From positions 4,784-68,783 of the forward strand of contig JAABRR010000010.1 of assembly GCA_011390785.1 (NCBI GenBank): a DNA stretch of 64,000 nucleotides. Reading direction: 5' to 3'. This stretch comes from Sphingobacteriia bacterium (GTDB lineage Bacteria; Bacteroidota; Bacteroidia; Bacteroidales; UBA7960). The position numbers and the translations under genes were made by a program. Below, piece by piece: positions 1 through 64,000 of this stretch (positions within the stretch are counted from its first letter, which is position 1; the number at the start of each line of letters is the position of its first letter). The notes under the pieces were generated by a model. The model searched no databases. It had not been told where the DNA came from and saw nothing but the letters and a program-made list of their open reading frames with translations.

Positions 1-777
1 TACCAGACTTAAGACTTCAAATCTCCAATCGTATAACCCAAATAAGGCTCCTATACCTACATCGTCAATTCCAGCCTCCTGCGCTCTGTCTAAAGATGTT
101 AAACGCCAGTCGTAATTTCGTTTAACACCGCCCAAATGTACACTGGCATAAGTAGGCCTATGGTAGGTTTCCTGAAAAACCTGAAAGGTGCCGATTCCGG
201 AATCCTTAATGGTTCTGAAACCTGGTATATCGAAAGGTGCTGCGTTAATGTTTACTCGTCTAATTTCACCATGGTTGTGCTTAACAGTGTAAACGATTTT
301 AACAGTTTCTGCAATAAAATCAGCAGTATATTTGGGATGTTCCCCATATACCAAAATAAGCCTTTTATGGCCCTGGTCAATTAAGGCGGTAGTTTCTTCA
401 ATTAGCTGTTGTTCGTTAAGTGTAATTCGCTTAATCCCTTTATTTTCTGACCTGAAACCACAATACTGACAATTATTTGTGCATAAATCGCCAACATAAA
501 GAGGTGCAAAAAGGACAATTCGCTCACCATAAACTTTTTCTTTTAAAGTGCGCGCTCCTTCTTTTATTTCTTCAATTAGGTCAGGATCCTCAGCATTTAG
601 TAAAACAGCAGTTTCTTCAAGTGATAATCTTTTTTTATCAAGAGATGCCTGAATTATTTCTCTTACCCTTTGTTTGGTTGATGGAGTTTTATTAATAAAA
701 TTCCAAATTTCATCCGCGTCAATGAAAGGTTTAATCCGTTCATCTTTAATAGCATATTTTTCGGGCTTATAAATCAT
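1..777 (-). CDS. hydG: [FeFe]-hydrogenase maturase HydG (radical SAM tyrosine lyase). N-terminal part only; the C-terminus lies beyond the window start.
   Basis: Not in the ORF track because it is an edge ORF. My reverse-complement translation from the ATG at 775-777 reads MIYKPEKYAIKDERIKPF...FAPLYVGDLCTNNCQYCGFRSENKG...QVFQETYHRPTYASVH. The CxxxCxxC radical-SAM motif sits in a HydG/ThiH-like context. The adjacent hydrogenase genes favour HydG over ThiH. Confidence 0.8.
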   Translation of the reverse strand, partial: MIYKPEKYAIKDERIKPFIDADEIWNFINKTPSTKQRVREIIQASLDKKRLSLEETAVLLNAEDPDLIEEIKEGARTLKEKVYGERIVLFAPLYVGDLCTNNCQYCGFRSENKGIKRITLNEQQLIEETTALIDQGHKRLILVYGEHPKYTADFIAETVKIVYTVKHNHGEIRRVNINAAPFDIPGFRTIKDSGIGTFQVFQETYHRPTYASVHLGGVKRNYDWRLTSLDRAQEAGIDDVGIGALFGLYDWRFEVLSLV

Positions 778-1004
778 ACTAAATCTGTATTTCGGTATTT
801 AAAGTTCAAAATTACTTAAATTTCACTTAACCCAGTTTTATTGGCCAAATAATATTTAATTTTTACTCTTAATGTTTCAATATCCTTCCTTGTTTTAAGA
901 ATTTATTTCTCCTTAAATAATTTGCAATTCATGGACTATTATTTTTGAAAAATCCATGGTTGCTTATTATTGATGCTTGTGATTTTAATACAAACATGTG
1001 TTTT

Positions 1005-1769
1005 TCAACCTATATTAACCTTTAGTCCATCAAAAGCTAAAAATATGTTTTGTGGTAGATTTTTCTGGACTTCTTCATGTAAACCAATAAAATGACTAAG
1101 ATGTGTTATAAAGGCTTTTACAGGTTTTACTTCGTTAATTACTTCAATAGCTTCACTTAGTGAAAAATGGCTTATATGTTTCGATTTTCTAAGCGCATTA
1201 ATAACCAGAACTTCTGAGCCTAAGAGTTTTTTCTTTTCTTCCGGAGCAATAAAGCTGGCATCAGTAATGTATGAAAAATTACCTACCCTAAATCCAAAAA
1301 CTGATAGTTTATGATGAAACACCTCAATAGGTAAAAACTCTAAATCATGAACCACGAAAAGCTTATTTTCTATAATCTGAAAATTGAGTTGAGGTGCACC
1401 AAAAAAACGTTTTTCGGTAAAAATATAAGGGAACTCTCTTTTTATGGATTCAATAACTTCTTTGCTGGCAAAAACATCTACAGTTTTGTTAAGAACATAA
1501 TTAAACGCTCTTACATCATCTAACCCTGCAATATGATCGCGATGTCCGTGTGTAAAAATAATTGCAGATATATCATCCACCTTCTCTCTAATCATTTGAT
1601 ACCTGAAATCCGGCCCACAATCAATAATAAAGCTTTGACCGTCAATCTCTATCATTACCGAAGTTCTGAGCCTTTTATCCCTTGAATCATTGCTTTTACA
1701 AACATTACAGTCGCATGCCACTACCGGCACTCCTGTAGATGTACCTGTACCCAAAAATGTAACCTTCAT
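1005..1769 (-). CDS. MBL-fold metallo-hydrolase (PhnP-like, with a Cys-rich CDCNVC zinc motif)
   Basis: MKVTFLGTGTSTGVPVVACDCNVCKS...FTHGHRDHIAGLDD (the HxHxDH motif). Start chosen at the internal ATG (1767-1769) by alignment with the paralogue at 44321. The ORF extends to 1841. Confidence 0.8.
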   Translation of the reverse strand: MKVTFLGTGTSTGVPVVACDCNVCKSNDSRDKRLRTSVMIEIDGQSFIIDCGPDFRYQMIREKVDDISAIIFTHGHRDHIAGLDDVRAFNYVLNKTVDVFASKEVIESIKREFPYIFTEKRFFGAPQLNFQIIENKLFVVHDLEFLPIEVFHHKLSVFGFRVGNFSYITDASFIAPEEKKKLLGSEVLVINALRKSKHISHFSLSEAIEVINEVKPVKAFITHLSHFIGLHEEVQKNLPQNIFLAFDGLKVNIG

Positions 1770-1803
1770 TTTAATTGCCTTTGGCATAAGAATGATTTCT
1801 GTA

Positions 1804-2724
1804 TCAATAAATGAGTTCTTCAATATCTTCCCTGGCTTCATTCAATTCATCGGGTACCAGCTGCCCATCAAAAAATATCTCTGCACCTTTAATCTTTTTG
1901 TGAAAAAAAAGCGTCCCTATTTTACCTGTAATATTTACATGTTCATAAATAAGAACGGTATGGATAACTCTTTTAAATTGATCTGTATCAGAAACAATGG
2001 TCATAGATTTTAAGGAATTGCCATTAAGAGATACGTGGGTTGCATAAATACCTGGTGGCGGAATAAGTTTTTCCTCTTCTTCGATATGAATTTTATAACA
2101 AGCTTGGGAAGGAAGTCCGGAAATAGTATCCGGGTTGAAAAAACTGCCTGTGATAATATAGTGGTGGTCGAGATAAGCATTGGCGCGCATTATATTTCCT
2201 TCTGCAAGTGCCTTACGAATTTTTGTTGAGCTAACGGTTTCGTTTTCAATATCTTTAAGAGGAATATCCTCTACCTGAAACTTTAGCTTCTCACTTAACT
2301 CATATAGGTAAGAATAATCGCCGGACCTGTTATAACCAAAATGATGATTTTGGCCAACGATGATAATTTTAGCATTTAATTTATCTATAAGTATATCTGT
2401 AATAAAATCATGTGAGGTGGTTTTCGAAAAATCTACTGAAAAAGGAATGATTACCAGATTTTGTAGTCCTGTTTTAGATAAAAGATCGATTTTTTCTTCC
2501 TGCGAATTAATCAATTTAAGATCTTTCTGCTCTGGGTAAAGCACCTTTCGTGGGTGTGGGTGGAAAGTAACCAGGCACGATTCCCCATTAATTTTTTTTG
2601 CCAACTGATTAAGGCGATCAATGATTATTTTATGACCAATATGAACTCCATCGAAAGACCCTGTTGTTATAACAGCATTTTTCGTAATTCCTTTAGCATC
2701 ATCGGCATTATAAAATACTTCCAT
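1804..2724 (-). CDS. ribF: Bifunctional riboflavin kinase / FMN adenylyltransferase
   Basis: N-terminal GSFDGVHIGH nucleotidyltransferase motif and a C-terminal riboflavin-kinase-like half. ATG at 2722-2724 preferred over the TTG at 2754 used in the track. Confidence 0.88.
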   Translation of the reverse strand: MEVFYNADDAKGITKNAVITTGSFDGVHIGHKIIIDRLNQLAKKINGESCLVTFHPHPRKVLYPEQKDLKLINSQEEKIDLLSKTGLQNLVIIPFSVDFSKTTSHDFITDILIDKLNAKIIIVGQNHHFGYNRSGDYSYLYELSEKLKFQVEDIPLKDIENETVSSTKIRKALAEGNIMRANAYLDHHYIITGSFFNPDTISGLPSQACYKIHIEEEEKLIPPPGIYATHVSLNGNSLKSMTIVSDTDQFKRVIHTVLIYEHVNITGKIGTLFFHKKIKGAEIFFDGQLVPDELNEAREDIEELIY

Positions 2725-2772
2725 CAATAAAAAGGTTTTAAATATTGTAATCAATGCATAAGGAATGCATGT

Positions 2773-3414
2773 TTAATCAATGTCTTGTTTTACAAAGAAA
2801 GCTAGTTTTTCAAGAGAAGTGATAATATCGTATTCTTCAAGATGGATGTTTTCTGGCACAGTTAGGGGAACTGAAGTATAGTTTAGAATCCCTTTTATTC
2901 CGGCATCTATTATCATACGGGCTGCTTCCATAGTGCCCTGCGGCGCAACTGTAAGTATGGCTATTTGAATATTCATTTCTGGCGCAACTTCCTTAATCTT
3001 ATTGATATGATGACAGGGAATCCCGGCTATAATCCTTTTAATTTTTTGGGTATCATTATCAAAAGCGGCTACAATAGACAAACGCTCTCGTTTTCCGGAA
3101 AAGTAGCTTGTGATAGCCCTTCCAAGGTTACCCATTCCTACAACGGCAACATTTAATGGATTCTTACTATCGATAATGCTCCCAATAAGGGTAATGAGAT
3201 CTTTGATAATATAACCCTTGCTCTGGCTACCCGAATATCCTATCAACATTAAATCGCGCCGAACCTGAACAGATGTAAGATTCATCATTTTGGCCAGCTC
3301 GTGCGAATAGATGTTTGTTTTACCCTGATTTATGCTATTAAATAGTATCCGCCGATATTGGCTGAGCCTCTCAATTGTTTTGCCTGGTAAGTCGTTTAAC
3401 TTTTGAATTTCCAT
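2773..3414 (-). CDS. rex: Redox-sensing transcriptional repressor Rex (NADH/NAD+ sensor)
   Basis: 213 aa. N-terminal winged-helix segment (ERLSQYRRIL...LAKMMNLTSVQVRRDL) followed by the Rossmann motif VAVVGMGNLGRA. Length and layout are typical of Rex. Confidence 0.88.
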   Translation of the reverse strand: MEIQKLNDLPGKTIERLSQYRRILFNSINQGKTNIYSHELAKMMNLTSVQVRRDLMLIGYSGSQSKGYIIKDLITLIGSIIDSKNPLNVAVVGMGNLGRAITSYFSGKRERLSIVAAFDNDTQKIKRIIAGIPCHHINKIKEVAPEMNIQIAILTVAPQGTMEAARMIIDAGIKGILNYTSVPLTVPENIHLEEYDIITSLEKLAFFVKQDID

Positions 3415-3437
3415 AAGTATTAAAATAGAATTAGTTT

Positions 3438-4559
3438 TTACTGAGGAGGAAATTTAATGGTAAAAGTGCTTCCCTGATCAGGTTCACTATCTACCTGAAT
3501 TGATGCACCATAAAGATCAGAGATTTTTTTAACGATTGATAATCCTAAGCCTGTACCACTAATATTTTTGGTTTGTTCACTCTTAATTCTTACAAAATCT
3601 TCAAATAATTTTTCGATATCATTTTTTATCATTCCTATGCCGGTATCTGCAACACTGAGAATGGTATTATCATTTTCTTTTTTTACAGTAATATCTATTC
3701 TACCACCGTGCTTATTGTATTTTATAGCATTAGAAACCAGGTTATTAATTATAATATCTAATTCCTGCTTATCGGCCTTCATGGTTATAGTATCGTTGCA
3801 GTTGAGATGTATGTCAATGTCCTTTTGAATACACATTGGCTGCATTGAATCAATAGATTGCCTGGCATTTTCACAGAGGTTAATATTCTTGATGTTTCGA
3901 AGTTTTTTACCTGATTCAATTCTTGTAAAGTCAAGTAAATCAAGGATAAGATTTCTCATTTCCTGCATCCGCGTTAGAGATCTGTTGATCATTTCGGTAT
4001 AATCGCCAACATAATGCCCGTTTCGTTTTTCAAGCATAAGTTTCAAATATCCTTCTACCGCATTAATAGGAGACTTTAATTCGTGCGACAGCACTGAAAG
4101 GAATTGAAACCTGATCTGCTTGCCTTCCTGCTGCATTTTTTGGGTCATTCTTCTAAGAAAAAGTTGCTTGGCTATATTCTCAAGACAATTTCTTAGTTCT
4201 TTGGGAGTAAAAGGTTTTGGAACAAAGTCATAGGCTCCGCTCCTGGTAGCTTTTACAGCCATATCTAAAGATGCATAAGATGTTATCATTACTACTATAA
4301 CATCAATATTTTGTTTTTTGATGTATTCCAAAACTTCTATACCTTGAATTCCTGGTAATTTATTATCCAGCAGAGCAATATCAAACAAATAATTATCGAG
4401 TAATTCAATGGCTTCTTCCCCGCTTTCTGCTTCAAAAACTTCGAAGTCAAAATCTTCATCCATAAAGGGATAACTTACTGAAAAACTTTCCAGTATTCTC
4501 TTTATACCGCTTCTAATGCCCGGCTCATCGTCCACTACCAGCAGGTTGAGTTTTCCCAT
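3438..4559 (-). CDS. Hybrid response-regulator receiver / histidine kinase (REC-HisKA-HATPase)
   Basis: N-terminal REC (LLVVDDEPGIR...IALLDNKLPG...KPF). H-box LSVLSHELKSPINA. C-terminal ATPase G-boxes (DTGIGM, GTGLGLSIV). Confidence 0.85.
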   Translation of the reverse strand: MGKLNLLVVDDEPGIRSGIKRILESFSVSYPFMDEDFDFEVFEAESGEEAIELLDNYLFDIALLDNKLPGIQGIEVLEYIKKQNIDVIVVMITSYASLDMAVKATRSGAYDFVPKPFTPKELRNCLENIAKQLFLRRMTQKMQQEGKQIRFQFLSVLSHELKSPINAVEGYLKLMLEKRNGHYVGDYTEMINRSLTRMQEMRNLILDLLDFTRIESGKKLRNIKNINLCENARQSIDSMQPMCIQKDIDIHLNCNDTITMKADKQELDIIINNLVSNAIKYNKHGGRIDITVKKENDNTILSVADTGIGMIKNDIEKLFEDFVRIKSEQTKNISGTGLGLSIVKKISDLYGASIQVDSEPDQGSTFTIKFPPQ

Positions 4560-4561
4560 TC

Positions 4562-4960
4562 TTACAATTTCAGCAATTTATTTATTTCTTTATGCAGCTG
4601 ATCCATCCTTATGCCTTTATCCAGAAACATATCTGCCTTTATCCATTCCCGATTTTCTTCTGATTCTACATCAAAAAGCAGCCCTGTTTCTGCTGTTACA
4701 GCTGAGGCAATTATTATGGGAACATCTTTATATTTATTTTTAATGATATGACAAATTGTAAAACCTGTATCCTGATTTTCCATCATTAAATCCAAAATGG
4801 CAAGATCGGGTTTCAATTTACCAATAATATCTTCTGCCTCTTTTTGTGTTGTGGCCGTAATTACATCAAACCCCATATCCTGGATGGCAATACTCAGTTG
4901 AAAAAGATAATCAGGATCATCATCAACCAAAAGAATCTTTTTTTTATCAAGTTTAAGCAT
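4562..4960 (-). CDS. Stand-alone response-regulator receiver domain protein with no output domain
   Basis: 132 aa. KKILLVDDDPDYL...LAILDLMM matches the receiver acidic pocket and phospho-acceptor Asp context. There is no DNA-binding or enzymatic domain. Confidence 0.85.
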   Translation of the reverse strand: MLKLDKKKILLVDDDPDYLFQLSIAIQDMGFDVITATTQKEAEDIIGKLKPDLAILDLMMENQDTGFTICHIIKNKYKDVPIIIASAVTAETGLLFDVESEENREWIKADMFLDKGIRMDQLHKEINKLLKL

Positions 4961-4982
4961 ACTATAAATTTTAAATCAGTAA

Positions 4983-7007
4983 TCAAGCGGTTTTTACAAA
5001 ATCTGAAACCCTGGGCAGAGAAACCAGGAAACTTGTTCCTGTTGGTCCTTTAGCTCTATCACTATTCGATTCCACTTTTATGTTTCCTTTGTGCATTTTT
5101 ACAATTCCGTAAATAATGGGCAACCCTAAACCTGTGCCTTTACCATCTTCTTTGGTGGTAAAGAACGGCTCAAACATACGTTCCATATTATCAGACGATA
5201 TACCTGTGCCCGAGTCTTTTATTGTAAATATTAGTTCGTTAGGATTATGAGTGTTATCATTTACTTTTAAAGCAAGCTTTCCTCCACCTGGCATAGCATC
5301 AATGGCATTTTTTATCAGGTTTGAAAACACCTGTACCATTTGATCATGATCACATTCCAAATTCGGATCAAGCGTATTAATTTCGATAGCAAGATCGATG
5401 TTTTGAGGAATAACCAACGCTTTCATACTATTTTTAATGAGCGTTCTAATATTAACCTCATTAAGGTCTACTTTGCTTTTTCGGGCAAAGTTAAGCAATC
5501 CACCCACAATTTTTTTGCATCGGTCTGCCTGATCAACAATTAGTTTGAGATCTTTGTAGTGAGGTGAGTCTGGTTCTATTTCATCCAGTAACAGGTGAGC
5601 ATACATAATAACAACACCCAGAGGATTATTTACCTCATGCGCAATACCTGCGGCCAGTTGTCCCATGGATGCCAGTTTTTCTGATTGTTTTAATGCAGCC
5701 TGAGTAGAAGCCAGTTTTTTATTAGAGATATCAAGATCTTTAATATACTTATGCAGCTTGTCAATAGTATAAGGTAAACACATTTCTGTTTCTGCTATTC
5801 CTTTTAAAATAGCAATTGCATGCTCATGGCAGCTTTCGTATCCGCAGGCTGTACAATTTAATTCATCATCCAGGTTGAAGATACCAAGTTTTTCTTTAAC
5901 CTTTTGAATATCTTCCTCGCTAAAATCAGAAGAAAATCTTTGATCGTCGGCAATAAAATATCTTGTAAGATCAAGGTTTTCAAATTTTTTTATTTCCTGA
6001 AACCATTTTTTTTGGTCTAAGCGGTCAAACTGACGCTTGGCAAAATTGCTGATATTTTTTCTTTTATAAAAAAACTGACTTCGGTTGCTCATTCCAGGTC
6101 CGTTTAAACACCCGTTACAACAAAGCAGATCAAAGAGTTTGGCACCCAGATAACCTTCTTCAAATTCTTTAAGTACTTCTGTAATATCATGCCTTCCTTC
6201 CGCCACAACAATTTCTCCGCTTATAAAGTCTTCCTCCAGATCAACAGTTTGAAGCATACCACCACTTATAGGAAATACTGAACCCTTACCGGCAAGGGGT
6301 GGATCAAATTCTGATGGTTGCACTTCATGCATCAAAATTTTCTTCTCATCAAACATACGTCTTAACTCAATAAAGGATATTACTTCATCTACAAGACCTT
6401 TAAACTGATTTTCTGCTGCTTCTGATTTTTTTGCAATACATGGACCAATAAAAACAATTTTTAAATCAGAGCCATGAATGGATTTTAGCACCTTTGCCGT
6501 GGCTATCATAGGAGAAACCACCTGTACCAAAGATTTTACAACTTGAGGGTGGTGCTTTTCAACATAAGTTACGATTGCCGGACAACTGGTACTGATATAG
6601 GGTTGTTTTTGCTCACTTTGAAGGAGTTTTTTATATCGATTGGCAACCAATTCAGCACCAAAAGCAACTTCATTTACAAAATGAAATCCCAGCGAACGAA
6701 TCATTCCAACCAGTCGCTGATAATCAGGTATATCAATAAATTCTGCCACAAGGCTTGGGGCAACAATCGCTGCAACTTTATCTGAGTTTTCAATTAACTT
6801 TCTTACCTTATCTATGGAAAAGGAAAACATTTTTGCCTGCCTGTTACAAACTTTTACACAATTGCCACAGGCAATACAACGCGAAGCAATTATTTCTGCC
6901 TGTCCATTTACAATTCTAATTGCTTTTGCCGGACACTCGCGTACACAGGTATAGCATACCTTACAACGATCTTTTACAGTATAAACCAGTTGGTTTTTGC
7001 TATCCAT
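4983..7007 (-). CDS. Sensory-type [FeFe]-hydrogenase-like protein fused to a histidine kinase (2x[4Fe-4S] domain, H-cluster domain, Cx2Cx4Cx16C motif, HisKA, HATPase)
   Basis: Ferredoxin motifs CKVCYTCVRECP and CIACGNCVKVC. H-domain motifs are altered relative to HydA: STSCPAIV, GPCIAKKSE, LLCCNGCLNGPG. Also present are CTACGYESC-x16-C, the H-box GIAHEVNNPL and ATPase motifs (DSGTGI, GTGLGL). Confidence 0.85.
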   Translation of the reverse strand: MDSKNQLVYTVKDRCKVCYTCVRECPAKAIRIVNGQAEIIASRCIACGNCVKVCNRQAKMFSFSIDKVRKLIENSDKVAAIVAPSLVAEFIDIPDYQRLVGMIRSLGFHFVNEVAFGAELVANRYKKLLQSEQKQPYISTSCPAIVTYVEKHHPQVVKSLVQVVSPMIATAKVLKSIHGSDLKIVFIGPCIAKKSEAAENQFKGLVDEVISFIELRRMFDEKKILMHEVQPSEFDPPLAGKGSVFPISGGMLQTVDLEEDFISGEIVVAEGRHDITEVLKEFEEGYLGAKLFDLLCCNGCLNGPGMSNRSQFFYKRKNISNFAKRQFDRLDQKKWFQEIKKFENLDLTRYFIADDQRFSSDFSEEDIQKVKEKLGIFNLDDELNCTACGYESCHEHAIAILKGIAETEMCLPYTIDKLHKYIKDLDISNKKLASTQAALKQSEKLASMGQLAAGIAHEVNNPLGVVIMYAHLLLDEIEPDSPHYKDLKLIVDQADRCKKIVGGLLNFARKSKVDLNEVNIRTLIKNSMKALVIPQNIDLAIEINTLDPNLECDHDQMVQVFSNLIKNAIDAMPGGGKLALKVNDNTHNPNELIFTIKDSGTGISSDNMERMFEPFFTTKEDGKGTGLGLPIIYGIVKMHKGNIKVESNSDRAKGPTGTSFLVSLPRVSDFVKTA

Positions 7008-7056
7008 GTTATTTTTAATTTAAAAAATATTGCCAGACAATCTAAAGACTATCATT

Positions 7057-8766
7057 TTATTTTAAAATGTTTCTTTCATGATAATGGGTGTAAAATTCAG
7101 GTGCATTTTCGGGTAAACCAGCCAACAGCGTATATTTTACCAGATCGCTATTCAATCCGGCAACACTGTTGGATATACTCTTCTGAAGATCCTGAGCCAT
7201 TTTCTTCCTGTTTTTCTGCTTATCAGCATAGATCACTATAGGTTGTCCACCACCACCAGCACAACCTCCACTGCAGGCCATTACTTCAACATAGTGTATA
7301 TCTGTTCTTGATTCTTCCTTCAGATGATTAAGATATTTCTGGAATTCCATTATGCCACTTACCCATGCAAAACCATATTCATGCTTACCTATTTTTATTT
7401 TTACTTCTTTGCGGCTACCTGGGTTTTTGGGGACTGTAAATTTAAACCCTTTGTTGTTTTGTCCATTGCTCATAAGATTGATCTGCTGAGCAATTGCTTC
7501 AGCTTTACCCCCAGAAAAAGACATTTGTAAACCTGCGTTAGAGTTATTGTCAAAAGGAGGTTCACATTTTTCCGGATCAATATGATTAATATTTAATCCA
7601 TAACTTCTTAGCATTCTAATGAATTCGCGCACAGTTATTACCGCATCGGTTTCAGAAATACCTCGTGATGTGTTTTCTTCTCGTGAACATTCAAATTTAT
7701 TGGCCACACAGGGCATAAAAGAAACAGTGTAAATATTTTCTCTATTAGCTCCTTCGTTAAATTCATACTTGATTAATCTACCCATTAGTTGCTGGGGCGA
7801 TTTTACACTTGATAAATCAGGTAAAGTGTCTGGTATAAATTTCTCAGCATATTCAACCCATGAAGGGCAACATGAAGAAAATAACGGGCCATGAATATTT
7901 TTTTCGACCCGTTCTTTCAGAAGCCTGGCTTCAAGAATAACATTGAGGTCGTTTGCCAGCGACATATCATATACTTTTGAAAACCCCATTTTTTTTAACG
8001 CGGCAGTAACAATTCCAATAGGGTTATCAGTTTGTTTTAAACCATAATACTCAGCTACAGAAGCAGCAAAACCAGCCGAAATCATAGCTATAGTTGTTTT
8101 TTTGCTGTTATTGATTGCAGATTGCACTTTTTCAATATGTGAAATATCTACCAATGCACCGGTGGGACAAACCATAATACACTGACCGCAATCTATACAG
8201 CTGGAAATGTTAAGACCTTTGTTAAAAGCTGAGTTTACCTTGGTTTTATTACCCTTTGAAATGAATTCCAGAGCGGTAACGAGTTGAATTTCTTCGCAAA
8301 CTCTTACACACCTGTTGCATAAAATACATTTTGCCGGATCGCGATAAACGCTGGAGCTCGAATGATCTCTCTGATCTGAGTTCTTTTTGCTGTAAAACCT
8401 TCTCTCTTTAACATGTAATTCTTCTGCCAGCCATTGCAATTCGCAATTACCATTTCGTTCGCAATACAAACAATCATCCGGGTGGTTTGCCAATAACATT
8501 TCAACTATGGCTTTGCGGGCTTTTATAACCCTGGACGAATTGGTTTTTACGACCATTCCCGGTTCTGCCGGATACGTGCAGGAAGTTACCAGATCGCGTT
8601 TACCTTCAACCTCCACCACGCATAAGCGGCAAGCTCCGGAAGGTGCAAAGTCTTTCATGTGGCACAACGTAGGAATCTTAATCCCTTTACCGCGCATTAT
8701 TGTGAGGAGGGTTTCACCTTCCTGAACATCTATGGGAGCATTATTTACATTGATAGTAAAACTCAT
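7057..8766 (-). CDS. hydA: Catalytic [FeFe] hydrogenase large subunit HydA (2Fe-2S, His-ligated 4Fe-4S, 2x 4Fe-4S and H-cluster; electron-bifurcating HydABC type)
   Basis: All three canonical H-cluster motifs are present: FSSCCPSWVEY, FMPCVANKFE and EVMACSGGCAGGGGQP. N-terminal plant-type 2Fe-2S and NuoG-like HPDDCLYCERNGNCELQ. Two CxxCxxCxxxCP-type motifs. Confidence 0.92.
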   Translation of the reverse strand: MSFTINVNNAPIDVQEGETLLTIMRGKGIKIPTLCHMKDFAPSGACRLCVVEVEGKRDLVTSCTYPAEPGMVVKTNSSRVIKARKAIVEMLLANHPDDCLYCERNGNCELQWLAEELHVKERRFYSKKNSDQRDHSSSSVYRDPAKCILCNRCVRVCEEIQLVTALEFISKGNKTKVNSAFNKGLNISSCIDCGQCIMVCPTGALVDISHIEKVQSAINNSKKTTIAMISAGFAASVAEYYGLKQTDNPIGIVTAALKKMGFSKVYDMSLANDLNVILEARLLKERVEKNIHGPLFSSCCPSWVEYAEKFIPDTLPDLSSVKSPQQLMGRLIKYEFNEGANRENIYTVSFMPCVANKFECSREENTSRGISETDAVITVREFIRMLRSYGLNINHIDPEKCEPPFDNNSNAGLQMSFSGGKAEAIAQQINLMSNGQNNKGFKFTVPKNPGSRKEVKIKIGKHEYGFAWVSGIMEFQKYLNHLKEESRTDIHYVEVMACSGGCAGGGGQPIVIYADKQKNRKKMAQDLQKSISNSVAGLNSDLVKYTLLAGLPENAPEFYTHYHERNILK

Positions 8767-8777
8767 AATATTTTGTT

Positions 8778-10733
8778 TTAATCTACAACAACTGCATTAA
8801 ATTTACAGGCTTCAAAACAGGCATTGCAGGCAATACATTTTTCTTGTACAATAAAGTGGGGCTGCCTTGGCGAACCAATAATTGCATCTACCGGGCATTT
8901 TTTAAAACATGCTGTACAACCGGTACACATATCAACATCAATGCTGTATGTGCGCAATTCACGGCAAACACCTGCAGGGCATTTTCTTTCAAATACGTGA
9001 GCATCAAATTCTGTTTTAAAATTAGAAAGGGTATTTAGGATAGCATTAGGAGCAGATTTACCAAGCGAACAAAGACTTGTATCTTTCATAACTTCGGCCA
9101 AACTCTTTAATTGCATAATTCCTTTAAAGCGTTCCAAAGTTTGAAGGGTGTTTTCCTTAGATGGTTTGCGTGTTGTCGCTTCAATAATTTCAAGCATCAA
9201 AGCAGTTCCTTCACGACATGGTATGCATTTTCCACAACTTTCATTTTTGAAGAAATTGGTGAAAAACTTTGCCAGATCGAGCATACATGTATCTTGTGCA
9301 ACAACTACGCACGCTCCGCTGCCCAGCTGAGACCCTACTGATCTGAGATCATTAAAATCAACCCGGGTATCGAGAGATTTCTCAGTTATATAGCTTCCGC
9401 TGTTAATACCCAGAATAATTGCCTTAAATGGATATTCCCCTTTTATTCCACCCCCAATTTCATCAATTATTTTCCTGAAACTCATTCCCATTTCCACTTC
9501 AATACACCCAAAATTCTTTACTTTGCCACTGAGGGTAAAAAGCTTTGTTCCTTTGCTCGATTCATAACCCAGGCTTTTAAACCATTCTATACCATTTTTG
9601 AGAATAAGTGGAACATTGATTATGGTTTCAAGATTATTAACGCTTGTTGGTTTATTCCATAACCCTTTAACTGCCGGAAAAGGTGGTTTTGATACAGGCA
9701 TAGCTCTTTTACCTTCAATACTGTTTATCAGGGCAGTTTCTTCTCCACAAACAAAGGCACGTGCACCAGCCATTACAATTATATCAATGTTAACCCCCGA
9801 ATCAAAAATATTATGACCTGTTAATCCATAATCTTGCGCTTGCTTAATGGCCCCATTAAGTCTTTCTATAGCCAACGAGAATTCTCCCCTAGTAAAAATA
9901 TAAGCTTTGGAAGCTCCAACTGCATAGGCAGAAATCAGAATTGCTTCAATTAGCCTGTGTGGGTCACTTTCCATTATCACCCTGTTCATGTAACTCCCCG
10001 GATCGCTTTCAACTGCATTGCAAATAAAATATTTCTGATCGCTGCTGGTATTCAGAGATATTTTCCATTTTTTACCAGCAAGAAAAGCTCCTCCGCCCCT
10101 TCCCATTAGCTCACTCTGCTCTACAATGTCGCAAACGTCAGCAGGAGTATGGCCTGCAATGGTATCGGCAAAAGCCTGATATCCTCCGGTGGCAATATAC
10201 TGCGAAATCGAAAGAGGGTCATTGATTCCGCAATTGGATGTCAGTATCTTTTTTTGATGAGAAAAAAAAGGGAGCTCATGAATGTAAGGAACGCCATCCC
10301 AAAACTGGTGTAAATTATTGTAATATTGTCCTAGAAGAAACTTCTCAGGAATGCTGTTATTGAGAATTTCATCAAGAAATGCCGGAACATCATCATGATA
10401 AACGTTTTGAAAAGAAATACGTGCCTTTCCAGGCATCTGTATATCCACAACAGGTTCAGCCTTACAATACCCGTTGCAGCCGCCTTTAATTAGTTCAACA
10501 TCAATTTCATTATCATTTATATAGTGCTTAATAGCCAGATAGGTTTTGGTTGCACCTGCTGCAATTGAACAACTGGTAAGTCCTACATAAATAACAGTTT
10601 TGGAAATACGCTCGCCAGAAATAAAAGAAAGTTCACGGGTAAGATCACTATCTTGATTTCTTTGGAAGTTTCGTAATACTTTTTCCGTTAAAAACTGTTT
10701 TATCTGATCCGAATCATCACTTTTCATATTCAT
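8778..10733 (-). CDS. hydB: HydB, the NuoF-like NADH-binding flavoprotein subunit of the hydrogenase
   Basis: GRGGGAFLAGKKW (FMN/NADH site) and ESCGKCIPCREG (N3-type 4Fe-4S). C-terminal CTGCTACFKKCP and CIACNACFEAC. N-terminal thioredoxin-like 2Fe-2S domain. Overlaps hydC by 17 nt. Confidence 0.9.
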   Translation of the reverse strand: MNMKSDDSDQIKQFLTEKVLRNFQRNQDSDLTRELSFISGERISKTVIYVGLTSCSIAAGATKTYLAIKHYINDNEIDVELIKGGCNGYCKAEPVVDIQMPGKARISFQNVYHDDVPAFLDEILNNSIPEKFLLGQYYNNLHQFWDGVPYIHELPFFSHQKKILTSNCGINDPLSISQYIATGGYQAFADTIAGHTPADVCDIVEQSELMGRGGGAFLAGKKWKISLNTSSDQKYFICNAVESDPGSYMNRVIMESDPHRLIEAILISAYAVGASKAYIFTRGEFSLAIERLNGAIKQAQDYGLTGHNIFDSGVNIDIIVMAGARAFVCGEETALINSIEGKRAMPVSKPPFPAVKGLWNKPTSVNNLETIINVPLILKNGIEWFKSLGYESSKGTKLFTLSGKVKNFGCIEVEMGMSFRKIIDEIGGGIKGEYPFKAIILGINSGSYITEKSLDTRVDFNDLRSVGSQLGSGACVVVAQDTCMLDLAKFFTNFFKNESCGKCIPCREGTALMLEIIEATTRKPSKENTLQTLERFKGIMQLKSLAEVMKDTSLCSLGKSAPNAILNTLSNFKTEFDAHVFERKCPAGVCRELRTYSIDVDMCTGCTACFKKCPVDAIIGSPRQPHFIVQEKCIACNACFEACKFNAVVVD

Positions 10734-11196
10734 TATTCTGGGTTTCCCTTATATGGCTAATAATATTTTTGACCGACTCTATTGTAAGAGCCGTATAATA
10801 CTCTTTGTTAATTTCTAATAAGGGAGCCAAACCACAGGCACCAATGCACGAAACTACTTCAAGGCTAAAAAGGCCAAAGCGATCTGTTTCGCCATTTTTA
10901 ATTTTTAGGGATTTCTCTAATTCGGCTAAAATAGTAGATGCTCCCGCAACATGGCAAGCTGTTCCATGACAAAGCCTTATATGATATCTACCAATAGGCC
11001 CGAAGTGGAAATTATCGTAAAAAGTAGCTACGCCATAAATCTTGTTAACAGAAATATGTAAATAACTACCCACCTCAATAATAATTTCTTCTGACAAAAA
11101 TCCAAACTCTTCCTGAATTTGATGCAACATGGGAATTAAATCATCTCTTTGTTGGTTAGGGAAATGGTCAAAAATATTTGAGAGTCGTTTATCCAT
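10717..11196 (-). CDS. hydC: HydC, the NuoE-like [2Fe-2S] subunit of the hydrogenase
   Basis: 159 aa. LCHGTACHVAG ... VSCIGACGLAPL (Cx4C...Cx3C thioredoxin-like 2Fe-2S motif). Confidence 0.9.
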   Translation of the reverse strand: MDKRLSNIFDHFPNQQRDDLIPMLHQIQEEFGFLSEEIIIEVGSYLHISVNKIYGVATFYDNFHFGPIGRYHIRLCHGTACHVAGASTILAELEKSLKIKNGETDRFGLFSLEVVSCIGACGLAPLLEINKEYYTALTIESVKNIISHIRETQNNEYEK

Positions 11197-11404
11197 GGGT
11201 TAGGTTGATAATTTTTTAACAATATTGAGGAAAGAAAAATTTACATTCCCAAAGTTTTCTTACTATCAGCTATTTAATGGATAAAAAATAACTGACATAA
11301 GGCACAAATATAAGAAAAAAATGATCTCTTAAAGGCTAATTTATTGAATAACAAAATCAAATTGAGCTTAATGTTATTTAGATTAATTTTAAAGAAGGCA
11401 AAAG

Positions 11405-11422
11405 CTGTGAACATATTAGCAA
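11405..11422. promoter_or_regulatory. Candidate Rex operator (imperfect TGTGAA-N4-TTCACA palindrome)
   Basis: cTGTGAAcataTTAGCAa matches 10 of 12 core positions of the Rex box known from Firmicutes and Actinobacteria. It lies in the divergent hydrogenase/sensor intergenic region. Confidence 0.25.
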
Positions 11423-11432
11423 TTAAAAGCAT

Positions 11433-11458
11433 TTTGTAATTGATAATCGTTAAATTTG
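11433..11458 (+). promoter_or_regulatory. Candidate Bacteroidetes-type promoter for the ferredoxin-hydS-phosphatase operon
   Basis: TTTG at 11433-11436 and TAAATTTG (TAnnTTTG) at 11451-11458, about 68 nt upstream of the ATG at 11526. The 14-nt spacer is shorter than the usual spacing of about 18-19 nt. Confidence 0.25.
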
Positions 11459-11525
11459 TTGAATAATTTTTTTCCTTTTAGTGAAATATCTTCTTAATCG
11501 ATTTTTTATCAACATTTTATAGTGC

Positions 11526-11786
11526 ATGACCAATATAATCAGCAACATAACAATTTGCATGGGAAGCAGTTGTTTTTCAAGGGGCAATAAAAAGACTGTT
11601 GCTTTTATCCAAAAATACCTTAAGGACAAGCAACTCAATGATAATGTAACTCTTAAAGGCGCTCACTGTATGGATCAATGCGATAAAGGACCTCTGGTAA
11701 AAATTGATGAAGAGTTGATTTTTCATGCAAATGAACAAATTCTTGAAGCCTATCTCGATAAAAAATTCAACATAAAAACCAAATAA
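11526..11786 (+). CDS. Small thioredoxin-like [2Fe-2S] ferredoxin (HfsA/NuoE-like)
   Basis: 86 aa. ICMGSSCFSRG ... GAHCMDQCDKGPLV gives Cx4C...Cx3C. It sits immediately upstream of the PAS-type sensory hydrogenase. Confidence 0.78.
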   Translation: MTNIISNITICMGSSCFSRGNKKTVAFIQKYLKDKQLNDNVTLKGAHCMDQCDKGPLVKIDEELIFHANEQILEAYLDKKFNIKTK

Positions 11787-11850
11787 GACATGCACCAAGG
11801 CATTAACAAAATTAAATGCCTCCATCAGCATTAACATAGCAACCCATATT

Positions 11851-13707
11851 ATGGAGTTAATATCAATAGACCTCGAAAAATGTAATAGTTCTCATGCGTG
11901 TATTCGTGCCTGCCCTGTAAAAGCTATTACAGTTGAAAGAAAGACCGATCTGCCAGAAATAAATCATAACAGGTGTATTGGTTGCGGCAATTGCCTGAGC
12001 GTATGCCAGGTTGGAGCAGTAACTTACAAATCATCTATAGAAGAAACAATAGATTTAATAAAATCAGAACAAAAAATAGCAGCAATTGTAGACCCCAGTA
12101 TAAGCGGAGAATTTTCAGATATTACTGAGTACAGAAAATTTGTAGAAATGATCAGAATGCTGGGTTTTGATTATGTAAACGAAGTTTCTTTTGGGGTTGA
12201 CCTGGTAGCACTGCAATATAAAAATCTAATTGATAAATTTAAGGGTAAATATTACCTTACATCTAACTGTCCCAGTGTTGTCAGTTATGTTGAAAAATAC
12301 TATCCTGATATAATTAATAACCTAATTCCAATAGTAAATCCAATGACTGCTATGGCTAAGGTTGTTAGACGTCAGTTTGGAAAGAATCTGAAAGTGGTTT
12401 TCATTGGCCCCTGTATTTCTGCTAAATATGAAGCCACACGGCATGTAGGAGATGGAAAAGTAGATTCTGCCCTAACTTTTCAGGAATTAAGGATCATGTT
12501 CAATAAATCACAAATAAAAGAAACCAATGTTGAATTTTCTGATTTTGACCCTCCTATCGGTTATAAGGGTTCTCTTTACCCTTTAAGCAGGGGTATTCTG
12601 GCAGCGGGTGGACTAACGGAAAATCCATTGGTGTCAGATATTTTTACTGCAACCGGCACTGAAAATGTAATGGACGCGGTGCACGAGTTCAGCTTTCGTC
12701 CAGAATCTATTAAAAAGCACTTCAACCTGCTTTTTAATGAAGGATGCCTTATGGGTCCGGGAAACAGTACCAGTAGTAATAAGTTCTTAAGGAAGACCCT
12801 GGTAATTGATTATGCAAGAAAACGATTGGAAAATTTTGATGAAAAAGTATGGAAGGAAAGCATTGAAAATTTTTCTGATTTAGATCTTTCAAGAACATTT
12901 ATTAACGACGACCAACGCAAAGAAATGCCTTCTGAAGACAAAATAGAGGAAATTCTGAAATCAGTTGGTAAATCTTCTGATGAAAAGGGGGCCTGTAGTG
13001 CCTGTGGATTTAGATCTTGCCGCGATTTTGCCATTGCCGTAAGTCAGGGTTTATCAAAATCTGACACATGCCTTACATGGTCGTTGAAAAGTAAGCAGGA
13101 ATACATAAAAACGCTTAAGAATAATAACGATAAGCTTCGCAAGCAGCAACAGGAAAGAGAAGAAAACGAAAGGCTACTCAAAATAGAAAATCAAAAGATA
13201 AGAACCAAATCCGAAACCATCTCTTCTTTGCTTCAAAACTTACCTTCTGCTGCAGTTATTATTGATGAAAAGCTTAAAGTAATAGAGTCTAACAAATCAT
13301 TTATCAATATATTGGGTGATGATGCTACTTTAATTAATGATGTTATACCTGGTTTAATCGGAGCTGATTTAAAAACACTACTGCCATACAATGTTTATAA
13401 TCTTTTTAGTTATGTTTTGCAAAAGGATGAGAATATTATTGGCCGCGATGTAAGTTTTAATGACGGGCTGCTCAACATAAATGTATTTTCTCTAAAACCT
13501 AACAAAATTGTAGGAGCTGTTTTCAGAGATATGTACGTTGCCGAAGTTAGGCAGGAAGAGATAATTAACAGGGTTAGTGAAGTAATTGACGAAAATCTGA
13601 AAATGGTGCAACAAATTGCCTTTTCACTGGGCGAAGGAGCATCAACAACAGAAAAAATGCTCAACTCAATAATTGAAACCTATAAAAAGGTTAAGAAAAC
13701 CGAATAA
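11851..13707 (+). CDS. hydS: Sensory-type [FeFe]-hydrogenase-like protein with a C-terminal PAS domain (HydS/HfsB-like)
   Basis: N-terminal ferredoxin motifs CNSSHACIRACP (second Cys replaced by Ser) and CIGCGNCLSVC. H-domain motifs TSNCPSVV, GPCISAKYE and LLFNEGCLMGPG. CSACGFRSC-x16-C, then a coiled-coil linker and a PAS-like C-terminus. Confidence 0.85.
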   Translation: MELISIDLEKCNSSHACIRACPVKAITVERKTDLPEINHNRCIGCGNCLSVCQVGAVTYKSSIEETIDLIKSEQKIAAIVDPSISGEFSDITEYRKFVEMIRMLGFDYVNEVSFGVDLVALQYKNLIDKFKGKYYLTSNCPSVVSYVEKYYPDIINNLIPIVNPMTAMAKVVRRQFGKNLKVVFIGPCISAKYEATRHVGDGKVDSALTFQELRIMFNKSQIKETNVEFSDFDPPIGYKGSLYPLSRGILAAGGLTENPLVSDIFTATGTENVMDAVHEFSFRPESIKKHFNLLFNEGCLMGPGNSTSSNKFLRKTLVIDYARKRLENFDEKVWKESIENFSDLDLSRTFINDDQRKEMPSEDKIEEILKSVGKSSDEKGACSACGFRSCRDFAIAVSQGLSKSDTCLTWSLKSKQEYIKTLKNNNDKLRKQQQEREENERLLKIENQKIRTKSETISSLLQNLPSAAVIIDEKLKVIESNKSFINILGDDATLINDVIPGLIGADLKTLLPYNVYNLFSYVLQKDENIIGRDVSFNDGLLNINVFSLKPNKIVGAVFRDMYVAEVRQEEIINRVSEVIDENLKMVQQIAFSLGEGASTTEKMLNSIIETYKKVKKTE

Positions 13708-13736
13708 AAACATTCAATACCAATATTGCTAAACCT

Positions 13737-14921
13737 ATGCAAAATCCCTTTTATATAGAAGTAGGTGTATTTCAAAAAAGCCATATTGGTGAACGTATAT
13801 GTGGTGATGTTTTCTTATCTAAAAAAGTAAAGGAAGAAAATCGTACTATTGTTGTTTTATCAGATGGTATGGGTCATGGAGTAAAAGCCAACCTGCTGGC
13901 AACACTAACCGCCACTATGGCTTTAAATTTTACCGTAGAACATAAGGATGTACATAAAATTGCAGAAATAATTATGAATACGCTGCCTGTTTGCAGTGAA
14001 AGGAAAATAAGTTATTCCACCTTTACCATTATAGATATAGAAGATAACGGCCAAACCACTATAATTAATTACGATAATCCCGAGTGTCTTGTTATTCGTG
14101 AGCAGGATGTATTTAAACCCAAATGGCACACAATAACCCTGGAGGCAGGTATTTATGGTGAAAAGGAAATTATGGCATGTACCTTTCAGGCCCAAAAAGA
14201 AGACCGGTTGATTATGCTTACCGATGGAATAACTCAATCCGGATTGGGCAAAGGAACTTACCTACTTGGATATGGCTGGGATAATACCAGAGATTTGATT
14301 GTTCAAAAAATAAAGGAAAAGGAAGATATCTCCGCTTCCAAACTTGCTTCTATAATTGTTGGAAAAGCGCACGCTAACGATAATTATCAATCTAAAGATG
14401 ATATAAGCTCTGTAGTAGTTTATCTTCGCGAACCACGTAAATTATTATTATGCTCTGGACCTCCTTTCGACAAAGATAAAGATGATTATTTAGCTAAAAA
14501 AGTTCACCAATTTTCAGGTAAAAAAATTCTATCTGGTGGCACTACAGTCGATATTATCGCTAAAAAGCTAAATATTAGAGTTGAAGATACCCTGGAATTT
14601 AATGATCCTGACCTACCTCCTATATCCTATATGCAGGGAATTGACCTGGTTACCGAAGGAATTCTTACACTAAGTAAGGTAACTAATATACTTGAAAATT
14701 ATAATGAAAGAACAGAACTCTCCAATGGGCCTGCAGATCAGATTATTAAACTGCTGCTCGAAAGCGATGAAATTGTTCTTTGCATTGGAACAGCTATAAA
14801 CGTTGCCCATCAGGATCCGAACCTACCTGTTGAACTGGAAATTCGACGTAGCGTTGCCAAAAAACTCACTGCCCTGTTAGAAGAAAAATTTCTTAAGGAA
14901 GTTACTCTGCAGTTTATTTAA
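13737..14921 (+). CDS. SpoIIE/PP2C-family serine phosphatase with an uncharacterised C-terminal domain of about 160 aa
   Basis: ICGDVF...VVLSDGMGHGVKANLLA...LIMLTDGI matches SpoIIE/PP2C metal-binding motifs. I do not recognise residues from about 235 to 394. Confidence 0.78.
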   Translation: MQNPFYIEVGVFQKSHIGERICGDVFLSKKVKEENRTIVVLSDGMGHGVKANLLATLTATMALNFTVEHKDVHKIAEIIMNTLPVCSERKISYSTFTIIDIEDNGQTTIINYDNPECLVIREQDVFKPKWHTITLEAGIYGEKEIMACTFQAQKEDRLIMLTDGITQSGLGKGTYLLGYGWDNTRDLIVQKIKEKEDISASKLASIIVGKAHANDNYQSKDDISSVVVYLREPRKLLLCSGPPFDKDKDDYLAKKVHQFSGKKILSGGTTVDIIAKKLNIRVEDTLEFNDPDLPPISYMQGIDLVTEGILTLSKVTNILENYNERTELSNGPADQIIKLLLESDEIVLCIGTAINVAHQDPNLPVELEIRRSVAKKLTALLEEKFLKEVTLQFI

Positions 14922-15229
14922 ACTCTGTCCACAATGCAGTCATATCAGAAGGATTTTATCTTAAAATTGAATATTGATTTCTTTAACAGCCTAAATTTCA
15001 GTTTTCTGATTTTAGGCCTACTTATTGCATAAGTGATAGCGGATTAATTTTTTGATTTAATACTTAAATGCTATTATAATCGATAAATAATATATATTTA
15101 AATACAAATAAGTTGTTTTTTTAGAAATAACCTATCTAATTGGGCAAACAACATAGATTGTTAATAAAAATAAACTAATTTATAATTTTATTATTAAGCT
15201 GATAATCAACATAAACCAGAGTATTGAAC

Positions 15230-15274
15230 GGTAAATGGTAAAAAAAATACTATTTACCAGCTATTTTCTTCTTT
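15230..15274 (+). terminator. Terminator-like hairpin in a gene-free region
   Basis: GGTAAATGGTA-A7-TACTATTTACC forms an 11-bp stem with one G-U pair, followed by the T-rich agctattttcttcttt. It lies about 310 nt after the phosphatase stop and about 145 nt before the next start. Confidence 0.35.
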
Positions 15275-15402
15275 GAAAGTCATTTTTTATTTATAAATTT
15301 GTGCTGTTCATGATAATTAAAAAAATTAATCAACAAAATCCGACAACACAAACACTTAAATTAGCAATTCGTGAGCTAATTTCGAAAATTTAAAAAAATT
15401 AA

Positions 15403-17784
15403 GTGAAAAGGTTCCAATCAATACCTATATTAATCTTTTCTCTTGCATTGATTATACTTACTAACCCCATGGTTCAGGCAGGTAATGACTCAGGCCTCCT
15501 AAATTCATTACATAGTATAAACAACAAGACAATCGACAATAATCCGACATTATCAGGTCAGATAGGTTTTTTGTCTTTTTTTTCGAAGTATGAAATTTAC
15601 AAAAAGACAATTTCAGTCAATAAAATTGGTTTTTCGCTTTTTTCTCTTTCCGAAAGAAAATTATTTTCAGTTCCTTTATTAATAGAAATTGAAAAGATAA
15701 ATAATTTTATTTTCCACAATTTATTTTTTCATCTCTTTTTGTTGTTTGTAAGTTTGATAATTCTTTCATACCTGGTATTTACTTCTTTAAAGTTTCGCAG
15801 AAAGTCGCAAAAACATGAAAACCAATTACAGATATTACTAGAATCGAATCCTACGGCTATAATGATCTTCCAGAATTACAGGCTGAAATTTGTAAACTAT
15901 TCTATGGTTGATCTAACAGGATTTACAAAAGATGAGCTGATAAAAATAGAAATATGGGAGTTGATTCATCCAAATAACATTAAGCAAAATGAAAATGAAC
16001 AAATTAAAGTTGAAAAGGGAACTTTAAATATCCGGGGAGAATTTCAGATCATAACCAAGTCAGGCGAATTAAAATGGATAGACCTTTCTACAAGCCCAAT
16101 TGTTTACGACCGTCAATCTGCAGTATTGGCTACGGCAATTGATATTACCGAACGTAAAAAAATAGAAGCAGAGCTTATACTCGCAAAAGAAATTGCCAAC
16201 GAAGCCAACAAGGTTAAATCTAATTTTATATCTAATGTAAGCCACGAAATAAGAACACCGCTAAACTCAATAATTGGCCTTACCGATCTTATAATAGATG
16301 ATGAAAATCTTACCAGAAAACAAATGGATAATATGAAGTCCATTAAATACTCATCCGATCATCTTCTGGGTGTTATTAATGATGTACTTGATTTTTCAAA
16401 ACTGGAAGCCGGTAAAGTTGAACTTGAGAATACCGAATTTGACCTTTTTACCCTGGTATTAGAAACTATCAAAACCTTTGAGTTTAAAGCAAAGGAAAAG
16501 AACATTATTATTAATAGTGATATAGATACCACAATACCACCTGTTATTAAAGGTGATCCATCAAGACTAAGACAGGTATTTCTTAATTTAATCAGTAATG
16601 CAGTTAAATTTACATCAGAAGGTCATATTGATATCCAGGTAAAAACTTTAAAACTAAACACGGAAAAAACAGAATTAAGATTTTCGGTTTCTGACACCGG
16701 AATTGGAATCCCGGAAGACAGGCAAAAACAATTATTCCAGAATTTTACACAAGTAAGCAGCGATACATTCAGAAAATATGGAGGAACAGGTCTGGGACTA
16801 TCCATTTGTAAAAAAATTATTGAATTGCAAAATGGCAAAATAGGGTTAAAAAGTATCAAAGGAATGGGCTCTACTTTCTGGTTTACTCTTGGTTTTGGTG
16901 TAAGCGATCGTTCATTTATACCTGATATGAGTAAGGTTGGACAAAGAATCAGAGACCTTAAGGGGACAAAGATTCTATTGGTAGAAGACGATCAAATGAA
17001 TCAGTTTGTAATGAAACAAATCATTGGTAAATGGCAGGCAATTATAGAAATAGCACATAATGGCCTGGAAGCCATCACCAAATTAGAAACAACTGATTAT
17101 GATGTAGTTTTAATGGACCTTCATATGCCTGAACTAAATGGCTATGAGACAGCCAAAATAATAAGACAAAATAAGGGGACGGTAATAAATAATAAAATAC
17201 CTATTCTGGCGCTCACTGCTGATGTAGCGAGTGAAACAAGGCAAAAAGTTAATGAAGCAGGTATGAACGATTTCATTACCAAACCATCGGAGCAGAAAAT
17301 TATTTACGAGAAAATTGTAACAGCAATCAGTAATTCAAAAACTGAGTTTGTAGAGAAAAAAGCAGAACAGACTACAACGACCCAAACAGAAAGTTCTGAG
17401 AGCATCAGAAAATCAAAATTAAGAGTCAGGAAGTCGTTAGAAGATATTTTTGATGATAATCTGGAAGAAACCTTATCCTTAATTTCAAGATTTTTAAAAG
17501 AGATTCCCCGCACAATACTGGGAATAAATGAAGCTCTTTTTGAGCAGGATCTTGATACAGTAAATAAGCTGGTTCATAGAATAAAACCGGGTTATAGCTA
17601 CATGGGTTTTGGTGAAGTATCAGATAAAATTTCACAAATTCAGGAGCTAACCAGATCAAAATCTAACCTACCACAACTTGAAGTTTTGTGTAAAGAACTA
17701 GATGATGATTCCAGAAATATCATATCAATTCTGAGAGCCCTACATAAAGAATTTCTTAAAGATGGCTTCCTAAACAACAAATAA
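15403..17784 (+). CDS. Hybrid sensor histidine kinase (signal/TM region, PAS, HisKA, HATPase, REC, HPt)
   Basis: 793 aa with a GTG start. H-box VSHEIRTPLNSI, ATPase motifs DTGIGI and GTGLGLSIC, receiver ILLVEDDQMNQ...VLMDLHMPELNG...KP, and a C-terminal HPt-like helical region. Confidence 0.85.
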   Translation: MKRFQSIPILIFSLALIILTNPMVQAGNDSGLLNSLHSINNKTIDNNPTLSGQIGFLSFFSKYEIYKKTISVNKIGFSLFSLSERKLFSVPLLIEIEKINNFIFHNLFFHLFLLFVSLIILSYLVFTSLKFRRKSQKHENQLQILLESNPTAIMIFQNYRLKFVNYSMVDLTGFTKDELIKIEIWELIHPNNIKQNENEQIKVEKGTLNIRGEFQIITKSGELKWIDLSTSPIVYDRQSAVLATAIDITERKKIEAELILAKEIANEANKVKSNFISNVSHEIRTPLNSIIGLTDLIIDDENLTRKQMDNMKSIKYSSDHLLGVINDVLDFSKLEAGKVELENTEFDLFTLVLETIKTFEFKAKEKNIIINSDIDTTIPPVIKGDPSRLRQVFLNLISNAVKFTSEGHIDIQVKTLKLNTEKTELRFSVSDTGIGIPEDRQKQLFQNFTQVSSDTFRKYGGTGLGLSICKKIIELQNGKIGLKSIKGMGSTFWFTLGFGVSDRSFIPDMSKVGQRIRDLKGTKILLVEDDQMNQFVMKQIIGKWQAIIEIAHNGLEAITKLETTDYDVVLMDLHMPELNGYETAKIIRQNKGTVINNKIPILALTADVASETRQKVNEAGMNDFITKPSEQKIIYEKIVTAISNSKTEFVEKKAEQTTTTQTESSESIRKSKLRVRKSLEDIFDDNLEETLSLISRFLKEIPRTILGINEALFEQDLDTVNKLVHRIKPGYSYMGFGEVSDKISQIQELTRSKSNLPQLEVLCKELDDDSRNIISILRALHKEFLKDGFLNNK

Positions 17785-17845
17785 ATATTATAATATAGTA
17801 TTTTGGTTTTTTCAAAGCAGACTCAATCCATAAAGTTGTAATTTT

Positions 17846-17878
17846 GGCCTTTATTGTAATTTACTAAAGGCCTTTTTT
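17846..17878 (+). terminator. Rho-independent terminator directly abutting the ribD start codon
   Basis: GGCCTTTA-11 nt loop-TAAAGGCC (perfect 8-bp stem) followed by T6. The ribD ATG begins at 17880. Confidence 0.6.
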
Positions 17879-17879
17879 A

Positions 17880-18935
17880 ATGGATGAGCATGAATCTTAT
17901 ATGCACCGCTGCCTTGAGCTGGCAAAAAACGGATTAGGAAACGTGGCCCCAAACCCCATGGTAGGAAGTGTTATTGTAAATAAAGACAGAATTATTGGTG
18001 AAGGTTACCATCAAAAATATGGAGAACCACATGCCGAGGTTAATGCAATAAACTCAGTTAAGGACAAATCGCTACTTCCTCATTCAACTTTATATGTTAA
18101 TCTTGAACCCTGTTGTCATTATGGCAAAACTCCACCCTGTACTGATCTGATCATAAAAGAAAGAATTCCTGAAGTAATCATTGGAAGTGTTGATCCTTAT
18201 GATATAGTTGCCGGCAAAGGAATTGCCAAGCTAAGAAACAACGGTGTCAAAGTAAAAGTGGGGGTTTTAAAGAGTGAAGCAATAAGACTCAATAAAAGAT
18301 TCTTTACTTTCCATCAAAAAGGAAGGCCTTACATCATCTTAAAATGGGCCCAAACAGCAGATGCTTTCATTGATATAGAAAGGTTGCCTGGAACACCAGC
18401 CAGGCCTACATGGATAACTTCGGAAAAACTTCGGTTACTTGTACACAAATGGAGAACACAGGAGCAAGGCATAATGGTAGGAACGATAACTGCACTAAAA
18501 GATAATCCAATGTTAAATGTACGTGATTGGACAGGCAAACAGCCCACCAGAATTGTTCTTGATGAAAATCTTACGCTTTCAGAAAAACTCAATATTTTCG
18601 ATAATACCCAAAAAACAATTGTTTTTAATCAAAAAATCAACAAAACCGAAGATCTTACCCATTGGATTCAAACAGATTTCTCCAACCCACACTTTCTTAC
18701 AGAAATACTTAGCATATTAAAAGAGCTTCAAATACAATCAATAATAATAGAAGGTGGTCAGAAACTGCTAAAAACCTTTATTTCTCAAAATGTGTGGGAT
18801 GAGGCACGTATTTTTCAGGGAAGTAAATTCTTTGTTAATGGATTAAAGGCCCCCACCCTTCAGGTAGAAAAATTTACTCAGATTTTTATTGGTAATGAAA
18901 TCCTATTCTGGGTAAAAAATCATCGTAGTCAGTAA
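17880..18935 (+). CDS. ribD: Bifunctional diaminohydroxyphosphoribosylaminopyrimidine deaminase / 5-amino-6-(5-phosphoribosylamino)uracil reductase
   Basis: Deaminase zinc motifs HAEVNAI and PCCHYGKTPPC. C-terminal RibD_C-like reductase half. Confidence 0.92.
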   Translation: MDEHESYMHRCLELAKNGLGNVAPNPMVGSVIVNKDRIIGEGYHQKYGEPHAEVNAINSVKDKSLLPHSTLYVNLEPCCHYGKTPPCTDLIIKERIPEVIIGSVDPYDIVAGKGIAKLRNNGVKVKVGVLKSEAIRLNKRFFTFHQKGRPYIILKWAQTADAFIDIERLPGTPARPTWITSEKLRLLVHKWRTQEQGIMVGTITALKDNPMLNVRDWTGKQPTRIVLDENLTLSEKLNIFDNTQKTIVFNQKINKTEDLTHWIQTDFSNPHFLTEILSILKELQIQSIIIEGGQKLLKTFISQNVWDEARIFQGSKFFVNGLKAPTLQVEKFTQIFIGNEILFWVKNHRSQ

Positions 18936-18946
18936 AAATATTCGTT

Positions 18947-19801
18947 ATGATTAATATATTTCTGGCTATTTTTTTTTCTACCTGCATTATTATAACCTTT
19001 CGACTTTTTGGTAAATACAAAATAGATAATTTACAGGCAATAACCTTTAATTATTTAGTAGCCTCAATACTTTCTTTTACAAGTTTTAATGAATGGATTT
19101 CTCCTTTGGAGATTTTACAAAAAAGCTGGTTTATTTGGGCTACTCTAAATGGATTTCTATTTATTTTGGTATTTTATATTTTTGCCAGATCAGCTCAAAA
19201 TGCCGGTGTCGCTATTACATCTGTTGCCAGTAAAATGTCAGTAGTAATTCCCGTTCTTATAGGAATTATTTTTTACAAAGACAATATAAACTGGCTAAAA
19301 ATGGCAGGAATTATTATTGCTTTTCCAGCATTTTACCTGATCTTATCACGCAAAACGGAAGAAAAAGTAGGTCTGAAATATTTTATTCTTCCGCTCCTTT
19401 TATTTTTGGGAACCGGAAGCAATGACAGTATAATGAAACATGCCCAAACCTATTATGTTTTCGATGATTATTTGCTTTTTCTGGGAACCATTTTCTTTCT
19501 CTCATTAATTATTGGAATTATTTTCTGGATAACGGGTATTACAGCAAAAAAGCAACCTGTTAGCACAAAAAATATTCTTGCAGGAATAATTCTGGGTATT
19601 TTAAACTATTTATCAACAATGTTTTTTTTAAGAAGTGTTGCCATATTTCAAAGCTCGGAGTTTTTTCCTGTTTTTAATGTCAGCATTGTAAGTATGGGTG
19701 CATTGGTGGGTTATTTTCTGTTTAAGGAAAAACTTTTGATAAAGAACTGGATCGGGATACTATTGGCTATTTCTACTATACTTTTAATTGCATTTGCTTA
19801 G
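18947..19801 (+). CDS. Polytopic inner-membrane protein, DMT/EamA-like transporter (tentative)
   Basis: 284 aa, about 10 hydrophobic segments, no soluble domain. Family assignment is by general resemblance only. Confidence 0.5.
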   Translation: MINIFLAIFFSTCIIITFRLFGKYKIDNLQAITFNYLVASILSFTSFNEWISPLEILQKSWFIWATLNGFLFILVFYIFARSAQNAGVAITSVASKMSVVIPVLIGIIFYKDNINWLKMAGIIIAFPAFYLILSRKTEEKVGLKYFILPLLLFLGTGSNDSIMKHAQTYYVFDDYLLFLGTIFFLSLIIGIIFWITGITAKKQPVSTKNILAGIILGILNYLSTMFFLRSVAIFQSSEFFPVFNVSIVSMGALVGYFLFKEKLLIKNWIGILLAISTILLIAFA

Positions 19802-19811
19802 TTGTTATAAT

Positions 19812-20423
19812 ATGTTTGAAGATACATTTAAAACCATAAAAGTTGTTAGTGAAGGAATTTATAAGGAAAAAGGTTCCAAATTTATTGCTTTTGCCTTTCC
19901 TGTTAAAAACGAAGATCAGATTAAAGAACACTTGCAGGAACTCAAAAAGAAGTATTATGATGCTCAACATCATTGCTTTGCCTATGCCTTGGGGCCAAAC
20001 AGGGATGGATTTCGCATAAATGATGACGGAGAACCTTCTGGTACAGGTGGCAAGCCCATCTACGGCCAAATACTATCCCACGATCTTACCAATATTCTTA
20101 TTGTTGTTATCAGATATTTTGGTGGAGTAAAACTTGGAGTAAGAGGACTGATCAATGCTTATAAAACGGCTGCAATAGATGCATTAAACAATAACTTAAT
20201 TGTAGAAAAAATTATTACTGAAATTTACGAGATAAAGTTTGAATATCCTCTAATGAATGAAGTTATGAGATTATTAAAAGAGAATGATCTGGAGCAAATT
20301 TCACATAAGTTTTCACTTTCCTGTGTTGTTGAATTTGCCGTAAGAAGAAATGATGCCAAACGTATTAAACAATCATTTGATGCAATTTATGGGGTTACCA
20401 CAAATTATAAGTACACTCGCTAA
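19812..20423 (+). CDS. yigZ: IMPACT/YigZ family protein
   Basis: KGSKFIAFAFPV...HHCFAYALG...DDGEPSGTGGKPI is the UPF0029 signature. ATG at 19812 preferred over the upstream start at 19788. Confidence 0.8.
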   Translation: MFEDTFKTIKVVSEGIYKEKGSKFIAFAFPVKNEDQIKEHLQELKKKYYDAQHHCFAYALGPNRDGFRINDDGEPSGTGGKPIYGQILSHDLTNILIVVIRYFGGVKLGVRGLINAYKTAAIDALNNNLIVEKIITEIYEIKFEYPLMNEVMRLLKENDLEQISHKFSLSCVVEFAVRRNDAKRIKQSFDAIYGVTTNYKYTR

Positions 20424-20737
20424 TTATAATTTTTCTTAATCCGAATTAGTTTAGTTAAAGATTTTGCTCTGCTTTATATTGCATTTTATTTAAATAGGTT
20501 CATTTCAATAAATCATAATCAAAATGAACATAATTAATAAATATATTCTTATTGATCTACAATGTTTTACAGTATATTTATCCTATATGGAATAATATTA
20601 AGACTAAATATATTTTTATTCTGATTAACTATTAATAATTTTTTTTAGTTTTTTAGAAGTTATTATTATTTTACTTTGCTTTTTTCAGTAATAAGTAGTA
20701 TTATTGTTGCCACAATTTTCAAAAACCAACATAAGAG

Positions 20738-21511
20738 ATGGCGCGTAAAAGGAGTATATTTTTACTCTCCTTGATTGTTTTTTTTGCCACTTCGTGCACC
20801 AATCAATCTAAGGAATTTACCTTCGAAGGAAAACTCATTCTTTTGGACACACTCAATGTACCAGAATTGGATACAGAATTGGATGAAATAATTCAGTTGT
20901 ATCGCAGTGATCTTGAAGAGGAAATGAACCGTATTCTGGTTTATTCTGATATGGTATTAGAAAAAGGAACTCCAGAGGGGCCCCTTAATAACTTTGTTGC
21001 TGATCTTGTTTTTGATAAAGCCAATGAATTATACTTCCCTTCAGACAATTTGCCCATCGACTTTTGTCTGCTTAATTATGGTGGATTAAGGGTACCATTG
21101 CCCAAAGGTGATATTACCTATTCACGTGTATATGAACTTTTGCCTTTCGAAAATCAAATGGTAGTAATAATGCTATCGGGAGTTAAAACCAGGGAGCTAT
21201 TTGAATATCTTGCATCATCGTCTGTAGGAATGCCTGTTTCCGGAATAAAACTTACCATTAAAAATTCCTTACCCCACTCCATTTTGATAAATGGAAAAAT
21301 CTTTGACGAAAACAGAAATTATAAAATTCTAACATCAGATTATTTGGCAGGTGGTGGCGATAATATGAATTTCTTCCTTAATCCCATTCAATACGAATAC
21401 GTTGGAATGAAAGTTAGAGATGCTATTATTGAACATATGCAGGTGAAACATGAGAATGGAGAAAAAATTTCAGCAAAACTGGATCAAAGGATTACAATAT
21501 TAAACGATTAA
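20738..21511 (+). CDS. 5'-nucleotidase C-terminal (substrate-binding) domain lipoprotein
   Basis: Lipoprotein-like signal ending FFATSC. NFVADL...NYGGLR...TSDYLAGGGD is typical of the 5_nucleotid_C domain. Confidence 0.75.
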   Translation: MARKRSIFLLSLIVFFATSCTNQSKEFTFEGKLILLDTLNVPELDTELDEIIQLYRSDLEEEMNRILVYSDMVLEKGTPEGPLNNFVADLVFDKANELYFPSDNLPIDFCLLNYGGLRVPLPKGDITYSRVYELLPFENQMVVIMLSGVKTRELFEYLASSSVGMPVSGIKLTIKNSLPHSILINGKIFDENRNYKILTSDYLAGGGDNMNFFLNPIQYEYVGMKVRDAIIEHMQVKHENGEKISAKLDQRITILND

Positions 21512-21523
21512 TCTATAATTATT

Positions 21524-22444
21524 ATGGCAATAACCATTAGTAGAAGAGCATTTATTCGAAACCTTTCTATAGGTGGTGCAGCCATCGCCAGTAGCATACC
21601 CCTGGTGGCCCTTCAGAATAAGAATACTAATCACCTATGTATTCTTCATACCAATGATACACACAGCCGCATTGATCCTTATCCTGCCAACGATCCCAAC
21701 TACCCCAATATGGGGGGATATGCCCGCAGATATTCCCTTATTTCGTCTGTAAGACAATCGATTGAACATGTTTTACTGCTCGATTCAGGCGACATTTTTC
21801 AAGGGACTCCCTATTTTAATATGTATGGCGGCGAGCCTGAATTAAAACTAATGACTCAAATGCAATATGATGCATCTACTATCGGAAACCATGAGTTTGA
21901 TAATGGCCTGGAGCATCTCTCAAAAATAATCAAATATGCCGATTTTCCTTTTGTATCATCAAATTATGATTTTAGTGCCACTCCCATGAAAGGAAAAACA
22001 AATACCTATAAAGTGTTACAAAAAGGAAATATTAAAGTAGGACTATATGGTTTAGGAATAGAATTACAAGGACTTGTTGGTAATAACTTATACGGAAATA
22101 CCAAATATATAGATCCTTTGGAAACTGCTAAGAAAATCGAGCATTTCCTTAAAGAAGAGAAAAAATGTGATGTGATTATTTGTCTTTCTCATCTTGGCTA
22201 TAGGTATCAAAATGAGCAGATAAGTGACGTAGTTATTGCCCGGAATACCAGATTTACAAACATAATTTTAGGTGGTCATACACATACATTACTAGAAAAC
22301 TATCCAGAGATTCTAAATGCCGCAGGTAAAAAAGTATATATCGGACAAACAGGTTATGGTGGTGTTCGCTTAGGGCGCATAGATCTTTATTTTAACGAAA
22401 AAACTAATGAAACCTTTGTCGAAAGTAATACAATAAAAATTTAA
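21524..22444 (+). CDS. Metallophosphoesterase (5'-nucleotidase N-terminal catalytic domain) with a twin-arginine signal
   Basis: SRRAFIRNLSIGGAAIA (Tat-type signal). Catalytic motifs HTNDTHS, GDIFQG, GNHEFD and GGHTH. Confidence 0.8.
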   Translation: MAITISRRAFIRNLSIGGAAIASSIPLVALQNKNTNHLCILHTNDTHSRIDPYPANDPNYPNMGGYARRYSLISSVRQSIEHVLLLDSGDIFQGTPYFNMYGGEPELKLMTQMQYDASTIGNHEFDNGLEHLSKIIKYADFPFVSSNYDFSATPMKGKTNTYKVLQKGNIKVGLYGLGIELQGLVGNNLYGNTKYIDPLETAKKIEHFLKEEKKCDVIICLSHLGYRYQNEQISDVVIARNTRFTNIILGGHTHTLLENYPEILNAAGKKVYIGQTGYGGVRLGRIDLYFNEKTNETFVESNTIKI

Positions 22445-22595
22445 GAAAATCAAGGTGTATAATATTTTTTTATTCACTTTTTTTTTCCAATTTTTGTTTA
22501 AAATTTTAGAGGGGTCATTACAAAACACATAATGCTGTTTATCAACCCAAAAGCGTGAACGATACAATAAATGATATAGAATTATAATAAAAGAG

Positions 22596-24038
22596 ATGGA
22601 TAATACGCACGATTTAGTTTGGTCAAAATGTTTAAATGTTATTAAGGATAATATTCCTCAAAATAGTTTTAATACATGGTTCGCGCCCATTAAGCCCATT
22701 AAAATTGTTAATAATGTATTGACCATTCAGGTGCCCAGTCAATTTTTTTATGAATGGCTTGAAGAACATTATATTGAATTGCTGAGAAAAACAATAAAAA
22801 AAGAGTTGGGTGCAGATGGCAGGCTGGAATACAGCATAGTAATGGATAGTGCCTATAATCATAATAAACCTTTTACCATCAATGCTCCAACATTAAACAG
22901 AAAAGCATTGAAAAATCCACCGGTAACTATGCCTTTAGATTTAAATAAAGAAAGTGGTAAAACAGTTCCCAATCCATTTATTATACCTGGATTGAAAAAA
23001 CTTGATATTCATCCACAGCTAATCGAATCTTACAATTTTGAAAATTTTGTTCAGGGTGATTGTAACAGATTAGCCAGAAGTGCAGGTATTGCAGTGGGGC
23101 AGAATCCTGGAAAAACTTCTTTTAATCCTTTGCTGCTTTATAGTGCAAACGGATTAGGAAAAACCCACCTTGCCCATGCAATTGGCATTGAAGTAAAAAA
23201 TAATTTTCCTGACAAAACGGTTCTTTATGTTTCATGTGAACAGTTTACCAATCAGTTTATTGATGCTGTAAAGAATTCAAACCAGAATGATTTTATTCAT
23301 TTCTATCAAATGATAGATGTTTTAATTGTTGATGATATTCATTCTCTGGCCAATAAGCCTAAAACCCAGGATGTATTTTTTCATATCTTTAACCAGTTGC
23401 ATCAAAACGGTAAACAGATTATTATTACATCAGACCAACCACCCGTTGAAATGAAAGGAATAGAACACCGCTTGCTCTCGCGTTTCAAATGGGGATTATC
23501 TGCCGATCTTCAGGTGCCTGATCTGGAAACTCGTGTGGCTATTCTGAAGAAAAAAATGTACAACGATGGGGTGCAAATGCCCCAAATTGTTATTGAACTT
23601 ATAGCCAATACTATTGATACCAATATTCGTGAAATGGAAGGAGCAATGATATCAATACTGGCGCAGTCTTCAATGAATAAAAAAGAAATAAATATTGATC
23701 TCGCTAACTCCGTTCTTCAAAAATTTGTTAAAAGTACTCCCCGAGAAATCACTATTGAACACATCCAAAAAACTGTTGGAGAGTATTTCAGTATTCCAAT
23801 TGATAAAATTAATTCCAGTACCAGAAAACGAGAAATAGTTCAGGCAAGACAATTAGCTATGTTTTTTTCAAAAGCTTACACAAAACATTCCCTTGCTTCA
23901 ATTGGTACTAAATTAGGGAAAAAAGACCATGCTACAGTTCTTCATGCCTGTAAAACAGTAAAAAATCTTTGCGATACAGACAGAGATTTCAAAAAGCATT
24001 TTGATGAGATTGAAAATATGCTTAAAATTAAACTATAA
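22596..24038 (+). CDS. dnaA: Chromosomal replication initiator protein DnaA
   Basis: Walker A GANGLGKTHL, AAA+ core, and a C-terminal DNA-binding domain (RQLAMFFSK...HATVLHAC). Confidence 0.95.
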   Translation: MDNTHDLVWSKCLNVIKDNIPQNSFNTWFAPIKPIKIVNNVLTIQVPSQFFYEWLEEHYIELLRKTIKKELGADGRLEYSIVMDSAYNHNKPFTINAPTLNRKALKNPPVTMPLDLNKESGKTVPNPFIIPGLKKLDIHPQLIESYNFENFVQGDCNRLARSAGIAVGQNPGKTSFNPLLLYSANGLGKTHLAHAIGIEVKNNFPDKTVLYVSCEQFTNQFIDAVKNSNQNDFIHFYQMIDVLIVDDIHSLANKPKTQDVFFHIFNQLHQNGKQIIITSDQPPVEMKGIEHRLLSRFKWGLSADLQVPDLETRVAILKKKMYNDGVQMPQIVIELIANTIDTNIREMEGAMISILAQSSMNKKEINIDLANSVLQKFVKSTPREITIEHIQKTVGEYFSIPIDKINSSTRKREIVQARQLAMFFSKAYTKHSLASIGTKLGKKDHATVLHACKTVKNLCDTDRDFKKHFDEIENMLKIKL

Positions 24039-24216
24039 GTTGTATAATATTAATCAGAAATATTAAACCCGGTTTTGCTATTTGTAATTCCGGGGTTTTT
24101 ATTTACAAAAACAATGATAGAAGTTGTTCGTTCGATTTACAAAAATTGAATAAAAAACCCAAAAGGTTAATCTTTAGAGATAAAATGATTACGATGAAAA
24201 TATAAATTTAAGACAC

Positions 24217-24684
24217 ATGAAGATATTAATGGTTTGTTTGGGTAATATATGCAGATCTCCTTTGGCTGAAGGAATTATGAAGCAGAAAATCAAACAAAAT
24301 GGCATCGAAGCAGATGTTGATTCTGCCGGAACAGCTGCCTATCATGTTGGAGAAATGCCAGACCCAAGATCTGTTCAGGTGGCAAAGAAAAATGGAATAG
24401 ATATTACCTACCAAAGGGCACGTAAATTTGTCAACACTGATTTTGATCGTTTCGATAAAATTTTTGCAATGGATACTTCTAATTATAATGATCTTATTGA
24501 TAAGGCAGCAACAGACGATGATAAAAATAAAATAATGATGATCCTGGAAAAAACAAATCCGGGGCAATATAAATCAGTTCCTGATCCTTATTACGGAGGA
24601 GCTGATGGATTTGATAAGGTTTTTACCATGCTGGATAACGCTTGCGAAATAATAGTAAAAGAAATGCTGAATCATGAAAAGTGA
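24217..24684 (+). CDS. Low-molecular-weight protein-tyrosine phosphatase
   Basis: MKILMVCLGNICRSPLAEG contains the CX5R(S) P-loop. DPYYG contains the catalytic Asp. Confidence 0.9.
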   Translation: MKILMVCLGNICRSPLAEGIMKQKIKQNGIEADVDSAGTAAYHVGEMPDPRSVQVAKKNGIDITYQRARKFVNTDFDRFDKIFAMDTSNYNDLIDKAATDDDKNKIMMILEKTNPGQYKSVPDPYYGGADGFDKVFTMLDNACEIIVKEMLNHEK

Positions 24685-25636
24685 TATCGATTTTATTACA
24701 GCATCAGACATTGAGAATGCTTATAAAAGAATTTCTGTTTATACCAACACAACACCTCTTTTATCCAGTAGTACAATTAACCATCTTACGGATGCCATGA
24801 TCTCATTTAAATGTGAGAATTTTCAAAAAGCGGGTGCATTCAAATTCAGGGGGGCAACCAATGCTATTCTCAAACTAAAAGAGAAAACAGATATCAGAAG
24901 TGTTTGCACTCATTCTTCCGGAAATCATGCACAGGCCCTGGCACTTGCATCTAAAATGCATGGGTATCAATCGCACATCGTTATGCCCCAAAATGCTCCT
25001 CGTGTAAAAGTTAATGCTGTAAAATCTTATGAAGGGAATATCACATTTTGTGAACCAACACTGCAGGCAAGAGAAGATACACTAAACAAGATTAAGGAGC
25101 AAACTAAAGCGGTAGTTATCCATCCTTATAATAACTATGATGTAATTGAAGGTCAGGCCACTTGTTTTTATGAATCACTTCAACAAAGTGTTCAAACACC
25201 TGATTATTTAGTTTGTCCGGTTGGAGGTGGCGGTCTTTTGAGCGGATCCCTGCTAACGGCCAAATACTTTTCTAACCAAACAAAAGTAATTGCTGCCGAA
25301 CCCGAAATGGCTAATGATGCATGGCAATCTTTTAGAAGTAAGAACCTTATTTTATCTGAAAATCCAGTTACCATTGCCGATGGTCTCAAAACATCTCTGG
25401 GCTCTTACACCTGGCCAATCATAAGGGATAATGTTTATGACATTCTAACTGCAAGCGAAGAAAGTATAATAAAAGCCATGTATTTTGTTTGGGAAAGAAT
25501 GAAAATAGTAATTGAACCTTCAGCTGCTGTTTCGTTGGCAGTTGTTTTGAATTATCCGGAAATATTTCGTGGAACCAACGTATGGATTATTTTCTCAGGA
25601 GGCAACGTTGATCTTCAGAAACTTCCCTGGCAATAA
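24674..25636 (+). CDS. PLP-dependent threonine/serine dehydratase family enzyme
   Basis: FQKAGAFKFRGA (PLP-lysine motif), SSGNHAQA, and the GGGGL phosphate-binding loop. Confidence 0.85.
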   Translation: MKSDIDFITASDIENAYKRISVYTNTTPLLSSSTINHLTDAMISFKCENFQKAGAFKFRGATNAILKLKEKTDIRSVCTHSSGNHAQALALASKMHGYQSHIVMPQNAPRVKVNAVKSYEGNITFCEPTLQAREDTLNKIKEQTKAVVIHPYNNYDVIEGQATCFYESLQQSVQTPDYLVCPVGGGGLLSGSLLTAKYFSNQTKVIAAEPEMANDAWQSFRSKNLILSENPVTIADGLKTSLGSYTWPIIRDNVYDILTASEESIIKAMYFVWERMKIVIEPSAAVSLAVVLNYPEIFRGTNVWIIFSGGNVDLQKLPWQ

Positions 25637-25658
25637 TCAATTTGACAATTTTTATGCT

Positions 25659-26387
25659 ATGAGTATTGAAAAGATTGAAAAGGGCATGTTATTTCTTATA
25701 CCCGTTGGTTTAGGCAGTGAGAATCTTGAAAATGTTCTGCCAACATTTAACGCTTCTGTAATTAATAATCTCGAAGTATTTATTGTAGAAAATATAAGAA
25801 CAGCAAGAAGATTCTTGAGAAGTACAGGCTACCAGAAAGATTTTGATAAAGTTACTTTCCATATTCTTAATAAACATACTTTAATATCAGACATTCCTAC
25901 ATTTCTTATGGGGGCTATGAAGGGTAAAGATATCGGGTTACTTTCGGAAGCAGGAAATCCTTGCATTGCTGACCCGGGTAATATTATTGTGAAGCTTGCC
26001 CATGAAAAAGGTATCAGAGTGATTCCCATGGTAGGCCCAAATTCAATATTAATGGCTCTTATAGCATCAGGATTTAATGGTCAAAATTTTACCTTCAATG
26101 GATATCTACCGGTAAACAAAAATGATCGGTTGGCCAAATTAAAGGAGTTGCAATATTTGATCTATAAAAAGGATCAAACTCAGATATTTATGGAAACTCC
26201 TTTTAGAAATAATACATTATTGGAAATTATTTTGGCTACCTGCCACGAAAACATGCTGCTATGCATAGCATCAAATATAAGCCAACCCGATGAACTAATT
26301 CAAACTAAGCCAATTAAATACTGGAAAAGAAAAACGCCTGATTTAAATAAAAAACCAAGCGTTTTTCTGTTGTATAAAAGTGAATAG
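25659..26387 (+). CDS. SAM-dependent methyltransferase, tetrapyrrole-methylase fold (RsmI/YraL-like)
   Basis: MSIEKIEKGMLFLIPVGLG...EAGNPCIADPG...GPNSILMALIASG. ATG at 25659 chosen; the upstream extension overlaps the previous gene. Confidence 0.72.
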   Translation: MSIEKIEKGMLFLIPVGLGSENLENVLPTFNASVINNLEVFIVENIRTARRFLRSTGYQKDFDKVTFHILNKHTLISDIPTFLMGAMKGKDIGLLSEAGNPCIADPGNIIVKLAHEKGIRVIPMVGPNSILMALIASGFNGQNFTFNGYLPVNKNDRLAKLKELQYLIYKKDQTQIFMETPFRNNTLLEIILATCHENMLLCIASNISQPDELIQTKPIKYWKRKTPDLNKKPSVFLLYKSE

Positions 26388-26397
26388 TGTATTAATA

Positions 26398-27276
26398 CTA
26401 AATGTTATTTTTCCCCTTATTGGGAAGCGCCGGACGCTTTTTCTTAAAGGCAATAACCAAAACTACGACCCCCAGAATTATCATTGGAATACTCAATATT
26501 TGCCCCATGTTGATCCCAAGACTTTGCATAACATCATAATCAAAATCTCCGGGTCTGCTACCCTGTGGTTCTTTCCAAAATTCAACAATGAATCGCCATG
26601 CAAAAAGGGTGATTAGAAAATAGCCTGTCAAAAATCCTTCGTAAAGTTTATTCATTTTCTTAAAATACATCCACATCATAGAAAGAAAGATAAAGAGGTA
26701 GCCTATCCCTTCATAAATACCAGTTGGATGAACGGGTTCGGTAAAAACCGGATCTGCACCTCTCATCCATTGGGATACGTTCATAATGAATCGAAATCCC
26801 CATGGTTTATCTGTGGCATAACCATAAATTTCATGATTCATTATGTTTCCCATTCTAATAAACATTGCCCCCAATGCTACAGCAATTAGTAATCGGTCAA
26901 CATTCCAAAAAAACGGCATAGACGAAACCTTTCGATGATACCTAACCATGGCAATAATAATACCGATTGCTCCACCGTGGCTTGCCAACCCGCCCTGCCA
27001 GATATACAATATTTCAACGGGGTTGGCAATGTAATACTCAAAATCGTAGAAGAAACAGTGCCCAAGTCTGGCTCCCAAAACGCTTCCCAGTGCAATATGA
27101 ACCAGCAAGCTGTCAATTTCTTTTTGGCCTACACCTTCTTTTCTAAAAATACGGGAAACAATCTCATATCCAATATAAAAAGAAAGTGCCCAAAAAAGTC
27201 CGTACCATCTTACTGAAAGGGGGCCCAGAGAAAAAATTACCGGACTTACTTCCCAGGTTATATGTAAAAGTGTCAT
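26398..27276 (-). CDS. lgt: Prolipoprotein diacylglyceryl transferase
   Basis: 292 aa polytopic protein. RWYGLFWALSF...GARLGH...GGLASHGG matches Lgt signature regions. Confidence 0.85.
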   Translation of the reverse strand: MTLLHITWEVSPVIFSLGPLSVRWYGLFWALSFYIGYEIVSRIFRKEGVGQKEIDSLLVHIALGSVLGARLGHCFFYDFEYYIANPVEILYIWQGGLASHGGAIGIIIAMVRYHRKVSSMPFFWNVDRLLIAVALGAMFIRMGNIMNHEIYGYATDKPWGFRFIMNVSQWMRGADPVFTEPVHPTGIYEGIGYLFIFLSMMWMYFKKMNKLYEGFLTGYFLITLFAWRFIVEFWKEPQGSRPGDFDYDVMQSLGINMGQILSIPMIILGVVVLVIAFKKKRPALPNKGKNNI

Positions 27277-27292
27277 AAAACAGAATTATGTA

Positions 27293-28465
27293 TTATTCAA
27301 AATCTAATAGTTCTACATCAAATATTAGTGTTGCGTTAGGTGGTATAGGGCCGACTTGTCTTTGGCCGTAAGCCATATCAGGAGGTACAATAAAGCGATA
27401 TCTTGATTTTTTTCGCATTAATGCAATACCTTCATCCCACCCAGAAATAACCTGCCCCTGGCCTAAAACAAAGGTAAAAGATTCGCGTCTTTCAACGGAA
27501 GAATCAAATATTTTACCATCAGTTAAATAGCCTGTATAATGAACCGTAATTACACTTCCTTCTACAGGATAGTCTCCTCTTCCGCCATTTACAATTATGT
27601 ACTGTAACCCAGTTTCTGTTGAAAGAGTATCCTTACCTGCCGTTTGAAAGGGTTCTACCTTTTTCATTTCATCTGCTTCCATAATTTCAATATCAAAAAT
27701 AAGATCAGTACGTGGTGGAATCGGCCCCCTGCCCTGCTCTCCGTAAGCAAGCTCATAAGGCACCCATAGTCGGGCTTTATCGCCTTTCCTAAGTTGTGTT
27801 AAACCTTCTTCCCAGCCTTTAATTACCATACTTCTACCCAAAATAATGTCTACCGGTTCTTTGCGTTCAAAGGAAGAATCAAAAACTGACATATCTTCAA
27901 AAAAACCAGTGTAGTGAACAAGCACTCTCATACCTTTAGTTAATTTTGGGCCACTGCCCTTTTCTACTATAGTATATTTTAGGCCACTTTCTGTTTCAGC
28001 AACAATGTAATTATCTGAAAGAACATAAGGTTTTGGCGCAGGTATAACATCCATTATTTTCAAATAGAATATAAGGACAGAATTAGCAGGTATCTGTCCA
28101 GCTGTTCTATCTCCATAAGCCAAATCAGGGGGTAAAATCAGAGTAACTTCGGTGCCACCTGGAAATTCGGACAATGCAATATCCCATCCTTTAATTACCT
28201 GCCCGGCACCAAGCTTAAAAGATGCGGGTTCTTCCCTTTCATAACTGCTATCAATCAATGTGCTGTCTTGAAGCATGAGTTTATAATGAACTTTAACTAT
28301 GTCATTATCAACCGGAGTAATCCCATTGCCTTTTTTTGTTATCTGGTACCGGAAACCAGACTCATGTTCTATGAAGACCGGTTCTTTTGTTAAATTTCGC
28401 TGTACGTTACATGAAAAAAGGCCAACCATCAATAATAAAAGAATAGTTCTGTCGGTAATTTTCAT
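27293..28465 (-). CDS. FKBP-type peptidyl-prolyl isomerase with three tandem FKBP domains (lipoprotein)
   Basis: Three internal repeats of the pattern GL.Y.I...G.G......V.VHYTG...G..FDSS..R..P..F.LG.G.VI.GW.E...AYG. Signal ends in GLFSC. Confidence 0.85.
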   Translation of the reverse strand: MKITDRTILLLLMVGLFSCNVQRNLTKEPVFIEHESGFRYQITKKGNGITPVDNDIVKVHYKLMLQDSTLIDSSYEREEPASFKLGAGQVIKGWDIALSEFPGGTEVTLILPPDLAYGDRTAGQIPANSVLIFYLKIMDVIPAPKPYVLSDNYIVAETESGLKYTIVEKGSGPKLTKGMRVLVHYTGFFEDMSVFDSSFERKEPVDIILGRSMVIKGWEEGLTQLRKGDKARLWVPYELAYGEQGRGPIPPRTDLIFDIEIMEADEMKKVEPFQTAGKDTLSTETGLQYIIVNGGRGDYPVEGSVITVHYTGYLTDGKIFDSSVERRESFTFVLGQGQVISGWDEGIALMRKKSRYRFIVPPDMAYGQRQVGPIPPNATLIFDVELLDFE

Positions 28466-28603
28466 CCGTAAATAATTAAGTTAAGCAAATTGATTGCAAA
28501 TAACTAGTGTGCCTTTCTAACCTTATATTTATATAGAGCCACCAGAAAAATCTTCTTTCCTTAAGCTTTAGGACAAATAGATTAGCTTTCAAATTTAATT
28601 GAA

Positions 28604-29485
28604 TTATTCGGCTGCTATTAGTTCAACATCAAATATCAGAGTTGAATAAGCTTTAATTATTGGACCACGATCTGTGCCACCATAGCCCAAATGCGAAGGA
28701 ATAATTAGTTTGGCTTTTGACCCTACATTAAGCTTGGAAAAACCTTCATCCCATCCTCTTATAACCTCACCTCTTCCCAGAGTAAATTCAAAGGGTGTGC
28801 CTCTTTCTACAGAAGAGTCAAAAACAGTTCCATCCAAAGTGGTACCGGTATAATGAACGGTTACTTTTTGTCCAGGAGTGGGAACCGGACCGTCGCCGTT
28901 TTCTTCTATAAGAATAATCAAGCCACTTTCTTCGGGTTGTGTGGTTATGTTATTATCTTCGAGATATTGGTCAAGAAATTTGCTTTCGCTTGCAGCAGCA
29001 TCTTCCTGAACTTTCATTGCTTCTTCTCTTTCTTTCTCCATATAAGCTTCATATTCTTCTTCATTGAAGAATTCGTGCATAACAATATCAACGAAAATAC
29101 TGTCTTCAGGCTGAATAAAAGGGGGTACCATTGGAGAGCCAGCTGTAATTGTAAAGAAACTTTGTGCACCAAATTTAAAAGAAGCACTATCGCCTTTTGT
29201 CATCATTCTGAGTGCCTCATAAATGTCACCAGGATAACCAGATGGTTCAATACGTATAAATCCCGGAGCTCCGGTGTCAGTACTTTTAAAAAACACTGAA
29301 TCTTCAGGGTATCTATAGGCAAAATCTATTTTCGCAATATTGTCTATAGTTGGATTTTCACCTTTATTGGATTTATGAAATTTATAAACCAAACCGCTTT
29401 CGGTAGATTTGTAGCTTCCATCATTACAGGAATAAAGTGTAAAAACCATAATAAAAGATGAAATAAGAAAAGTTAATTTTTTCAT
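28604..29485 (-). CDS. FKBP-type peptidyl-prolyl isomerase lipoprotein (N-terminal FKBP_N-like region plus one FKBP domain)
   Basis: Signal ends in LYSC. C-terminal VTVHYTGTTLDGTVFDSSVERGTPFEFTLGRGEVIRGWDEG. Confidence 0.85.
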   Translation of the reverse strand: MKKLTFLISSFIMVFTLYSCNDGSYKSTESGLVYKFHKSNKGENPTIDNIAKIDFAYRYPEDSVFFKSTDTGAPGFIRIEPSGYPGDIYEALRMMTKGDSASFKFGAQSFFTITAGSPMVPPFIQPEDSIFVDIVMHEFFNEEEYEAYMEKEREEAMKVQEDAAASESKFLDQYLEDNNITTQPEESGLIILIEENGDGPVPTPGQKVTVHYTGTTLDGTVFDSSVERGTPFEFTLGRGEVIRGWDEGFSKLNVGSKAKLIIPSHLGYGGTDRGPIIKAYSTLIFDVELIAAE

Positions 29486-29576
29486 TTGATAAAAATTTGT
29501 TGGTTAAATAATCAAGATGATTGAAAATAAAGATTTGCAAAATTAAATATTTATATCAGGTATCAGGCATGAAGTG

Positions 29577-30098
29577 TCATTTAAGTTCAATTAATTCAAT
29601 ATCATATACAATAGATGCCCTTTGAGGTATTTTTAAACCATCGCCCGGCAAGCCAAAAGCCAGGTGCGAAGGCAATATAAAACGTGCCTTATCGCCAACT
29701 CTTAATAATCTCATTCCTTCTTCAAGGCCACTTTCAACACCTCCACGTCCTATTCTGAATTGAGATGGTTCTAAGCTGTCTGATGAATAAATTAAATCGC
29801 CGGTAAGCAAATATAGAGAAAAGTGAAAAACAGCTATATCATTAAGTTCAGCTTTTTTTCCATTTCCGTTTTCGTAAATCATATAATAAAGACCTGAACC
29901 GGTCTCGCGCATATTCCATTGATTCCTTTCAATAAAATCTATAATTTCCTGTTTTTCTGTTTCAATCAGTATTTGATTGGCTGCAATTAACTGTTCTTCC
30001 AAATTATTTGTAATATCTCTGGATTCTTCAGTACTTTGTTTACAGGATACAGCAATTAAAAATAATATTGTTAAATAAAAGATAGATTTAATTCTCAT
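29577..30098 (-). CDS. FKBP-type peptidyl-prolyl isomerase lipoprotein (GldI-like size)
   Basis: 173 aa. Signal ends in AVSC. It has a single, more divergent FKBP domain (FRIGRGGVESGLEEGMRLL...LAFG). Confidence 0.75.
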   Translation of the reverse strand: MRIKSIFYLTILFLIAVSCKQSTEESRDITNNLEEQLIAANQILIETEKQEIIDFIERNQWNMRETGSGLYYMIYENGNGKKAELNDIAVFHFSLYLLTGDLIYSSDSLEPSQFRIGRGGVESGLEEGMRLLRVGDKARFILPSHLAFGLPGDGLKIPQRASIVYDIELIELK

Positions 30099-30209
30099 GA
30101 AAAGAAATGAATTTAATTTGTCACTTTATGATGTTAATTTATTAATAATAAGCCCTTTGTAAAAGAATGAGACCAAATTATAATCTTTTGAGAATAAAAA
30201 AACAATTAT

Positions 30210-31247
30210 TTATGCATTGAGTAATCTGAAATCATTTTCATATAAATCTTTAATGATTTTCTCAAATTCTAAAAGGGTATCATGCAAAGGTTTATCTGAA
30301 TAACCTCCGGAGGCATTCTTATGGCCGCCCCCATTATAGTATTCACGGGCTATTAGATTTACATTGACATTACCCTCAGAGCGGAATGATATTTTAACCT
30401 GATCATCTCTTTCTATAAATATTGCTGCCAGAATAATTCCCTTAATACTAAGAGCGTAATTAACCACTCCTTCTGTATCACCGTCTTTATAATTAAAATT
30501 CAAAAGATCTTCCTTTGAAAGAGATATGTACGCAGTATTATAATCCTTAAGAACCTTTAGCTTATCACTCAGACAATAACCCAGCAACCGCATTCTATCT
30601 TCTGAATAAGTATCATATACTTTTCGATGAATAGCCTGGCCGTCTATTCCAATTTTCATGAAATGTGCCAGAGTAACGTAAGTACCTGGATTATTACATG
30701 AATAACTAAGTGAACCTGTATCGGTAATGATGCCTGTATATAGGCACTCAGCAGAATCTTTACCAATATGCTGTTCAAGCTTTAATATACTAATAATATT
30801 GAAAATTAATTCAGCTGTGGAAGAAACGGTAACATCTGATACCTTTAGGTCAAATTCATCAGTAGGATCCGGATGATGGTCAATTAAAATCTTCTTCCCT
30901 TTTGCCTTTTTTAGTAATGATGATATATTATCAACTCTTTCAATATTATTGAAATCAAGGCAAAAAATAAAATCTGCTATTAGAATGGCATTTTCGACTT
31001 TATTAATATGCTCCTTATTATTAGCAACTAATGCTTTCGATATTCCTGGCATCCAGGCTAAGAATGAAGGAAACAAATTGGGAAATATTATAGTAACCGA
31101 GGAAAAACCCAATCGTTTTAAAAAATGATACAATCCAAGTACAGATCCCACTGCATCACCATCAGGGTTAACGTGGCTTATAATAACAACTCTTTTTGAT
31201 GTAAGTTTTAGGATTTCCCCTATCTGCTTTATATTGGAAAGGTTCAA
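30210..31247 (-). CDS. nrnA: DHH/DHHA1 phosphoesterase (NrnA-like oligoribonuclease / pAp phosphatase)
   Basis: SHVNPDGDAVGS, LIDHHPDP (the DHH motif) and NGGGHKNASGG (the DHHA1 GGGH motif). Confidence 0.82.
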   Translation of the reverse strand: MNLSNIKQIGEILKLTSKRVVIISHVNPDGDAVGSVLGLYHFLKRLGFSSVTIIFPNLFPSFLAWMPGISKALVANNKEHINKVENAILIADFIFCLDFNNIERVDNISSLLKKAKGKKILIDHHPDPTDEFDLKVSDVTVSSTAELIFNIISILKLEQHIGKDSAECLYTGIITDTGSLSYSCNNPGTYVTLAHFMKIGIDGQAIHRKVYDTYSEDRMRLLGYCLSDKLKVLKDYNTAYISLSKEDLLNFNYKDGDTEGVVNYALSIKGIILAAIFIERDDQVKISFRSEGNVNVNLIAREYYNGGGHKNASGGYSDKPLHDTLLEFEKIIKDLYENDFRLLNA

Positions 31248-31458
31248 ATTGTATCAATTTTTGTAAACAAAATTTTTTGTAGTGCGTTACAAACCTATTT
31301 ACTGAAGTAAATTAACGAGTTTATTTACACAAAGGTAAAAAAGTTTTTACATGCTTTCTTTTGGTTAATCCAAATTGACTTGCATTTATATTAAATTTGT
31401 GTAATGACTAATCCTTTTACATTTATCTAATACTAATTATTAACTTAAAAGAACTATA

Positions 31459-31878
31459 ATGATTGGAAGAACAACACTTATGATGATCAAGCCTGATGCG
31501 ATAAGTAAAGGCTACATTGGAGCGATATTGGCTAAAATCAATGATGCCGGGTTTAAAATTGTTGCTATGAAATACTTAAAACTAACTCTTAAACAAGCAG
31601 AAGAGTTTTATAAAGTACATTCAGACAAAGGGTTTTATAATAATCTAACCCAGTTTATGTCTTCCGGACCTATTGTAGCAGCAATTATTGAAAAAGACAA
31701 TGCTGTTGATGATTATCGTAAGCTCATTGGAGCTACTGATCCTGGCAAAGCAGACGAAGGTACTGTTAGAAAACTATATGGGGCAAGTATTGAAAATAAT
31801 GCAGTTCATGGCTCAGATTCTGATGAAAACGCCATTATTGAATCTGATTTCTTTTTTAGTAAACTGGAAAGATTTTAA
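31459..31878 (+). CDS. ndk: Nucleoside diphosphate kinase
   Basis: 139 aa. TLMMIKPDA and NAVHGSDS (active-site His). Confidence 0.95.
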   Translation: MIGRTTLMMIKPDAISKGYIGAILAKINDAGFKIVAMKYLKLTLKQAEEFYKVHSDKGFYNNLTQFMSSGPIVAAIIEKDNAVDDYRKLIGATDPGKADEGTVRKLYGASIENNAVHGSDSDENAIIESDFFFSKLERF

Positions 31879-32396
31879 TCTGAATAACCTGACGGATAAA
31901 ACTCATCAAAAGTATTATCGGCATAAAACGTAATTATTCTGATGGTTTTCCTTGATTTTTGTTTATCCGTTTTTTGATTCAGAACTGTCTGATTTTCACT
32001 TATTTTAGGTAAGTTACCAACAAATTTTTCCTCGCTGAGTTTTTCATCTTTTTCCAATTCATCTGATGATGGTGGTTCAAATGAAATCTCAGGGGGATTT
32101 TTTTTTTGTTCAGAATTACTTTCCATAGTTTGCTTATTTGTTTCATCAATACTGAAATTTTCAAGACTTGAAAATAAATCCTGCTGTTGGCCACTTATCG
32201 ATCCTTCACCTTTAACCAACCAATCAGTATTTATGTCGGGATAATAATGAAGCACTTTCTGGATAAACTCCAGACTAGGTTTGTTTCTACCTGTCAAGAT
32301 ATGTGATATCGTGGAACGGGGAACCTCTAAACGGTCAGCTAATTTTGCAGCTGTAAGATTGTATCTATTTAAAATCTCCTGAATCCTGTTTACCAT
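31875..32396 (-). CDS. XRE-family helix-turn-helix protein with a low-complexity C-terminal half
   Basis: LTAAKLADRLEVPRSTISHILTGRNKPSLEFIQKV is a classic HTH_XRE segment. The stop overlaps the ndk stop by 4 nt (convergent genes). Confidence 0.75.
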   Translation of the reverse strand: MVNRIQEILNRYNLTAAKLADRLEVPRSTISHILTGRNKPSLEFIQKVLHYYPDINTDWLVKGEGSISGQQQDLFSSLENFSIDETNKQTMESNSEQKKNPPEISFEPPSSDELEKDEKLSEEKFVGNLPKISENQTVLNQKTDKQKSRKTIRIITFYADNTFDEFYPSGYSD

Positions 32397-32695
32397 TGTA
32401 ACTACAATTAATGTACAAATGTGTCCTTACTTACTTCCTTAAATATTTATGTTTGTAAATTTAACAAAATCGTTTTATTTTACAATGTTAACAACAATTT
32501 TTTTAAAGTATTACTTCTCTAAAAATCGTTATAATATTGTATTATAGGCATTTATAAAAAAATTATATTTATTGTTCTATTCAATTAATTTTAGCCCGTA
32601 TTTATTGATCATATTAAAGTCATGACATCAATAAACTTCATAAATCACTGAATATATATTATTTAAACCAACAATTAGCTATTATTAACAATTTA

Positions 32696-32722
32696 TTTTC
32701 GGTTTTAATGTAAAACCGAAAA
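32696..32722. other. Perfect 12-bp inverted repeat / hairpin in the gene-free region
   Basis: TTTTCGGTTTTA-atg-TAAAACCGAAAA. There is no clear U-tract on either strand. Confidence 0.5.
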
Positions 32723-32740
32723 ATCAACTAGTTAACATTG

Positions 32741-32855
32741 GTGTTTACATTCGTAATTAACAAATTTAGTAACTATTAATCAGTGGTTTATAAATAAAGT
32801 TTACAATCATAACATTTATCAATCACATTAGTGATCTGTATAGTGTTTACAATTG
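32741..32855 (+). repeat. Three direct copies of GTTTACA(A/T)T spaced 56 and 46 bp apart
   Basis: GTGTTTACATT at 32741, GTTTACAAT at 32799 and GTGTTTACAAT at 32843. My estimate for this 7-mer in about 950 bp of this composition is roughly 0.2 occurrences. Confidence 0.45.
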
Positions 32856-33345
32856 TATCTCAACATTTATTCTTTTTTTTAAAACCTATGAATGAGTTCT
32901 GTAATAAAATCTCTACACTCCTGCCGTAGACTTAGAAAAATTATTATCCTGGATTAATTCAATATTAAATTGGAAAAAAGCTAAATAGCCCTGCTGAAAA
33001 AGTTTTTTTTGCACCTGGGAATGATAAAAACTATTACACTATAATATTCTGGACATTGATTCCTTATACCCCACTGAGACTTGAATAAAACAGTTGGCTT
33101 AAACTCCCATCAAGTTAAAATTAACCACGACTAAGATGATGAATTGTTATTATTTAAAAAATAAATGTTCAAAAAGCCTAATTAATAGACAAATGATGTA
33201 TTATTATAGTCTACTTTGCAATTAATTAGTCATTTTAAATCAACACTTTTAAATAAAATGTATTTTTACAGAAGTATGGGCAGAAAATCCGATAAAATTG
33301 TATTCAGAAAATTTTGAAAAGGAAGGAAAAATTCATGAAGAATTT

Positions 33346-35019
33346 TTAAAACTTAATGGCTTTAATTGTTTCCGTTTTGTTACTAAAATTAACCCGAATA
33401 AGATATAGTCCCCCGGTTAACAAGTCAATATCATTAAACGGTTTAAGTTCATTAAACCCTGGATAAACAGTTAAACTGTCTTTGCTCCAAACCAGCTGTC
33501 CATTGCTATTAAATACATTTATTGAAATTTCTTCTGTCTGATAAGCATAAAAAGTAATGGAGGACTCTGCTTTCAAGGGATTATTGATCAGTTTGAGAAA
33601 ATTTATATCGTCAATCTTTTTTTCTAGAATTATTGAAGCCTGCTGAAAATCTGGAATACCGAAGCCATAAAGTGAATCAGGATTAAAATATCGGTCACCA
33701 CTTCTAATAATGGCTTGTTTGATCTGAGTATTGGAAGCATCAGGATATTTACTCCATAAAGAAGCTGCCATACCTGCAATAAGAGGCGCAGAAAAAGACG
33801 TGCCATTGGCTCTGGATACTGAACCAAAATTATTAATAACCGCAACTCCTTGCCCCTGTGCTGTAACCTGCGGTTTCACCCTCCCATCGTAAGATGGACC
33901 AACCGAACTGAAAGAAGCTCTAATTCTATTGCTATCAGTGCCGCCAATAGCAAGAACACCGTGAGCATCCGCCGGTGTGCCAATATATCTCCAAGATTGA
34001 GTACCATAATTACCGGCACTGTTTATAACGAGAATACCTCTGCTAAAAGCCATATTGGCAGCCCTGGCTGTAACTGTTGTAGCACCATCAAGACTGGCAT
34101 ACTGATAATTTTGCTGAGTATCATCAAAGGTTGTATACCCAAGAGATGAATTAATTATATCGGCACCCACGCTATCGGCAAATTCAGCTCCAGCCAGCCA
34201 GTTATATTCTTCTACCTTAAACTCTGAAGCAGCATCTTCTGTTCTGATTAACAAAAATGAAGCTTCTTTGGCTGTTCCGAAAAAAATACCAGGTTGGTTT
34301 GCTCCCATTACCGATAATACATAGGCCCCATGCGAATGACCCTTGAAAAGTTCTGGCTTTGCCTCTACAAAATCATAATAGCCTAGTATCTGATTTTTAT
34401 CCCACAATTCCCTGTAGGCAGGCAGAGTATCAACATTTCTAAAACCAGCATCTAGTACCGCAATAATTTTATTTTGGCCCCAAAATCCGTCTTCATGTAA
34501 ACTTTGGGCGTTAAGCATAGATATCTGTTCCATCGACTCGCCATAATCTGCAGTAGCTGAACCATAATGCGAAAAACCAACTAAAACCGGGTTGCTTAAA
34601 GGATGTAGAAGACTTTCTGACTGAATCCCTTTTTCATGGTTTATCACAGAAATTGGTTTTTTGGCAATTTCAATATACTTTACAAAACTAAATTGTTGAA
34701 TAAAAAGAACTGATTGTTCAGAATTGGCTTTAAACATTGCACCATTAAACCATTTGCTGGTATAATGCAGGGTCAGGGTTGGATCTGTAAGGATACTATC
34801 AATATAAAACGAAGAGACAGGTAAATCATAAAAATCAAAAGGAATATTTTGTTTTTGCCTTCGATCTATTGACCGTGGAGATAAAAACTCATGAGGGCGA
34901 GAAAGTGAATAGGATGAATTTTCTTTATCATGAAATTCTACCCAAATCATTACAGGTGCTGAAGCAGAACCTGATTTCCAGAGAAAGAAAAATAACAAAA
35001 GAATAAAAGTTATTTTCAT
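33346..35019 (-). CDS. Secreted S8 (subtilisin-family) serine peptidase with a T9SS C-terminal sorting domain
   Basis: Catalytic triad contexts VLDAGF, SHGAYV and NGTSFSAPLIAG. The C-terminal ~80 aa ends in GLYLIRVNFSNKTETIKAIKF, typical of Por secretion tails. An N-terminal signal peptide is present. Confidence 0.88.
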   Translation of the reverse strand: MKITFILLLFFFLWKSGSASAPVMIWVEFHDKENSSYSLSRPHEFLSPRSIDRRQKQNIPFDFYDLPVSSFYIDSILTDPTLTLHYTSKWFNGAMFKANSEQSVLFIQQFSFVKYIEIAKKPISVINHEKGIQSESLLHPLSNPVLVGFSHYGSATADYGESMEQISMLNAQSLHEDGFWGQNKIIAVLDAGFRNVDTLPAYRELWDKNQILGYYDFVEAKPELFKGHSHGAYVLSVMGANQPGIFFGTAKEASFLLIRTEDAASEFKVEEYNWLAGAEFADSVGADIINSSLGYTTFDDTQQNYQYASLDGATTVTARAANMAFSRGILVINSAGNYGTQSWRYIGTPADAHGVLAIGGTDSNRIRASFSSVGPSYDGRVKPQVTAQGQGVAVINNFGSVSRANGTSFSAPLIAGMAASLWSKYPDASNTQIKQAIIRSGDRYFNPDSLYGFGIPDFQQASIILEKKIDDINFLKLINNPLKAESSITFYAYQTEEISINVFNSNGQLVWSKDSLTVYPGFNELKPFNDIDLLTGGLYLIRVNFSNKTETIKAIKF

Positions 35020-35116
35020 AGATTCAACTATTTTTTGACTTTTATATCCAACTGCTTTTCTGGGTTAATTGTTTATAAGTTATTTGCTAATAATTTATTT
35101 AAGTTAGGGGTAAAAA

Positions 35117-35812
35117 TTAATATCCATAATCAATTAAAGTATAAGAATAATCTACACCCCTTATAATCGTTCCATCAATTTCTTTTTCCAGATCTACATA
35201 CTTTTTGTATATCATTCCCACTTTTGTAGCATATATTTCGAATTGAAACTCTTCACCAATTAAGGTTAAAAAATTATTTTGAATAACAGAGAGAGTTGAG
35301 TCGAAAGTTAAATTCCCTAATTCATAAGGTTTGTGAACATCTGAAAATGTATAAACCTGCTTATCCAATACGTTATAAATATTCCCATCCCAGGATTTTT
35401 TTTCTGAAACAGGAAAAGAAAGTTTTACAAAACTAATATTTTCTTCGGTTTTAATGGCTTGCGTTGTTTGTACATATGATGTCCAAATATTTTTAATTCT
35501 CCAATTTTGCTGATCGTTTTCCCTGTAGAATCTTTCAATACGCATTTTTTTTTCTCCAGAATTATAAGTAAAAAACGCACTATTGATTTCCTTTACTTCG
35601 TAAGAATAAGTAAAAACTTCTCCCAGAAAATCATCATAAACAATGCTGTCAACCTTGTATAGAAGCCATTTATCAGTTGTAAAACCAAAGTATTCTTCTC
35701 CGGTATAAACCGGTTCACCATCTATGGTTTCACAACCCCAAAAAATAGAGATAAACAAGAGTAAGCCAGTTAGATAAAAGTAGTTAGTTTTATTAGTATA
35801 ATCTCTGAGCAT
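35117..35812 (-). CDS. Hypothetical lipoprotein
   Basis: 231 aa. Signal ends in IFWGC. No recognisable domain. Confidence 0.55.
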   Translation of the reverse strand: MLRDYTNKTNYFYLTGLLLFISIFWGCETIDGEPVYTGEEYFGFTTDKWLLYKVDSIVYDDFLGEVFTYSYEVKEINSAFFTYNSGEKKMRIERFYRENDQQNWRIKNIWTSYVQTTQAIKTEENISFVKLSFPVSEKKSWDGNIYNVLDKQVYTFSDVHKPYELGNLTFDSTLSVIQNNFLTLIGEEFQFEIYATKVGMIYKKYVDLEKEIDGTIIRGVDYSYTLIDYGY

Positions 35813-35856
35813 ATAATTTTAATATTTATTTTCTTGCTTAAGCAAGTATACAATAT

Positions 35857-36639
35857 TTAAAGATCTTCTGGGGAACTAATATTATTATGTAAACCTGGCC
35901 CGGGTCGCAGGGGGATGGCTTCATCGTTGGTCTTAATAAATATTTCTTCATTTATAATTTGCCCCTGACTAAAGATTATTTTCTTTTGGATCTCACCACG
36001 GGGGCCAAAATAGGTCCAGACTTTATCACTTACATTATCTTTATAATGCCCTAGAACCCTTATTTGACCTGAGTTATAAAAAACTTCATATTTACCATTA
36101 AGCATATCAACCTTATAACTGGCTTTTATCTGTAATGCTCCATCACTAAAAAACCTTTCATATAGCCCTTCCTTTTTTCCTTTATGCCAGGTTATCGATT
36201 CCGCAAGCTGTCCATCATCATAATAAGTTTTCCATATGCCATGATTTAAATTATTTTGATAAAAGTTTTCGAGCAAAAGAATTCCATCTTCATTAAAGAA
36301 TCTCCATAACCCTTCCTTTTTTTTCTCTACAAAAAAACCCTCACCCAAAATTGTTTTATTTCGATGGTAATAAGTTCCTTTAACAGCCGGGTCATTTTCC
36401 TGATGAATCAGTTCAGCTCTTAACTGACCCTGAGGGTAATAATACTTAAACAGGCCTGTAGGCTGATCATCCAGAAAACTTCCTTCATACCGAAGGCTTC
36501 CATCGGCAAAAAAACCATACCATTTGCCTTGTTTCCTGCCCTGTTCATCTTTTTTATTGGAATTTATATCCTGTGCAGAAAGGCATAATGATGCAATTAA
36601 AATAATCAGGAAAGTAAAGATTGATTTCTTAAACAGCAT
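35857..36639 (-). CDS. MORN-repeat-variant (YwqK-like) secreted protein
   Basis: Repeated G.W..Y...G.L..EG.F..... units, for example GKWYGFFADGSLRYEGSF, GLFKYYYPQGQLRAE and GLWRFFNEDGILLLE. A signal peptide is present. Confidence 0.65.
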   Translation of the reverse strand: MLFKKSIFTFLIILIASLCLSAQDINSNKKDEQGRKQGKWYGFFADGSLRYEGSFLDDQPTGLFKYYYPQGQLRAELIHQENDPAVKGTYYHRNKTILGEGFFVEKKKEGLWRFFNEDGILLLENFYQNNLNHGIWKTYYDDGQLAESITWHKGKKEGLYERFFSDGALQIKASYKVDMLNGKYEVFYNSGQIRVLGHYKDNVSDKVWTYFGPRGEIQKKIIFSQGQIINEEIFIKTNDEAIPLRPGPGLHNNISSPEDL

Positions 36640-36726
36640 TTTAGATAATTAGTTATACGCAAATTTAGTGAATTGGTTAATAGAATATCTTAGTGATATT
36701 ACGCAAAAGTTGCTGAATTAAAAGTA

Positions 36727-37305
36727 CTACAGGTTGAGTTGGTGTTTTTGTAAATTTTGGATAAAGTCTGCAAAATGATAAAACGATGCAAAAGCCAGAT
36801 CTATAATTTTAAAATTTTCTGATATAATCTTTTTATTGGTACCAATAAAAACGGTTTGCATTTTTAACCGTTTACCAAATAACATATCAGAAATAGTATC
36901 ACCTACCATAACGGATTTTTTAAAATTTATTTCAGGGAAATCTTTCCTGGCTAACAAACCCATGCCTGGCGAAGGCTTTCTGTAAAAGCTGTGATCCTGC
37001 TTTAGTGCCGGGCAAAAGTATATTTTATCGATTTTCCCGCCTGAAAGCTCAATTTCACGAATCATTTTTTCATGAATAGCAGAAAGATCGTCTTCTGTCA
37101 TTAATCCTTTACCAATGCCCTGCTGGTTGGTAACAACTACCAGGGTAGAGAAAAAATTTCGTAGTATTGCCAGACTATAGGGAACTCTGTCTTCCATGAT
37201 AAGCTCTTCCGGCTTTAACACATACTCATCTATTTTTCTTTTATTGAGCACGCCATCACGATCAAGAAACAAGGTCCAGCTTTTATCGGGTTTAAATAAA
37301 GGCAT
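36727..37305 (-). CDS. gmhB: HAD-IIIA phosphatase, D-glycero-D-manno-heptose 1,7-bisphosphate phosphatase-like
   Basis: LFLDRDGVLN (HAD motif I), VVTNQQGIG and MVGDTISD. Adjacent to gmhA. Confidence 0.72.
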   Translation of the reverse strand: MPLFKPDKSWTLFLDRDGVLNKRKIDEYVLKPEELIMEDRVPYSLAILRNFFSTLVVVTNQQGIGKGLMTEDDLSAIHEKMIREIELSGGKIDKIYFCPALKQDHSFYRKPSPGMGLLARKDFPEINFKKSVMVGDTISDMLFGKRLKMQTVFIGTNKKIISENFKIIDLAFASFYHFADFIQNLQKHQLNL

Positions 37306-37325
37306 TTGTTTTGGGGTAATTGTAT

Positions 37326-37904
37326 TTATCGTGGGAATAATATTTTTTCTACATGCTCACAAATAATATGTCCCAGCAAAATATGCGACTCCTGAACACG
37401 AGGGGTATCTTCAGAAGGGACTCTTATCATAAGATGGCAAAGGTCATTTATCTTACCGCCACTGGCGCCAGTAAAGCCAATTACTTTCATTTGTTTTGAG
37501 ATGGCAGAATTAACAGCAGTAATTATGTTTTTGGACTGACCTGATGTTGACAAAGCTACCAGTATATCACCCTCTTTGCCCCATGCTTCTATCATACGGG
37601 CAAAAACAAAATCGAAGCCATAATCATTGGCTACCGCAGTAACAAAGGAGCTGTTAACATGCATGGCTTCAGCCTGTAAAGGGGGTCTGTCGAAATAAAA
37701 TCTGCCAGATAATTCTGCTGCCAAATGCTGGGCATCAGCTGCACTCCCCCCGTTACCACAAAAAAGCACCTTACCTCCGGCTTTATAACAATCAACAATT
37801 AACTCCACAGCCAATTCAAGGGTTTTAAGCAGCTGACTATCGTTAAGTATTTTTTCCTTAACAGATACGGAACTTTTTATGGTTTGCAATATTTCTGAAT
37901 GCAT
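37326..37904 (-). CDS. gmhA: Phosphoheptose isomerase (SIS domain)
   Basis: GNGGSAADAQHLAAELSGRF and LSTSGQSKN. ATG at 37902-37904 avoids overlap with the upstream glycosyltransferase. Confidence 0.85.
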   Translation of the reverse strand: MHSEILQTIKSSVSVKEKILNDSQLLKTLELAVELIVDCYKAGGKVLFCGNGGSAADAQHLAAELSGRFYFDRPPLQAEAMHVNSSFVTAVANDYGFDFVFARMIEAWGKEGDILVALSTSGQSKNIITAVNSAISKQMKVIGFTGASGGKINDLCHLMIRVPSEDTPRVQESHILLGHIICEHVEKILFPR

Positions 37905-37908
37905 GTTT

Positions 37909-39051
37909 TCAGGATTGGGGCTTAGAAACAAAAAATAAGGCATCTACAAGTTCTTTCCACGAGAATCGCTTCTTTTGATTTTCAACTCCTTTGCGAAGTT
38001 CTGCAGATAGATTTTTATTGAAAAACCGAAAAATACCATTGGCTACACTTTTGGCATCAGGTTTAACAACAATCCCGGAAACCATGTGAGGAACCATTTC
38101 GGGCAATGCCCCTACGTTGGTAACTACCATAGGTACACCATAATGATAGGCTACTTGGGTAACACCACTCTGACTGGCATCTTTATAGGGCTGTACGACC
38201 AGATCGCTGGCGCAAAAATAGGCCGCTACCTTTTCATTGGAAATAAAATGAGTGTGCATCACAAGTTTATTACTCAGGCTTTTCTCCCTGATAATTTTCA
38301 CGTACTCCTGATCTGACGAATAATATTCACCAGCAACAATAAGCTTTAATGGCAGATCATCAAGAATAGGATCACCCATTGCTTCCAGCAGAATATCGAG
38401 TCCTTTGTATTCTCTTATAAAACCAAAAAACAAGATATACTTGTAATCGGGAGAAAGTTTTAGTTTGGATAGAGCTTCTTCGCGCGAAATTTTATCACCA
38501 AAATTATCATATAAAGGGTGCGGGGAGTAGATACGGGGTTTATTGCCGGGCTCAAACTCTTCCAGCTCCTTCAGTACAGATTTACTTAGAGTTACATAAC
38601 CATCACTTTTCTTAAGATAATAACGGGTAAGCAGGTTGTCGCCCACTCTTTTTTCATGTGGTAAAATATTATCGGCAATGGTTACCACCCTGGTTTTTCT
38701 ATTCTTCCTGGCGATGCCGGCTATTGTTCCCAGGCATGGGGCCATAAAAGGGATCCAATATCTTACAATGAGCATGTCGGCATTTTCGCGTTTTATTTCA
38801 TAACCCACTTTAATCCAGTTAAATGGATTAATGCTGTTTACTCTAACCTTAATATTGATTGCTTTAGGTGCCGGTCTGATAGCATACTGGGTTTTCCCTG
38901 GAAAAAACAATGATGGGTACTGGAGTGAAAAAGTGTAAATGATAACTTCATGACCCAGGTCCTGAAATTCCTGAGCCAATCTCTCGTTAAAAGTGGTAAG
39001 TCCCCCAGCTCTTAAAGGATATGCTGAACCTAGTATAATAATTTTTGCCAA
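37909..39051 (-). CDS. Glycosyltransferase, GT4 (GT-B fold) family
   Basis: 380 aa. MAKIIILGSAYPLRAGGLTTF N-terminus and a C-terminal donor-binding region (PYKDASQSGVTQVAYHYGVPMVVT). Confidence 0.78.
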   Translation of the reverse strand: MAKIIILGSAYPLRAGGLTTFNERLAQEFQDLGHEVIIYTFSLQYPSLFFPGKTQYAIRPAPKAINIKVRVNSINPFNWIKVGYEIKRENADMLIVRYWIPFMAPCLGTIAGIARKNRKTRVVTIADNILPHEKRVGDNLLTRYYLKKSDGYVTLSKSVLKELEEFEPGNKPRIYSPHPLYDNFGDKISREEALSKLKLSPDYKYILFFGFIREYKGLDILLEAMGDPILDDLPLKLIVAGEYYSSDQEYVKIIREKSLSNKLVMHTHFISNEKVAAYFCASDLVVQPYKDASQSGVTQVAYHYGVPMVVTNVGALPEMVPHMVSGIVVKPDAKSVANGIFRFFNKNLSAELRKGVENQKKRFSWKELVDALFFVSKPQS

Positions 39052-39986
39052 TTCTCTTCGGTTGTTTTTGATATTAAATATTTGTTCCTGTCGGGCCAGT
39101 TCCGCGAGATCAATTCTCCCAAAAAGCCGGCCACAAATAGTTGTGTACCCAAAATCATTGCCAGAAGACCAAAATAGAACAGCGGTCGTTCGGTCATGTT
39201 GTATTCCATCCAGAAAAACTTCGCAAAGGCAAGGTAAAAGGCTATGGCGAAACCAAAAGTAAAAAGTATGGTGCCAAGAAAACCAAATAAATGCATGGGT
39301 TTTCGGCCAAAGCGGGAAACAAATGTTATTGAAATGAGATCAAGAAATCCATTAACAAACCTTTCAAGACCAAATTTTGTAGTACCATATTTACGCTTTT
39401 GATGGGCTACCTTTTTTTCACCAATCTTTTTATACCCGGCCCATTTGGCTATTACGGGAATATATCGGTGCATTTCTCCGTAAACATCTATGCTTTTAAT
39501 TACCTCAGACCGATAGGCTTTTAGTCCGCAGTTAAAATCGTGTAGTTTAATGCCTGTAGAAACCCGGGTGGCCCAGTTGTATAATTTTGTAGGGAGTGTT
39601 TTTGAAATCGGATCTTTTCTGTTCTTCTTCCAACCACTTACCAGGTCGTATTGTCCTGAATCTATCATTTCATATAATTCAGGAATTTCATCGGGGCTAT
39701 CCTGCAAATCAGCATCCATGGTGATAACCACCCTGCCCAAAGTCTGCTTAAAACCTACATTAAGAGCAGCCGATTTGCCATAATTTCGCTGCAAACAAAT
39801 ACCCTTCACAATAGAAAACTCATTCTTCAGATTTTCGATTACCTGCCATGAACTATCTGTGCTGCCATCATCAATCAGGATAACTTCAGTTGAATACCTG
39901 TTTCGGGTAACACGATCTATCCATGCTACCAATTCCGGAAGAGACTCTTCTTCATTCAATAAAGGTATAATAACCGATAAATCCAT
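39030..39986 (-). CDS. Glycosyltransferase family 2, polyprenyl-phosphate sugar transferase type (two C-terminal TM helices)
   Basis: LSVIIPLLNEEESL, IDDGSTD and MDADLQD (DxD motif). C-terminal hydrophobic helices as in DPM1/ArnC-like enzymes. Confidence 0.82.
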   Translation of the reverse strand: MDLSVIIPLLNEEESLPELVAWIDRVTRNRYSTEVILIDDGSTDSSWQVIENLKNEFSIVKGICLQRNYGKSAALNVGFKQTLGRVVITMDADLQDSPDEIPELYEMIDSGQYDLVSGWKKNRKDPISKTLPTKLYNWATRVSTGIKLHDFNCGLKAYRSEVIKSIDVYGEMHRYIPVIAKWAGYKKIGEKKVAHQKRKYGTTKFGLERFVNGFLDLISITFVSRFGRKPMHLFGFLGTILFTFGFAIAFYLAFAKFFWMEYNMTERPLFYFGLLAMILGTQLFVAGFLGELISRNWPDRNKYLISKTTEENWQKLLY

Positions 39987-40240
39987 CTTAATTAGCCATT
40001 TAGATTGATGTTTCATTCATTGGAAATGGAAGGGGCAAATTTACAAATTTTAATGCGGATGATTCAACCCAATCTTAAGTAATTCAAGTTTATTTCAGAA
40101 TATTGGAATTTACTTTAAAAATTAAAATTTACTTTTGCACCTCATTATAAAAACAATAAGCTATATCAACCGTTTAGCCTATGTTTTTATTGAAATACCC
40201 TTTTTATCCAAAAAAAACTTATCAAATATTTCATTATTAC

Positions 40241-41590
40241 ATGCGAGATCTTACCCAGGGCCCGGAAGGAAAACAAATATTGATATTTGCTCTGCCTATG
40301 CTTTTAGGTAATGTATTTCAGCAACTTTATTATATCGTAGATACGCTTATTATTGGACACTATCTGGGGACTGAAGCACTTGCCTCTGCAGGAGCATCTT
40401 TTCCTGTAATTTTTGTGCTTATAAGCTTAATGATAGGCATTACTACGGGAATTAATGTAGTTATCAGTCAGTTTTTTGGAAATAAGAACTTCGAAAAGGT
40501 AAAACGCTCTATTGATACAGCTTTTATTTTTCTATTTCTTTCTTCCATAGGCTTGTCTGTTTTAGGATTGGTTTTCAGTAAACAGATCTTTGTTTTGATT
40601 GGACTTCCACAAGAGCTCATGGCTGATGCTGTAAAATACTTCAATGTTTATGTTGCAGGACTAATTTTCATGTCAGGATATAACGGAGTTAGTGCAATAC
40701 TAAGGGGTATGGGTGATTCAAAAACCCCACTATATTTTTTAATAATTTCCACTTTTCTTAATATTGGTTTTGACCTTCTTTTCGTAGCTGTTTTCGAATG
40801 GGGTATAGAAGGAATTTCTTTTGCAACGGTTTTAGCTCAAGCAATAGCCTTCGGACTTTCAGTTATTTACCTAAATCGCTATCACCCTCTTATTCAGTTT
40901 AGTTTTAAAGGTTTGAGCTTTGATAAGGAAATTTTTAGGCAAAGTTTGCGAATAGGCATACCTACGGGATTACAACATACCTTTGTTTCTTTAGGTATGG
41001 CAGCACTTATGTCTATCGTAAATATGTTTGGAACGCCTACCATTGCTGCTTATTCCATTGCATGGCGCATAGACTCCTTTGCTACATTGCCTGCTATGAA
41101 TTTTGGTATGGCACTTTCTACTTTTGTAGGGCAAAATATAGGCGCCAATAAAATTGAGAGAGTTAGAAAAGGATTAATTGCAACATTAATCATGAATTCA
41201 TCTTTTTCGATTATTGTAACTGTAATAGCATGGATATATGGTAGGACTTTAATGGGTTTCTTTACTGATGACCAAATTGTTATTAATATGGGATATGATT
41301 ATTTGGTAATAGTAAGTTCTTTTTATATTGTTTTCGGAGCCATGTTTGTTATGCACGGAACTCTCCGTGGCGCAGGCGATACGCTAATACCAATGTTTAT
41401 TACCCTTTTTTCACTTTGGGTTTTAAGAGTGCCTTTCTCCTATTTTTTATCATTAAAAATGGGCGAGGTTGGCATATGGTGGGGAATTCCTATTGCCTGG
41501 GTTTTTGGGTTTGTAGCATCTCTTATCTATTATAAAACAGGAAGATGGAAACAGAAGGCTGTTGTAAAGCATAAGAATTCAGATTCCTAA
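40241..41590 (+). CDS. MATE-family efflux transporter
   Basis: About 450 aa with 12 predicted TM segments. ILIFALPMLLGNVFQQLYYIVDTLIIGHYLG is a typical MATE N-terminus. ATG at 40241 preferred over 40181. Confidence 0.85.
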   Translation: MRDLTQGPEGKQILIFALPMLLGNVFQQLYYIVDTLIIGHYLGTEALASAGASFPVIFVLISLMIGITTGINVVISQFFGNKNFEKVKRSIDTAFIFLFLSSIGLSVLGLVFSKQIFVLIGLPQELMADAVKYFNVYVAGLIFMSGYNGVSAILRGMGDSKTPLYFLIISTFLNIGFDLLFVAVFEWGIEGISFATVLAQAIAFGLSVIYLNRYHPLIQFSFKGLSFDKEIFRQSLRIGIPTGLQHTFVSLGMAALMSIVNMFGTPTIAAYSIAWRIDSFATLPAMNFGMALSTFVGQNIGANKIERVRKGLIATLIMNSSFSIIVTVIAWIYGRTLMGFFTDDQIVINMGYDYLVIVSSFYIVFGAMFVMHGTLRGAGDTLIPMFITLFSLWVLRVPFSYFLSLKMGEVGIWWGIPIAWVFGFVASLIYYKTGRWKQKAVVKHKNSDS

Positions 41591-41678
41591 AAGATAATGC
41601 CTGTAATTAATTCTGTTTTCAATAGCTTTTCCATCAGGCAGGAAATATGATATCGTTTTAAAAATCTTAAAGAATTTT

Positions 41679-41709
41679 ATTGCAAACTAAGAAAATACTC
41701 TTAAATTTG
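41679..41709 (+). promoter_or_regulatory. Candidate Bacteroidetes-type promoter for tRNA-Arg
   Basis: ATTG at 41679-41682, a 19-nt spacer, then TAAATTTG (TAnnTTTG) at 41702-41709. The tRNA starts 19 nt downstream. Confidence 0.35.
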
Positions 41710-41727
41710 CACTCGCAATTACGACAA

Positions 41728-41801
41728 GGCTCCGTAGCTCAACTGAATAGAGTATCTGACTACGGATCAGAAGGTTCCAGGTTTGAATCCTGGCGGAGTC
41801 A
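41728..41801 (+). tRNA. tRNA-Arg (anticodon ACG)
   Basis: Hand-folded cloverleaf. Acceptor GGCTCCG/CGGAGTC (one G-U pair), D-stem GCTC/GAGT, anticodon stem TCTGA/TCAGA with loop CTACGGA, T-stem CCAGG/CCTGG. 74 nt, with no encoded CCA. Confidence 0.9.
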
Positions 41802-41814
41802 CTAAAAATTAAAG

Positions 41815-41846
41815 GGTTACAAAATGTTTTTTGTAACCTTTTTTTG
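41815..41846 (+). terminator. Rho-independent terminator after tRNA-Arg
   Basis: GGTTACAAAA-tgtt-TTTTGTAACC (perfect 10-bp stem) followed by T7. Confidence 0.7.
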
Positions 41847-41901
41847 TTTTGCAACCTACCCTGTTGAATGAAGCAAATTTATCAGTACAGATTTTCTAGA
41901 T

Positions 41902-41938
41902 AAAAAAATCTTCTTTCATAATGAAGATTTTATCTTTT
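41902..41938 (-). terminator. Probable intrinsic terminator downstream of dapA
   Basis: AAATCTTC-9 nt-GAAGATTT (8-bp stem), flanked by an A-run on the plus strand, which reads as a U-tract on the minus strand. About 100 nt after the dapA stop. Confidence 0.45.
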
Positions 41939-42035
41939 TAAACTGTATAGCACATCGTGAGCACTAATATTTTCTATAAGCCATGCAGGCAATTTATTAA
42001 GGTTGAATATGTTTAAAGATCAAAATTACAGTAAC

Positions 42036-42926
42036 TTAAAATATTTCATTTATTGCATTTAGCAGATTGTATACTGCCTTGTTTGCTTTAGCCAACGGTA
42101 GCCTTACATTGTTTTTGGCCAGGCCTCTGATTTCGAGTAGTGCTTTGATGCCTGATGGACTTCCATCAGCATAAATAGCTTCAATAACCGACATTAGTTT
42201 AAAACTAATTTCCCGTGCCTTAACATAATCGTTTTCCAGGCATGCATTAACCATTTGAGAAAATTCTTTGGGTAAGGCATTGGCAATTACAGAAATAACA
42301 CCATCGCCCCCTAATGACATAAAAGGTAACGTAAGAGCATCATCTCCAGAAATTACCAGAAAATCTTCCGGTCTCTCTTTAATAATTTTTGCACATTGGG
42401 CCAGATTTCCAGATGCTTCTTTAATTCCTAATATATTAGGCACCTCATGAGCTATTTTTAAGGTTGTTTCAGCATCTAGATTTGATCCTGTGCGGGAAGG
42501 TACATTATACAAAATTACAGGCACAGGACTTTCACCTGCAATCATCTTGTAATGGTTGTATATTCCCTTTGGTTGTGGCTTATTATAATAAGGACTTACT
42601 GATAGTATTGCTGTAATATCTGAAAGATCAGTATTTTTAATTTGATTAATTATACTTCTGGTATTGTTTCCACCAATGCCCATAACCACAGGAACCCTTT
42701 CTTCAACAACTTCAAGACCACAATGTAATATGGCATTTTTCTCGTCTTCATTAAGGGTAACTGATTCTCCGGTAGTGCCCAAAAATACAATATAGTCAAC
42801 TCCACCTTCTATTTGATAGTTGATAAGATTTTCAAAAGATTTAAAATCTATGCTCCCCTCTCTATGAAAAGGTGTTACAATAGCAACACCAGTGCCAACA
42901 AGTTCTTTATTCGTTTTTTTGATCAT
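42036..42926 (-). CDS. dapA: 4-hydroxy-tetrahydrodipicolinate synthase
   Basis: VAIVTPF...FLGTTGESVTL...YNVPSRTG are classic DapA motifs. Confidence 0.92.
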   Translation of the reverse strand: MIKKTNKELVGTGVAIVTPFHREGSIDFKSFENLINYQIEGGVDYIVFLGTTGESVTLNEDEKNAILHCGLEVVEERVPVVMGIGGNNTRSIINQIKNTDLSDITAILSVSPYYNKPQPKGIYNHYKMIAGESPVPVILYNVPSRTGSNLDAETTLKIAHEVPNILGIKEASGNLAQCAKIIKERPEDFLVISGDDALTLPFMSLGGDGVISVIANALPKEFSQMVNACLENDYVKAREISFKLMSVIEAIYADGSPSGIKALLEIRGLAKNNVRLPLAKANKAVYNLLNAINEIF

Positions 42927-43467
42927 TATTAATCATTTTAAGGTAATAGAAAACATGCTCAATAATTTGTTTCAGTGAATTATTTTCGTCAACCTGCAAC
43001 ATTAAATCATAAAGGTCAACATATTTATCTGCATATATACCACTGCGCATTTGAGGCTTTGATAAGGCCATTAAATATTTAACATGATAAAATGAAGAAG
43101 GTGTCAGATCAATTAAGACATCATAATTTGAATTAATGAAGTCTTTTACATTCTGCTTACCAGGTTTTTGATTCCATAAAAAACATTTTTTATCACAAAA
43201 TTCAAAGGTAAGTTGAGAGAAACAATGATTCGGCATTTTTTTTTGGGTAAAATAACCAAGTGTTTTTACTTTCTTCTGGTCTTGAATGAGTTCCTTTACA
43301 AGTATAGAAATTTGTTTGTAATTTTCTTCCAGGGAAGCATCATATATAATGCCTATAGATTCAATCTGACTATAACCCAATAAACTTTTTTGTCTTGAAA
43401 TGCCTTTCTCAGCTCTTTTAAGAAACCAAAACCTCACAGCACCAATTAATTCAGTATATATTTTCAC
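42907..43467 (-). CDS. Conserved hypothetical protein, overlapping the dapA start by 20 nt
   Basis: 186-aa ORF with a coding-like composition and no recognisable motif. Confidence 0.55.
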   Translation of the reverse strand: MKIYTELIGAVRFWFLKRAEKGISRQKSLLGYSQIESIGIIYDASLEENYKQISILVKELIQDQKKVKTLGYFTQKKMPNHCFSQLTFEFCDKKCFLWNQKPGKQNVKDFINSNYDVLIDLTPSSFYHVKYLMALSKPQMRSGIYADKYVDLYDLMLQVDENNSLKQIIEHVFYYLKMINNDQKNE

Positions 43468-43537
43468 AAAATCGTGTTATTATGTTATATTTTCCAGCCT
43501 GTTATAATCCTGTAACAAAAATAGTAAAATAACCGGG

Positions 43538-44050
43538 TTATTCTTTCATTCTGGCACTTGTTATAAGACCAAAATAAACATAATGGTAATCGTTATGCTT
43601 ATAGTGCGAATCAATTTTTGAATCAATGAAACCTTCTGGTTTAATGCGATCTTTATAGAGTTTTTTACATTCCAAAACTAAACGAGACTCTTTAAAATAA
43701 ATATTATTATTTTTTGTTTCTAAAGCGCTTAAATTATCTACAGACATTTTATCTATTTCTCTGCCAGATTTTGTGCCCATTTCAGTTAAAATACTGTGAA
43801 AGGATTTATCGAAAAAATTCAATGAAAAGAAATCAGAACCTTCCAAAAATTGGTAGGTAAATCTTTGAGGACGAACAAAAATAAAGACAACGGGTTTATT
43901 CCACAAAATACCTAAACCTCCCCAGCTGGCTGTCATCATATTATAATTATCTCTGTTTCCAGCACAAATAAGCATCCACTCATTACCGATTAGTTTAAAA
44001 ACGTTTTCATTTAGCTGATAAGGGTCAATTTCTCTGAAATTTTCTTTCAT
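43538..44050 (-). CDS. Flavin reductase-like (FMN-binding split-barrel) protein
   Basis: 170 aa. LIGNEWMLICAG...NMMTASWGGLG...VFIFVRPQR resembles the flavin reductase domain family. Confidence 0.62.
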   Translation of the reverse strand: MKENFREIDPYQLNENVFKLIGNEWMLICAGNRDNYNMMTASWGGLGILWNKPVVFIFVRPQRFTYQFLEGSDFFSLNFFDKSFHSILTEMGTKSGREIDKMSVDNLSALETKNNNIYFKESRLVLECKKLYKDRIKPEGFIDSKIDSHYKHNDYHYVYFGLITSARMKE

Positions 44051-44320
44051 AAAAGGGGTTTTTCAAAATAAAAATTGGTAATTAAAGATAATATTTTGCG
44101 AAAGTAACCAAATTAAAATTGTTAATAAAATATTGAGAAAATCATTGAATGCGGATTTGCTTATTCTTATATATAATCTTTCATACTTAACACCCGAATA
44201 AGTTTAAAAGACGATTTTAAAAAATATCTTTAAAATAAACAACCAGGGTATTCTTATCAAGATGTATGATATGAGATGGAGGCAAGAACATTAATAACTT
44301 ATTTTTGTTTTTTAGTATTG

Positions 44321-45094
44321 ATGAAGTTAAAGATAACAATACTGGGAACAGGCACTTCACAGGGAGTTCCTGTAATTGCATGCGAGTGTCCTGTTTGCCA
44401 AAGTAATGATTCTTATGATAAACGCCTTCGTAGTGCTGTTTTGATTGAAACACCCGGAAATAATTTCGTAATTGATGCAGGTCCTGACTTCAGGCAGCAA
44501 ATGCTTAGAGAGCATGTTAAAAGGGTTGATGCAATTCTAATAACACATGATCATAAAGATCATATTGCCGGAATTGATGATGTAAGAGCGTTTAACTGGA
44601 TATTAAAACTACCCATGAAAATTTATGGCCGCTCGCAAGCCTTAAAAACAATCGAAAAGGACTTTTCTTATGCTTTTCAAAAAAATAAGTATCCCGGAGT
44701 TCCCGAGATAAATTTACATCCTATAAAAAATAAGCCATTTACTATTAATGGAGATTTGATTATACCCATTTATGCAATTCACGGTAAAATGACGGTTACC
44801 GGTTTTAGAATAGGCGATTTTTCTTATCTTACCGATGCAAGTGTTATTGATCCTAAAGAAATGGATAAAATGAAAGGTAGTAAATGTATTATTATTAATG
44901 GTTTAAGAAAAGAATCACACCATTCACACTTTAATCTTGACCAGGCGGTGGAATTATTACAGATGCTAAATCCAGAATATGGATATATTACTCATATCAG
45001 TCATCAGATGGGTTTTCATCGTGAAATTAATAAAACATTACCAAAAGGTATTGCACTAGCCCATGATGGATTAGAAATAAACCTTGATAAATAA
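44321..45094 (+). CDS. MBL-fold metallo-hydrolase (PhnP-like), paralogue of 1005-1769
   Basis: MKLKITILGTGTSQGVPVIACECPVCQS...ITHDHKDHIAGIDD. By eye it is roughly 45-50% identical to the other copy. Confidence 0.8.
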   Translation: MKLKITILGTGTSQGVPVIACECPVCQSNDSYDKRLRSAVLIETPGNNFVIDAGPDFRQQMLREHVKRVDAILITHDHKDHIAGIDDVRAFNWILKLPMKIYGRSQALKTIEKDFSYAFQKNKYPGVPEINLHPIKNKPFTINGDLIIPIYAIHGKMTVTGFRIGDFSYLTDASVIDPKEMDKMKGSKCIIINGLRKESHHSHFNLDQAVELLQMLNPEYGYITHISHQMGFHREINKTLPKGIALAHDGLEINLDK

Positions 45095-45122
45095 TCAGGA
45101 TGACTAATTTCTTTCTAATATG

Positions 45123-46772
45123 CTACTCTTCTGAATTAAGAATCATCACATTTTTTAATACCATCTGGTTAAGAGGATTGATTTGCATACCTTTTACAGA
45201 ATGGGGTATAAACCGGACTGATTGATCATAAAATAATGGAACTATAGGAGCTTCTGCAATAATAATACTGTCCATTTGGCGATAATAGTTAAACCTTACT
45301 GAATCATTTACTATCGATCTTGACTTTTCATACAGCAGATCAAATAACGGGTTGTAAAACCGAGTATAATTAGGCCCATCCGGAGTATGATTTAATGAAT
45401 AGAATAATGCCAGATAATTTTCTGCATCAGGATAGTCGGCAATCCAGGAGCCTCTAAAAAATGGAACTTCAGCCTTAGCCATTGTTTCCCGCAAAGTAGA
45501 AGGAGGCATAATATTAATTTTTAACTGAATGCCAAAACGAGATAATTCATGTTGGAGATATTGAGAAATATCGGCATACATTGAAGTGGTAGATAACTCA
45601 ACAGGTGGTAAACCTTCACCTTTCGGGAAACCTGCCTCGTAAAGAAGTTGTTCTGTCTTTTTCGGATCGTAAAAATATCCACCGTCGTTTTCAGCAAAAC
45701 CGGGCATTCCCACCGGAACAAAACCAGCATGGGCAGGGGTACCCAGATTATTTTTAAGATACAAAAGCATTTTTTCACGGTCGAAACCGTAATTAATTGC
45801 TTGTCTCACTTTTTTATTATTAAGTTCTGATAAGTTTCCCCTGGCATTTTCGTCTAATGAAAAACCAAGGTACTCTGTATTGAGAAATGCACCGGTAAGC
45901 TTATTAAAACGATGGCTGTAACTTGGATTCAGCTCTCCGGTGGGTGTTAGGAGCTCATCTTTATAAGAAGCATCCACACGGGTTAATATGTCTAAATTTC
46001 CTTTTATAAATTCAAGAAATGCAGTTTGCCTGTCCTGGATAAAGGAAATAGAAACAGCATCCAGATAAGGAAGTTGTTGTTGATTTTCAAATTCAAAGTA
46101 ATTTGGATTTTTACGAAATACAAGTTTAACTCCTTCTTTCCAGTAAGCAAAACTAAAAGGCCCGGTACCTATGGGTTGTTTTCTGAAATCTTGTCCAAAA
46201 AGAACAATAGCCTCTTGCGGAATTACAGAACAATACTGCATGGTAAGAAGACCCAGCATGGGCGGGAAAGGTTCTTTTAAGACGATCTCCAATACAGTAT
46301 CAGAAATTACTGTTATATTAAGGTTTCCATCAATATTGCGATCAACAGAATTCATTACCCATAACCCCGGGGAGTTTAATGTTGGATCAACAAGTCTGGA
46401 AAAACTAAAAACAAAATCCCGGGCAGTTACTCTCCTGCCCTTGCCTTCCGGAAATACTTCATTATCATGAAAAAAGACATCATCTCTTAATATAAAGGAA
46501 TAAATCAAGCCATTATCAGATACTCTCCAGCTTTTTGCAATGGCAGGAACTACCTGCAAATTATTATCCAGCTGGACCAGCCCATTATAAAGTTGAGATG
46601 TAGCCCATATATTAGATTGGTTACGGGCATAAATAGGGTCAAGACTGGTTATATTACCATCTTCATTATATCTGAAAACTGATAAGTGAGATAGATCTTC
46701 AAATGAAGTGTTACACGATATTATAAATGTAAGAGAAACTATAAGAGAATAATGAAGGAACTTAAGATGCAT
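45123..46772 (-). CDS. ABC transporter substrate-binding lipoprotein, family 5 (peptide/nickel type). No permease or ATPase genes are adjacent.
   Basis: 549 aa. Signal ends in FIISC. The length and the segments YNGLVQLD...VPAIAKSW and GTGPF are typical of SBP_bac_5. Confidence 0.8.
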   Translation of the reverse strand: MHLKFLHYSLIVSLTFIISCNTSFEDLSHLSVFRYNEDGNITSLDPIYARNQSNIWATSQLYNGLVQLDNNLQVVPAIAKSWRVSDNGLIYSFILRDDVFFHDNEVFPEGKGRRVTARDFVFSFSRLVDPTLNSPGLWVMNSVDRNIDGNLNITVISDTVLEIVLKEPFPPMLGLLTMQYCSVIPQEAIVLFGQDFRKQPIGTGPFSFAYWKEGVKLVFRKNPNYFEFENQQQLPYLDAVSISFIQDRQTAFLEFIKGNLDILTRVDASYKDELLTPTGELNPSYSHRFNKLTGAFLNTEYLGFSLDENARGNLSELNNKKVRQAINYGFDREKMLLYLKNNLGTPAHAGFVPVGMPGFAENDGGYFYDPKKTEQLLYEAGFPKGEGLPPVELSTTSMYADISQYLQHELSRFGIQLKINIMPPSTLRETMAKAEVPFFRGSWIADYPDAENYLALFYSLNHTPDGPNYTRFYNPLFDLLYEKSRSIVNDSVRFNYYRQMDSIIIAEAPIVPLFYDQSVRFIPHSVKGMQINPLNQMVLKNVMILNSEE

Positions 46773-47016
46773 AAGAATTAATTAATTAATTTTCAGGCTA
46801 TTTGAAATATATACCTATTACTTTTAAAGGCTTTTATAAGCTTCTCTATTTTTATAAATATTATTACATGGGCTGTGTTTTTATTACTTGTCCGACTATT
46901 TACTAATTCTTTATTCGGCTATTTTAATATTTGTATGCAGGGTCTTATAAGCATTTTCTACAAAACCCCTATATTTCAAATTCTTATCTTTTTGCTCATG
47001 TTTAAGGCTGATAAAA

Positions 47017-47463
47017 TTACTCAATTAATTCTTTATAATATTTTTTATAAAGAAATTTACGTGGGTAAAACATTAATAATAAAAACAGGAATAATATGTA
47101 ATTAAGCCAATTACTATTACTTTCATATTCAATATCGTCTATAATAAAGCTTGATTTTTCTCCTTTTGCAACAACCCGGTGTATATGTTTCCAAAAAGTA
47201 ATACCAAAAGGCACTTTTAGCCCTCTGTCAATAAAACCATACTCTTTGTTATGTAGCCAGGATTCTTTAATAATTACTTTCCAGTTAGGAATAAAAGGCA
47301 AATTAAAACGGATTTCGATAATGTCTCCAGGGTTTTGACCTTCATAACGCTCTATACCAGCCAAATTAAAAGGTGGAAGCAAAAACTTGAACAAACTTTC
47401 ATTAAAATTCTTATGAACGATTGCGAGTGGTTTTTCAATAGTTGTAACGAGTCTGATTTTCAT
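47017..47463 (-). CDS. Hypothetical protein, possibly SRPBCC-fold, with a C-terminal TM anchor
   Basis: 148 aa with a hydrophobic C-terminus (WLNYILFLFLLLMFY). Weak resemblance only. Confidence 0.45.
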   Translation of the reverse strand: MKIRLVTTIEKPLAIVHKNFNESLFKFLLPPFNLAGIERYEGQNPGDIIEIRFNLPFIPNWKVIIKESWLHNKEYGFIDRGLKVPFGITFWKHIHRVVAKGEKSSFIIDDIEYESNSNWLNYILFLFLLLMFYPRKFLYKKYYKELIE

Positions 47464-47600
47464 TTGTTTACTTTTTGATTAAATAGGTCGTAAACATCGC
47501 ATATTATAGATTTTTACAGCCAAAAGTAAAACCAAAATAAATCTAACTGGTTTAATTATTATGGGTATAAAATTGAACAAAACTGGAATCGAAAAAAACA

Positions 47601-48710
47601 TTAATCGCGGAAAAGTAAGAGTGGAAGATTACTTGTAGTAATGAGTTTTTTGGTTAGGCCAGGTTTGAAGATTCGTTGCAGCAAGCTGCGCTTCTTATTG
47701 GAAAGGGCGATAACATCAATATTGTTCAAGTCGCAAAAGGCTTCCAAATCTACAACAGGATTTTCACCCCTAATAAAGTGAGTTTCTACCTGAGCTGCCG
47801 GATTCACTTCGTTAAAATATTTTCTGAGATTATCCATTTTTAATTGTTCCCATTTCTCTTTTGAATCTTTAGATACATGCACACAATAGATTTTTACATC
47901 AAATGCTGATACGATGTAAATAAGCCTGCGAATTGCCACATAGTCAGAGTCATCAAAATTTGTAGCATATACAATATGTTTAATACTGGCAAAATTATCA
48001 ACCTTAGCTTTAGCAGGTATAGCTAATACAGGAACTTTAGATTTATCCAGAACCCTGTATACAACGCTTCCAATTATATCACTTTGTTTTTCACTTTTCC
48101 CTTTCGAGCCTAAAACAATTATTCCAGGTTTATAAGATATAGCTGTTGAAGCTATTTCATCTTCCACAATTCCTTCTCGAAGGGTATAACTTATTTTTAT
48201 GTCTCCAAAACCATCAAGATTTGCTTTTTCCTTGATCTGATTAACAAAATTAACTAGCTGATGCTTAGCCTGATCTTCCATCTCTCTAAGGTTTATATCC
48301 ATATCAACCTGAATAGAATACGCATCTGTTATAGGAACCAAATCAACAATAGGAGCATAGAAAACGTGTAGAATTTTAATATCAGCAGCGTATTTTTTCG
48401 CTAATCTAAGGGCATATAAACAGGCAGTTTTAGAAAATTCAGAAAAATCAACGGGTACTAAAATCCGTCGGATTTCTTTTTGATCGCGTGATTCTTTCTC
48501 TTCCTGATATGTTTTTAACTGTGTCAGAATTCGGGCTGCCTTCTCCAGATCGGATTCTTTAATTTGTACTTGCACACCTTCAGAAACAGCCCCCTGAAGA
48601 AGATTTACGTTTTTCAAATAACACTCTATACCTGCACTTTCGAGCCTGGCTTTTAGAATTTCTGCTGCGGTATAATGGTCTGTAGCTATGGTAATCAATC
48701 GATCTTTCAT
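47601..48710 (-). CDS. Tandem universal stress protein (2x Usp domains) with an N-terminal DUF2007-like domain
   Basis: ILVPVDFSEFSK...LHV...IVLGSKGKS and a second repeat (IVYATNFDDSD...VHV...IALSNKKRS). The N-terminal ~70 aa resembles the putative signal-transducing DUF2007 fold. Confidence 0.7.
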   Translation of the reverse strand: MKDRLITIATDHYTAAEILKARLESAGIECYLKNVNLLQGAVSEGVQVQIKESDLEKAARILTQLKTYQEEKESRDQKEIRRILVPVDFSEFSKTACLYALRLAKKYAADIKILHVFYAPIVDLVPITDAYSIQVDMDINLREMEDQAKHQLVNFVNQIKEKANLDGFGDIKISYTLREGIVEDEIASTAISYKPGIIVLGSKGKSEKQSDIIGSVVYRVLDKSKVPVLAIPAKAKVDNFASIKHIVYATNFDDSDYVAIRRLIYIVSAFDVKIYCVHVSKDSKEKWEQLKMDNLRKYFNEVNPAAQVETHFIRGENPVVDLEAFCDLNNIDVIALSNKKRSLLQRIFKPGLTKKLITTSNLPLLLFRD

Positions 48711-48864
48711 GACTTTTATATTTTATACTGCTAAACGAAATTAAAGTTGGCCTAAATATACGAAAAATCAAACAAGAATACAAGCGTATTAAGTAGCATG
48801 TAGAAGAATCAGGATTGATAATTACAATTTTAAATTTAGAAAGAAAAGGTGATAATAATCGCAC

Positions 48865-49365
48865 CTATTTCGAAAACTTAGATCTGGTTTCTTCGCTCAT
48901 AATTGAAACCTTATTTTTGAGCGTATTTTTAAATTCTATAATACGATCACTGATTTGTTCATTAGTTGCTCCAAGAATTTGTGCAGCTAATATACCGGCA
49001 TTTTGTGATCCGTTTAAGGCTACTGTAGCCACTGGAACTCCTGCTGGCATTTGCAGGATAGAAAGTATTGAGTCCCAACCATCAATACTATTGGATGATT
49101 TTATGGGTACACCAATTACCGGAAGGGGTGTTAATGATGCTATCATTCCGGGTAGATGAGCAGCTCCTCCTGCTCCTGCAATAATAACTTTATACCCCTT
49201 TTTATGAGCATTCCTGGCAAAATCAAGCATTTTCTCAGGTGTACGATGCGCCGAAACAATATCAACATCTGCTTCTATTTTCAATTCGGCTAATACTTTA
49301 AAAGCTTCTTCCATTACTGGTAAATCGGAAGCGCTTCCCATTACAATCGCTACTGGTTTTTCCAT
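48865..49365 (-). CDS. purE: N5-carboxyaminoimidazole ribonucleotide mutase
   Basis: VAIVMGSASDLPVM...SAHRTP...AGGAAHLPGM. Confidence 0.93.
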   Translation of the reverse strand: MEKPVAIVMGSASDLPVMEEAFKVLAELKIEADVDIVSAHRTPEKMLDFARNAHKKGYKVIIAGAGGAAHLPGMIASLTPLPVIGVPIKSSNSIDGWDSILSILQMPAGVPVATVALNGSQNAGILAAQILGATNEQISDRIIEFKNTLKNKVSIMSEETRSKFSK

Positions 49366-49570
49366 AATTCTTATGTATATGATATAAAAAAATTTAGTAA
49401 AACAGATACATTCCTGATCAAATGGTAATCATTGATTCAATTCTTAAACGTTATTTTTATGTTACCGAAAACCCTGAAATTCAATGCTCAAAATAAAATA
49501 AGTTAAGTACTTTCATCTTATACAAGACAGGGAATATTATACCTTCCGCATTTAAATCAAAGTTTATCTT

Positions 49571-50734
49571 TCAGTTTGTTGATATAACTTTTATAATTCC
49601 CTTTACTTTTAGGGCTTTTTGTTTTGCCTCGTCGAGATTGTCTGCCGTAACAGTAACATGTCCCATTTTTCTAAATGGTCGGGTTTCAGTTTTTCCGTAC
49701 AAGTGTATATAAACTTCAGCTATTCTAAGCAATTTTTCTGCGCCCTGGTAAACCACAGGCCCTGAAAAGCCTTCTTCACCTGTTAAATTTACCATAACCG
49801 CAGGTCTGATTATTTTGGTTTCGCCAAGAGGAAATCCAAGTATCGCACGTAAATGCTGTTCAAATTGTGATATAGCACACCCCTCTATGGTTAAATGCCC
49901 GCTGTTATGCACTCTGGGTGCACATTCATTTATCCATAGTTCTCCCTTTTGTGTAACAAACATTTCCACAGCCAGAGTTCCTGTAAGATTTAGTTTTTGA
50001 AGCAGAGAATGAACCAATTCTGATGCATTTTTTAAAGTTTGCTCTGGTAAAGAAGCAGGACAAAAAACATATTCAACAAGGTTTGCAACAGGGTGAAAAG
50101 ACATTTCTACCGGAGGAAAAGTTTTTATTTCTCCAGTTTCACTTCTTGCTGCAACAATAGCTATTTCATGTTCAATAGCTGCCAGTTCTTCAATTAAACC
50201 GGGTATCTCCGGTATTTTTTCAATATCTTGTTTACTTCTTATTATCATTACTCCTCTCCCATCATATCCGCCTGTAGCAGCTTTCCATACAAATGGCAAC
50301 TGAAAAGAATTTTTCTCAATTTTTCTTTTCATTTCAGCCAAATTTTTGAAACCAAACCACGGAGCTGTAGGTAAGTCATTATCAACATAGAATTGCTTTT
50401 GAACGACCTTATTTTGAATTAATTCTACAATTTCGGGCTGAGGGAACACTTTTTTACCCTGTTGCTGAAGATCTTTAAGCGCCTGTGTATTAACATTTTC
50501 AATCTCAATGGTAACAATATCGCAATCTTTTGCAAATTCTATAACTTCATCATAATTATTGAAGCTGCCATTAATAAATTCTTTGCACCCAACAACACAC
50601 GGGGCATCTGTTGATGGATCTAGCACCTTGGTATATAAATCATACTTTTGAGTAACTTCGAGCAACATTTTCCCTAATTGCCCACCGCCTAAAATGCCAA
50701 TCTTCTTTTCTTTCGACGAAAAATAATTCTTCAT
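49571..50734 (-). CDS. purK: N5-carboxyaminoimidazole ribonucleotide synthase (ATP-grasp)
   Basis: IGILGGGQLGKM N-terminus, an ATP-grasp core (GYDGRGV) and NECAPRVHNSGH. Confidence 0.9.
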   Translation of the reverse strand: MKNYFSSKEKKIGILGGGQLGKMLLEVTQKYDLYTKVLDPSTDAPCVVGCKEFINGSFNNYDEVIEFAKDCDIVTIEIENVNTQALKDLQQQGKKVFPQPEIVELIQNKVVQKQFYVDNDLPTAPWFGFKNLAEMKRKIEKNSFQLPFVWKAATGGYDGRGVMIIRSKQDIEKIPEIPGLIEELAAIEHEIAIVAARSETGEIKTFPPVEMSFHPVANLVEYVFCPASLPEQTLKNASELVHSLLQKLNLTGTLAVEMFVTQKGELWINECAPRVHNSGHLTIEGCAISQFEQHLRAILGFPLGETKIIRPAVMVNLTGEEGFSGPVVYQGAEKLLRIAEVYIHLYGKTETRPFRKMGHVTVTADNLDEAKQKALKVKGIIKVISTN

Positions 50735-50914
50735 AGTTTAAAATTATGGTTATGGCAAAGTTAGAAAATAAATTTGTTGGCCTTTCTTTTGAATATCCAA
50801 CTTTTATATAAATACTTGGTTAAGTATTTTATTACTTTAATGGCATTTTGCAAAAAAAACTATCTTTGTTTTACACCCTCATATATTGTTTTTTTAACGA
50901 TCTAAAACCCTTTT

Positions 50915-51736
50915 ATGAACCGTGTATTACTCTTTTCTCTATTTTCCTTTTTTTTGACTTCTTCCTTTTTAAAGGCATCTAATGATAATTACCCATTTGG
51001 CGGAAGAGCGGCTGGTATGTCAAATGCATCAGTTACCTTATATGATTTTTGGGCAGTAAGCCATAACCAGGCAGGATTAGCAAAGATGGAAAATGCCGCT
51101 GCCGGAGTATATTTTGAAAATAGGTTCTTAATTGAAGAGCTTAATTTTGGAGCAGGGGCATTTATCTACCCCACCAAATTAGGCGTTTTAGGTTTTAACT
51201 TTACTTACTTTGGCTTTGAATTGTATAACGAAACCAAGATTGGTATTGCTTATGCCCGCAATTTTGGAGAAAGATTTTCCCTTGGTATGCAGCTTAATTA
51301 TCACAATACTGGTATAGGAGAAAATTATGGCAATAGAGGAAATATTACAGCTGAGCTTGGAGCTATATTTCATATTCTGCCACAGCTAAGTATTGGTGCT
51401 CATCTTTATAACCCTGCACGAGCCAAAATCGGAAATTTTGCTGATGAACGAATTCCCACCATTTTTAAAACAGGCCTGGGTTATGAGTTTTCTGAAAGAG
51501 TTCTGGTTGTTTTGGAAGCAGAGCAAAGCATCAATCATAAACCCGTTTTTAAAGCTGGAATTGAATATCACATCATAGACCCAATATTTATAAGAGGGGG
51601 AATTGGTACAAATCCCAATAGCAATTCTTTCGGTTTTGGCTTGCTAATGGGAAATCTTGAAGTTGACCTTGCAACATCATATCATTATTTATTGGGTTAT
51701 TCGCCCCAGATAAGCATGATTTATAACTTTAAATAA
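50915..51736 (+). CDS. Outer-membrane beta-barrel protein (PorV/PorQ-like, tentative)
   Basis: Signal peptide, alternating amphipathic beta-strand pattern, aromatic-rich C-terminus (SMIYNFK). Family call is tentative. Confidence 0.55.
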   Translation: MNRVLLFSLFSFFLTSSFLKASNDNYPFGGRAAGMSNASVTLYDFWAVSHNQAGLAKMENAAAGVYFENRFLIEELNFGAGAFIYPTKLGVLGFNFTYFGFELYNETKIGIAYARNFGERFSLGMQLNYHNTGIGENYGNRGNITAELGAIFHILPQLSIGAHLYNPARAKIGNFADERIPTIFKTGLGYEFSERVLVVLEAEQSINHKPVFKAGIEYHIIDPIFIRGGIGTNPNSNSFGFGLLMGNLEVDLATSYHYLLGYSPQISMIYNFK

Positions 51737-51747
51737 ATAATCTTAAG

Positions 51748-53892
51748 ATGTTGAACAACAATACTTACAATTATTTATTATTTGTGAAAAAAATCCTGAT
51801 TATTTTTTTCCTGGGAATTAATGTTACCCTTGCACAGGAGAATAACCCATCTCAATCAATTACTCGAGAATCCCCCCCAATCCAGAGTATTGATGAAGGC
51901 AGATTTCAACAAAGAATTGAAACATTGATTGAAGAATCTGAAGAAGAGATAGATTTTACAGAACTAATTGAAGAATTGGAAGTTCTCAGGTTAAGTCCAT
52001 TAAACATTAACAATGCAAATGCATCAGATCTGAAAAGAATCTTTTTTTTAACTGATATTCAAATCAACAATCTTATTTTGCACAGGGAGCGGTTTGGCGA
52101 CCTGATTAGTATGTTGGAATTACAAACCATTGATGGCTTTGATCTTGAAACCATTGAATTACTGGCTCCTTATATCGTTGTTGAAGAAAAAGTGGCGAGA
52201 AGACAAATAAAGTTTTCTGACATAATTGAGCGAGGTAATAGCCAGTATTTTCTCAGATTTCAGCAGCTATTCAATGAGCAAAAGGGATTTTCACCTGCCA
52301 CTGCAGAAGAACTTGAAGAGAACCCAAATTCGCGATATCTTGGCAGCCCCTTTAAGCTTTATAGTAGATATCGTTTTACCTATTATAATAATTTAAGTAT
52401 AGGATTAACTGCCGAAAAAGATCCCGGTGAAGAATTCTTTAAAGGCACACAAAGCAATGGTTTTGATTACTACTCAGGGCATTTTTATATTAAAGATATA
52501 GGGAGAATTAAGTCGCTGGCGTTAGGAGATTTCCAGGTGCAATTTGGCCAGGGATTAACGTTATGGTCGGGTCTGGCCTTTGGAAAAAGCTCAGATGGGG
52601 TAAATATCAAGAAAAACGGATTAGGTTTACGACCATATACTTCAGTAGATGAAAACAATTTTATGCGTGGTGGTGGAGTAACCCTTTCTTTGGGGCAATT
52701 TGAAGTTTCAGCTTTTTACTCTAATAAATACCGGGACGCCAACATTCTCGAGTTAGATACTGTTGAACAGGAAGCCCTTGCAATTACCAGCCTACAACAA
52801 ACAGGGCTACATAGAACACCTGGGGAGCTTTTAGATAAGAATGCTGTAAATGAGATATTTATGGGATCCAACCTTTCCTGGAAAAAAGATGGTTTTCAGG
52901 TTGGTGTTACAGGTTATGCTATGGATTTAAGTGCTGATTTGGATCGAAGACTGTCTTTTTACAATCAATTCGACCTTAATAGTAGCACAAATTGGAACGT
53001 AGGAACTGATTATAGTTACATAATCAGGAATTTTAATTTATTTGGTGAACTCGCAACCAGTCAGAGTGGTGGATGGGCAGTTTTAAATGGCCTTATGATG
53101 AGTCTTGATCCTCGTTTAAGTTTAAGTATCCTGCACCGCAAATTTACCACTGATTATCAATCGCCTCTAAGTGTTGCATTTTCAGAGAACACAAGAGTAA
53201 ACAACGAAAATGGTTTTTTTATAGGTCTGGAAGCCAGGCTATCGAGACGATGGACTATAAATGCATATGCCGATCATTTCTCATTTCCCTGGATGCGTTT
53301 CAGAACCTATAGCCCATCAAGAGGATTTGATTATTCCATACAACTAAATTATCGCCCTGAGCGCAGGGTAGAAATGTATGCACGCTATCGAATAAAAAAC
53401 AAACCCATCAATTCGCCTGACATTGTACCTATAAGATATCTTGACGACCAGGTAAGACAAAACATTCGTATACACTTTAGTTACGCGGTATCGCCATCTT
53501 TTACTCTTAAAAACAGAGTTGAATGGATTGACTTTCAACACGGGCCAAAGAAGCAGCAAGGTTTTCTGATTTATCAGGATGTAGCCTTTCGCAATTTTAG
53601 CAGCCCATGGGCTATAACTGCCAGATATGCTATATTTAATACAGATGGGTTTGATTCCCGAATTTACGCTTACGAAAATGATGTATTGTACGCGTTTTCC
53701 TTTCCTTTTTACTCCGATAAAGGCCATAGAGTCTATTTTGTGGCCCGGTATCGTCTGAATAGAAATATTGACCTTCAGGCCCGACTTGCACAAACCGTTT
53801 ATACCAATAGAAATGAAATTGGAACCGGTCTTGATCTTTCTGATGGAAATTCGCGCACTGAGATTAAAGCCCAGATGAGAATTAAATTTTAA
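51748..53892 (+). CDS. Helix-hairpin-helix (ComEA-like) domain protein fused to a large outer-membrane beta-barrel
   Basis: Signal peptide. LNINNANASDLKRIFFLTDIQINNLILHRERFGDL is HhH-like. The ~550-aa beta-strand-rich region ends in AQMRIKF, an OMP-type terminal Phe. Confidence 0.68.
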   Translation: MLNNNTYNYLLFVKKILIIFFLGINVTLAQENNPSQSITRESPPIQSIDEGRFQQRIETLIEESEEEIDFTELIEELEVLRLSPLNINNANASDLKRIFFLTDIQINNLILHRERFGDLISMLELQTIDGFDLETIELLAPYIVVEEKVARRQIKFSDIIERGNSQYFLRFQQLFNEQKGFSPATAEELEENPNSRYLGSPFKLYSRYRFTYYNNLSIGLTAEKDPGEEFFKGTQSNGFDYYSGHFYIKDIGRIKSLALGDFQVQFGQGLTLWSGLAFGKSSDGVNIKKNGLGLRPYTSVDENNFMRGGGVTLSLGQFEVSAFYSNKYRDANILELDTVEQEALAITSLQQTGLHRTPGELLDKNAVNEIFMGSNLSWKKDGFQVGVTGYAMDLSADLDRRLSFYNQFDLNSSTNWNVGTDYSYIIRNFNLFGELATSQSGGWAVLNGLMMSLDPRLSLSILHRKFTTDYQSPLSVAFSENTRVNNENGFFIGLEARLSRRWTINAYADHFSFPWMRFRTYSPSRGFDYSIQLNYRPERRVEMYARYRIKNKPINSPDIVPIRYLDDQVRQNIRIHFSYAVSPSFTLKNRVEWIDFQHGPKKQQGFLIYQDVAFRNFSSPWAITARYAIFNTDGFDSRIYAYENDVLYAFSFPFYSDKGHRVYFVARYRLNRNIDLQARLAQTVYTNRNEIGTGLDLSDGNSRTEIKAQMRIKF

Positions 53893-54113
53893 CCCGGCAA
53901 AATGATATAACAATTAGTTTTGTTTAATTTAATATAAATTTATTTTTTTCTATAACTTTGCTGCCTTTACTGCCTTTTCTTTTCTGATAATATACTCCGT
54001 ATTATTTTAAGATTAGCTTAAAACAAATACTGTAGCGTTAATATAAGAAGATTTTAATATAATTTTTGAGAATTACCAATTCACTAATTATCTAATTTTA
54101 ACTAAACTACAAT

Positions 54114-55679
54114 ATGGATTTAGCTTTAGGTTTATTGATCTTCGGGTGGATTTTTGTACTCGTTTGGGTACCCATCGTTATTATGTCTCAACGTAAAATG
54201 CACCCCAAAGCACTTTTTACTTTATTTTTTACGGAAATGTGGGAGCGATTCTCTTTTTACGGAATGAGAGCACTATTAATCCTTTACATGACTAAAGTAT
54301 TGTTTGATCAGATGGCACAAGGGGAAGCCGATGCTCGGGCTTATGGTATTTATGGTGCTTATAATGCACTTCTTTATGCTGCACCTCTGCTGGGTGGTTT
54401 ACTTGCTGACAGAATTATGGGTTTCAGGCATGCAATAATTCTGGGAGGTGTTTTAATGGCATTGGGGCAATTTGCTCTGGCTCTTTCCGCAGGTATAAGT
54501 CTGGGTGAAACATCCTTCTTTATTGGTTTGGGCTTACTTACGGTTGGAAATGGTTTTTTCAAACCAAATATTTCCAGTTTTCTTGGCACATTTTACACAC
54601 AAAACGATTCAAGAAAAGACAGTGCTTTTACAATTTTTTACATGGGGATTAATATCGGTGCGTTTCTGGCCCCGCTAACCTGTGGTTACCTTGGCCAAAG
54701 AATCGATTGGTCGTTGGGGTTCCTTGTAGCCGGAGTAGGAATGGTATTGGGAGTAGTGGTATTCTGGAGAAATATGCGTGCTTTTGAATTTAAAGGTACT
54801 CCCCCTGATATTGCTAAATACACAAAGCCTTTTTTTATGGGTTTAAACAAACAATGGCTTATTATTATTGGATCTTTCCTTGTAGTTCCCATTTTTACGT
54901 TACTAATTAATGCTGAACTGGTTACCAGCTATATTTTGGTAATTGGAGGTATAGGAATTATTGGATATTTAATTATTTCATCGCTTAGAGCTGAAAATAA
55001 GCAAGATGGACAAAGGATGATTGTATTTATATTTCTTTTCTTTTTTCACATGATTTTCTGGATGCTTTTTGAACAGGCAGGTGGCTCGCTGAATATTCTA
55101 ACCGATCGATATGTAAATCTGCATGGATTAGAAGCTTCTCAGCTACAGTCTCTTAATCCCTTATATATTATATTGTTGGCACCGGTCTTTTCCTGGATTT
55201 GGGCCAAGCTTAGAAAAGTGAACAGAGAGCCCAGTACACCAATAAAATTCCTTTTTGGTTTACTGCAAATGGCAATTGGGTATTTTGTTATTGTTTGGGG
55301 AATTCGATCTGTTATTGGCACCGAAGGTCAAGCAACTTTGGTTCCGCTAATATTTCTTATAGGTATGTATTTTTTCCATACCACTGGTGAGCTAAGTCTT
55401 TCACCCGTAGGACTTTCAGTAGTTACAAAACTGGCACCAGCCAAAGTAGTTGGGTTTGTTATGGGGGCCTGGTTTTTATCTATAGCCTTTGCCCATAAAA
55501 TTGCCGGTGAGTTGGGTAAACTTATTGCAGAGCCTACAGAAGGCACCTTAGCTACTGATGCTTTAAAGGCTTTTGCTGATGTATATCTTATTTGGGGTGT
55601 ATATATTGTGTTGGGAGTGGCAGTAATTCTGCTTGTTTTATCCCCTATTCTTAAAAAATGGATGCACGGAGTTAACTAA
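54114..55679 (+). CDS. POT/PTR2-family proton-dependent di/tripeptide transporter
   Basis: MWERFSFYGMRALLILYM and GGLLADR signatures. About 14 TM segments. Confidence 0.9.
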   Translation: MDLALGLLIFGWIFVLVWVPIVIMSQRKMHPKALFTLFFTEMWERFSFYGMRALLILYMTKVLFDQMAQGEADARAYGIYGAYNALLYAAPLLGGLLADRIMGFRHAIILGGVLMALGQFALALSAGISLGETSFFIGLGLLTVGNGFFKPNISSFLGTFYTQNDSRKDSAFTIFYMGINIGAFLAPLTCGYLGQRIDWSLGFLVAGVGMVLGVVVFWRNMRAFEFKGTPPDIAKYTKPFFMGLNKQWLIIIGSFLVVPIFTLLINAELVTSYILVIGGIGIIGYLIISSLRAENKQDGQRMIVFIFLFFFHMIFWMLFEQAGGSLNILTDRYVNLHGLEASQLQSLNPLYIILLAPVFSWIWAKLRKVNREPSTPIKFLFGLLQMAIGYFVIVWGIRSVIGTEGQATLVPLIFLIGMYFFHTTGELSLSPVGLSVVTKLAPAKVVGFVMGAWFLSIAFAHKIAGELGKLIAEPTEGTLATDALKAFADVYLIWGVYIVLGVAVILLVLSPILKKWMHGVN

Positions 55680-55690
55680 TGAAGCCTATT

Positions 55691-55732
55691 AAAAAAAAAG
55701 ATGTTACGAATACAGTAACATCTTTTTTTTTT
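55691..55732. terminator. Bidirectional intrinsic terminator between convergent genes
   Basis: A9-AGATGTTAC-gaataca-GTAACATCT-T10. The 9-bp stem is perfect. Confidence 0.7.
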
Positions 55733-55734
55733 AA

Positions 55735-58700
55735 TTACCAGCCAGGCCAGAAACTTAATCCCCAAACACCTGGCCACCTTTCCTTCAAACTAAAGGGAAA
55801 CGCGTAATAAGGTTCAAGAATTAATGCCCCAAACAAATTTATTCTCAAGGAAGGGCCTGTGCTAAAAACCGGAAATCTGTTACCGCCTAACATTTTGTCT
55901 GGATCCAGAGTAATTGTCGAATTGCTATTCCACGCCAAACCTGCGTCAAGAAACCAGTTGAGCTCAGTAAAGAAAAATCCGCTTGATATCAATGCTAATC
56001 GCTCAGGACCAGTAAAGGGCACTTTAAGCTCAAGACCACCTAATAAAAGTCTGGTTCCCTGCAGTTTTTCGAAAGAAAAATTTCCGGCTTCATCAAATAT
56101 TTGATCGCGAATACTGTAGAGTGAACTGTAATCAAAGCCTCTCATATAACCAGGATAACCCAGATATAAAGGATAGAATAAATTATTGTTGGCATCATTT
56201 CCATACCGCCCATAATGAGCTGCGCGGAAGGCAATGCTTATTGGCTTTCTAAAGAAATACTTACGATAATCTGCAGTTACGTTATACATATCTATCTCGC
56301 CGAACAATTTTTCAGCACTAAACCGATATCTGTGCCCTGTCATAGGGGATGCCATTCCGAAATAGGAATTATCACCCACATAACCCAAACTTACCCTTTG
56401 CAAGTTAAAACCTTCAGGAGCATCACCTTTTGATCGGTCCTGGCCTGCATAAAAACCAAACTCATCATAATAAGTATGAAAAATATCACGTCGGAAATAG
56501 TACCATGCATGGTTGGCACTAATTTCTAGCCTTCGGGTGGTTGAGAAAGGGTAAAAGGCAAACATTCCAAACTGAGTTTCAAAAGTCCTTTGAATAACAA
56601 ATTGAAAATCGGTAAAAGTACGATCATCTTCACCAAAATTCTCAGTGCCTATATTTAGGAAAGCAAACGGATACGGAATATGAGATACGCTCCCCCCCCA
56701 ACTTAACCGTTTTTTTTGGTTAACATAGCCTACCTGACCTCCGAAATCATAAACTTCACCATTAACAGAAAGCATACTAAACAATTGATGATCACCAATA
56801 ATATCGCTAAACATCATGGCAACACCACCGGACATACCCGTTCCAAAGCGGCTGGTTGCAGCACCAACACCAGTACTACCAATATAGGTAAGGCCAAACT
56901 TCGGTTCAAAGGTTTTCTCAGAAAATGAATCTACAGGAAATACGGGTTGACGTGTTTCGTTGCTAAGCCATTTATCTATCATTGGAGAAGTACTTCTTGT
57001 TAAAGGAGGCAATGAGGCCGGAGTCATATCGATTTCATAAGGATCTACTTCAATAGCAGAAAAGTCAGAAATATTAGCACGGTAAATTGAATATTTGCCT
57101 TCATAAAAATAGCTATAGGCTATTTCACCAGTATTTCTTGCAACTGTTATAGCTGGAGATTGATGAGTAATACCCGTAACACCTGTAAAATAATCTGTAA
57201 GTCGAAATACTTTTTTATCAGCCAGATTGTATTTATACATGTTACGAAACCCATCGCGATTGGAAAGAAAATAAATATTTTCGCCCAGTTCATCAAAAAC
57301 CGGATTAATATTGGTTGTAAATGGGAAAACGTCCAGAACTTCAATAGCTCTATCAGGATGTGTCATATCCATTTTCCCGATAAACATACTATAGCTTAAT
57401 GTATCAGCATTGTAATTTGACGGCAACATATCTGTGGCAAAAGTAAGATACTTTCCGTCTGGTGACCAGGATGGGTGAATATAAGAATATCTATCATTGG
57501 TGAGCATATCTACTTTGTTAGTTTCCATATCCAACCTGTAAAGGTTACCAATACCATCTGCAAGCCCTGAAAATACGATATATCTTCCATCTGGAGACCA
57601 TGCCGGATTATTAAGAGCAGGCACGCCATCAATAGAGATATGGCTTGAGCGTCGGGGTCTTTTTGTATCAACCACAACCAGCTGGTTGCGACCTCCCTTA
57701 ACAGCAACATGAACAAATTTTCTACCGTCGGGCGACCAGGTACCAACCGATTCAAAAAAATTGAATGCATCAATATCTGCACTTCTGGTGGTACTGGAGA
57801 GTTTTCTTATTACTTTTCCTGTTTTGGCATCAGCAAGAAAGAGATCTAAAGAAAATAAATCCCTTTCTGAAAAGAAAGCAACATACTTTCCATCCGGACT
57901 TAAAGAAGGAGAAATATTCATGTTTCCTGAGTTTTCTTCATCAAGAAGAATAGAGCCTCGTGGTAAAAGCCTTGTAGAATCTTCCAGATATTGCTCAAAA
58001 TGTGAAAATGTGGCACTCCGCCATAAGTTAGACACAGTTGTTGCATTAAGACCTATAATTCGTTCAATAGCGCTTTCATAACCAAACTTGGCTGTTTCTC
58101 TGTAAAGAGGACCAATAATATCGTCTCCCCATGTTTTGCCAATAAAAGAAATAAAAGAATGTCCATATCTGTAGGGGTTATAAGAGTAATCTCGGGTCAT
58201 TTCTTTTAGCGATGGAAACTTGTCTTGCCTGACAGCTTCTCTCATAATCATGGAAGTGTTGGCATCAACACTTCCTATAGAAAAATATTCTGCCATACCT
58301 TCAACCATCCATAAAGGTAAATTACGCAAAGAATTTAAAGAGAGTGAGTCGTCAATAAACAGAGCTCTGAAATGAAAGACGTGAACTAACTCATGCCCTA
58401 TAACATGGTCTGTTTGTGCATTGGATTCCAAAACAGGAATTACAACCCTGTTTTTCAATGCTTCAGTAACTCCTTGTGTGCCTATGCCAATAGAACCGCT
58501 AACAGCTGTTGTTTGTTGAAACTCAGGATGATTCTGATAAATTAGAATCGGACTGGGTTTTTCAAAGGTATCTTTAAAAAGAGTCTGATGCCTCAAGTAC
58601 CAGTGCTCAAACCTGTTAGCTAACGCATTGACAACAGAATCGTTATCAAAATAATGATAAATTGTAAAGTTAGGTGATTGGTAAACCTTAAAGTCGAAAG

Positions 58701-58833
58701 ATCTGTAATTGGGTTTGTTGCGACCAAAATACTGCCCTGAAGCATCATGAAAAATGAACAAAACCAAAATAGAAAAAACCAATAATCTTGAGAAAAAGGA
58801 AACCCTATCTGGAAAAAATTTTATAGTGCTCAT
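55735..58833 (-). CDS. 1032-aa outer-membrane fusion protein: MA-type zinc-peptidase-like domain, TolB-like PD40 beta-propeller, and an Omp85-like C-terminal barrel
   Basis: HELVHV (HExxH). Repeated SPDGKYVAF, SPDGRKFV, SPDGRYIVF and SPDGKYLTF propeller blades. The C-terminal ~400 aa is beta-rich and ends in SFWPGW. Confidence 0.78.
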   Translation of the reverse strand: MSTIKFFPDRVSFFSRLLVFSILVLFIFHDASGQYFGRNKPNYRSFDFKVYQSPNFTIYHYFDNDSVVNALANRFEHWYLRHQTLFKDTFEKPSPILIYQNHPEFQQTTAVSGSIGIGTQGVTEALKNRVVIPVLESNAQTDHVIGHELVHVFHFRALFIDDSLSLNSLRNLPLWMVEGMAEYFSIGSVDANTSMIMREAVRQDKFPSLKEMTRDYSYNPYRYGHSFISFIGKTWGDDIIGPLYRETAKFGYESAIERIIGLNATTVSNLWRSATFSHFEQYLEDSTRLLPRGSILLDEENSGNMNISPSLSPDGKYVAFFSERDLFSLDLFLADAKTGKVIRKLSSTTRSADIDAFNFFESVGTWSPDGRKFVHVAVKGGRNQLVVVDTKRPRRSSHISIDGVPALNNPAWSPDGRYIVFSGLADGIGNLYRLDMETNKVDMLTNDRYSYIHPSWSPDGKYLTFATDMLPSNYNADTLSYSMFIGKMDMTHPDRAIEVLDVFPFTTNINPVFDELGENIYFLSNRDGFRNMYKYNLADKKVFRLTDYFTGVTGITHQSPAITVARNTGEIAYSYFYEGKYSIYRANISDFSAIEVDPYEIDMTPASLPPLTRSTSPMIDKWLSNETRQPVFPVDSFSEKTFEPKFGLTYIGSTGVGAATSRFGTGMSGGVAMMFSDIIGDHQLFSMLSVNGEVYDFGGQVGYVNQKKRLSWGGSVSHIPYPFAFLNIGTENFGEDDRTFTDFQFVIQRTFETQFGMFAFYPFSTTRRLEISANHAWYYFRRDIFHTYYDEFGFYAGQDRSKGDAPEGFNLQRVSLGYVGDNSYFGMASPMTGHRYRFSAEKLFGEIDMYNVTADYRKYFFRKPISIAFRAAHYGRYGNDANNNLFYPLYLGYPGYMRGFDYSSLYSIRDQIFDEAGNFSFEKLQGTRLLLGGLELKVPFTGPERLALISSGFFFTELNWFLDAGLAWNSNSTITLDPDKMLGGNRFPVFSTGPSLRINLFGALILEPYYAFPFSLKERWPGVWGLSFWPGW

Positions 58834-59152
58834 AATTTATATTTTAGATATTGTAAATCTTATTTTCTAATTATATATGGTACAAAAATTATACCCGCAT
58901 GTTTTAAAGTACTATTTAAATTATTAATAATTAACAAGATGAAGATTTTTAATAAAACCTTGAGTGAGAAATAAACTCAATAAATTAGAATATTTAATGT
59001 AATTTTTCAACAGATGTAGAATTTTCAGGTTTATAAAAGTAAGCCTATTTCCGATAAATACTAATTCTAAAAGATACATAAATCAAAATGCATCAGTAAA
59101 AATTGAGTTGAGTTATTATAAATTATTTGCATTTTTGTAAAAAATCTTAACT

Positions 59153-60667
59153 ATGCTCGAAAATAGCGAAAAGTACTTTGAAAAATTCCGTGAGAATATT
59201 ATTGGAGTTAATCAAACATTCGTTTCTCCTTATGGTATTCAGAAGTTAATATATGGTGACTGGATTGCCAGTGGCAGACTTTACGCACCTATTGAGAGAA
59301 CCCTTGTTGAGAAATTCGGACCTTTTGTAGGAAATACCCATACCGAAGCCAGTGAAACCGGAATTTTAATGACCAATGCATATCATTATGCTCATAAAAA
59401 GATAAAGCAACACGTAAATGCGGGTCCAAAGGACGTTATAATTACAGCTGGGAGTGGAATGACCACAGTAATAAATAAATTTCAGCGAATTTTGGGTTTA
59501 AGGATTTGTGGTAAACTATCAGTGGGAAAATGTATAAAAGAGAAAGAGAAACCTGTTGTTTTTATTTCGCACATGGAGCACCATTCCAATCATACATCCT
59601 GGTTTGAAACTACTGCAGATGTTGTTGTTATTGAACCTGGAGCAGACATGCTTATTGATCTTGACAAACTAAGAGAACAACTACAAAAGCATAAAGACCG
59701 TAAACTTAAAATTGGTTCTTTTACTGCATGTTCAAACGTTACAGGAATAAGAACACCGGTTCATGAACTCGCCCGGATTATGCATGAGCACGATGGAATA
59801 TGTTTTATTGATTATTCAGCTTCAGCACCTTATGATGAAATGAATATGCATCCGGGAGATCCGGATGAAAAGTTGGATGCTGTTTTATTTTCACCCCATA
59901 AATTTATGGGAGGACCTGGCGCACCGGGAGTTTTGATTTTCGATTCATCAGTGTATAACTCAGATGTGCCCGACAACCCGGGTGGTGGTACCGTAGATTG
60001 GACAAATCCATGGGGAGAATACAAATACATTGACGACATTGAGCTAAGAGAAGATGGAGGAACACCTGGATTTCTTCAAACCATCAAGGCGGCACTGGCT
60101 ATCAATCTTAAAGATCAGATGGGTGTAGAAAACATCCATAAACGGGAAGATGAACTATTGAAAATTGCGCTTGGGGAAATGGCTGTTATTAAAGGGTTAA
60201 AGATATTGGCAAATAATACGCATGATAGATTAGGAGTTATTTCATTTTATTTTGAAAATCTCCACTTTAATCTTGTTGTAAAGTTGCTTAACGACCGCTA
60301 TGGAATTCAGGTCCGCGGTGGGTGCGCCTGTGCCGGCACATATGGCCATTTTCTCTTGAATGTTGACTATGAGCACTCCAGAACTATTACCAGCAAAATC
60401 AATACAGGTGATTTATCTGATAAACCTGGTTGGATAAGGTTATCGCTGCATCCCACAATGACCAATGCTGAATTGTATTACATTATGAATGCAATTAAAG
60501 AGATTGGAAAGAATGCCAATAAATGGGTGAAAGATTATATTTACAATAATAAAACCAATGAATTTAAGCATTATAAAGCACCGGAAAATTATGAAGATCT
60601 GGTTAAAGACTGGTTCAAGCTGGAAGCACCAGGTGTTTATAAGTTTCCTGTTCCTAGACTAATATAA
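59153..60667 (+). CDS. Aminotransferase class V-fold PLP-dependent enzyme (cysteine desulfurase / selenocysteine lyase-like)
   Basis: 504 aa. FSPHKFMGGPGAPG (S-x-H-K PLP lysine) and a conserved RGGCACAG near the C-terminus. Confidence 0.78.
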   Translation: MLENSEKYFEKFRENIIGVNQTFVSPYGIQKLIYGDWIASGRLYAPIERTLVEKFGPFVGNTHTEASETGILMTNAYHYAHKKIKQHVNAGPKDVIITAGSGMTTVINKFQRILGLRICGKLSVGKCIKEKEKPVVFISHMEHHSNHTSWFETTADVVVIEPGADMLIDLDKLREQLQKHKDRKLKIGSFTACSNVTGIRTPVHELARIMHEHDGICFIDYSASAPYDEMNMHPGDPDEKLDAVLFSPHKFMGGPGAPGVLIFDSSVYNSDVPDNPGGGTVDWTNPWGEYKYIDDIELREDGGTPGFLQTIKAALAINLKDQMGVENIHKREDELLKIALGEMAVIKGLKILANNTHDRLGVISFYFENLHFNLVVKLLNDRYGIQVRGGCACAGTYGHFLLNVDYEHSRTITSKINTGDLSDKPGWIRLSLHPTMTNAELYYIMNAIKEIGKNANKWVKDYIYNNKTNEFKHYKAPENYEDLVKDWFKLEAPGVYKFPVPRLI

Positions 60668-60680
60668 TTTATTACTGCAA

Positions 60681-61064
60681 TCATGAATTAAATAATCTCT
60701 GAAGAATCCCCAACTGTGTAGTCCACCACATTTTTGAAAAATCCACATCCGAAGCTTCGGAGTAGTCACTAATAATAAGTGCTGACTCCCCTGATATTGA
60801 TTCATGCTGGATTTCCATTACTAATAGATATCCTTCATGATAATCATCTAACCATTCAAACTTTACATATTCATTTTCTTTGAATTCAATTAGACGTGCT
60901 GACTGGACGCTGCCCTCCCATTCAAAAACAAACTTATCCTCACTTACATTTATTTTATCGGCAAACCATCTTGCCAATCCCTCTGATGTTGAAATTAGCG
61001 TATAAAGTAATTTTGGTGAAACTTTCATAGGAAATTCCAGCGTAAACTTATGCAAAGGTGTCAT
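60681..61064 (-). CDS. START-like / AHSA1-type (SRPBCC) small protein
   Basis: MTPLHKFTLEFPMKVSPKLLYTLISTSEGLARWFADKI. Internal ATG at 61062-61064 preferred; the ORF extends to 61151. Confidence 0.6.
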   Translation of the reverse strand: MTPLHKFTLEFPMKVSPKLLYTLISTSEGLARWFADKINVSEDKFVFEWEGSVQSARLIEFKENEYVKFEWLDDYHEGYLLVMEIQHESISGESALIISDYSEASDVDFSKMWWTTQLGILQRLFNS

Positions 61065-61545
61065 AGCAAATACTTTAGGAGAACTTTTGGTTCGATGCAA
61101 TATACGAAAAATAAATACTAATATCAGATAATTTAGCAATATTTTTCTCACAATTCATCTATTTATTTGCCATTTTCCAACTATTATGTTTCATTACTAA
61201 AATTACTCGGTAGAACTCAAAATGAGCTATTAAATATTAACGTCATTTAGTGCCTGCAAGAAAACCCATAAGCTTCACTATATCAAATTATTAATCTGAG
61301 CAACCTGTTTAAACATTTATGCTTTTTCACTTACAATATTCATTTATAAAAGAAGACACGGTAGCATTTTACAATTTACTCTGGGACAGTTCCCGAAAGA
61401 GTATCGATATGATAACCAAGCTACAAAAAAAGAACAATCTACCGGGTTGGCGAAAATTACACAACTGGCATAATGATTTGAAAAACAAAATGCGGGCATG
61501 TGAGATTATTTGTATTAATGAATTAACTTTAGATAAAATTTCTAT

Positions 61546-63012
61546 GTGTTGAAGAAGTCGTATTTTACATTTATCCCAGGTTTGTTGTTTTTGATTGCTG
61601 GATTTCTCTCGCACCACGTATTCGCTCAGGATATCGCGGGTGTAGTAACAGACCGTTTTGGCGGAGTGAATCGTGTATATTTGAATCCTGCCTTAATACT
61701 TGATTCTCCAAATTGTTTTGATATTAGCCTTGTTAGCGGTAATGCCGGATTTCAGAACAACTACCTGTATATTTCCCGTGGTTATTTTGATGTGAACGAT
61801 GTGTTTAACAACCAGTCAGCCATTTACACCGATCCTGTAAGTCTCGTATCTACACGTGAAAACATAACCAAAATCACTGGCAGACAAAATCTGCGGCTTC
61901 ATGGCCCATCTGCTTCCTTTAAATATGGGAAAAATGCATTTGGCTTTACCAATGGTTTGCGTATGTTAAGCCATACCCGAAAGCTACCTGTTCATGTTGT
62001 TAGATTTATTACAAAAGGATTGTCCTACTCACAACAATTGGATATTCTTTATGATGAGTCAAAACCCTTTGAGGCTGCAAGTATGAGTTGGGCAGAAGCC
62101 GGATTGAGCTACGCACGAGAATTAAAACAATCCGCTGCAGGTAGTTTACAGGCAGGTATTTCGGTTAGGCGTTTATGGGGCTATCATGCTGTTTTAGCCA
62201 GGGCTGATAGGCTAAACTATTTGGTAAATTCAGAAAGGGATATTAACATAAATAACATCAATTTTTTGGGATTAGGTTCTTTGCCATCTGATCAGACATT
62301 TTCTTTTTCCAATCCGGGAAACATATTTAGTGGTAAAGGATTGTCTTTTGATCTTGGAATTACCTACCATAAAATGAAATCAACTACTCAACGCTGGAGA
62401 AGTGGTGGAACTACAAGCAAAAATGACGTATATGCTTATTCTTTAGGCGTTTCTCTTCTCGATCTGGGCGCAATTCGGCTGAAACAAAATATCCGTGAGG
62501 TAACTTTTGATGATGTAAATATCATTTGGCAAGATCCAGACAGGGATGCATATGAAACTATAGATGAATTTCTGAATGATATGGAGAGTCGGTTGATTTC
62601 CGGTACTATATCATCAGATGTAAGAAGAGATTTATGGATGTATCTTCCATCTGGAATTAGTGGTTATTTCGACTATAACCTTGGGAATAATGTTTTTGCT
62701 AATTTATTGTGGGTTCAGGATTTGGCGTTGGTCAGAAACAGAGTTTCAAGATCATCCTGGATCGGAATTATACCCCGTTACGAAACCCGTTTGTTTAAAT
62801 TTGCCCTGCCCATTACATTCTACGGATATTCAAAACCCAGGATTGGCGCATCATTTAGACTTGGTTTTTTAACCCTTGGAACGGAACAGCCGGGGGGTAT
62901 TCTAGGCGTGAATAATATGGATGGCATGGATTTTTATTTCAGCATTCAATGGGGTTTTGGCTGTGGCAACTCATCAAAAAGTGGCGACCCCTGTTTGGAT
63001 AGCTGGAGATAG
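61546..63012 (+). CDS. Hypothetical outer-membrane beta-barrel protein
   Basis: GTG start, signal peptide (FLSHHVFAQ), beta-strand-rich 488 aa. No catalytic motif. Confidence 0.6.
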   Translation: MLKKSYFTFIPGLLFLIAGFLSHHVFAQDIAGVVTDRFGGVNRVYLNPALILDSPNCFDISLVSGNAGFQNNYLYISRGYFDVNDVFNNQSAIYTDPVSLVSTRENITKITGRQNLRLHGPSASFKYGKNAFGFTNGLRMLSHTRKLPVHVVRFITKGLSYSQQLDILYDESKPFEAASMSWAEAGLSYARELKQSAAGSLQAGISVRRLWGYHAVLARADRLNYLVNSERDININNINFLGLGSLPSDQTFSFSNPGNIFSGKGLSFDLGITYHKMKSTTQRWRSGGTTSKNDVYAYSLGVSLLDLGAIRLKQNIREVTFDDVNIIWQDPDRDAYETIDEFLNDMESRLISGTISSDVRRDLWMYLPSGISGYFDYNLGNNVFANLLWVQDLALVRNRVSRSSWIGIIPRYETRLFKFALPITFYGYSKPRIGASFRLGFLTLGTEQPGGILGVNNMDGMDFYFSIQWGFGCGNSSKSGDPCLDSWR

Positions 63013-63224
63013 ACTCAGCAATGAATGTTATCCCCAACGAAGATGTTTCCTGAATTAATTAATGGACCCCCAGAACCAGAATCTTGATTTCGTCATTAAT
63101 TCTTGCTGGCCTGCGTATTGCTGGATCAATGATGCAAGATGTTTGTTTAATCGAAGAAAAGTTCCCTTGAATGATAGTTTATTAAACTTATGGTACTTCT
63201 GGTTGTTGATTAAAATAAAATCTC

Positions 63225-64000
63225 ATGCAGAATTATTCAATATTTTGGTTTCGACGAGACTTAAGATTACATGATAACAAAGCCCTTTATCATGCATTGA
63301 AAAATGAAGAAAACGTTATCCCTGTTTTTATTTTTGATGAAAACATCATTAATAGTCTTCCGGAAAATGATGCACGTGTAGAATTTATATTTTCATCTCT
63401 CACCAAAATAAATCAAATACTTGAAAAATCCCATAAATCCTTATGGATATTTAAGGGGAAGCCAATAGAAATTTTTTGTTTTCTGGTTAAAAAGTACGAT
63501 ATAAAAAGCGTTTATACCAATAAAGACCATGAACCCTATGGGATAAATCGTGATGAAGAGCTTAATTTAATGTTGAAGAAAGAAAACATTGCCTTTAAAT
63601 CTTTTTTAGATCATTTATTATTTGAGAAAGAAGAAATCCTAAAAAATGACGGTTTACCCTACCAGGTATTTACACCCTATTCACGCAAATGCAGGGAAGT
63701 TCTTACCAAAAAGCATTTTGAATACTATTCTTCCGAAAAATTGACATCTAATTTTACTGATACCAAACCACCGTTGAAATATGATTTTAATAGATTGGGC
63801 TTCAAAACTTCCGATATTCCTATTCCATCATCAGATAATAAAGAATCTATAATTGATAAATATGACCAAACCCGGAACTATCCATCAATAAAGGGAACGA
63901 CGCGACTGGGAATTCACCTGCGTTTTGGTACCATTAGTTTAAGACAACTGGCCAGAGAAAGTAATGCATTAAATTCTGTTTTTTTTAATGAGCTGCTATG
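63225..64000 (+). CDS. Deoxyribodipyrimidine photolyase / cryptochrome family protein. N-terminal part only; it continues past the window end.
   Basis: My translation from the ATG at 63225 reads MQNYSIFWFRRDLRLHDNKALYHAL...VIPVFIFD...YQVFTPY, which matches the photolyase N-terminal alpha/beta domain signature. Confidence 0.85.
   Translation, partial: MQNYSIFWFRRDLRLHDNKALYHALKNEENVIPVFIFDENIINSLPENDARVEFIFSSLTKINQILEKSHKSLWIFKGKPIEIFCFLVKKYDIKSVYTNKDHEPYGINRDEELNLMLKKENIAFKSFLDHLLFEKEEILKNDGLPYQVFTPYSRKCREVLTKKHFEYYSSEKLTSNFTDTKPPLKYDFNRLGFKTSDIPIPSSDNKESIIDKYDQTRNYPSIKGTTRLGIHLRFGTISLRQLARESNALNSVFFNELL

Follow-up and report, generated by a model that had tools for sequence, protein, structure and literature searches.

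A HydABC-type [FeFe]-hydrogenase gene cluster encoded with two sensor-type paralogues, putative phosphorelay proteins and Rex in Bacteroidales

Gene layout and the hydrogenase

The window, that is, the whole stretch of 64,000 nucleotides that was analysed, contains two gene arrays diverging from a 329-nt intergenic region (ORF coordinates). On the minus strand hydC-hydB-hydA, a sensor-type hydrogenase fused to a histidine kinase (HydS::HK), a stand-alone receiver (REC), a receiver-kinase hybrid (REC::HK) and rex lie head to tail, and the ORF check matched the order, strands and coordinates that an earlier note on this DNA had claimed for the array. By the ORF coordinates, neighbouring genes in the stretch hydC to ribF are spaced -17 to +49 nt apart, and a consensus scan found no terminator-like site within any gap of this array. 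The divergent unit has genes for a small ferredoxin, for a sensor paralogue coupled to PAS (HydS-PAS) and for a PP2C phosphatase. The genes, and the hairpin that may end the divergent unit, are as follows.

1..777, minus strand: hydG (H-cluster radical-SAM maturase), N-terminal 259 aa, the gene exiting the left window edge
1005..1841, minus strand: MBL-fold hydrolase, a conserved neighbour (Pfam Lactamase_B_2, E=1e-31)
1804..2754, minus strand: ribF, FAD synthetase / riboflavin kinase (Pfam FAD_syn, E=7e-47)
2773..3414, minus strand: rex, redox-sensing (NADH/NAD+) transcriptional repressor (Pfam Put_DNA-bind_N and CoA_binding)
3438..4559, minus strand: REC::HK, 373 aa, N-terminal receiver with HisKA and HATPase_c (Pfam)
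4562..4960, minus strand: single-domain response regulator, 132 aa, REC without output domain (Pfam Response_reg)
4983..7007, minus strand: HydS::HK, 674 aa (Pfam: two Fer4, H-domain, PF04060 Fe-S, HisKA, HATPase_c)
7057..8766, minus strand: hydA, H-cluster subunit of a HydABC-type (group A3-like) [FeFe]-hydrogenase (Pfam and residue mapping)
8778..10733, minus strand: hydB, NuoF-like FMN/NADH subunit with extra Fe-S domains (Pfam Complex1_51K, NADH_4Fe-4S, Fer4)
10717..11196, minus strand: hydC, NuoE-like [2Fe-2S] subunit (Pfam 2Fe-2S_thioredx, E=7e-48)
11526..11786, plus strand: small thioredoxin-like [2Fe-2S] ferredoxin, 86 aa, the HfsA-position gene (Pfam 2Fe-2S_thioredx, E=1e-8)
11851..13707, plus strand: HydS-PAS, 618 aa (Pfam: Fer4, H-domain, PF04060)
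13737..14921, plus strand: PP2C/SpoIIE-type Ser/Thr phosphatase, 394 aa (Pfam SpoIIE, E=3e-18)
15230..15258, plus strand: terminator-like hairpin at the end of the ferredoxin-HydS-PAS-PP2C unit, a pattern match from the consensus scan

The hydG fragment has TIGR03955 HydG as its best NCBIfam family (E=8e-72) and carries the radical-SAM motif CTNNCQYC; its position next to the cluster is kept in most Bacteroidota loci. The order in which ribF immediately follows rex is likewise conserved in Bacteroidota loci, and the true start of ribF is probably a Met 10 codons inside the called ORF. Rex scores 198 bits in NCBIfam against a cutoff of 126, and hydB is assigned to nuoF_fam (NCBIfam, E=5e-129). 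The domains of HydA in Pfam are Fer2, NADH-G 4Fe-4S, two Fer4 and the H-domain, and its closest solved relative is the bifurcating HydA1 of T. kivui (8a6t, E=7e-123). When mapped to CpI, HydA retains C299, C300, C355, C499, C503, M353 and M497, and departs at K358N, P231A and E282L. The claim that HydA keeps all three catalytic motifs is thus borne out for the H-cluster cysteines, but MPCVANKFE has Asn in place of the Lys of MPCxxKxxE (CpI K358). K358 contacts a cyanide ligand. Since these second-sphere residues are non-canonical, the catalytic competence of HydA is not certain.

Sensor paralogues and their partner proteins

HydS::HK is built from two [4Fe-4S] motifs, a sensor-type H-domain, a Cx2Cx4Cx16C motif, a coiled coil and an NtrB/ZraS-like HisKA-HATPase_c kinase. 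All four cubane cysteines are kept, with the substitutions C299S, M353G and M497L (mapped to CpI), and these cysteines are invariant in 80/80 loci and in 118 of 120 database clusters. The kinase part has ZraS as its top match (9jfj, E=5e-33) and AtoS/ZraS in NCBIfam; across 12 diverse orthologues its H-box HEVNNPL and its N, G1 and G2 boxes do not vary. The best NCBIfam family of the 132-aa REC protein is of the DVU0259/DivK type. At none of the 80 loci compared does the cluster contain a gene for a response regulator that has an output domain, and a domain search of the window cluster found no DNA-binding regulator or output domain besides Rex. At a few Planctomycetota loci an unrelated Cache-kinase/NtrC pair lies upstream of the cluster.

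HydS-PAS has Fer4 motifs, the first of which reads CxxSxxCxxxCP, followed by a sensor-type H-domain, the Cx2Cx4Cx16C motif, a coiled coil, a PAS fold and a C-terminal helix. No Pfam call for the PAS domain exceeds the threshold (best E=0.004). The AlphaFold model has pLDDT 80-92 across this domain and its Foldseek matches are all PAS domains (Aer2, FixL, PYP, CitA; probability 1.0, E down to 7e-6), and it is this modelling that supports the predicted PAS identity. The substitutions relative to CpI are C299N, M353G and K358A, and in the third motif, HFNLLFNEGC, the first Cys, one of the four cubane ligands (C499 equivalent), is replaced by Asn. Among the 120 clusters nearest HydS-PAS this position is D in 43, N in 36, H in 36, S in 3 and C in 1, whereas in the wider sensor family it is at least 90% Cys. 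In 115 of these 120 clusters Ser takes the place of the second Cys in the first ferredoxin motif; HydS-PAS orthologues further away retain both cysteines. HydS-PAS may not hold a normal H-cluster. Asp and His are, however, able to ligate [4Fe-4S] clusters, so the loss of the Cys is no proof that the cluster is lost.

Upstream of the PAS sensor the small ferredoxin gene occupies a conserved position; at 86 aa its product covers only the C-terminal half of the 2Fe-2S_thioredx domain. The phosphatase conserves its metal-binding motifs (DGMGHG and DD) and ends in a conserved alpha/beta domain of 165 aa, whose model (pLDDT 89.5) has no significant PDB match.

Neither paralogue has the catalytic signature: C299 is Ser or Asn, M353 is Gly and the proton-path residues are absent, while the Cx2Cx4Cx16C accessory motif is found in both sensors and in every orthologue examined. 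The sensor-type substitutions claimed for both are indeed there, although the missing cubane Cys of HydS-PAS goes beyond that type. The two window sensors, close paralogues of each other, align at 36% identity over 519 aa (E=3e-113), and the nearest relatives of HydS-PAS outside its own clade are all kinase-fused. A rough tree, with bootstrap of only 66-68%, places HydS-PAS nearest the kinase-fused sensors and not with the non-kinase sensors of ~560-600 aa, which we take to be the classical PAS type. Of 130 full-length representatives of 50% clusters, 40 join the sensor core to HisKA, 16 to a sigma54 activator (12 of these with HTH) and at least 33 to PAS. Both paralogues match the published description of group C (PMC8163306). 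The assignment to two classes, C1 and C3, was not supported, as HydDB in PMC11406978 places kinase-fused and PAS-type cluster-linked sensors both in C3.

Intergenic elements and conservation

The region between the divergent arrays contains five candidate elements.

11204..11223, minus strand: predicted Rex-like operator ATTGTTAAAAAATTATCAAC, 8 nt before the hydC start codon
11305..11312, minus strand: candidate Bacteroidetes-type -7 promoter box TATATTTG in the hydC direction, in a conserved TTATATTTGT block
11366..11386, minus strand: conserved 21-nt block TTAATCTAAATAACATTAAGC between the two divergent candidate promoters
11404..11423, minus strand: another Rex-like box ATTGCTAATATGTTCACAGC, weaker than the first and differing from the derived pattern at one position
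11451..11458, plus strand: candidate -7 promoter box TAAATTTG for the ferredoxin-HydS-PAS-PP2C unit

In nine aligned orthologous intergenic regions the operator block ATTGTKAA-N5-T-N2-CA-N-C is invariant. Rex-like boxes precede hydC or rex at 27 of 65 loci, as compared with 0.84 +/- 0.93 in shuffles. Less favourable to a Rex operator are the placement of the ATTGTTAAAAAATTATCAAC box, ~80 nt past the candidate promoter and only 8 nt from the start codon, and the degeneracy of its right half (TTATCAA vs TTCACAA). The candidate promoter box itself follows the consensus TAnnTTTG of Bacteroidetes promoters, and the TTATATTTGT block is conserved in the aligned orthologous regions; a search of the DNA before hydC gave no sigma54 promoter. 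The 21-nt block is near-identical in the window and in loci L001, L002, L003 and L008, and recognisable in L006, L009 and L045. The ATTGCTAATATGTTCACAGC box is only partially conserved in relatives, and ACAAAAATAAGG (reverse complement) stands at the place of TAAATTTG in orthologous regions. The operator also resembles the Rex sites TTGTTAA-N4-TTAACAA predicted before hfsABCD and hydG in T. saccharolyticum (PMC5886521).

Synteny was compared over 80 species-representative genomes, with fractions given over assessable loci. The hydCBA genes are upstream of the kinase-fused sensor at 61 of 65 loci, a linkage to hydA that spans at least four phyla, and REC and REC::HK flank that sensor at 66 of 71. 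The rex gene is downstream in 40 loci and upstream in 13, and the complete layout with both sensors and rex is present in 27. The arrangement is strongly conserved across the 80 loci, so the possibility of a one-off, raised by the earlier note, falls away. The cluster found in Bacteroidales is real, conserved, regulatory and biochemically uncharacterised.

Proposed mechanism, alternatives and known systems

Taken as a whole, the cluster is best explained, with moderate confidence, as a HydABC-type (NADH- and ferredoxin-linked, bifurcating-type) [FeFe]-hydrogenase encoded with its own regulators. From sequence and synteny we infer H2 binding, phosphotransfer, Rex binding and co-transcription. 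At low NADH/NAD+ Rex would be bound to its operator and a build-up of NADH would release it, such that the hydrogenase and its regulators would be made when reducing equivalents need disposal as H2. HydS::HK would contain a slow H-cluster without a proton relay; on reduction by H2, electrons would pass through accessory clusters to the C-terminal [4Fe-4S] site, which directly precedes the coiled coil and the phospho-acceptor helix, and its reduction would alter autophosphorylation. Phosphate could then move to one or both of two receivers, the single-domain REC and that of the second kinase, in a multi-step relay, whose final target would be encoded elsewhere or reached via protein-protein contact. 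The ferredoxin/HydS-PAS/PP2C unit would form a second branch of the Ser/Thr-phosphatase type. Because HydS-PAS in this genome has lost one cubane Cys and one ferredoxin-motif Cys, Fe-S/ferredoxin redox state is a likelier signal for it than H2.

A broader alternative, which we favour less, is that the sensors respond to redox poise, meaning reduced ferredoxin or the Fe-S state, and not to H2. The real input would then be the accessory [4Fe-4S] clusters, which the small ferredoxin would feed, while the H-domain would be a degenerate scaffold. This reading is most plausible for HydS-PAS, where the Asn at the family-wide cubane Cys, the Ser in the ferredoxin motif, the Ala at K358 and the dedicated ferredoxin gene all favour it; a study of Hydrogenedentota also found no H-cluster motifs in its group C1 proteins, albeit a set distinct from the cluster-linked sensors (PMC11406978). 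Against it are the retained cubane cysteines of HydS::HK, the linkage of hydG, the ligating capacity of Asp and His, and the distant HydS-PAS orthologues with both cysteines. The HydS-like proteins could also be extra catalytic or structural subunits, as suggested by the name bfuT, the "T subunit" of BfuABC, under which the gene is treated as a cluster member (PMC11406978), and by TamHydS, a related putative sensor that catalyses H+/H2 interconversion in vitro (PMC8163306). This is very improbable given that the proteins lack the proton-relay Cys and pathway residues, that the sensor core also occurs joined to histidine kinases, to sigma54 activators with HTH and to PAS domains, and that receivers and the phosphatase are conserved neighbours; moreover, solved HydABC complexes contain no such chain and no HydS-like chain is among the PDB matches.

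The output is a separate matter. The conserved Rex-like operator before hydC agrees with the proposed control by Rex, but the convergence of all inputs on one hydrogenase is still conjectural, as no output domain other than Rex is encoded. With Rex as the sole DNA-binding regulator, it is possible, if somewhat doubtful, that the relay and phosphatase steer pathways encoded in other parts of the genome, fermentation end-product genes being one example, and that Rex alone acts on the hydrogenase operon. Indeed, HfsB, which is homologous, affects adhE expression in Thermoanaerobacterium, where strains deleted for hfsA or hfsB had more adhE transcript and a higher ethanol yield (PMC5707799), and the conserved intergenic motifs other than the Rex-like boxes have no assigned binder. 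Yet the HydS::HK-hydA linkage is most simply read as a functional tie to the hydrogenase, and the 21-nt block, likewise without an assigned binder, lies between the divergent promoters.

Clusters of this type had been reported before, contrary to the claim that the kinase-fused class is known only from surveys and to the implied novelty in Bacteroidota. A kinase-fused sensor downstream of the hydrogenase genes, and two sensor genes, the second upstream, in cultured Perlabentimonas gracilis, Tenuifilum thalassicum and Williamwhitmania taraxaci were described in 2024 (PMC11406978), and the rex-hydCBA(+1 gene) operon of Caldithrix abyssi, Rex box included, in 2017 (Cabys_3675-3679; PMC5317091). 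These "Sub-type V" BfuABC/HydABC clusters with kinase-fused BfuT and the Caldithrix cluster share with the window the order hydC-hydB-hydA then sensor::kinase and the linkage of rex; our set includes Hydrogenedentota loci L039 and L062, with sensors 51-52% identical, and a Tenuifilaceae locus (L070) with the full dual-sensor layout. Neither paper mentions the REC and REC::HK partners or the PP2C phosphatase, and PMC11406978 does not mention rex. As further differences, rex in Bacteroidota is downstream of the relay genes and not upstream of hydC, and Fe-S ligands have been lost from the PAS paralogue in the clade to which the window belongs.

Thermotoga maritima HydS, a putative sensory [FeFe]-hydrogenase (group C, M2f; PMC8163306), shares two N-terminal [4Fe-4S] motifs, an H-domain without the proton-relay Cys, M353 to Gly, the C-terminal Cx2Cx4Cx16C, an adjoining HydABC hydrogenase and, with one window paralogue, PAS. 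In the other paralogue a complete histidine kinase replaces PAS, M497 is Leu rather than the Ser of TmHydS, and the window PAS paralogue lacks one cubane Cys. The divergent unit is collinear with the small Fe-S protein, PAS sensor hydrogenase and PP2C phosphatase of Thermoanaerobacterium hfsABCD and the Ruminococcus albus HydS/PP2C/Rex model (PMC5707799, PMC11837493, PMC5886521); Rex sites are predicted before the hfs operon and the regulatory role of hfsA/B/C has genetic evidence (PMC5707799). In contrast, no HfsD/HydA2-type monomeric hydrogenase follows the window phosphatase, the unit diverging from hydCBA instead. The phylum also differs, and no Ser/Thr kinase gene lies near the window unit. 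In Cupriavidus necator, H2 is sensed by HoxBC-HoxJ-HoxA, an [NiFe] regulatory hydrogenase with a histidine kinase and an NtrC-type regulator. The regulator there has a DNA-binding output, which the window cluster lacks, the metal site and protein family are unrelated, and sensor and kinase are separate proteins. The likeness is one of principle, a slow hydrogenase governing a histidine kinase that controls hydrogenase expression (summarised in PMC5707799).

Gene order and its conservation

The gene array described in the earlier note is real: a six-frame ORF list reproduces all of its coordinates and strands, with gaps of −17 to +49 nt from hydC to ribF and a divergent intergenic region of 329 nt. 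Pfam and NCBIfam likewise bear out the domain assignments of the array genes, except for the PAS domain, which Pfam does not recognize. HydC is a NuoE-like 2Fe-2S subunit and HydB a NuoF-like FMN/NADH subunit with additional Fe-S domains (both by Pfam/NCBIfam), while HydA shows the N-terminus of the bifurcating type in Pfam, with 2Fe-2S, NADH-G-type 4Fe-4S and two 4Fe-4S motifs ahead of the H-domain. The 674-aa kinase-fused sensor HydS::HK contains two ferredoxin motifs, an H-domain, the PF04060 Fe-S motif, HisKA and HATPase_c, and the two relay proteins are one REC-only protein and one REC-HisKA-HATPase_c protein (Pfam/NCBIfam). Rex has a winged-helix N-domain and a Rossmann NAD(H) domain in Pfam and scores 198 bits against NCBIfam NF003995, for which the cutoff is 126. 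ribF and an MBL-fold hydrolase are also present in the minus-strand array (Pfam), and the HydG fragment is truncated by the left window edge. The opposite strand encodes a half-size thioredoxin-like ferredoxin, a 618-aa second H-domain protein (HydS-PAS) and a SpoIIE/PP2C phosphatase. The gaps between genes of the minus-strand array contain no terminator-like site; one is present after the phosphatase gene, pp2c.

The earlier note had allowed for the arrangement being a one-off, but the layout is strongly conserved over many loci. The kinase-fused sensor is represented by >100 database clusters at 53–100% identity, mainly from Bacteroidales MAGs, and a scan of one genome per species yielded at least 393 confirmed sensor relatives, the best 80 of which were annotated against the window proteins. 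Among these best 80 of at least 393 loci, hydCBA lies directly upstream of HydS::HK in 61 of the 65 with sufficient sequence, and REC and REC::HK adjoin the sensor kinase in 66 of the 71 that could be assessed. Of the same 80, 40 loci (39 from Bacteroidota) have rex 3′ of the relay genes and 13 have it upstream of hydC; the latter all belong to other phyla, among them Planctomycetota and Hydrogenedentota. The complete layout, in which ferredoxin, PAS sensor and phosphatase diverge from hydCBA, sensor kinase, REC, REC::HK and rex, occurs in 27 of the best 80, at protein identities as low as ∼50%, and is usually followed by ribF, the MBL hydrolase and hydG. The window comes from a Bacteroidales relative, with 82% identity to L001.

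Several further features of these loci were observed. The order rex, ribF, MBL hydrolase, hydG (window 1–3414, −) is kept 3′ of the relay genes in most Bacteroidota loci, and it may not be by chance that a flavin-cofactor gene adjoins an FMN-dependent hydrogenase. The sole locus with the full dual-sensor layout that is not labeled Bacteroidota among the best 80 of at least 393 is L013, labeled Omnitrophica WOR_2. Its proteins match those of the window as closely as the proteins of Bacteroidetes loci such as L015 do, which suggests a binning or labeling error rather than spread across phyla. A third type of Bacteroidales cluster, at L016:4683–5732 (+) and with similar genes in L020, L027, L049 and L079, is without rex and the PAS module; it has two additional REC-only genes upstream of hydC and carries hydG, hydF and hydE directly 3′ of REC::HK.

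Elsewhere in the window, dnaA is found at 22596–24038 (+), ∼8 kb from the cluster. The scanned genes of the rest of the window are all housekeeping (ribD, lgt, FKBP isomerases, glycosyltransferases, purK and dapA), and no STAS proteins, anti-sigma kinases or other partner-switching genes, which are possible partners of the phosphatase as substrates, were among them. A 481-nt gap and a terminator-like hairpin separate pp2c from one more signaling gene:

15403–17784 (+), membrane hybrid kinase with PAS, HisKA, HATPase_c, REC and Hpt domains

Since its match in relatives is weak and partial, this kinase is probably unrelated to the cluster.

The three H-domain proteins and their signaling partners

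The three H-domains were mapped to the numbering of Clostridium pasteurianum CpI, whose sequence was rebuilt out of PDB alignments. Judged by sequence, HydA with its NuoF-like and NuoE-like subunits has the architecture of a HydABC-type (group A3) enzyme, and among solved structures HydA comes closest to the electron-bifurcating HydA1 from Thermoanaerobacter kivui (8a6t, E = 7e-123). The earlier note had credited HydA with all three catalytic motifs. This holds for the relay cysteine C299 and the cluster cysteines C300, C355, C499 and C503, which are retained together with M353 and M497; the canonical MPCxxKxxE, however, is not kept, since Asn at K358 makes the second motif MPCVANKFE. Canonical second-sphere and proton-path residues are thereby missing at three positions (P231A, K358N and E282L). 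Among 72 HydA sequences, K358N is confined to the window and its closest relatives, L001 and L002. HydA also has Met at F417. With 68% identity to L001, where the sensor kinase reaches 81% and Rex 86%, it is the least conserved of the large cluster proteins. In Planctomycetota and Hydrogenedentota loci the HydA adjoining the sensor kinase reads TSCSPGW, with Ser at C300 (L011, L018, L019, L021, L038–L041, L044, L046, L052–L062 and others), and many Bacteroidota HydA sequences read SSDCP, with Asp at the relay Cys299. The Cys/Ser variation has been mentioned before (PMC11406978).

Both sensors exhibit the group C signature: the relay Cys is gone, M353 is Gly, proton-path residues are absent and a C-terminal Cx2Cx4Cx16C motif is present. 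These features make up the group C description of Land et al. (PMC8163306). The substitutions are C299S and M353G in HydS::HK, and C299N and M353G in HydS-PAS. These data agree with the earlier assignment of sensor-type substitutions and the accessory motif to both paralogues, which needs amending in that HydS-PAS additionally lacks one cubane Cys. While HydS::HK keeps all four cubane cysteines and every ligand in 80 of 80 loci (the best 80 of at least 393), the third motif of HydS-PAS reads HFNLLFNEGC vs LFDLLCCNGC in HydS::HK, with the first Cys gone and Asn at the C499 equivalent. Of the 120 nearest HydS-PAS clusters, 118 have D, N, H or S at this position, 1 has Cys and 1 did not fit the search pattern; in a diverse set of 130 sensor-family representatives, Cys accounts for ≥90%. 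Two [4Fe-4S] motifs are found at the N-terminus of both sensors. The first of these in HydS-PAS is CxxSxxCxxxCP, and its second cysteine is Ser in 115 of the 120 nearest clusters.

HydS::HK has a kinase where the PAS domain would sit; HisKA and HATPase_c are recognized by Pfam, and the H, N, G1 and G2 boxes are invariant in the alignment. The PAS domain of HydS-PAS falls below the Pfam threshold (best E = 0.004) and is absent from the precomputed domain matches of all 120 nearest HydS-PAS clusters. The AlphaFold model of residues 421–618 reveals a long coiled coil, a five-stranded PAS-type domain (pLDDT 80–92) and a C-terminal helix, and each of the first 50 Foldseek matches listed either is a PAS domain or contains one, including Aer2, FixL, PYP and CitA, with a probability of 1.0. 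It is thus on structural grounds, and not by Pfam, that the modeled C-terminal domain is assigned to the PAS fold. No solved HydS structure was among the PDB matches, where the nearest H-domain is that of T. maritima HydA. Phosphatase and kinase motifs alike read as intact in the window. The C-terminal 165 aa of the phosphatase (14418–14918, +) form a conserved α/β domain (model pLDDT 89.5) with invariant motifs including GGTT, AHQDPNLP and ELEIRR; the domain has no Pfam family and no significant fold match in the PDB (best E = 3.7e-3, TM 0.33).

HydS::HK and HydS-PAS share 36% identity over 519 residues (E = 3e-113), and each is ∼24% identical to HydA. The earlier note had divided them between classes C1 and C3, which in HydDB are, with C2, similarity-network clusters named for the linked regulators (PMC5037454). 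This division is not borne out, as the two are close paralogues and published HydDB calls by Yang et al. 2024 place both cluster-linked types, PAS and kinase-domain (“BfuT”), in C3 (PMC11406978). A search with the sensor core (residues 1–430) against 1.84 billion cluster representatives gave 998 matches at E ≤ 1e-30, and architectures were counted by Pfam in the 130 full-length proteins within the best 150 of these (database representatives P0361–P0510). The core is fused to HisKA in 40 of the 130 and to a sigma54-interaction AAA+ domain in 16, of which 12 also have a Fis-type HTH, and it occurs with PAS domains in at least 33. A sigma54-fused core would be a one-component, hydrogenase-like enhancer-binding protein. 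Because it is linked to three kinds of signaling output, the Fe-S/H-domain/4-Cys module is a portable input domain, and the variety of its fusions lends strong indirect support to a predicted sensory, not catalytic, role.

The eight closest relatives of HydS-PAS beyond its own clade are all kinase-fused (8/8). A neighbor-joining tree also nests the HydS-PAS clade among the kinase-fused sensors, a placement that is only suggestive since the bootstrap is 66–68% on a subset and the full-subset tree is unstable.

Regulatory DNA between hydC and the ferredoxin gene

Alignment of the hydC–ferredoxin intergenic region from nine species reveals a 21-nt conserved block and an invariant ATTGTKAA-N5-T-N2-CA-N-C, which ends 8–15 nt before the hydC start codon. 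The window contains one copy of the invariant block and a second, weaker match to the pattern:

11204–11223 (−), Rex-like operator, window copy of the invariant block, TTGTTAAAAAATTATCAA
11404–11423 (−), second, weaker Rex-like box, a pattern match

The first appears to fit the palindromic TTGTGAA-N4-TTCACAA-type operator of Rex and is similar to the Rex sites predicted in T. saccharolyticum, TTGTTAA-N4-TTAACAA, including those before hfsABCD and hydG (PMC5886521). A Rex-like box with ≤2 mismatches is found in 27 of 65 upstream regions, vs 0.84 ± 0.93 in composition-matched shuffles, although the 27 loci are not 27 independent events because they are related to each other. The boxes are frequently tandem pairs, 17 nt apart. 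A Rex consensus scan of the window alone was uninformative, with 9 matches vs 8.75 expected, and a third half-site near the ferredoxin gene start (11501–11516) was discarded as it is not kept in relatives.

From the conserved blocks, two candidate Bacteroidetes-type −7 promoter boxes can be proposed in the intergenic region. Since the kinase is NtrB/ZraS-like, a sigma54 promoter was sought upstream of hydC, and none was found in 66 loci at the threshold used. The count from a sigma70-type scan, which is ill-suited to Bacteroidota promoters, was no higher than in shuffles. No Rfam element was found in window 1–20000.

Relay output, proposed mechanism and recorded clusters

The cognate output-domain, DNA-binding response regulator of a classical two-component system was not found: in the cluster, the window and the best 80 of at least 393 loci, the only receiver proteins encoded by the cluster are REC-only and REC::HK. 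This raises the possibility that the relay acts elsewhere in the genome or by protein contacts. An exception is seen in some Planctomycetota, where a divergent sCache-HAMP histidine kinase and an NtrC-type sigma54 regulator lie directly upstream of hydC (L061:222–3602 (−), similar genes in L019, L042 and L053); this pair is unrelated to the cluster.

Building on the observed anatomy, conservation, sensor-type residues and conserved Rex-like operator, we lean slightly toward a model that joins Rex, the HydS::HK relay and a ferredoxin/HydS-PAS/PP2C branch, and whose weak point is the output. Rex would repress the hydC-led unit at low NADH/NAD+. In HydS::HK, H2-dependent reduction of the H-cluster and accessory clusters would alter autophosphorylation, the last Fe-S cluster being predicted to lie immediately ahead of the coiled coil through which the chain reaches the phospho-acceptor helix, and phosphate would pass to REC and/or REC::HK. 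The ferredoxin, HydS-PAS and PP2C would form the second branch, which in the window's clade probably reads Fe-S redox state, not H2. A more specific proposal, which we consider unlikely to hold as a whole, is that the sensors are non-redundant. HydS-PAS would have arisen in Bacteroidota by duplication of a kinase-fused sensor and, in the window's clade, have come to be without the cubane and ferredoxin-motif Cys, leaving a ferredoxin/redox sensor that drives PP2C; HydS::HK would be the H2 sensor feeding an output-less REC and REC::HK relay, which would act by protein–protein contact on Rex, HydABC or the phosphatase branch and not via a DNA-binding regulator.

What is known of H2 sensing by fermenting anaerobes still comes solely from spectroscopic work on one or two isolated sensors and from Thermoanaerobacterium genetics. 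The kinase-fused sensor offers an in vitro read-out, namely autophosphorylation under H2 vs inert gas, and because its cluster occurs in cultured Bacteroidota, the group C H2-sensing hypothesis can be tested directly. The gene arrangement further illustrates how H2 sensing may be joined with Rex-based NADH sensing in determining when reducing equivalents exit as H2, a decision that bears on interspecies hydrogen transfer in sediments, digesters and guts.

The novelty claimed earlier for the kinase-fused cluster has to be withdrawn, as the type is already on record. Yang et al. 2024 describe the hydCBA–sensor::kinase cluster as “sub-type V”, shared with Caldithrix, in a text that leaves response regulators and Rex unmentioned (PMC11406978), and the Caldithrix genome paper presents rex-hydCBA and one more gene as an operon under Rex control, for which it gives a candidate Rex box (PMC5317091). 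The present cluster is a further member of this recorded type; the observation is confirmed and its interpretation partly supported. What is new is the conservation of the REC and REC::HK partners, a Rex-like operator in Bacteroidota, the erosion of metal ligands in HydS-PAS, the atypical residues of HydA and, across the wider sensor family, fusions to sigma54 activators. In Thermoanaerobacterium, a regulatory role of the collinear hfsA-hfsB-hfsC is genetically supported, and HfsD is a hydrogenase, not a kinase (PMC5707799, PMC11837493). Although the window's pp2c is not followed by a monomeric ferredoxin-linked hydrogenase (HfsD/HydA2), its divergent unit shares with hfsABCD, as judged by the operon description, the order small Fe-S protein, PAS sensor hydrogenase, PP2C (PMC11837493).

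Follow-up and report, generated by a model that had tools for sequence, protein, structure and literature searches.

A [FeFe]-hydrogenase-like sensor fused to a histidine kinase beside a bifurcating hydrogenase: a probable H2-responsive kinase of the group C kind

Introduction

In the 64-kb window, that is, the whole stretch of DNA that was analysed, a gene just downstream of those for a bifurcating hydrogenase joins a [FeFe]-hydrogenase-like sensor and a histidine kinase in one protein, here called HydS-HK. Judged from its sequence and its gene neighbourhood, the 674-residue product is probably an H2-responsive histidine kinase of the group C ('HydS') kind that controls the neighbouring enzyme. 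The fusion is shared by at least 120 clusters at 90% identity; at 50% identity, no fewer than 68 among the top 150 representatives have it. The design is widespread in Bacteroidota and their relatives and already catalogued, and no new architecture is added here. The Bacteroidota concerned are common anaerobic fermenters and producers of H2.

In a 2022 review, the sensory role of [FeFe] hydrogenases was described as 'putative' and kinases were never mentioned (PMC8924675). A kinase fused in cis offers a built-in readout, since autophosphorylation of H457 can be compared in the presence and absence of H2, and the fused family adds two candidate acceptor domains nearby and a linker open to changes of register. 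For tests of H2 signalling by sensory [FeFe] hydrogenases, the practical starting point is this kinase-fused family and not the present gene in particular.

Domain organisation of the sensor

HydS-HK is encoded by an intact open reading frame with an ATG start (4983..7007, minus strand), and its full-length orthologues share 54-90% identity. Pfam recognises, in order, a Fer4 dicluster domain (residues 9-58), Fe_hyd_lg_C (77-304, E 6e-50), the PF04060 FeS domain (383-412), HisKA (448-510, E 1.5e-13) and HATPase_c (553-666, E 5.8e-24). This domain order within one intact frame bears out the direct fusion of hydrogenase domain and HisKA/HATPase kinase proposed in the initial annotation, and the P1, P2, P3, Cx2Cx4Cx16C and GIAHEVNNPL motifs given there match the translation exactly. 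The proposed absence of a PAS domain is also confirmed, with no Pfam hit either in the entire protein or in residues 308-447 searched alone at E<=10. The kinase stands where group C HydS carries its C-terminal PAS.

The N-terminal ferredoxin-like domain (residues 9-58; 6834..6983, minus strand; Pfam Fer4_10/Fer4_9) contains two [4Fe-4S] ferredoxin motifs of the form CxxCxxCxxxCP (C15/18/21/25 and C44/47/50/54), which are nearly invariant in orthologues. Beyond the H-domain lies a C-terminal accessory cluster motif, CTACGYESCHEHAIAILKGIAETEMC (5778..5855, minus strand), recognised from the translation and the PF04060 match. Its cysteines, C385, C388, C393 and C410, form a Cx2Cx4Cx16C pattern that is kept in 120/120 orthologues and that binds a [4Fe-4S] cluster in the HydS of Thermoanaerobacter mathranii, TamHydS (PMC13104023).

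The gene cluster around the sensor

The sensor gene belongs to a minus-strand cluster with the order hydC-hydB-hydA, sensor-kinase, REC, REC-kinase, rex, ribF, MBL, hydG. The genes hydCBA (7057..11196), just upstream of the sensor, encode a trimeric bifurcating-type group A hydrogenase. They were assigned with Pfam and NCBIfam as hydC (NuoE-like, 10717-11196), hydB (NuoF-like, 8778-10733) and hydA (7057-8766), the sequence of the last showing canonical SSCCP / MPCVANKFE / MACSGGC motifs. The sensor gene is situated 49 bp downstream of hydA, an arrangement that is conserved. It is followed after 22 bp by a gene for a stand-alone REC protein of 132 residues (4562..4960, Pfam Response_reg) and then by one for a REC-HisKA-HATPase_c protein of 373 residues (3438..4559, Pfam), a receiver-gated kinase. 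The redox-sensing repressor Rex (2773..3414) scores 198 bits with NCBIfam NF003995, whose cutoff is 126, and is conserved in the cluster. The last same-strand gene, hydG, is cut by the window edge to its N-terminal 259 residues (1..777), which contain CTNNCQYC and have TIGR03955 as their top NCBIfam hit; the full-length HydG orthologue at a related locus (L081) reaches 496.6 bits with the same model, for which the cutoff is 312. Neither HydE nor HydF was found in the 64-kb window, nor was a DNA-binding response regulator.

The order hydC-hydB-hydA-sensor-REC-REC/HK is kept from Bacteroidales to Ignavibacteria, at 41% identity. The stand-alone REC gene adjoins the sensor in loci of both groups, and the REC-kinase is found at the same position in 5/5 full-length genome loci and in L081-L084. 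The genome scan relied on kinase motifs as patterns, such that 75/80 loci were those of ordinary kinases and only L001-L005 were informative. Two candidate REC partners for the kinase are present nearby, conserved across phyla.

A Rex-like operator, TTGATAATTTTTTAACAA (11205..11222), is positioned 9 bp upstream of the hydC start and is the closest match in the window to TTGTKAAN4TTMACAA. A second, weaker box is found at 11405-11422, and 2/7 window matches to this pattern fall inside the 329-bp intergenic region upstream of hydC. L081 and L083 each have a box at the corresponding place. The operator form with a 6-nt spacer, TTGTGAAN6TTCACAA, is not enriched in the window (7 hits against 8.8 expected), and an intergenic alignment of the window, L081 and L083, combined with a search for inverted repeats, revealed nothing convincing besides the Rex-like box.

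In every case the sensor gene directly follows hydA, and proteins of this sort have been treated as the BfuT subunit of BfuABC (PMC11406978). HydS-HK might on this basis be an accessory 'T' subunit docked on HydABC, or might exchange electrons with ferredoxin, and would then report the redox poise of the cell or the flux of electrons instead of free H2; an FeS chain reduced by the complex would set the kinase, and the only role of the H-cluster would be to take up or give off electrons in equilibrium. The two N-terminal [4Fe-4S] clusters that have been kept are typical of electron-transfer modules, and the N-terminal cluster of TamHydS changes its redox state (PMC13104023). However, the conservation of the [2Fe] pocket described below argues for selection on H2 chemistry itself, and NADH/NAD+ is already sensed by Rex in the same cluster. 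The protein is not known to associate physically with HydABC; the fold-search matches 8a6t and 7p8n were deposited as HydABC, and a HydS-type subunit is not known in these complexes. A reporter of redox poise is thus considered unlikely, and a kinase responsive to H2 is preferred.

Ligands, pocket and proton pathway of the H-domain

The H-domain (residues 77-304; 6096..6779, minus strand) is modelled with a pLDDT of 86-96, and in Foldseek it matches CpI and the HydA subunits of bifurcating hydrogenases best, with E 1e-15 to 1e-18. HMMER was used to align the protein with HydA of T. maritima and with CpI, and MAFFT to align it with the canonical HydA of the window itself; these alignments gave the residue equivalences. 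In the P1 motif, STSCP (6579..6593, minus strand), S141 takes the position of the CpI relay cysteine C299, and C142 that of the ligand C300. In P2, GPCIAKKSE (6420..6446, minus strand), G188, C190, K193 and E196 correspond to M353, C355, K358 and E361, and all four are invariant in orthologues. In P3, LLCCNGC (6108..6128, minus strand), L295, C297 and C300 correspond to M497, C499 and C503. The P3 of group C is one residue shorter than that of group A (CxGC versus CxGGC), and it is therefore the invariant C297 that is equivalent to C499. C296, the first Cys of the 'CC' pair, is an extra cysteine at the position of CpI A498; it is present in 56/57 orthologues, and most other fused lineages have Phe there.

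The motif reading of the initial annotation stands: the alignments confirm that the relay Cys is lost (S141), that the Met residues of P2 and P3 have become Gly (G188) and Leu (L295), and that all four H-cluster cysteines, C142, C190, C297 and C300, are retained. Ser, not Cys, was placed at the relay position against each of the three references. The four ligands are invariant in 57 orthologues and are also conserved in diverse fused representatives. Invariant in the same 57 sequences are the [2Fe]-pocket residues A83, P84, S85, K193, E196, S165, P166 and F245, among which A83/P84/S85, K193, E196, P166 and F245 are equivalent to CpI A230/P231/S232, K358, E361, P324 and F417. The invariance of ligands and pocket suggests that the 674-residue sensor binds an H-cluster.

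The remainder of the group A proton pathway has also gone, with R124 in place of E279, K127 of E282, S131 of R286 and V161 of S319, at positions that vary among the 57 orthologues. Thus every element of the prototypical pathway C299-E279-S319-E282-R286 is substituted, together with the framing M353 and M497; the HydA of the window itself has canonical motifs.

With the relay Cys and both framing Met residues lost, it can be asked whether the H-domain holds a [2Fe] subcluster at all. It might instead be an Fe-S sensor of oxygen, NO or iron status resembling NreB or FNR-type proteins, whose kinase reports O2 exposure or cluster integrity and shuts off the O2-labile hydrogenase. Degeneration does occur in this gene family, as a neighbouring paralogue is missing one [4Fe-4S]H ligand, and in some group C1 proteins the P1-P3 motifs are hardly findable (PMC11406978). 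In HydS-HK, however, the four ligands are invariant, as are K193, S85, P84, E196 and F245, which contact CN/CO, and hydG is co-located. Moreover, TamHydS and the HydS of T. maritima (TmHydS) bind a normal H-cluster despite similar substitutions (PMC10055695, PMC8163306). Such an Fe-S sensor is accordingly regarded as very improbable, and binding of a complete H-cluster remains the favoured reading.

The initial annotation had seen in Ser at the relay position a solution different from the Ala of TmHydS, a view that does not hold. Position 141 is S42/D11/C3/N1 in the 57 close orthologues and P/T/A/S/H/N among 45 diverse fused representatives, and Ser has already been reported in about 10% of sensory sequences, where the position is non-conserved (PMC10055695). 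Since S, D, C, N, P, T and A all occur here within the fused family, Ser is no specific solution. Nor can slow proton transfer be a fixed property of the family, given Asp in 11/57 and Cys in 3/57 orthologues. In CpI, the C299S substitution brings activity to under 1%, and Asp at this position gives 30-80% (PMC6226526).

The linker and the kinase half

The last cluster Cys is connected to the H-box by a helical linker of 46 residues (411-456; 5640..5777, minus strand), delineated by lengths, periodicity and DSSP, which is probably a coiled-coil signalling helix. Its length is 46 in 120/120 orthologues, and Ignavibacteria linkers are exactly 7 residues shorter. Among 33 fused representatives picked by motif pattern, 26 have linker lengths stepping by 7 (32, 39, 46, 53, 67). 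Hydrophobic periodicity in the linker peaks at 3.5 residues. In the AlphaFold2 model of the full-length monomer (mean pLDDT 72.9), DSSP assigns helices to residues 411-431, 437-447 and 449-476 at low pLDDT; the value is only 36-42 across residues 421-458, at the junction of FeS domain, linker and DHp, and contacts between the accessory cluster and DHp are therefore not readable from the model. No structure of a group C or D sensor was found in the PDB copy searched.

About 260 residues of kinase follow the C-terminal cluster motif. The HisKA/DHp domain assigned by Pfam (residues 448-510; 5478..5666, minus strand) includes the H-box GIAHEVNNPL (5619-5648, minus strand) with the phospho-acceptor H457 (codon 5637-5639), which is invariant in orthologues. 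The HATPase_c catalytic domain (residues 553-666; 5010..5351, minus strand; Pfam, model pLDDT 85-91) contains the ATP-binding boxes N563/N567 (N), D598-G602 (G1), F612 (F) and G622-G628 (G2), likewise invariant. The H-box His and all four boxes of the HisKA family are thus in place, and both domains score above their Pfam cutoffs. In NCBIfam, no model of a HydS-type sensor was found, and all hits of the sensor lie far below cutoffs.

It is scarcely credible that HydS-HK is a working low-rate hydrogenase with an unrelated regulatory add-on, the kinase either controlling the enzyme's own activity or having been inherited without any signal between the halves, for although TmHydS keeps measurable activity despite its relay Ala (PMC10055695) and some orthologues have Cys or the partially active Asp at the relay position, the group A proton pathway is entirely missing, and the invariant heptad-quantised linker and the conserved REC genes indicate mechanical coupling and a phosphorelay.

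A model for H2 signalling

The initial annotation described the protein as a one-polypeptide transducer from H2 to phosphorylation. This is the most reasonable reading of the domains, ligands, pocket, kinase motifs, REC genes and hydCBA...hydG cluster, from which we infer both the binding of an H-cluster and the dependence of phosphorylation on H2. HydS-HK would be a cytoplasmic, H-cluster-binding H2 sensor in which a HisKA-type kinase fused in cis replaces the usual PAS. The HydG encoded in the cluster, with HydE and HydF from elsewhere, would install the [2Fe] subcluster on the Cys4 [4Fe-4S]H, as the invariant ligands and pocket suggest. H2 would then be bound and split slowly, by analogy with TmHydS, TamHydS and CpI C299S; because the group A proton pathway is absent and M353/M497 are Gly/Leu, the site would equilibrate with H2 without turnover. 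A resulting redox or conformational change may pass to the C-terminal [4Fe-4S] domain and on, through a rigid linker in heptad register, to the DHp helices, a step of which the quantisation of linker length is directly observed. Autophosphorylation of H457 would thereby be switched, in either direction. The conserved gene order suggests that the phosphate would move to the stand-alone REC, to the REC of the next gene's kinase, or to both, and that the REC-kinase may relay to a regulator outside the window. Rex, acting on the promoter of hydC, and the second paralogue, which is linked to PAS/PP2C, would join this output in setting the expression of HydABC.

Characterised relatives, TmHydS (PMC10055695) and TamHydS (PMC8163306), are slow and reducible by H2. 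[quoted passage not shown] The modelled fold, that of [FeFe] hydrogenases combined with a ZraS kinase core, and the presence of hydG speak for an H2-responsive kinase; the unreliability of the model at the FeS-linker-DHp junction and the lack of a DNA-binding regulator in the window speak against it.

A divergent second sensor module

A second sensor module, assigned with Pfam, is encoded divergently on the plus strand (11526..14921), and this divergent arrangement is conserved. Its genes encode a small [2Fe-2S] protein (11526-11786), a 618-residue HydS paralogue whose C-terminus weakly resembles PAS (11851-13707), and a phosphatase of the SpoIIE/PP2C kind (13737-14921). The paralogue has lost one [4Fe-4S]H ligand, having three Cys plus Asp, Asn or His, with N296 in the 618-residue protein and Asp and His variants among its relatives; its relay residue is Asn. 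A second bfuT in Bacteroidota has been described before (PMC11406978).

It is tempting, if doubtful, to view the locus as a three-input controller of the bifurcating hydrogenase, in which two chemically different H2 receptors converge with Rex. The receptors would be the Cys4 kinase-fused sensor and the three-Cys PAS/PP2C-linked paralogue, possibly serving two H2 thresholds, and the outputs may be a His-Asp relay and a Ser/Thr-phosphatase pathway. If this were true, the three-Cys site would not be a dead domain but a natural form of H-cluster ligation not described before.

Comparison with known systems

HydS-HK shares with group C (HydS, M2f) the N-terminal 2x[4Fe-4S], the Cx2Cx4Cx16C motif, a small residue at M353, a non-conserved relay position and a gene beside a group A3 bifurcating hydrogenase; the C-terminal PAS domain of that group is absent. 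A class of group C enzymes linked to histidine kinases, subgroup C1, exists in HydDB (PMC5037454). Sensors with kinase domains have been placed in C3, and some bearing HATPase_c in C1 (PMC11406978); the sensor of Petrimonas has been called C1 (PMC7768429). A quick neighbour-joining tree of the H-domain gave 17 parsimony changes for the fusion, but with its fragments and labels set by regex it is too crude to bear on whether the fusion had a single origin.

The closest description is that of BfuT, the name given to group C sensors with a histidine kinase domain encoded downstream of bfuA (PMC11406978). In sub-type V BfuABC clusters, as here, the kinase-bearing sensor is encoded directly downstream of the catalytic gene. 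The BfuT set, with the HydDB reference WP_006928132.1, covers Calditrichota, Hydrogenedentota and Bacteroidota. The same study also reports a pair of sensor genes in clusters of Bacteroidota, precisely the layout of the window's locus; in the cultured carriers Perlabentimonas gracilis, Tenuifilum thalassicum and Williamwhitmania taraxaci the second sensor gene lies upstream of bfuC, as it does here. No structural difference between BfuT and HydS-HK was detected, the likeness being drawn from the published description. That work is purely genomic, and relay and ligand residues, the linker, REC partners and Rex boxes lie outside its analysis.

TmHydS (group C, M2f) has in common with HydS-HK the 2x[4Fe-4S], the four Cys ligands, the loss of the relay Cys, Gly for M353, the C-terminal Cx2Cx4Cx16C motif and the association with a HydABC-type enzyme (PMC10055695, PMC8163306). 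It differs in ending with a PAS domain, without a kinase, and in having Ala (A131) at the relay position and S267 as the M497 equivalent, where HydS-HK has Ser and Leu. TamHydS (group D, M2e) likewise lacks a PAS domain, possesses the C-terminal [4Fe-4S] motif and Leu for M497, and adjoins a bifurcating hydrogenase (PMC8163306). However, nothing follows its cluster domain and its M353 equivalent is Ser, whereas HydS-HK has an invariant Gly and a full kinase. Membership of HydS-HK in group D is ruled out by Gly, rather than Ser/Thr, at M353 and by the kinase tail.

The kinase half resembles HisKA kinases of the ZraS/AtoS/NtrB type, with their HExxNPL H-box. Residues 436-661 align to ZraS with an E of 5e-33, and the cytoplasmic domain of ZraS is the closest solved relative of the kinase core (Foldseek TM 0.78, target-normalised). 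AtoS/ZraS NCBIfam models match this core, with all scores far below the equivalog cutoffs. Unlike these kinases, HydS-HK has no transmembrane or periplasmic sensor parts, and its neighbours are a bare REC and a REC-kinase instead of an NtrC-type activator.

The same logic is found in the [NiFe] regulatory hydrogenases with their histidine kinases, HoxBC-HoxJ of Ralstonia eutropha and HupUV-HupT, where a slow hydrogenase acts as the H2 receptor for a histidine kinase and the kinase controls hydrogenase gene expression (PMC5707799, PMC5665086). In these systems, however, the metal site and fold are unrelated, the receptor is a protein apart from its kinase, and a PAS domain is present in the latter, whereas HydS-HK is a single polypeptide with an [FeFe] H-domain. 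They are analogues of HydS-HK, not homologues.

Domain organisation and distribution of the sensor-kinase

The initial annotation described a [FeFe]-hydrogenase-like H-domain fused to a histidine kinase without an intervening PAS domain. This protein, the sensor-kinase, is encoded by an uninterrupted 674-aa ORF with an ATG start (window 4983-7007, minus strand) and is most likely an H2-responsive histidine kinase. Pfam places a 4Fe-4S dicluster domain at residues 9-58, followed by the [FeFe]-hydrogenase large-subunit domain Fe_hyd_lg_C (77-304; E 6e-50), the small 'FeS' motif PF04060 (383-412), HisKA (448-510) and HATPase_c (553-666). No PAS family matched anywhere in the protein, and a separate scan of residues 308-447 at E<=10 returned PF04060 only. 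This domain order and the PAS-free scan bear out the direct fusion, and the quoted motifs STSCP, GPCIAKKSE, LLCCNGC, the Cx2Cx4Cx16C block and GIAHEVNNPL are exact translations at the derived coordinates. AlphaFold2 modelled the H-domain and the ATPase domain with confidence; by Foldseek, the first ~430 residues match bifurcating HydA and the C. pasteurianum enzyme CpI, and the last ~235 the ZraS kinase core.

The full-length architecture is identical in all of the best 120 clusters (90% identity), whose named members are Bacteroidales, Bacteroidota or Lentimicrobium MAGs. In an exhaustive search of representatives clustered at 50% identity, with the C-terminal FeS motif as marker of the hydrogenase-like half, this motif and the kinase core were found together in 68 of the 150 best representatives, ~55 directly linked and ~13 with an insert of 136-398 residues.

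Gene neighbourhood

The sensor-kinase gene occupies fourth place in a run of ten closely packed genes on the same strand. It follows hydC (NuoE-like), hydB (NuoF-like) and hydA, which has canonical group-A motifs and lies 49 bp upstream, and it precedes genes for a stand-alone 132-aa receiver, a REC-HisKA-HATPase protein, Rex, RibF, an MBL-fold protein and the H-cluster maturase HydG. The last (window 1-777, minus strand), with the radical-SAM motif CTNNCQYC, is cut by the window edge, leaving 259 aa visible; hydG ends the same-strand cluster in related contigs as well. Neither HydE nor HydF was found within the 64-kb window. A module transcribed in the opposite direction begins with the gene for a small [2Fe-2S] protein; its other two products are a 618-aa paralogue of HydS, whose tail is weakly PAS-like, and a SpoIIE/PP2C phosphatase. 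The entire layout is found again in metagenomic Bacteroidales contigs (sensor identity 55% and 71%), and each of the five full-length hits in genomes has the core hydC-hydB-hydA-sensor-REC-REC/kinase, Ignavibacteria (41% identity) among them. With this conserved proximity to hydCBA belongs the strongest rival explanation, in which the sensor-kinase would be docked on HydABC, sensing redox or electron flux.

The site in the window that best fits the Rex operator pattern TTGTKAAN4TTMACAA differs from it by one mismatch and is located at 11205-11222, 9 bp upstream of hydC; a second Rex-like palindrome is present at 11405-11422 in the same 329-bp divergent intergenic region. Rex-like boxes are similarly placed in the related loci L081 (5798-5815) and L083 (5800-5817). 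Their placement suggests repression of the hydrogenase operon by the Rex encoded alongside it, via these predicted operators.

The dnaA gene (window 22596-24038, plus strand) is ~8 kb away from the hydrogenase cluster, which probably puts the locus near the origin of chromosomal replication. Two adjacent ORFs on the plus strand, 50915-51736 (273 aa) and 51748-53892 (714 aa), gave no Pfam match at E<=1e-6.

Active-site residues

Residue equivalences were taken from HMMER alignments against T. maritima HydA and CpI, and from a MAFFT alignment against the window's own HydA. All three equate S141 with CpI C299, C142 with C300, G188 with M353, C190 with C355, L295 with M497 and C300 with C503. Loss of the relay Cys, as initially proposed, is thereby confirmed for this protein. 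In the CpI alignment other proton-pathway residues are also substituted (E279 by R124, E282 by K127, R286 by S131 and S319 by V161), at positions that vary among orthologues. The relay position itself is Ser in 42, Asp in 11, Cys in 3 and Asn in 1 of 57 close orthologues, and Pro, Thr, Ala, Ser, His or Asn in diverse fused representatives; the suggestion that Ser represents a different solution is not supported, as a specific adaptation, by these sequences. Those residues by which the [2Fe] subcluster is held (A83, P84, S85, K193, E196, P166 and F245) are invariant in orthologues, and they count against an unlikely second rival, an Fe-S/O2 sensor without the [2Fe] subcluster.

Because the group-C P3 motif is one residue shorter than that of group A, the counterpart of CpI C499 is the invariant C297; C296 instead falls at the A498 position. 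This extra Cys (codon at window 6120-6122) directly precedes the ligand, giving the 'CC' in LLCCNGC. It is found in 56 of 57 Bacteroidales-type orthologues, the position being mostly Phe in other kinase-fused lineages; judged from these alignments, the doublet is a Bacteroidales trait.

Kinase core and linker

In the kinase half, H457 and complete N, G1, F and G2 boxes are all invariant in orthologues. The linker between the last cluster Cys and the phospho-acceptor His (window 5640-5777, minus strand) is 46 residues long in 120 of 120 orthologues and exactly seven residues shorter in Ignavibacteria. Among 33 fused representatives, chosen by motif pattern and hence more strictly than in the HMM count of fusions, 26 have linkers of 32, 39, 46, 53 or 67 residues, in steps of seven. 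The window and the genome loci L003 and L004 are where this spacing was noted. Hydrophobic positions recur with a 3.5-residue period; together with the linker lengths, this is the signature of a putative register-keeping coiled-coil signalling helix. The weakest rival, a low-rate enzyme joined to an unrelated kinase, would have to accommodate this fixed, heptad-stepped linker, which argues that the two halves are mechanically coupled.

Proposed mechanism

The characterised sensory hydrogenases TmHydS (Thermotoga maritima) and TamHydS (Thermoanaerobacter mathranii) have normal H-clusters and are slow, H2-reducible enzymes (PMC10055695, PMC8163306); in CpI, the C299S variant has <1% activity and C299D keeps 30-80% (PMC6226526). 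From these properties, set beside the observed sequence and synteny, we infer each functional step for an H2-responsive kinase. The H-cluster site, its proton pathway removed, would slowly equilibrate with H2, and a redox-linked conformational change, passing via the C-terminal cluster domain and coiled coil, would alter H457 autophosphorylation. Phosphate may then pass to one or both adjoining receiver domains, and the receiver-gated second kinase may signal to a regulator outside the window. [quoted passage not shown] In the analogous [NiFe] system, HoxBC-HoxJ, phosphorylation is turned off by H2 (PMC5707799). The initial reading as a one-polypeptide H2-to-phosphorylation transducer was a reasonable inference of function from an accurate sequence observation.

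The second sensor paralogue

The 618-aa paralogue (window 11851-13707, plus strand), with its PAS-like tail and following PP2C phosphatase gene, is more unusual than the sensor-kinase, as one of its four H-cluster ligands is missing. Its P3 motif, LLFNEGC, carries Asn where CpI has C499, and Asn likewise occupies the relay position (TSNCP). In its relatives (the 120 nearest clusters at 90% identity, 115 scorable for both positions), the C499-equivalent is Asp in 43, Asn in 36, His in 36, Ser in 4 and Cys in 1, with the ligand replaced in all but one of the 115. The other three ligands are invariant, no compensating conserved Cys occurs among the relatives scored, and 97 of the 120 clusters have just three Cys in the first ferredoxin motif. 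More distant PAS-type relatives (40-54% identity) retain the C499-equivalent Cys. The family may represent either a variant H-cluster with three Cys ligands or a domain in decay.

An 86-aa protein (window 11526-11786, plus strand) resembles NuoE-type thioredoxin-like [2Fe-2S] ferredoxins over their C-terminal half alone; in related contigs, counterparts of 82-85 aa immediately precede the PAS-type sensor. After the phosphatase gene comes a 793-aa hybrid kinase (PAS, HisKA, HATPase_c, REC; window 15403-17784, plus strand), which may be part of the second sensor's pathway; a 921-aa protein with similar domains adjoins the phosphatase in related loci L083 and L084, but not in L081 and L082.

Relation to known systems

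The sensor-kinase fits the definition of group C sensory [FeFe] hydrogenases except that the PAS domain is replaced by a kinase. In sensory sequences the relay position is Cys in only 17%, Ala in ~43%, Pro in ~10% and Ser in ~10% (PMC10055695). Group D membership is ruled out by Gly, not Ser/Thr, at M353 and by the kinase tail. There is apparently no experimental study of kinase-fused members in the literature, and a 2022 review of the field nowhere mentions kinases (PMC8924675); the value of the family is practical, as a one-polypeptide assay system for how such sensors pass on a signal. HydDB already has a class 'C1 histidine kinase-linked (putative)' (PMC5037454), and 'BfuT' proteins (sub-type V), group C sensors that carry a histidine kinase domain, have been described from Hydrogenedentota and Calditrichota (PMC11406978). 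In three Bacteroidota genomes, one bfuT lies downstream of bfuA and a second upstream of bfuC (PMC11406978). This two-bfuT layout is that of the present locus, and the sensor-kinase belongs to a known, widespread and already catalogued kind.
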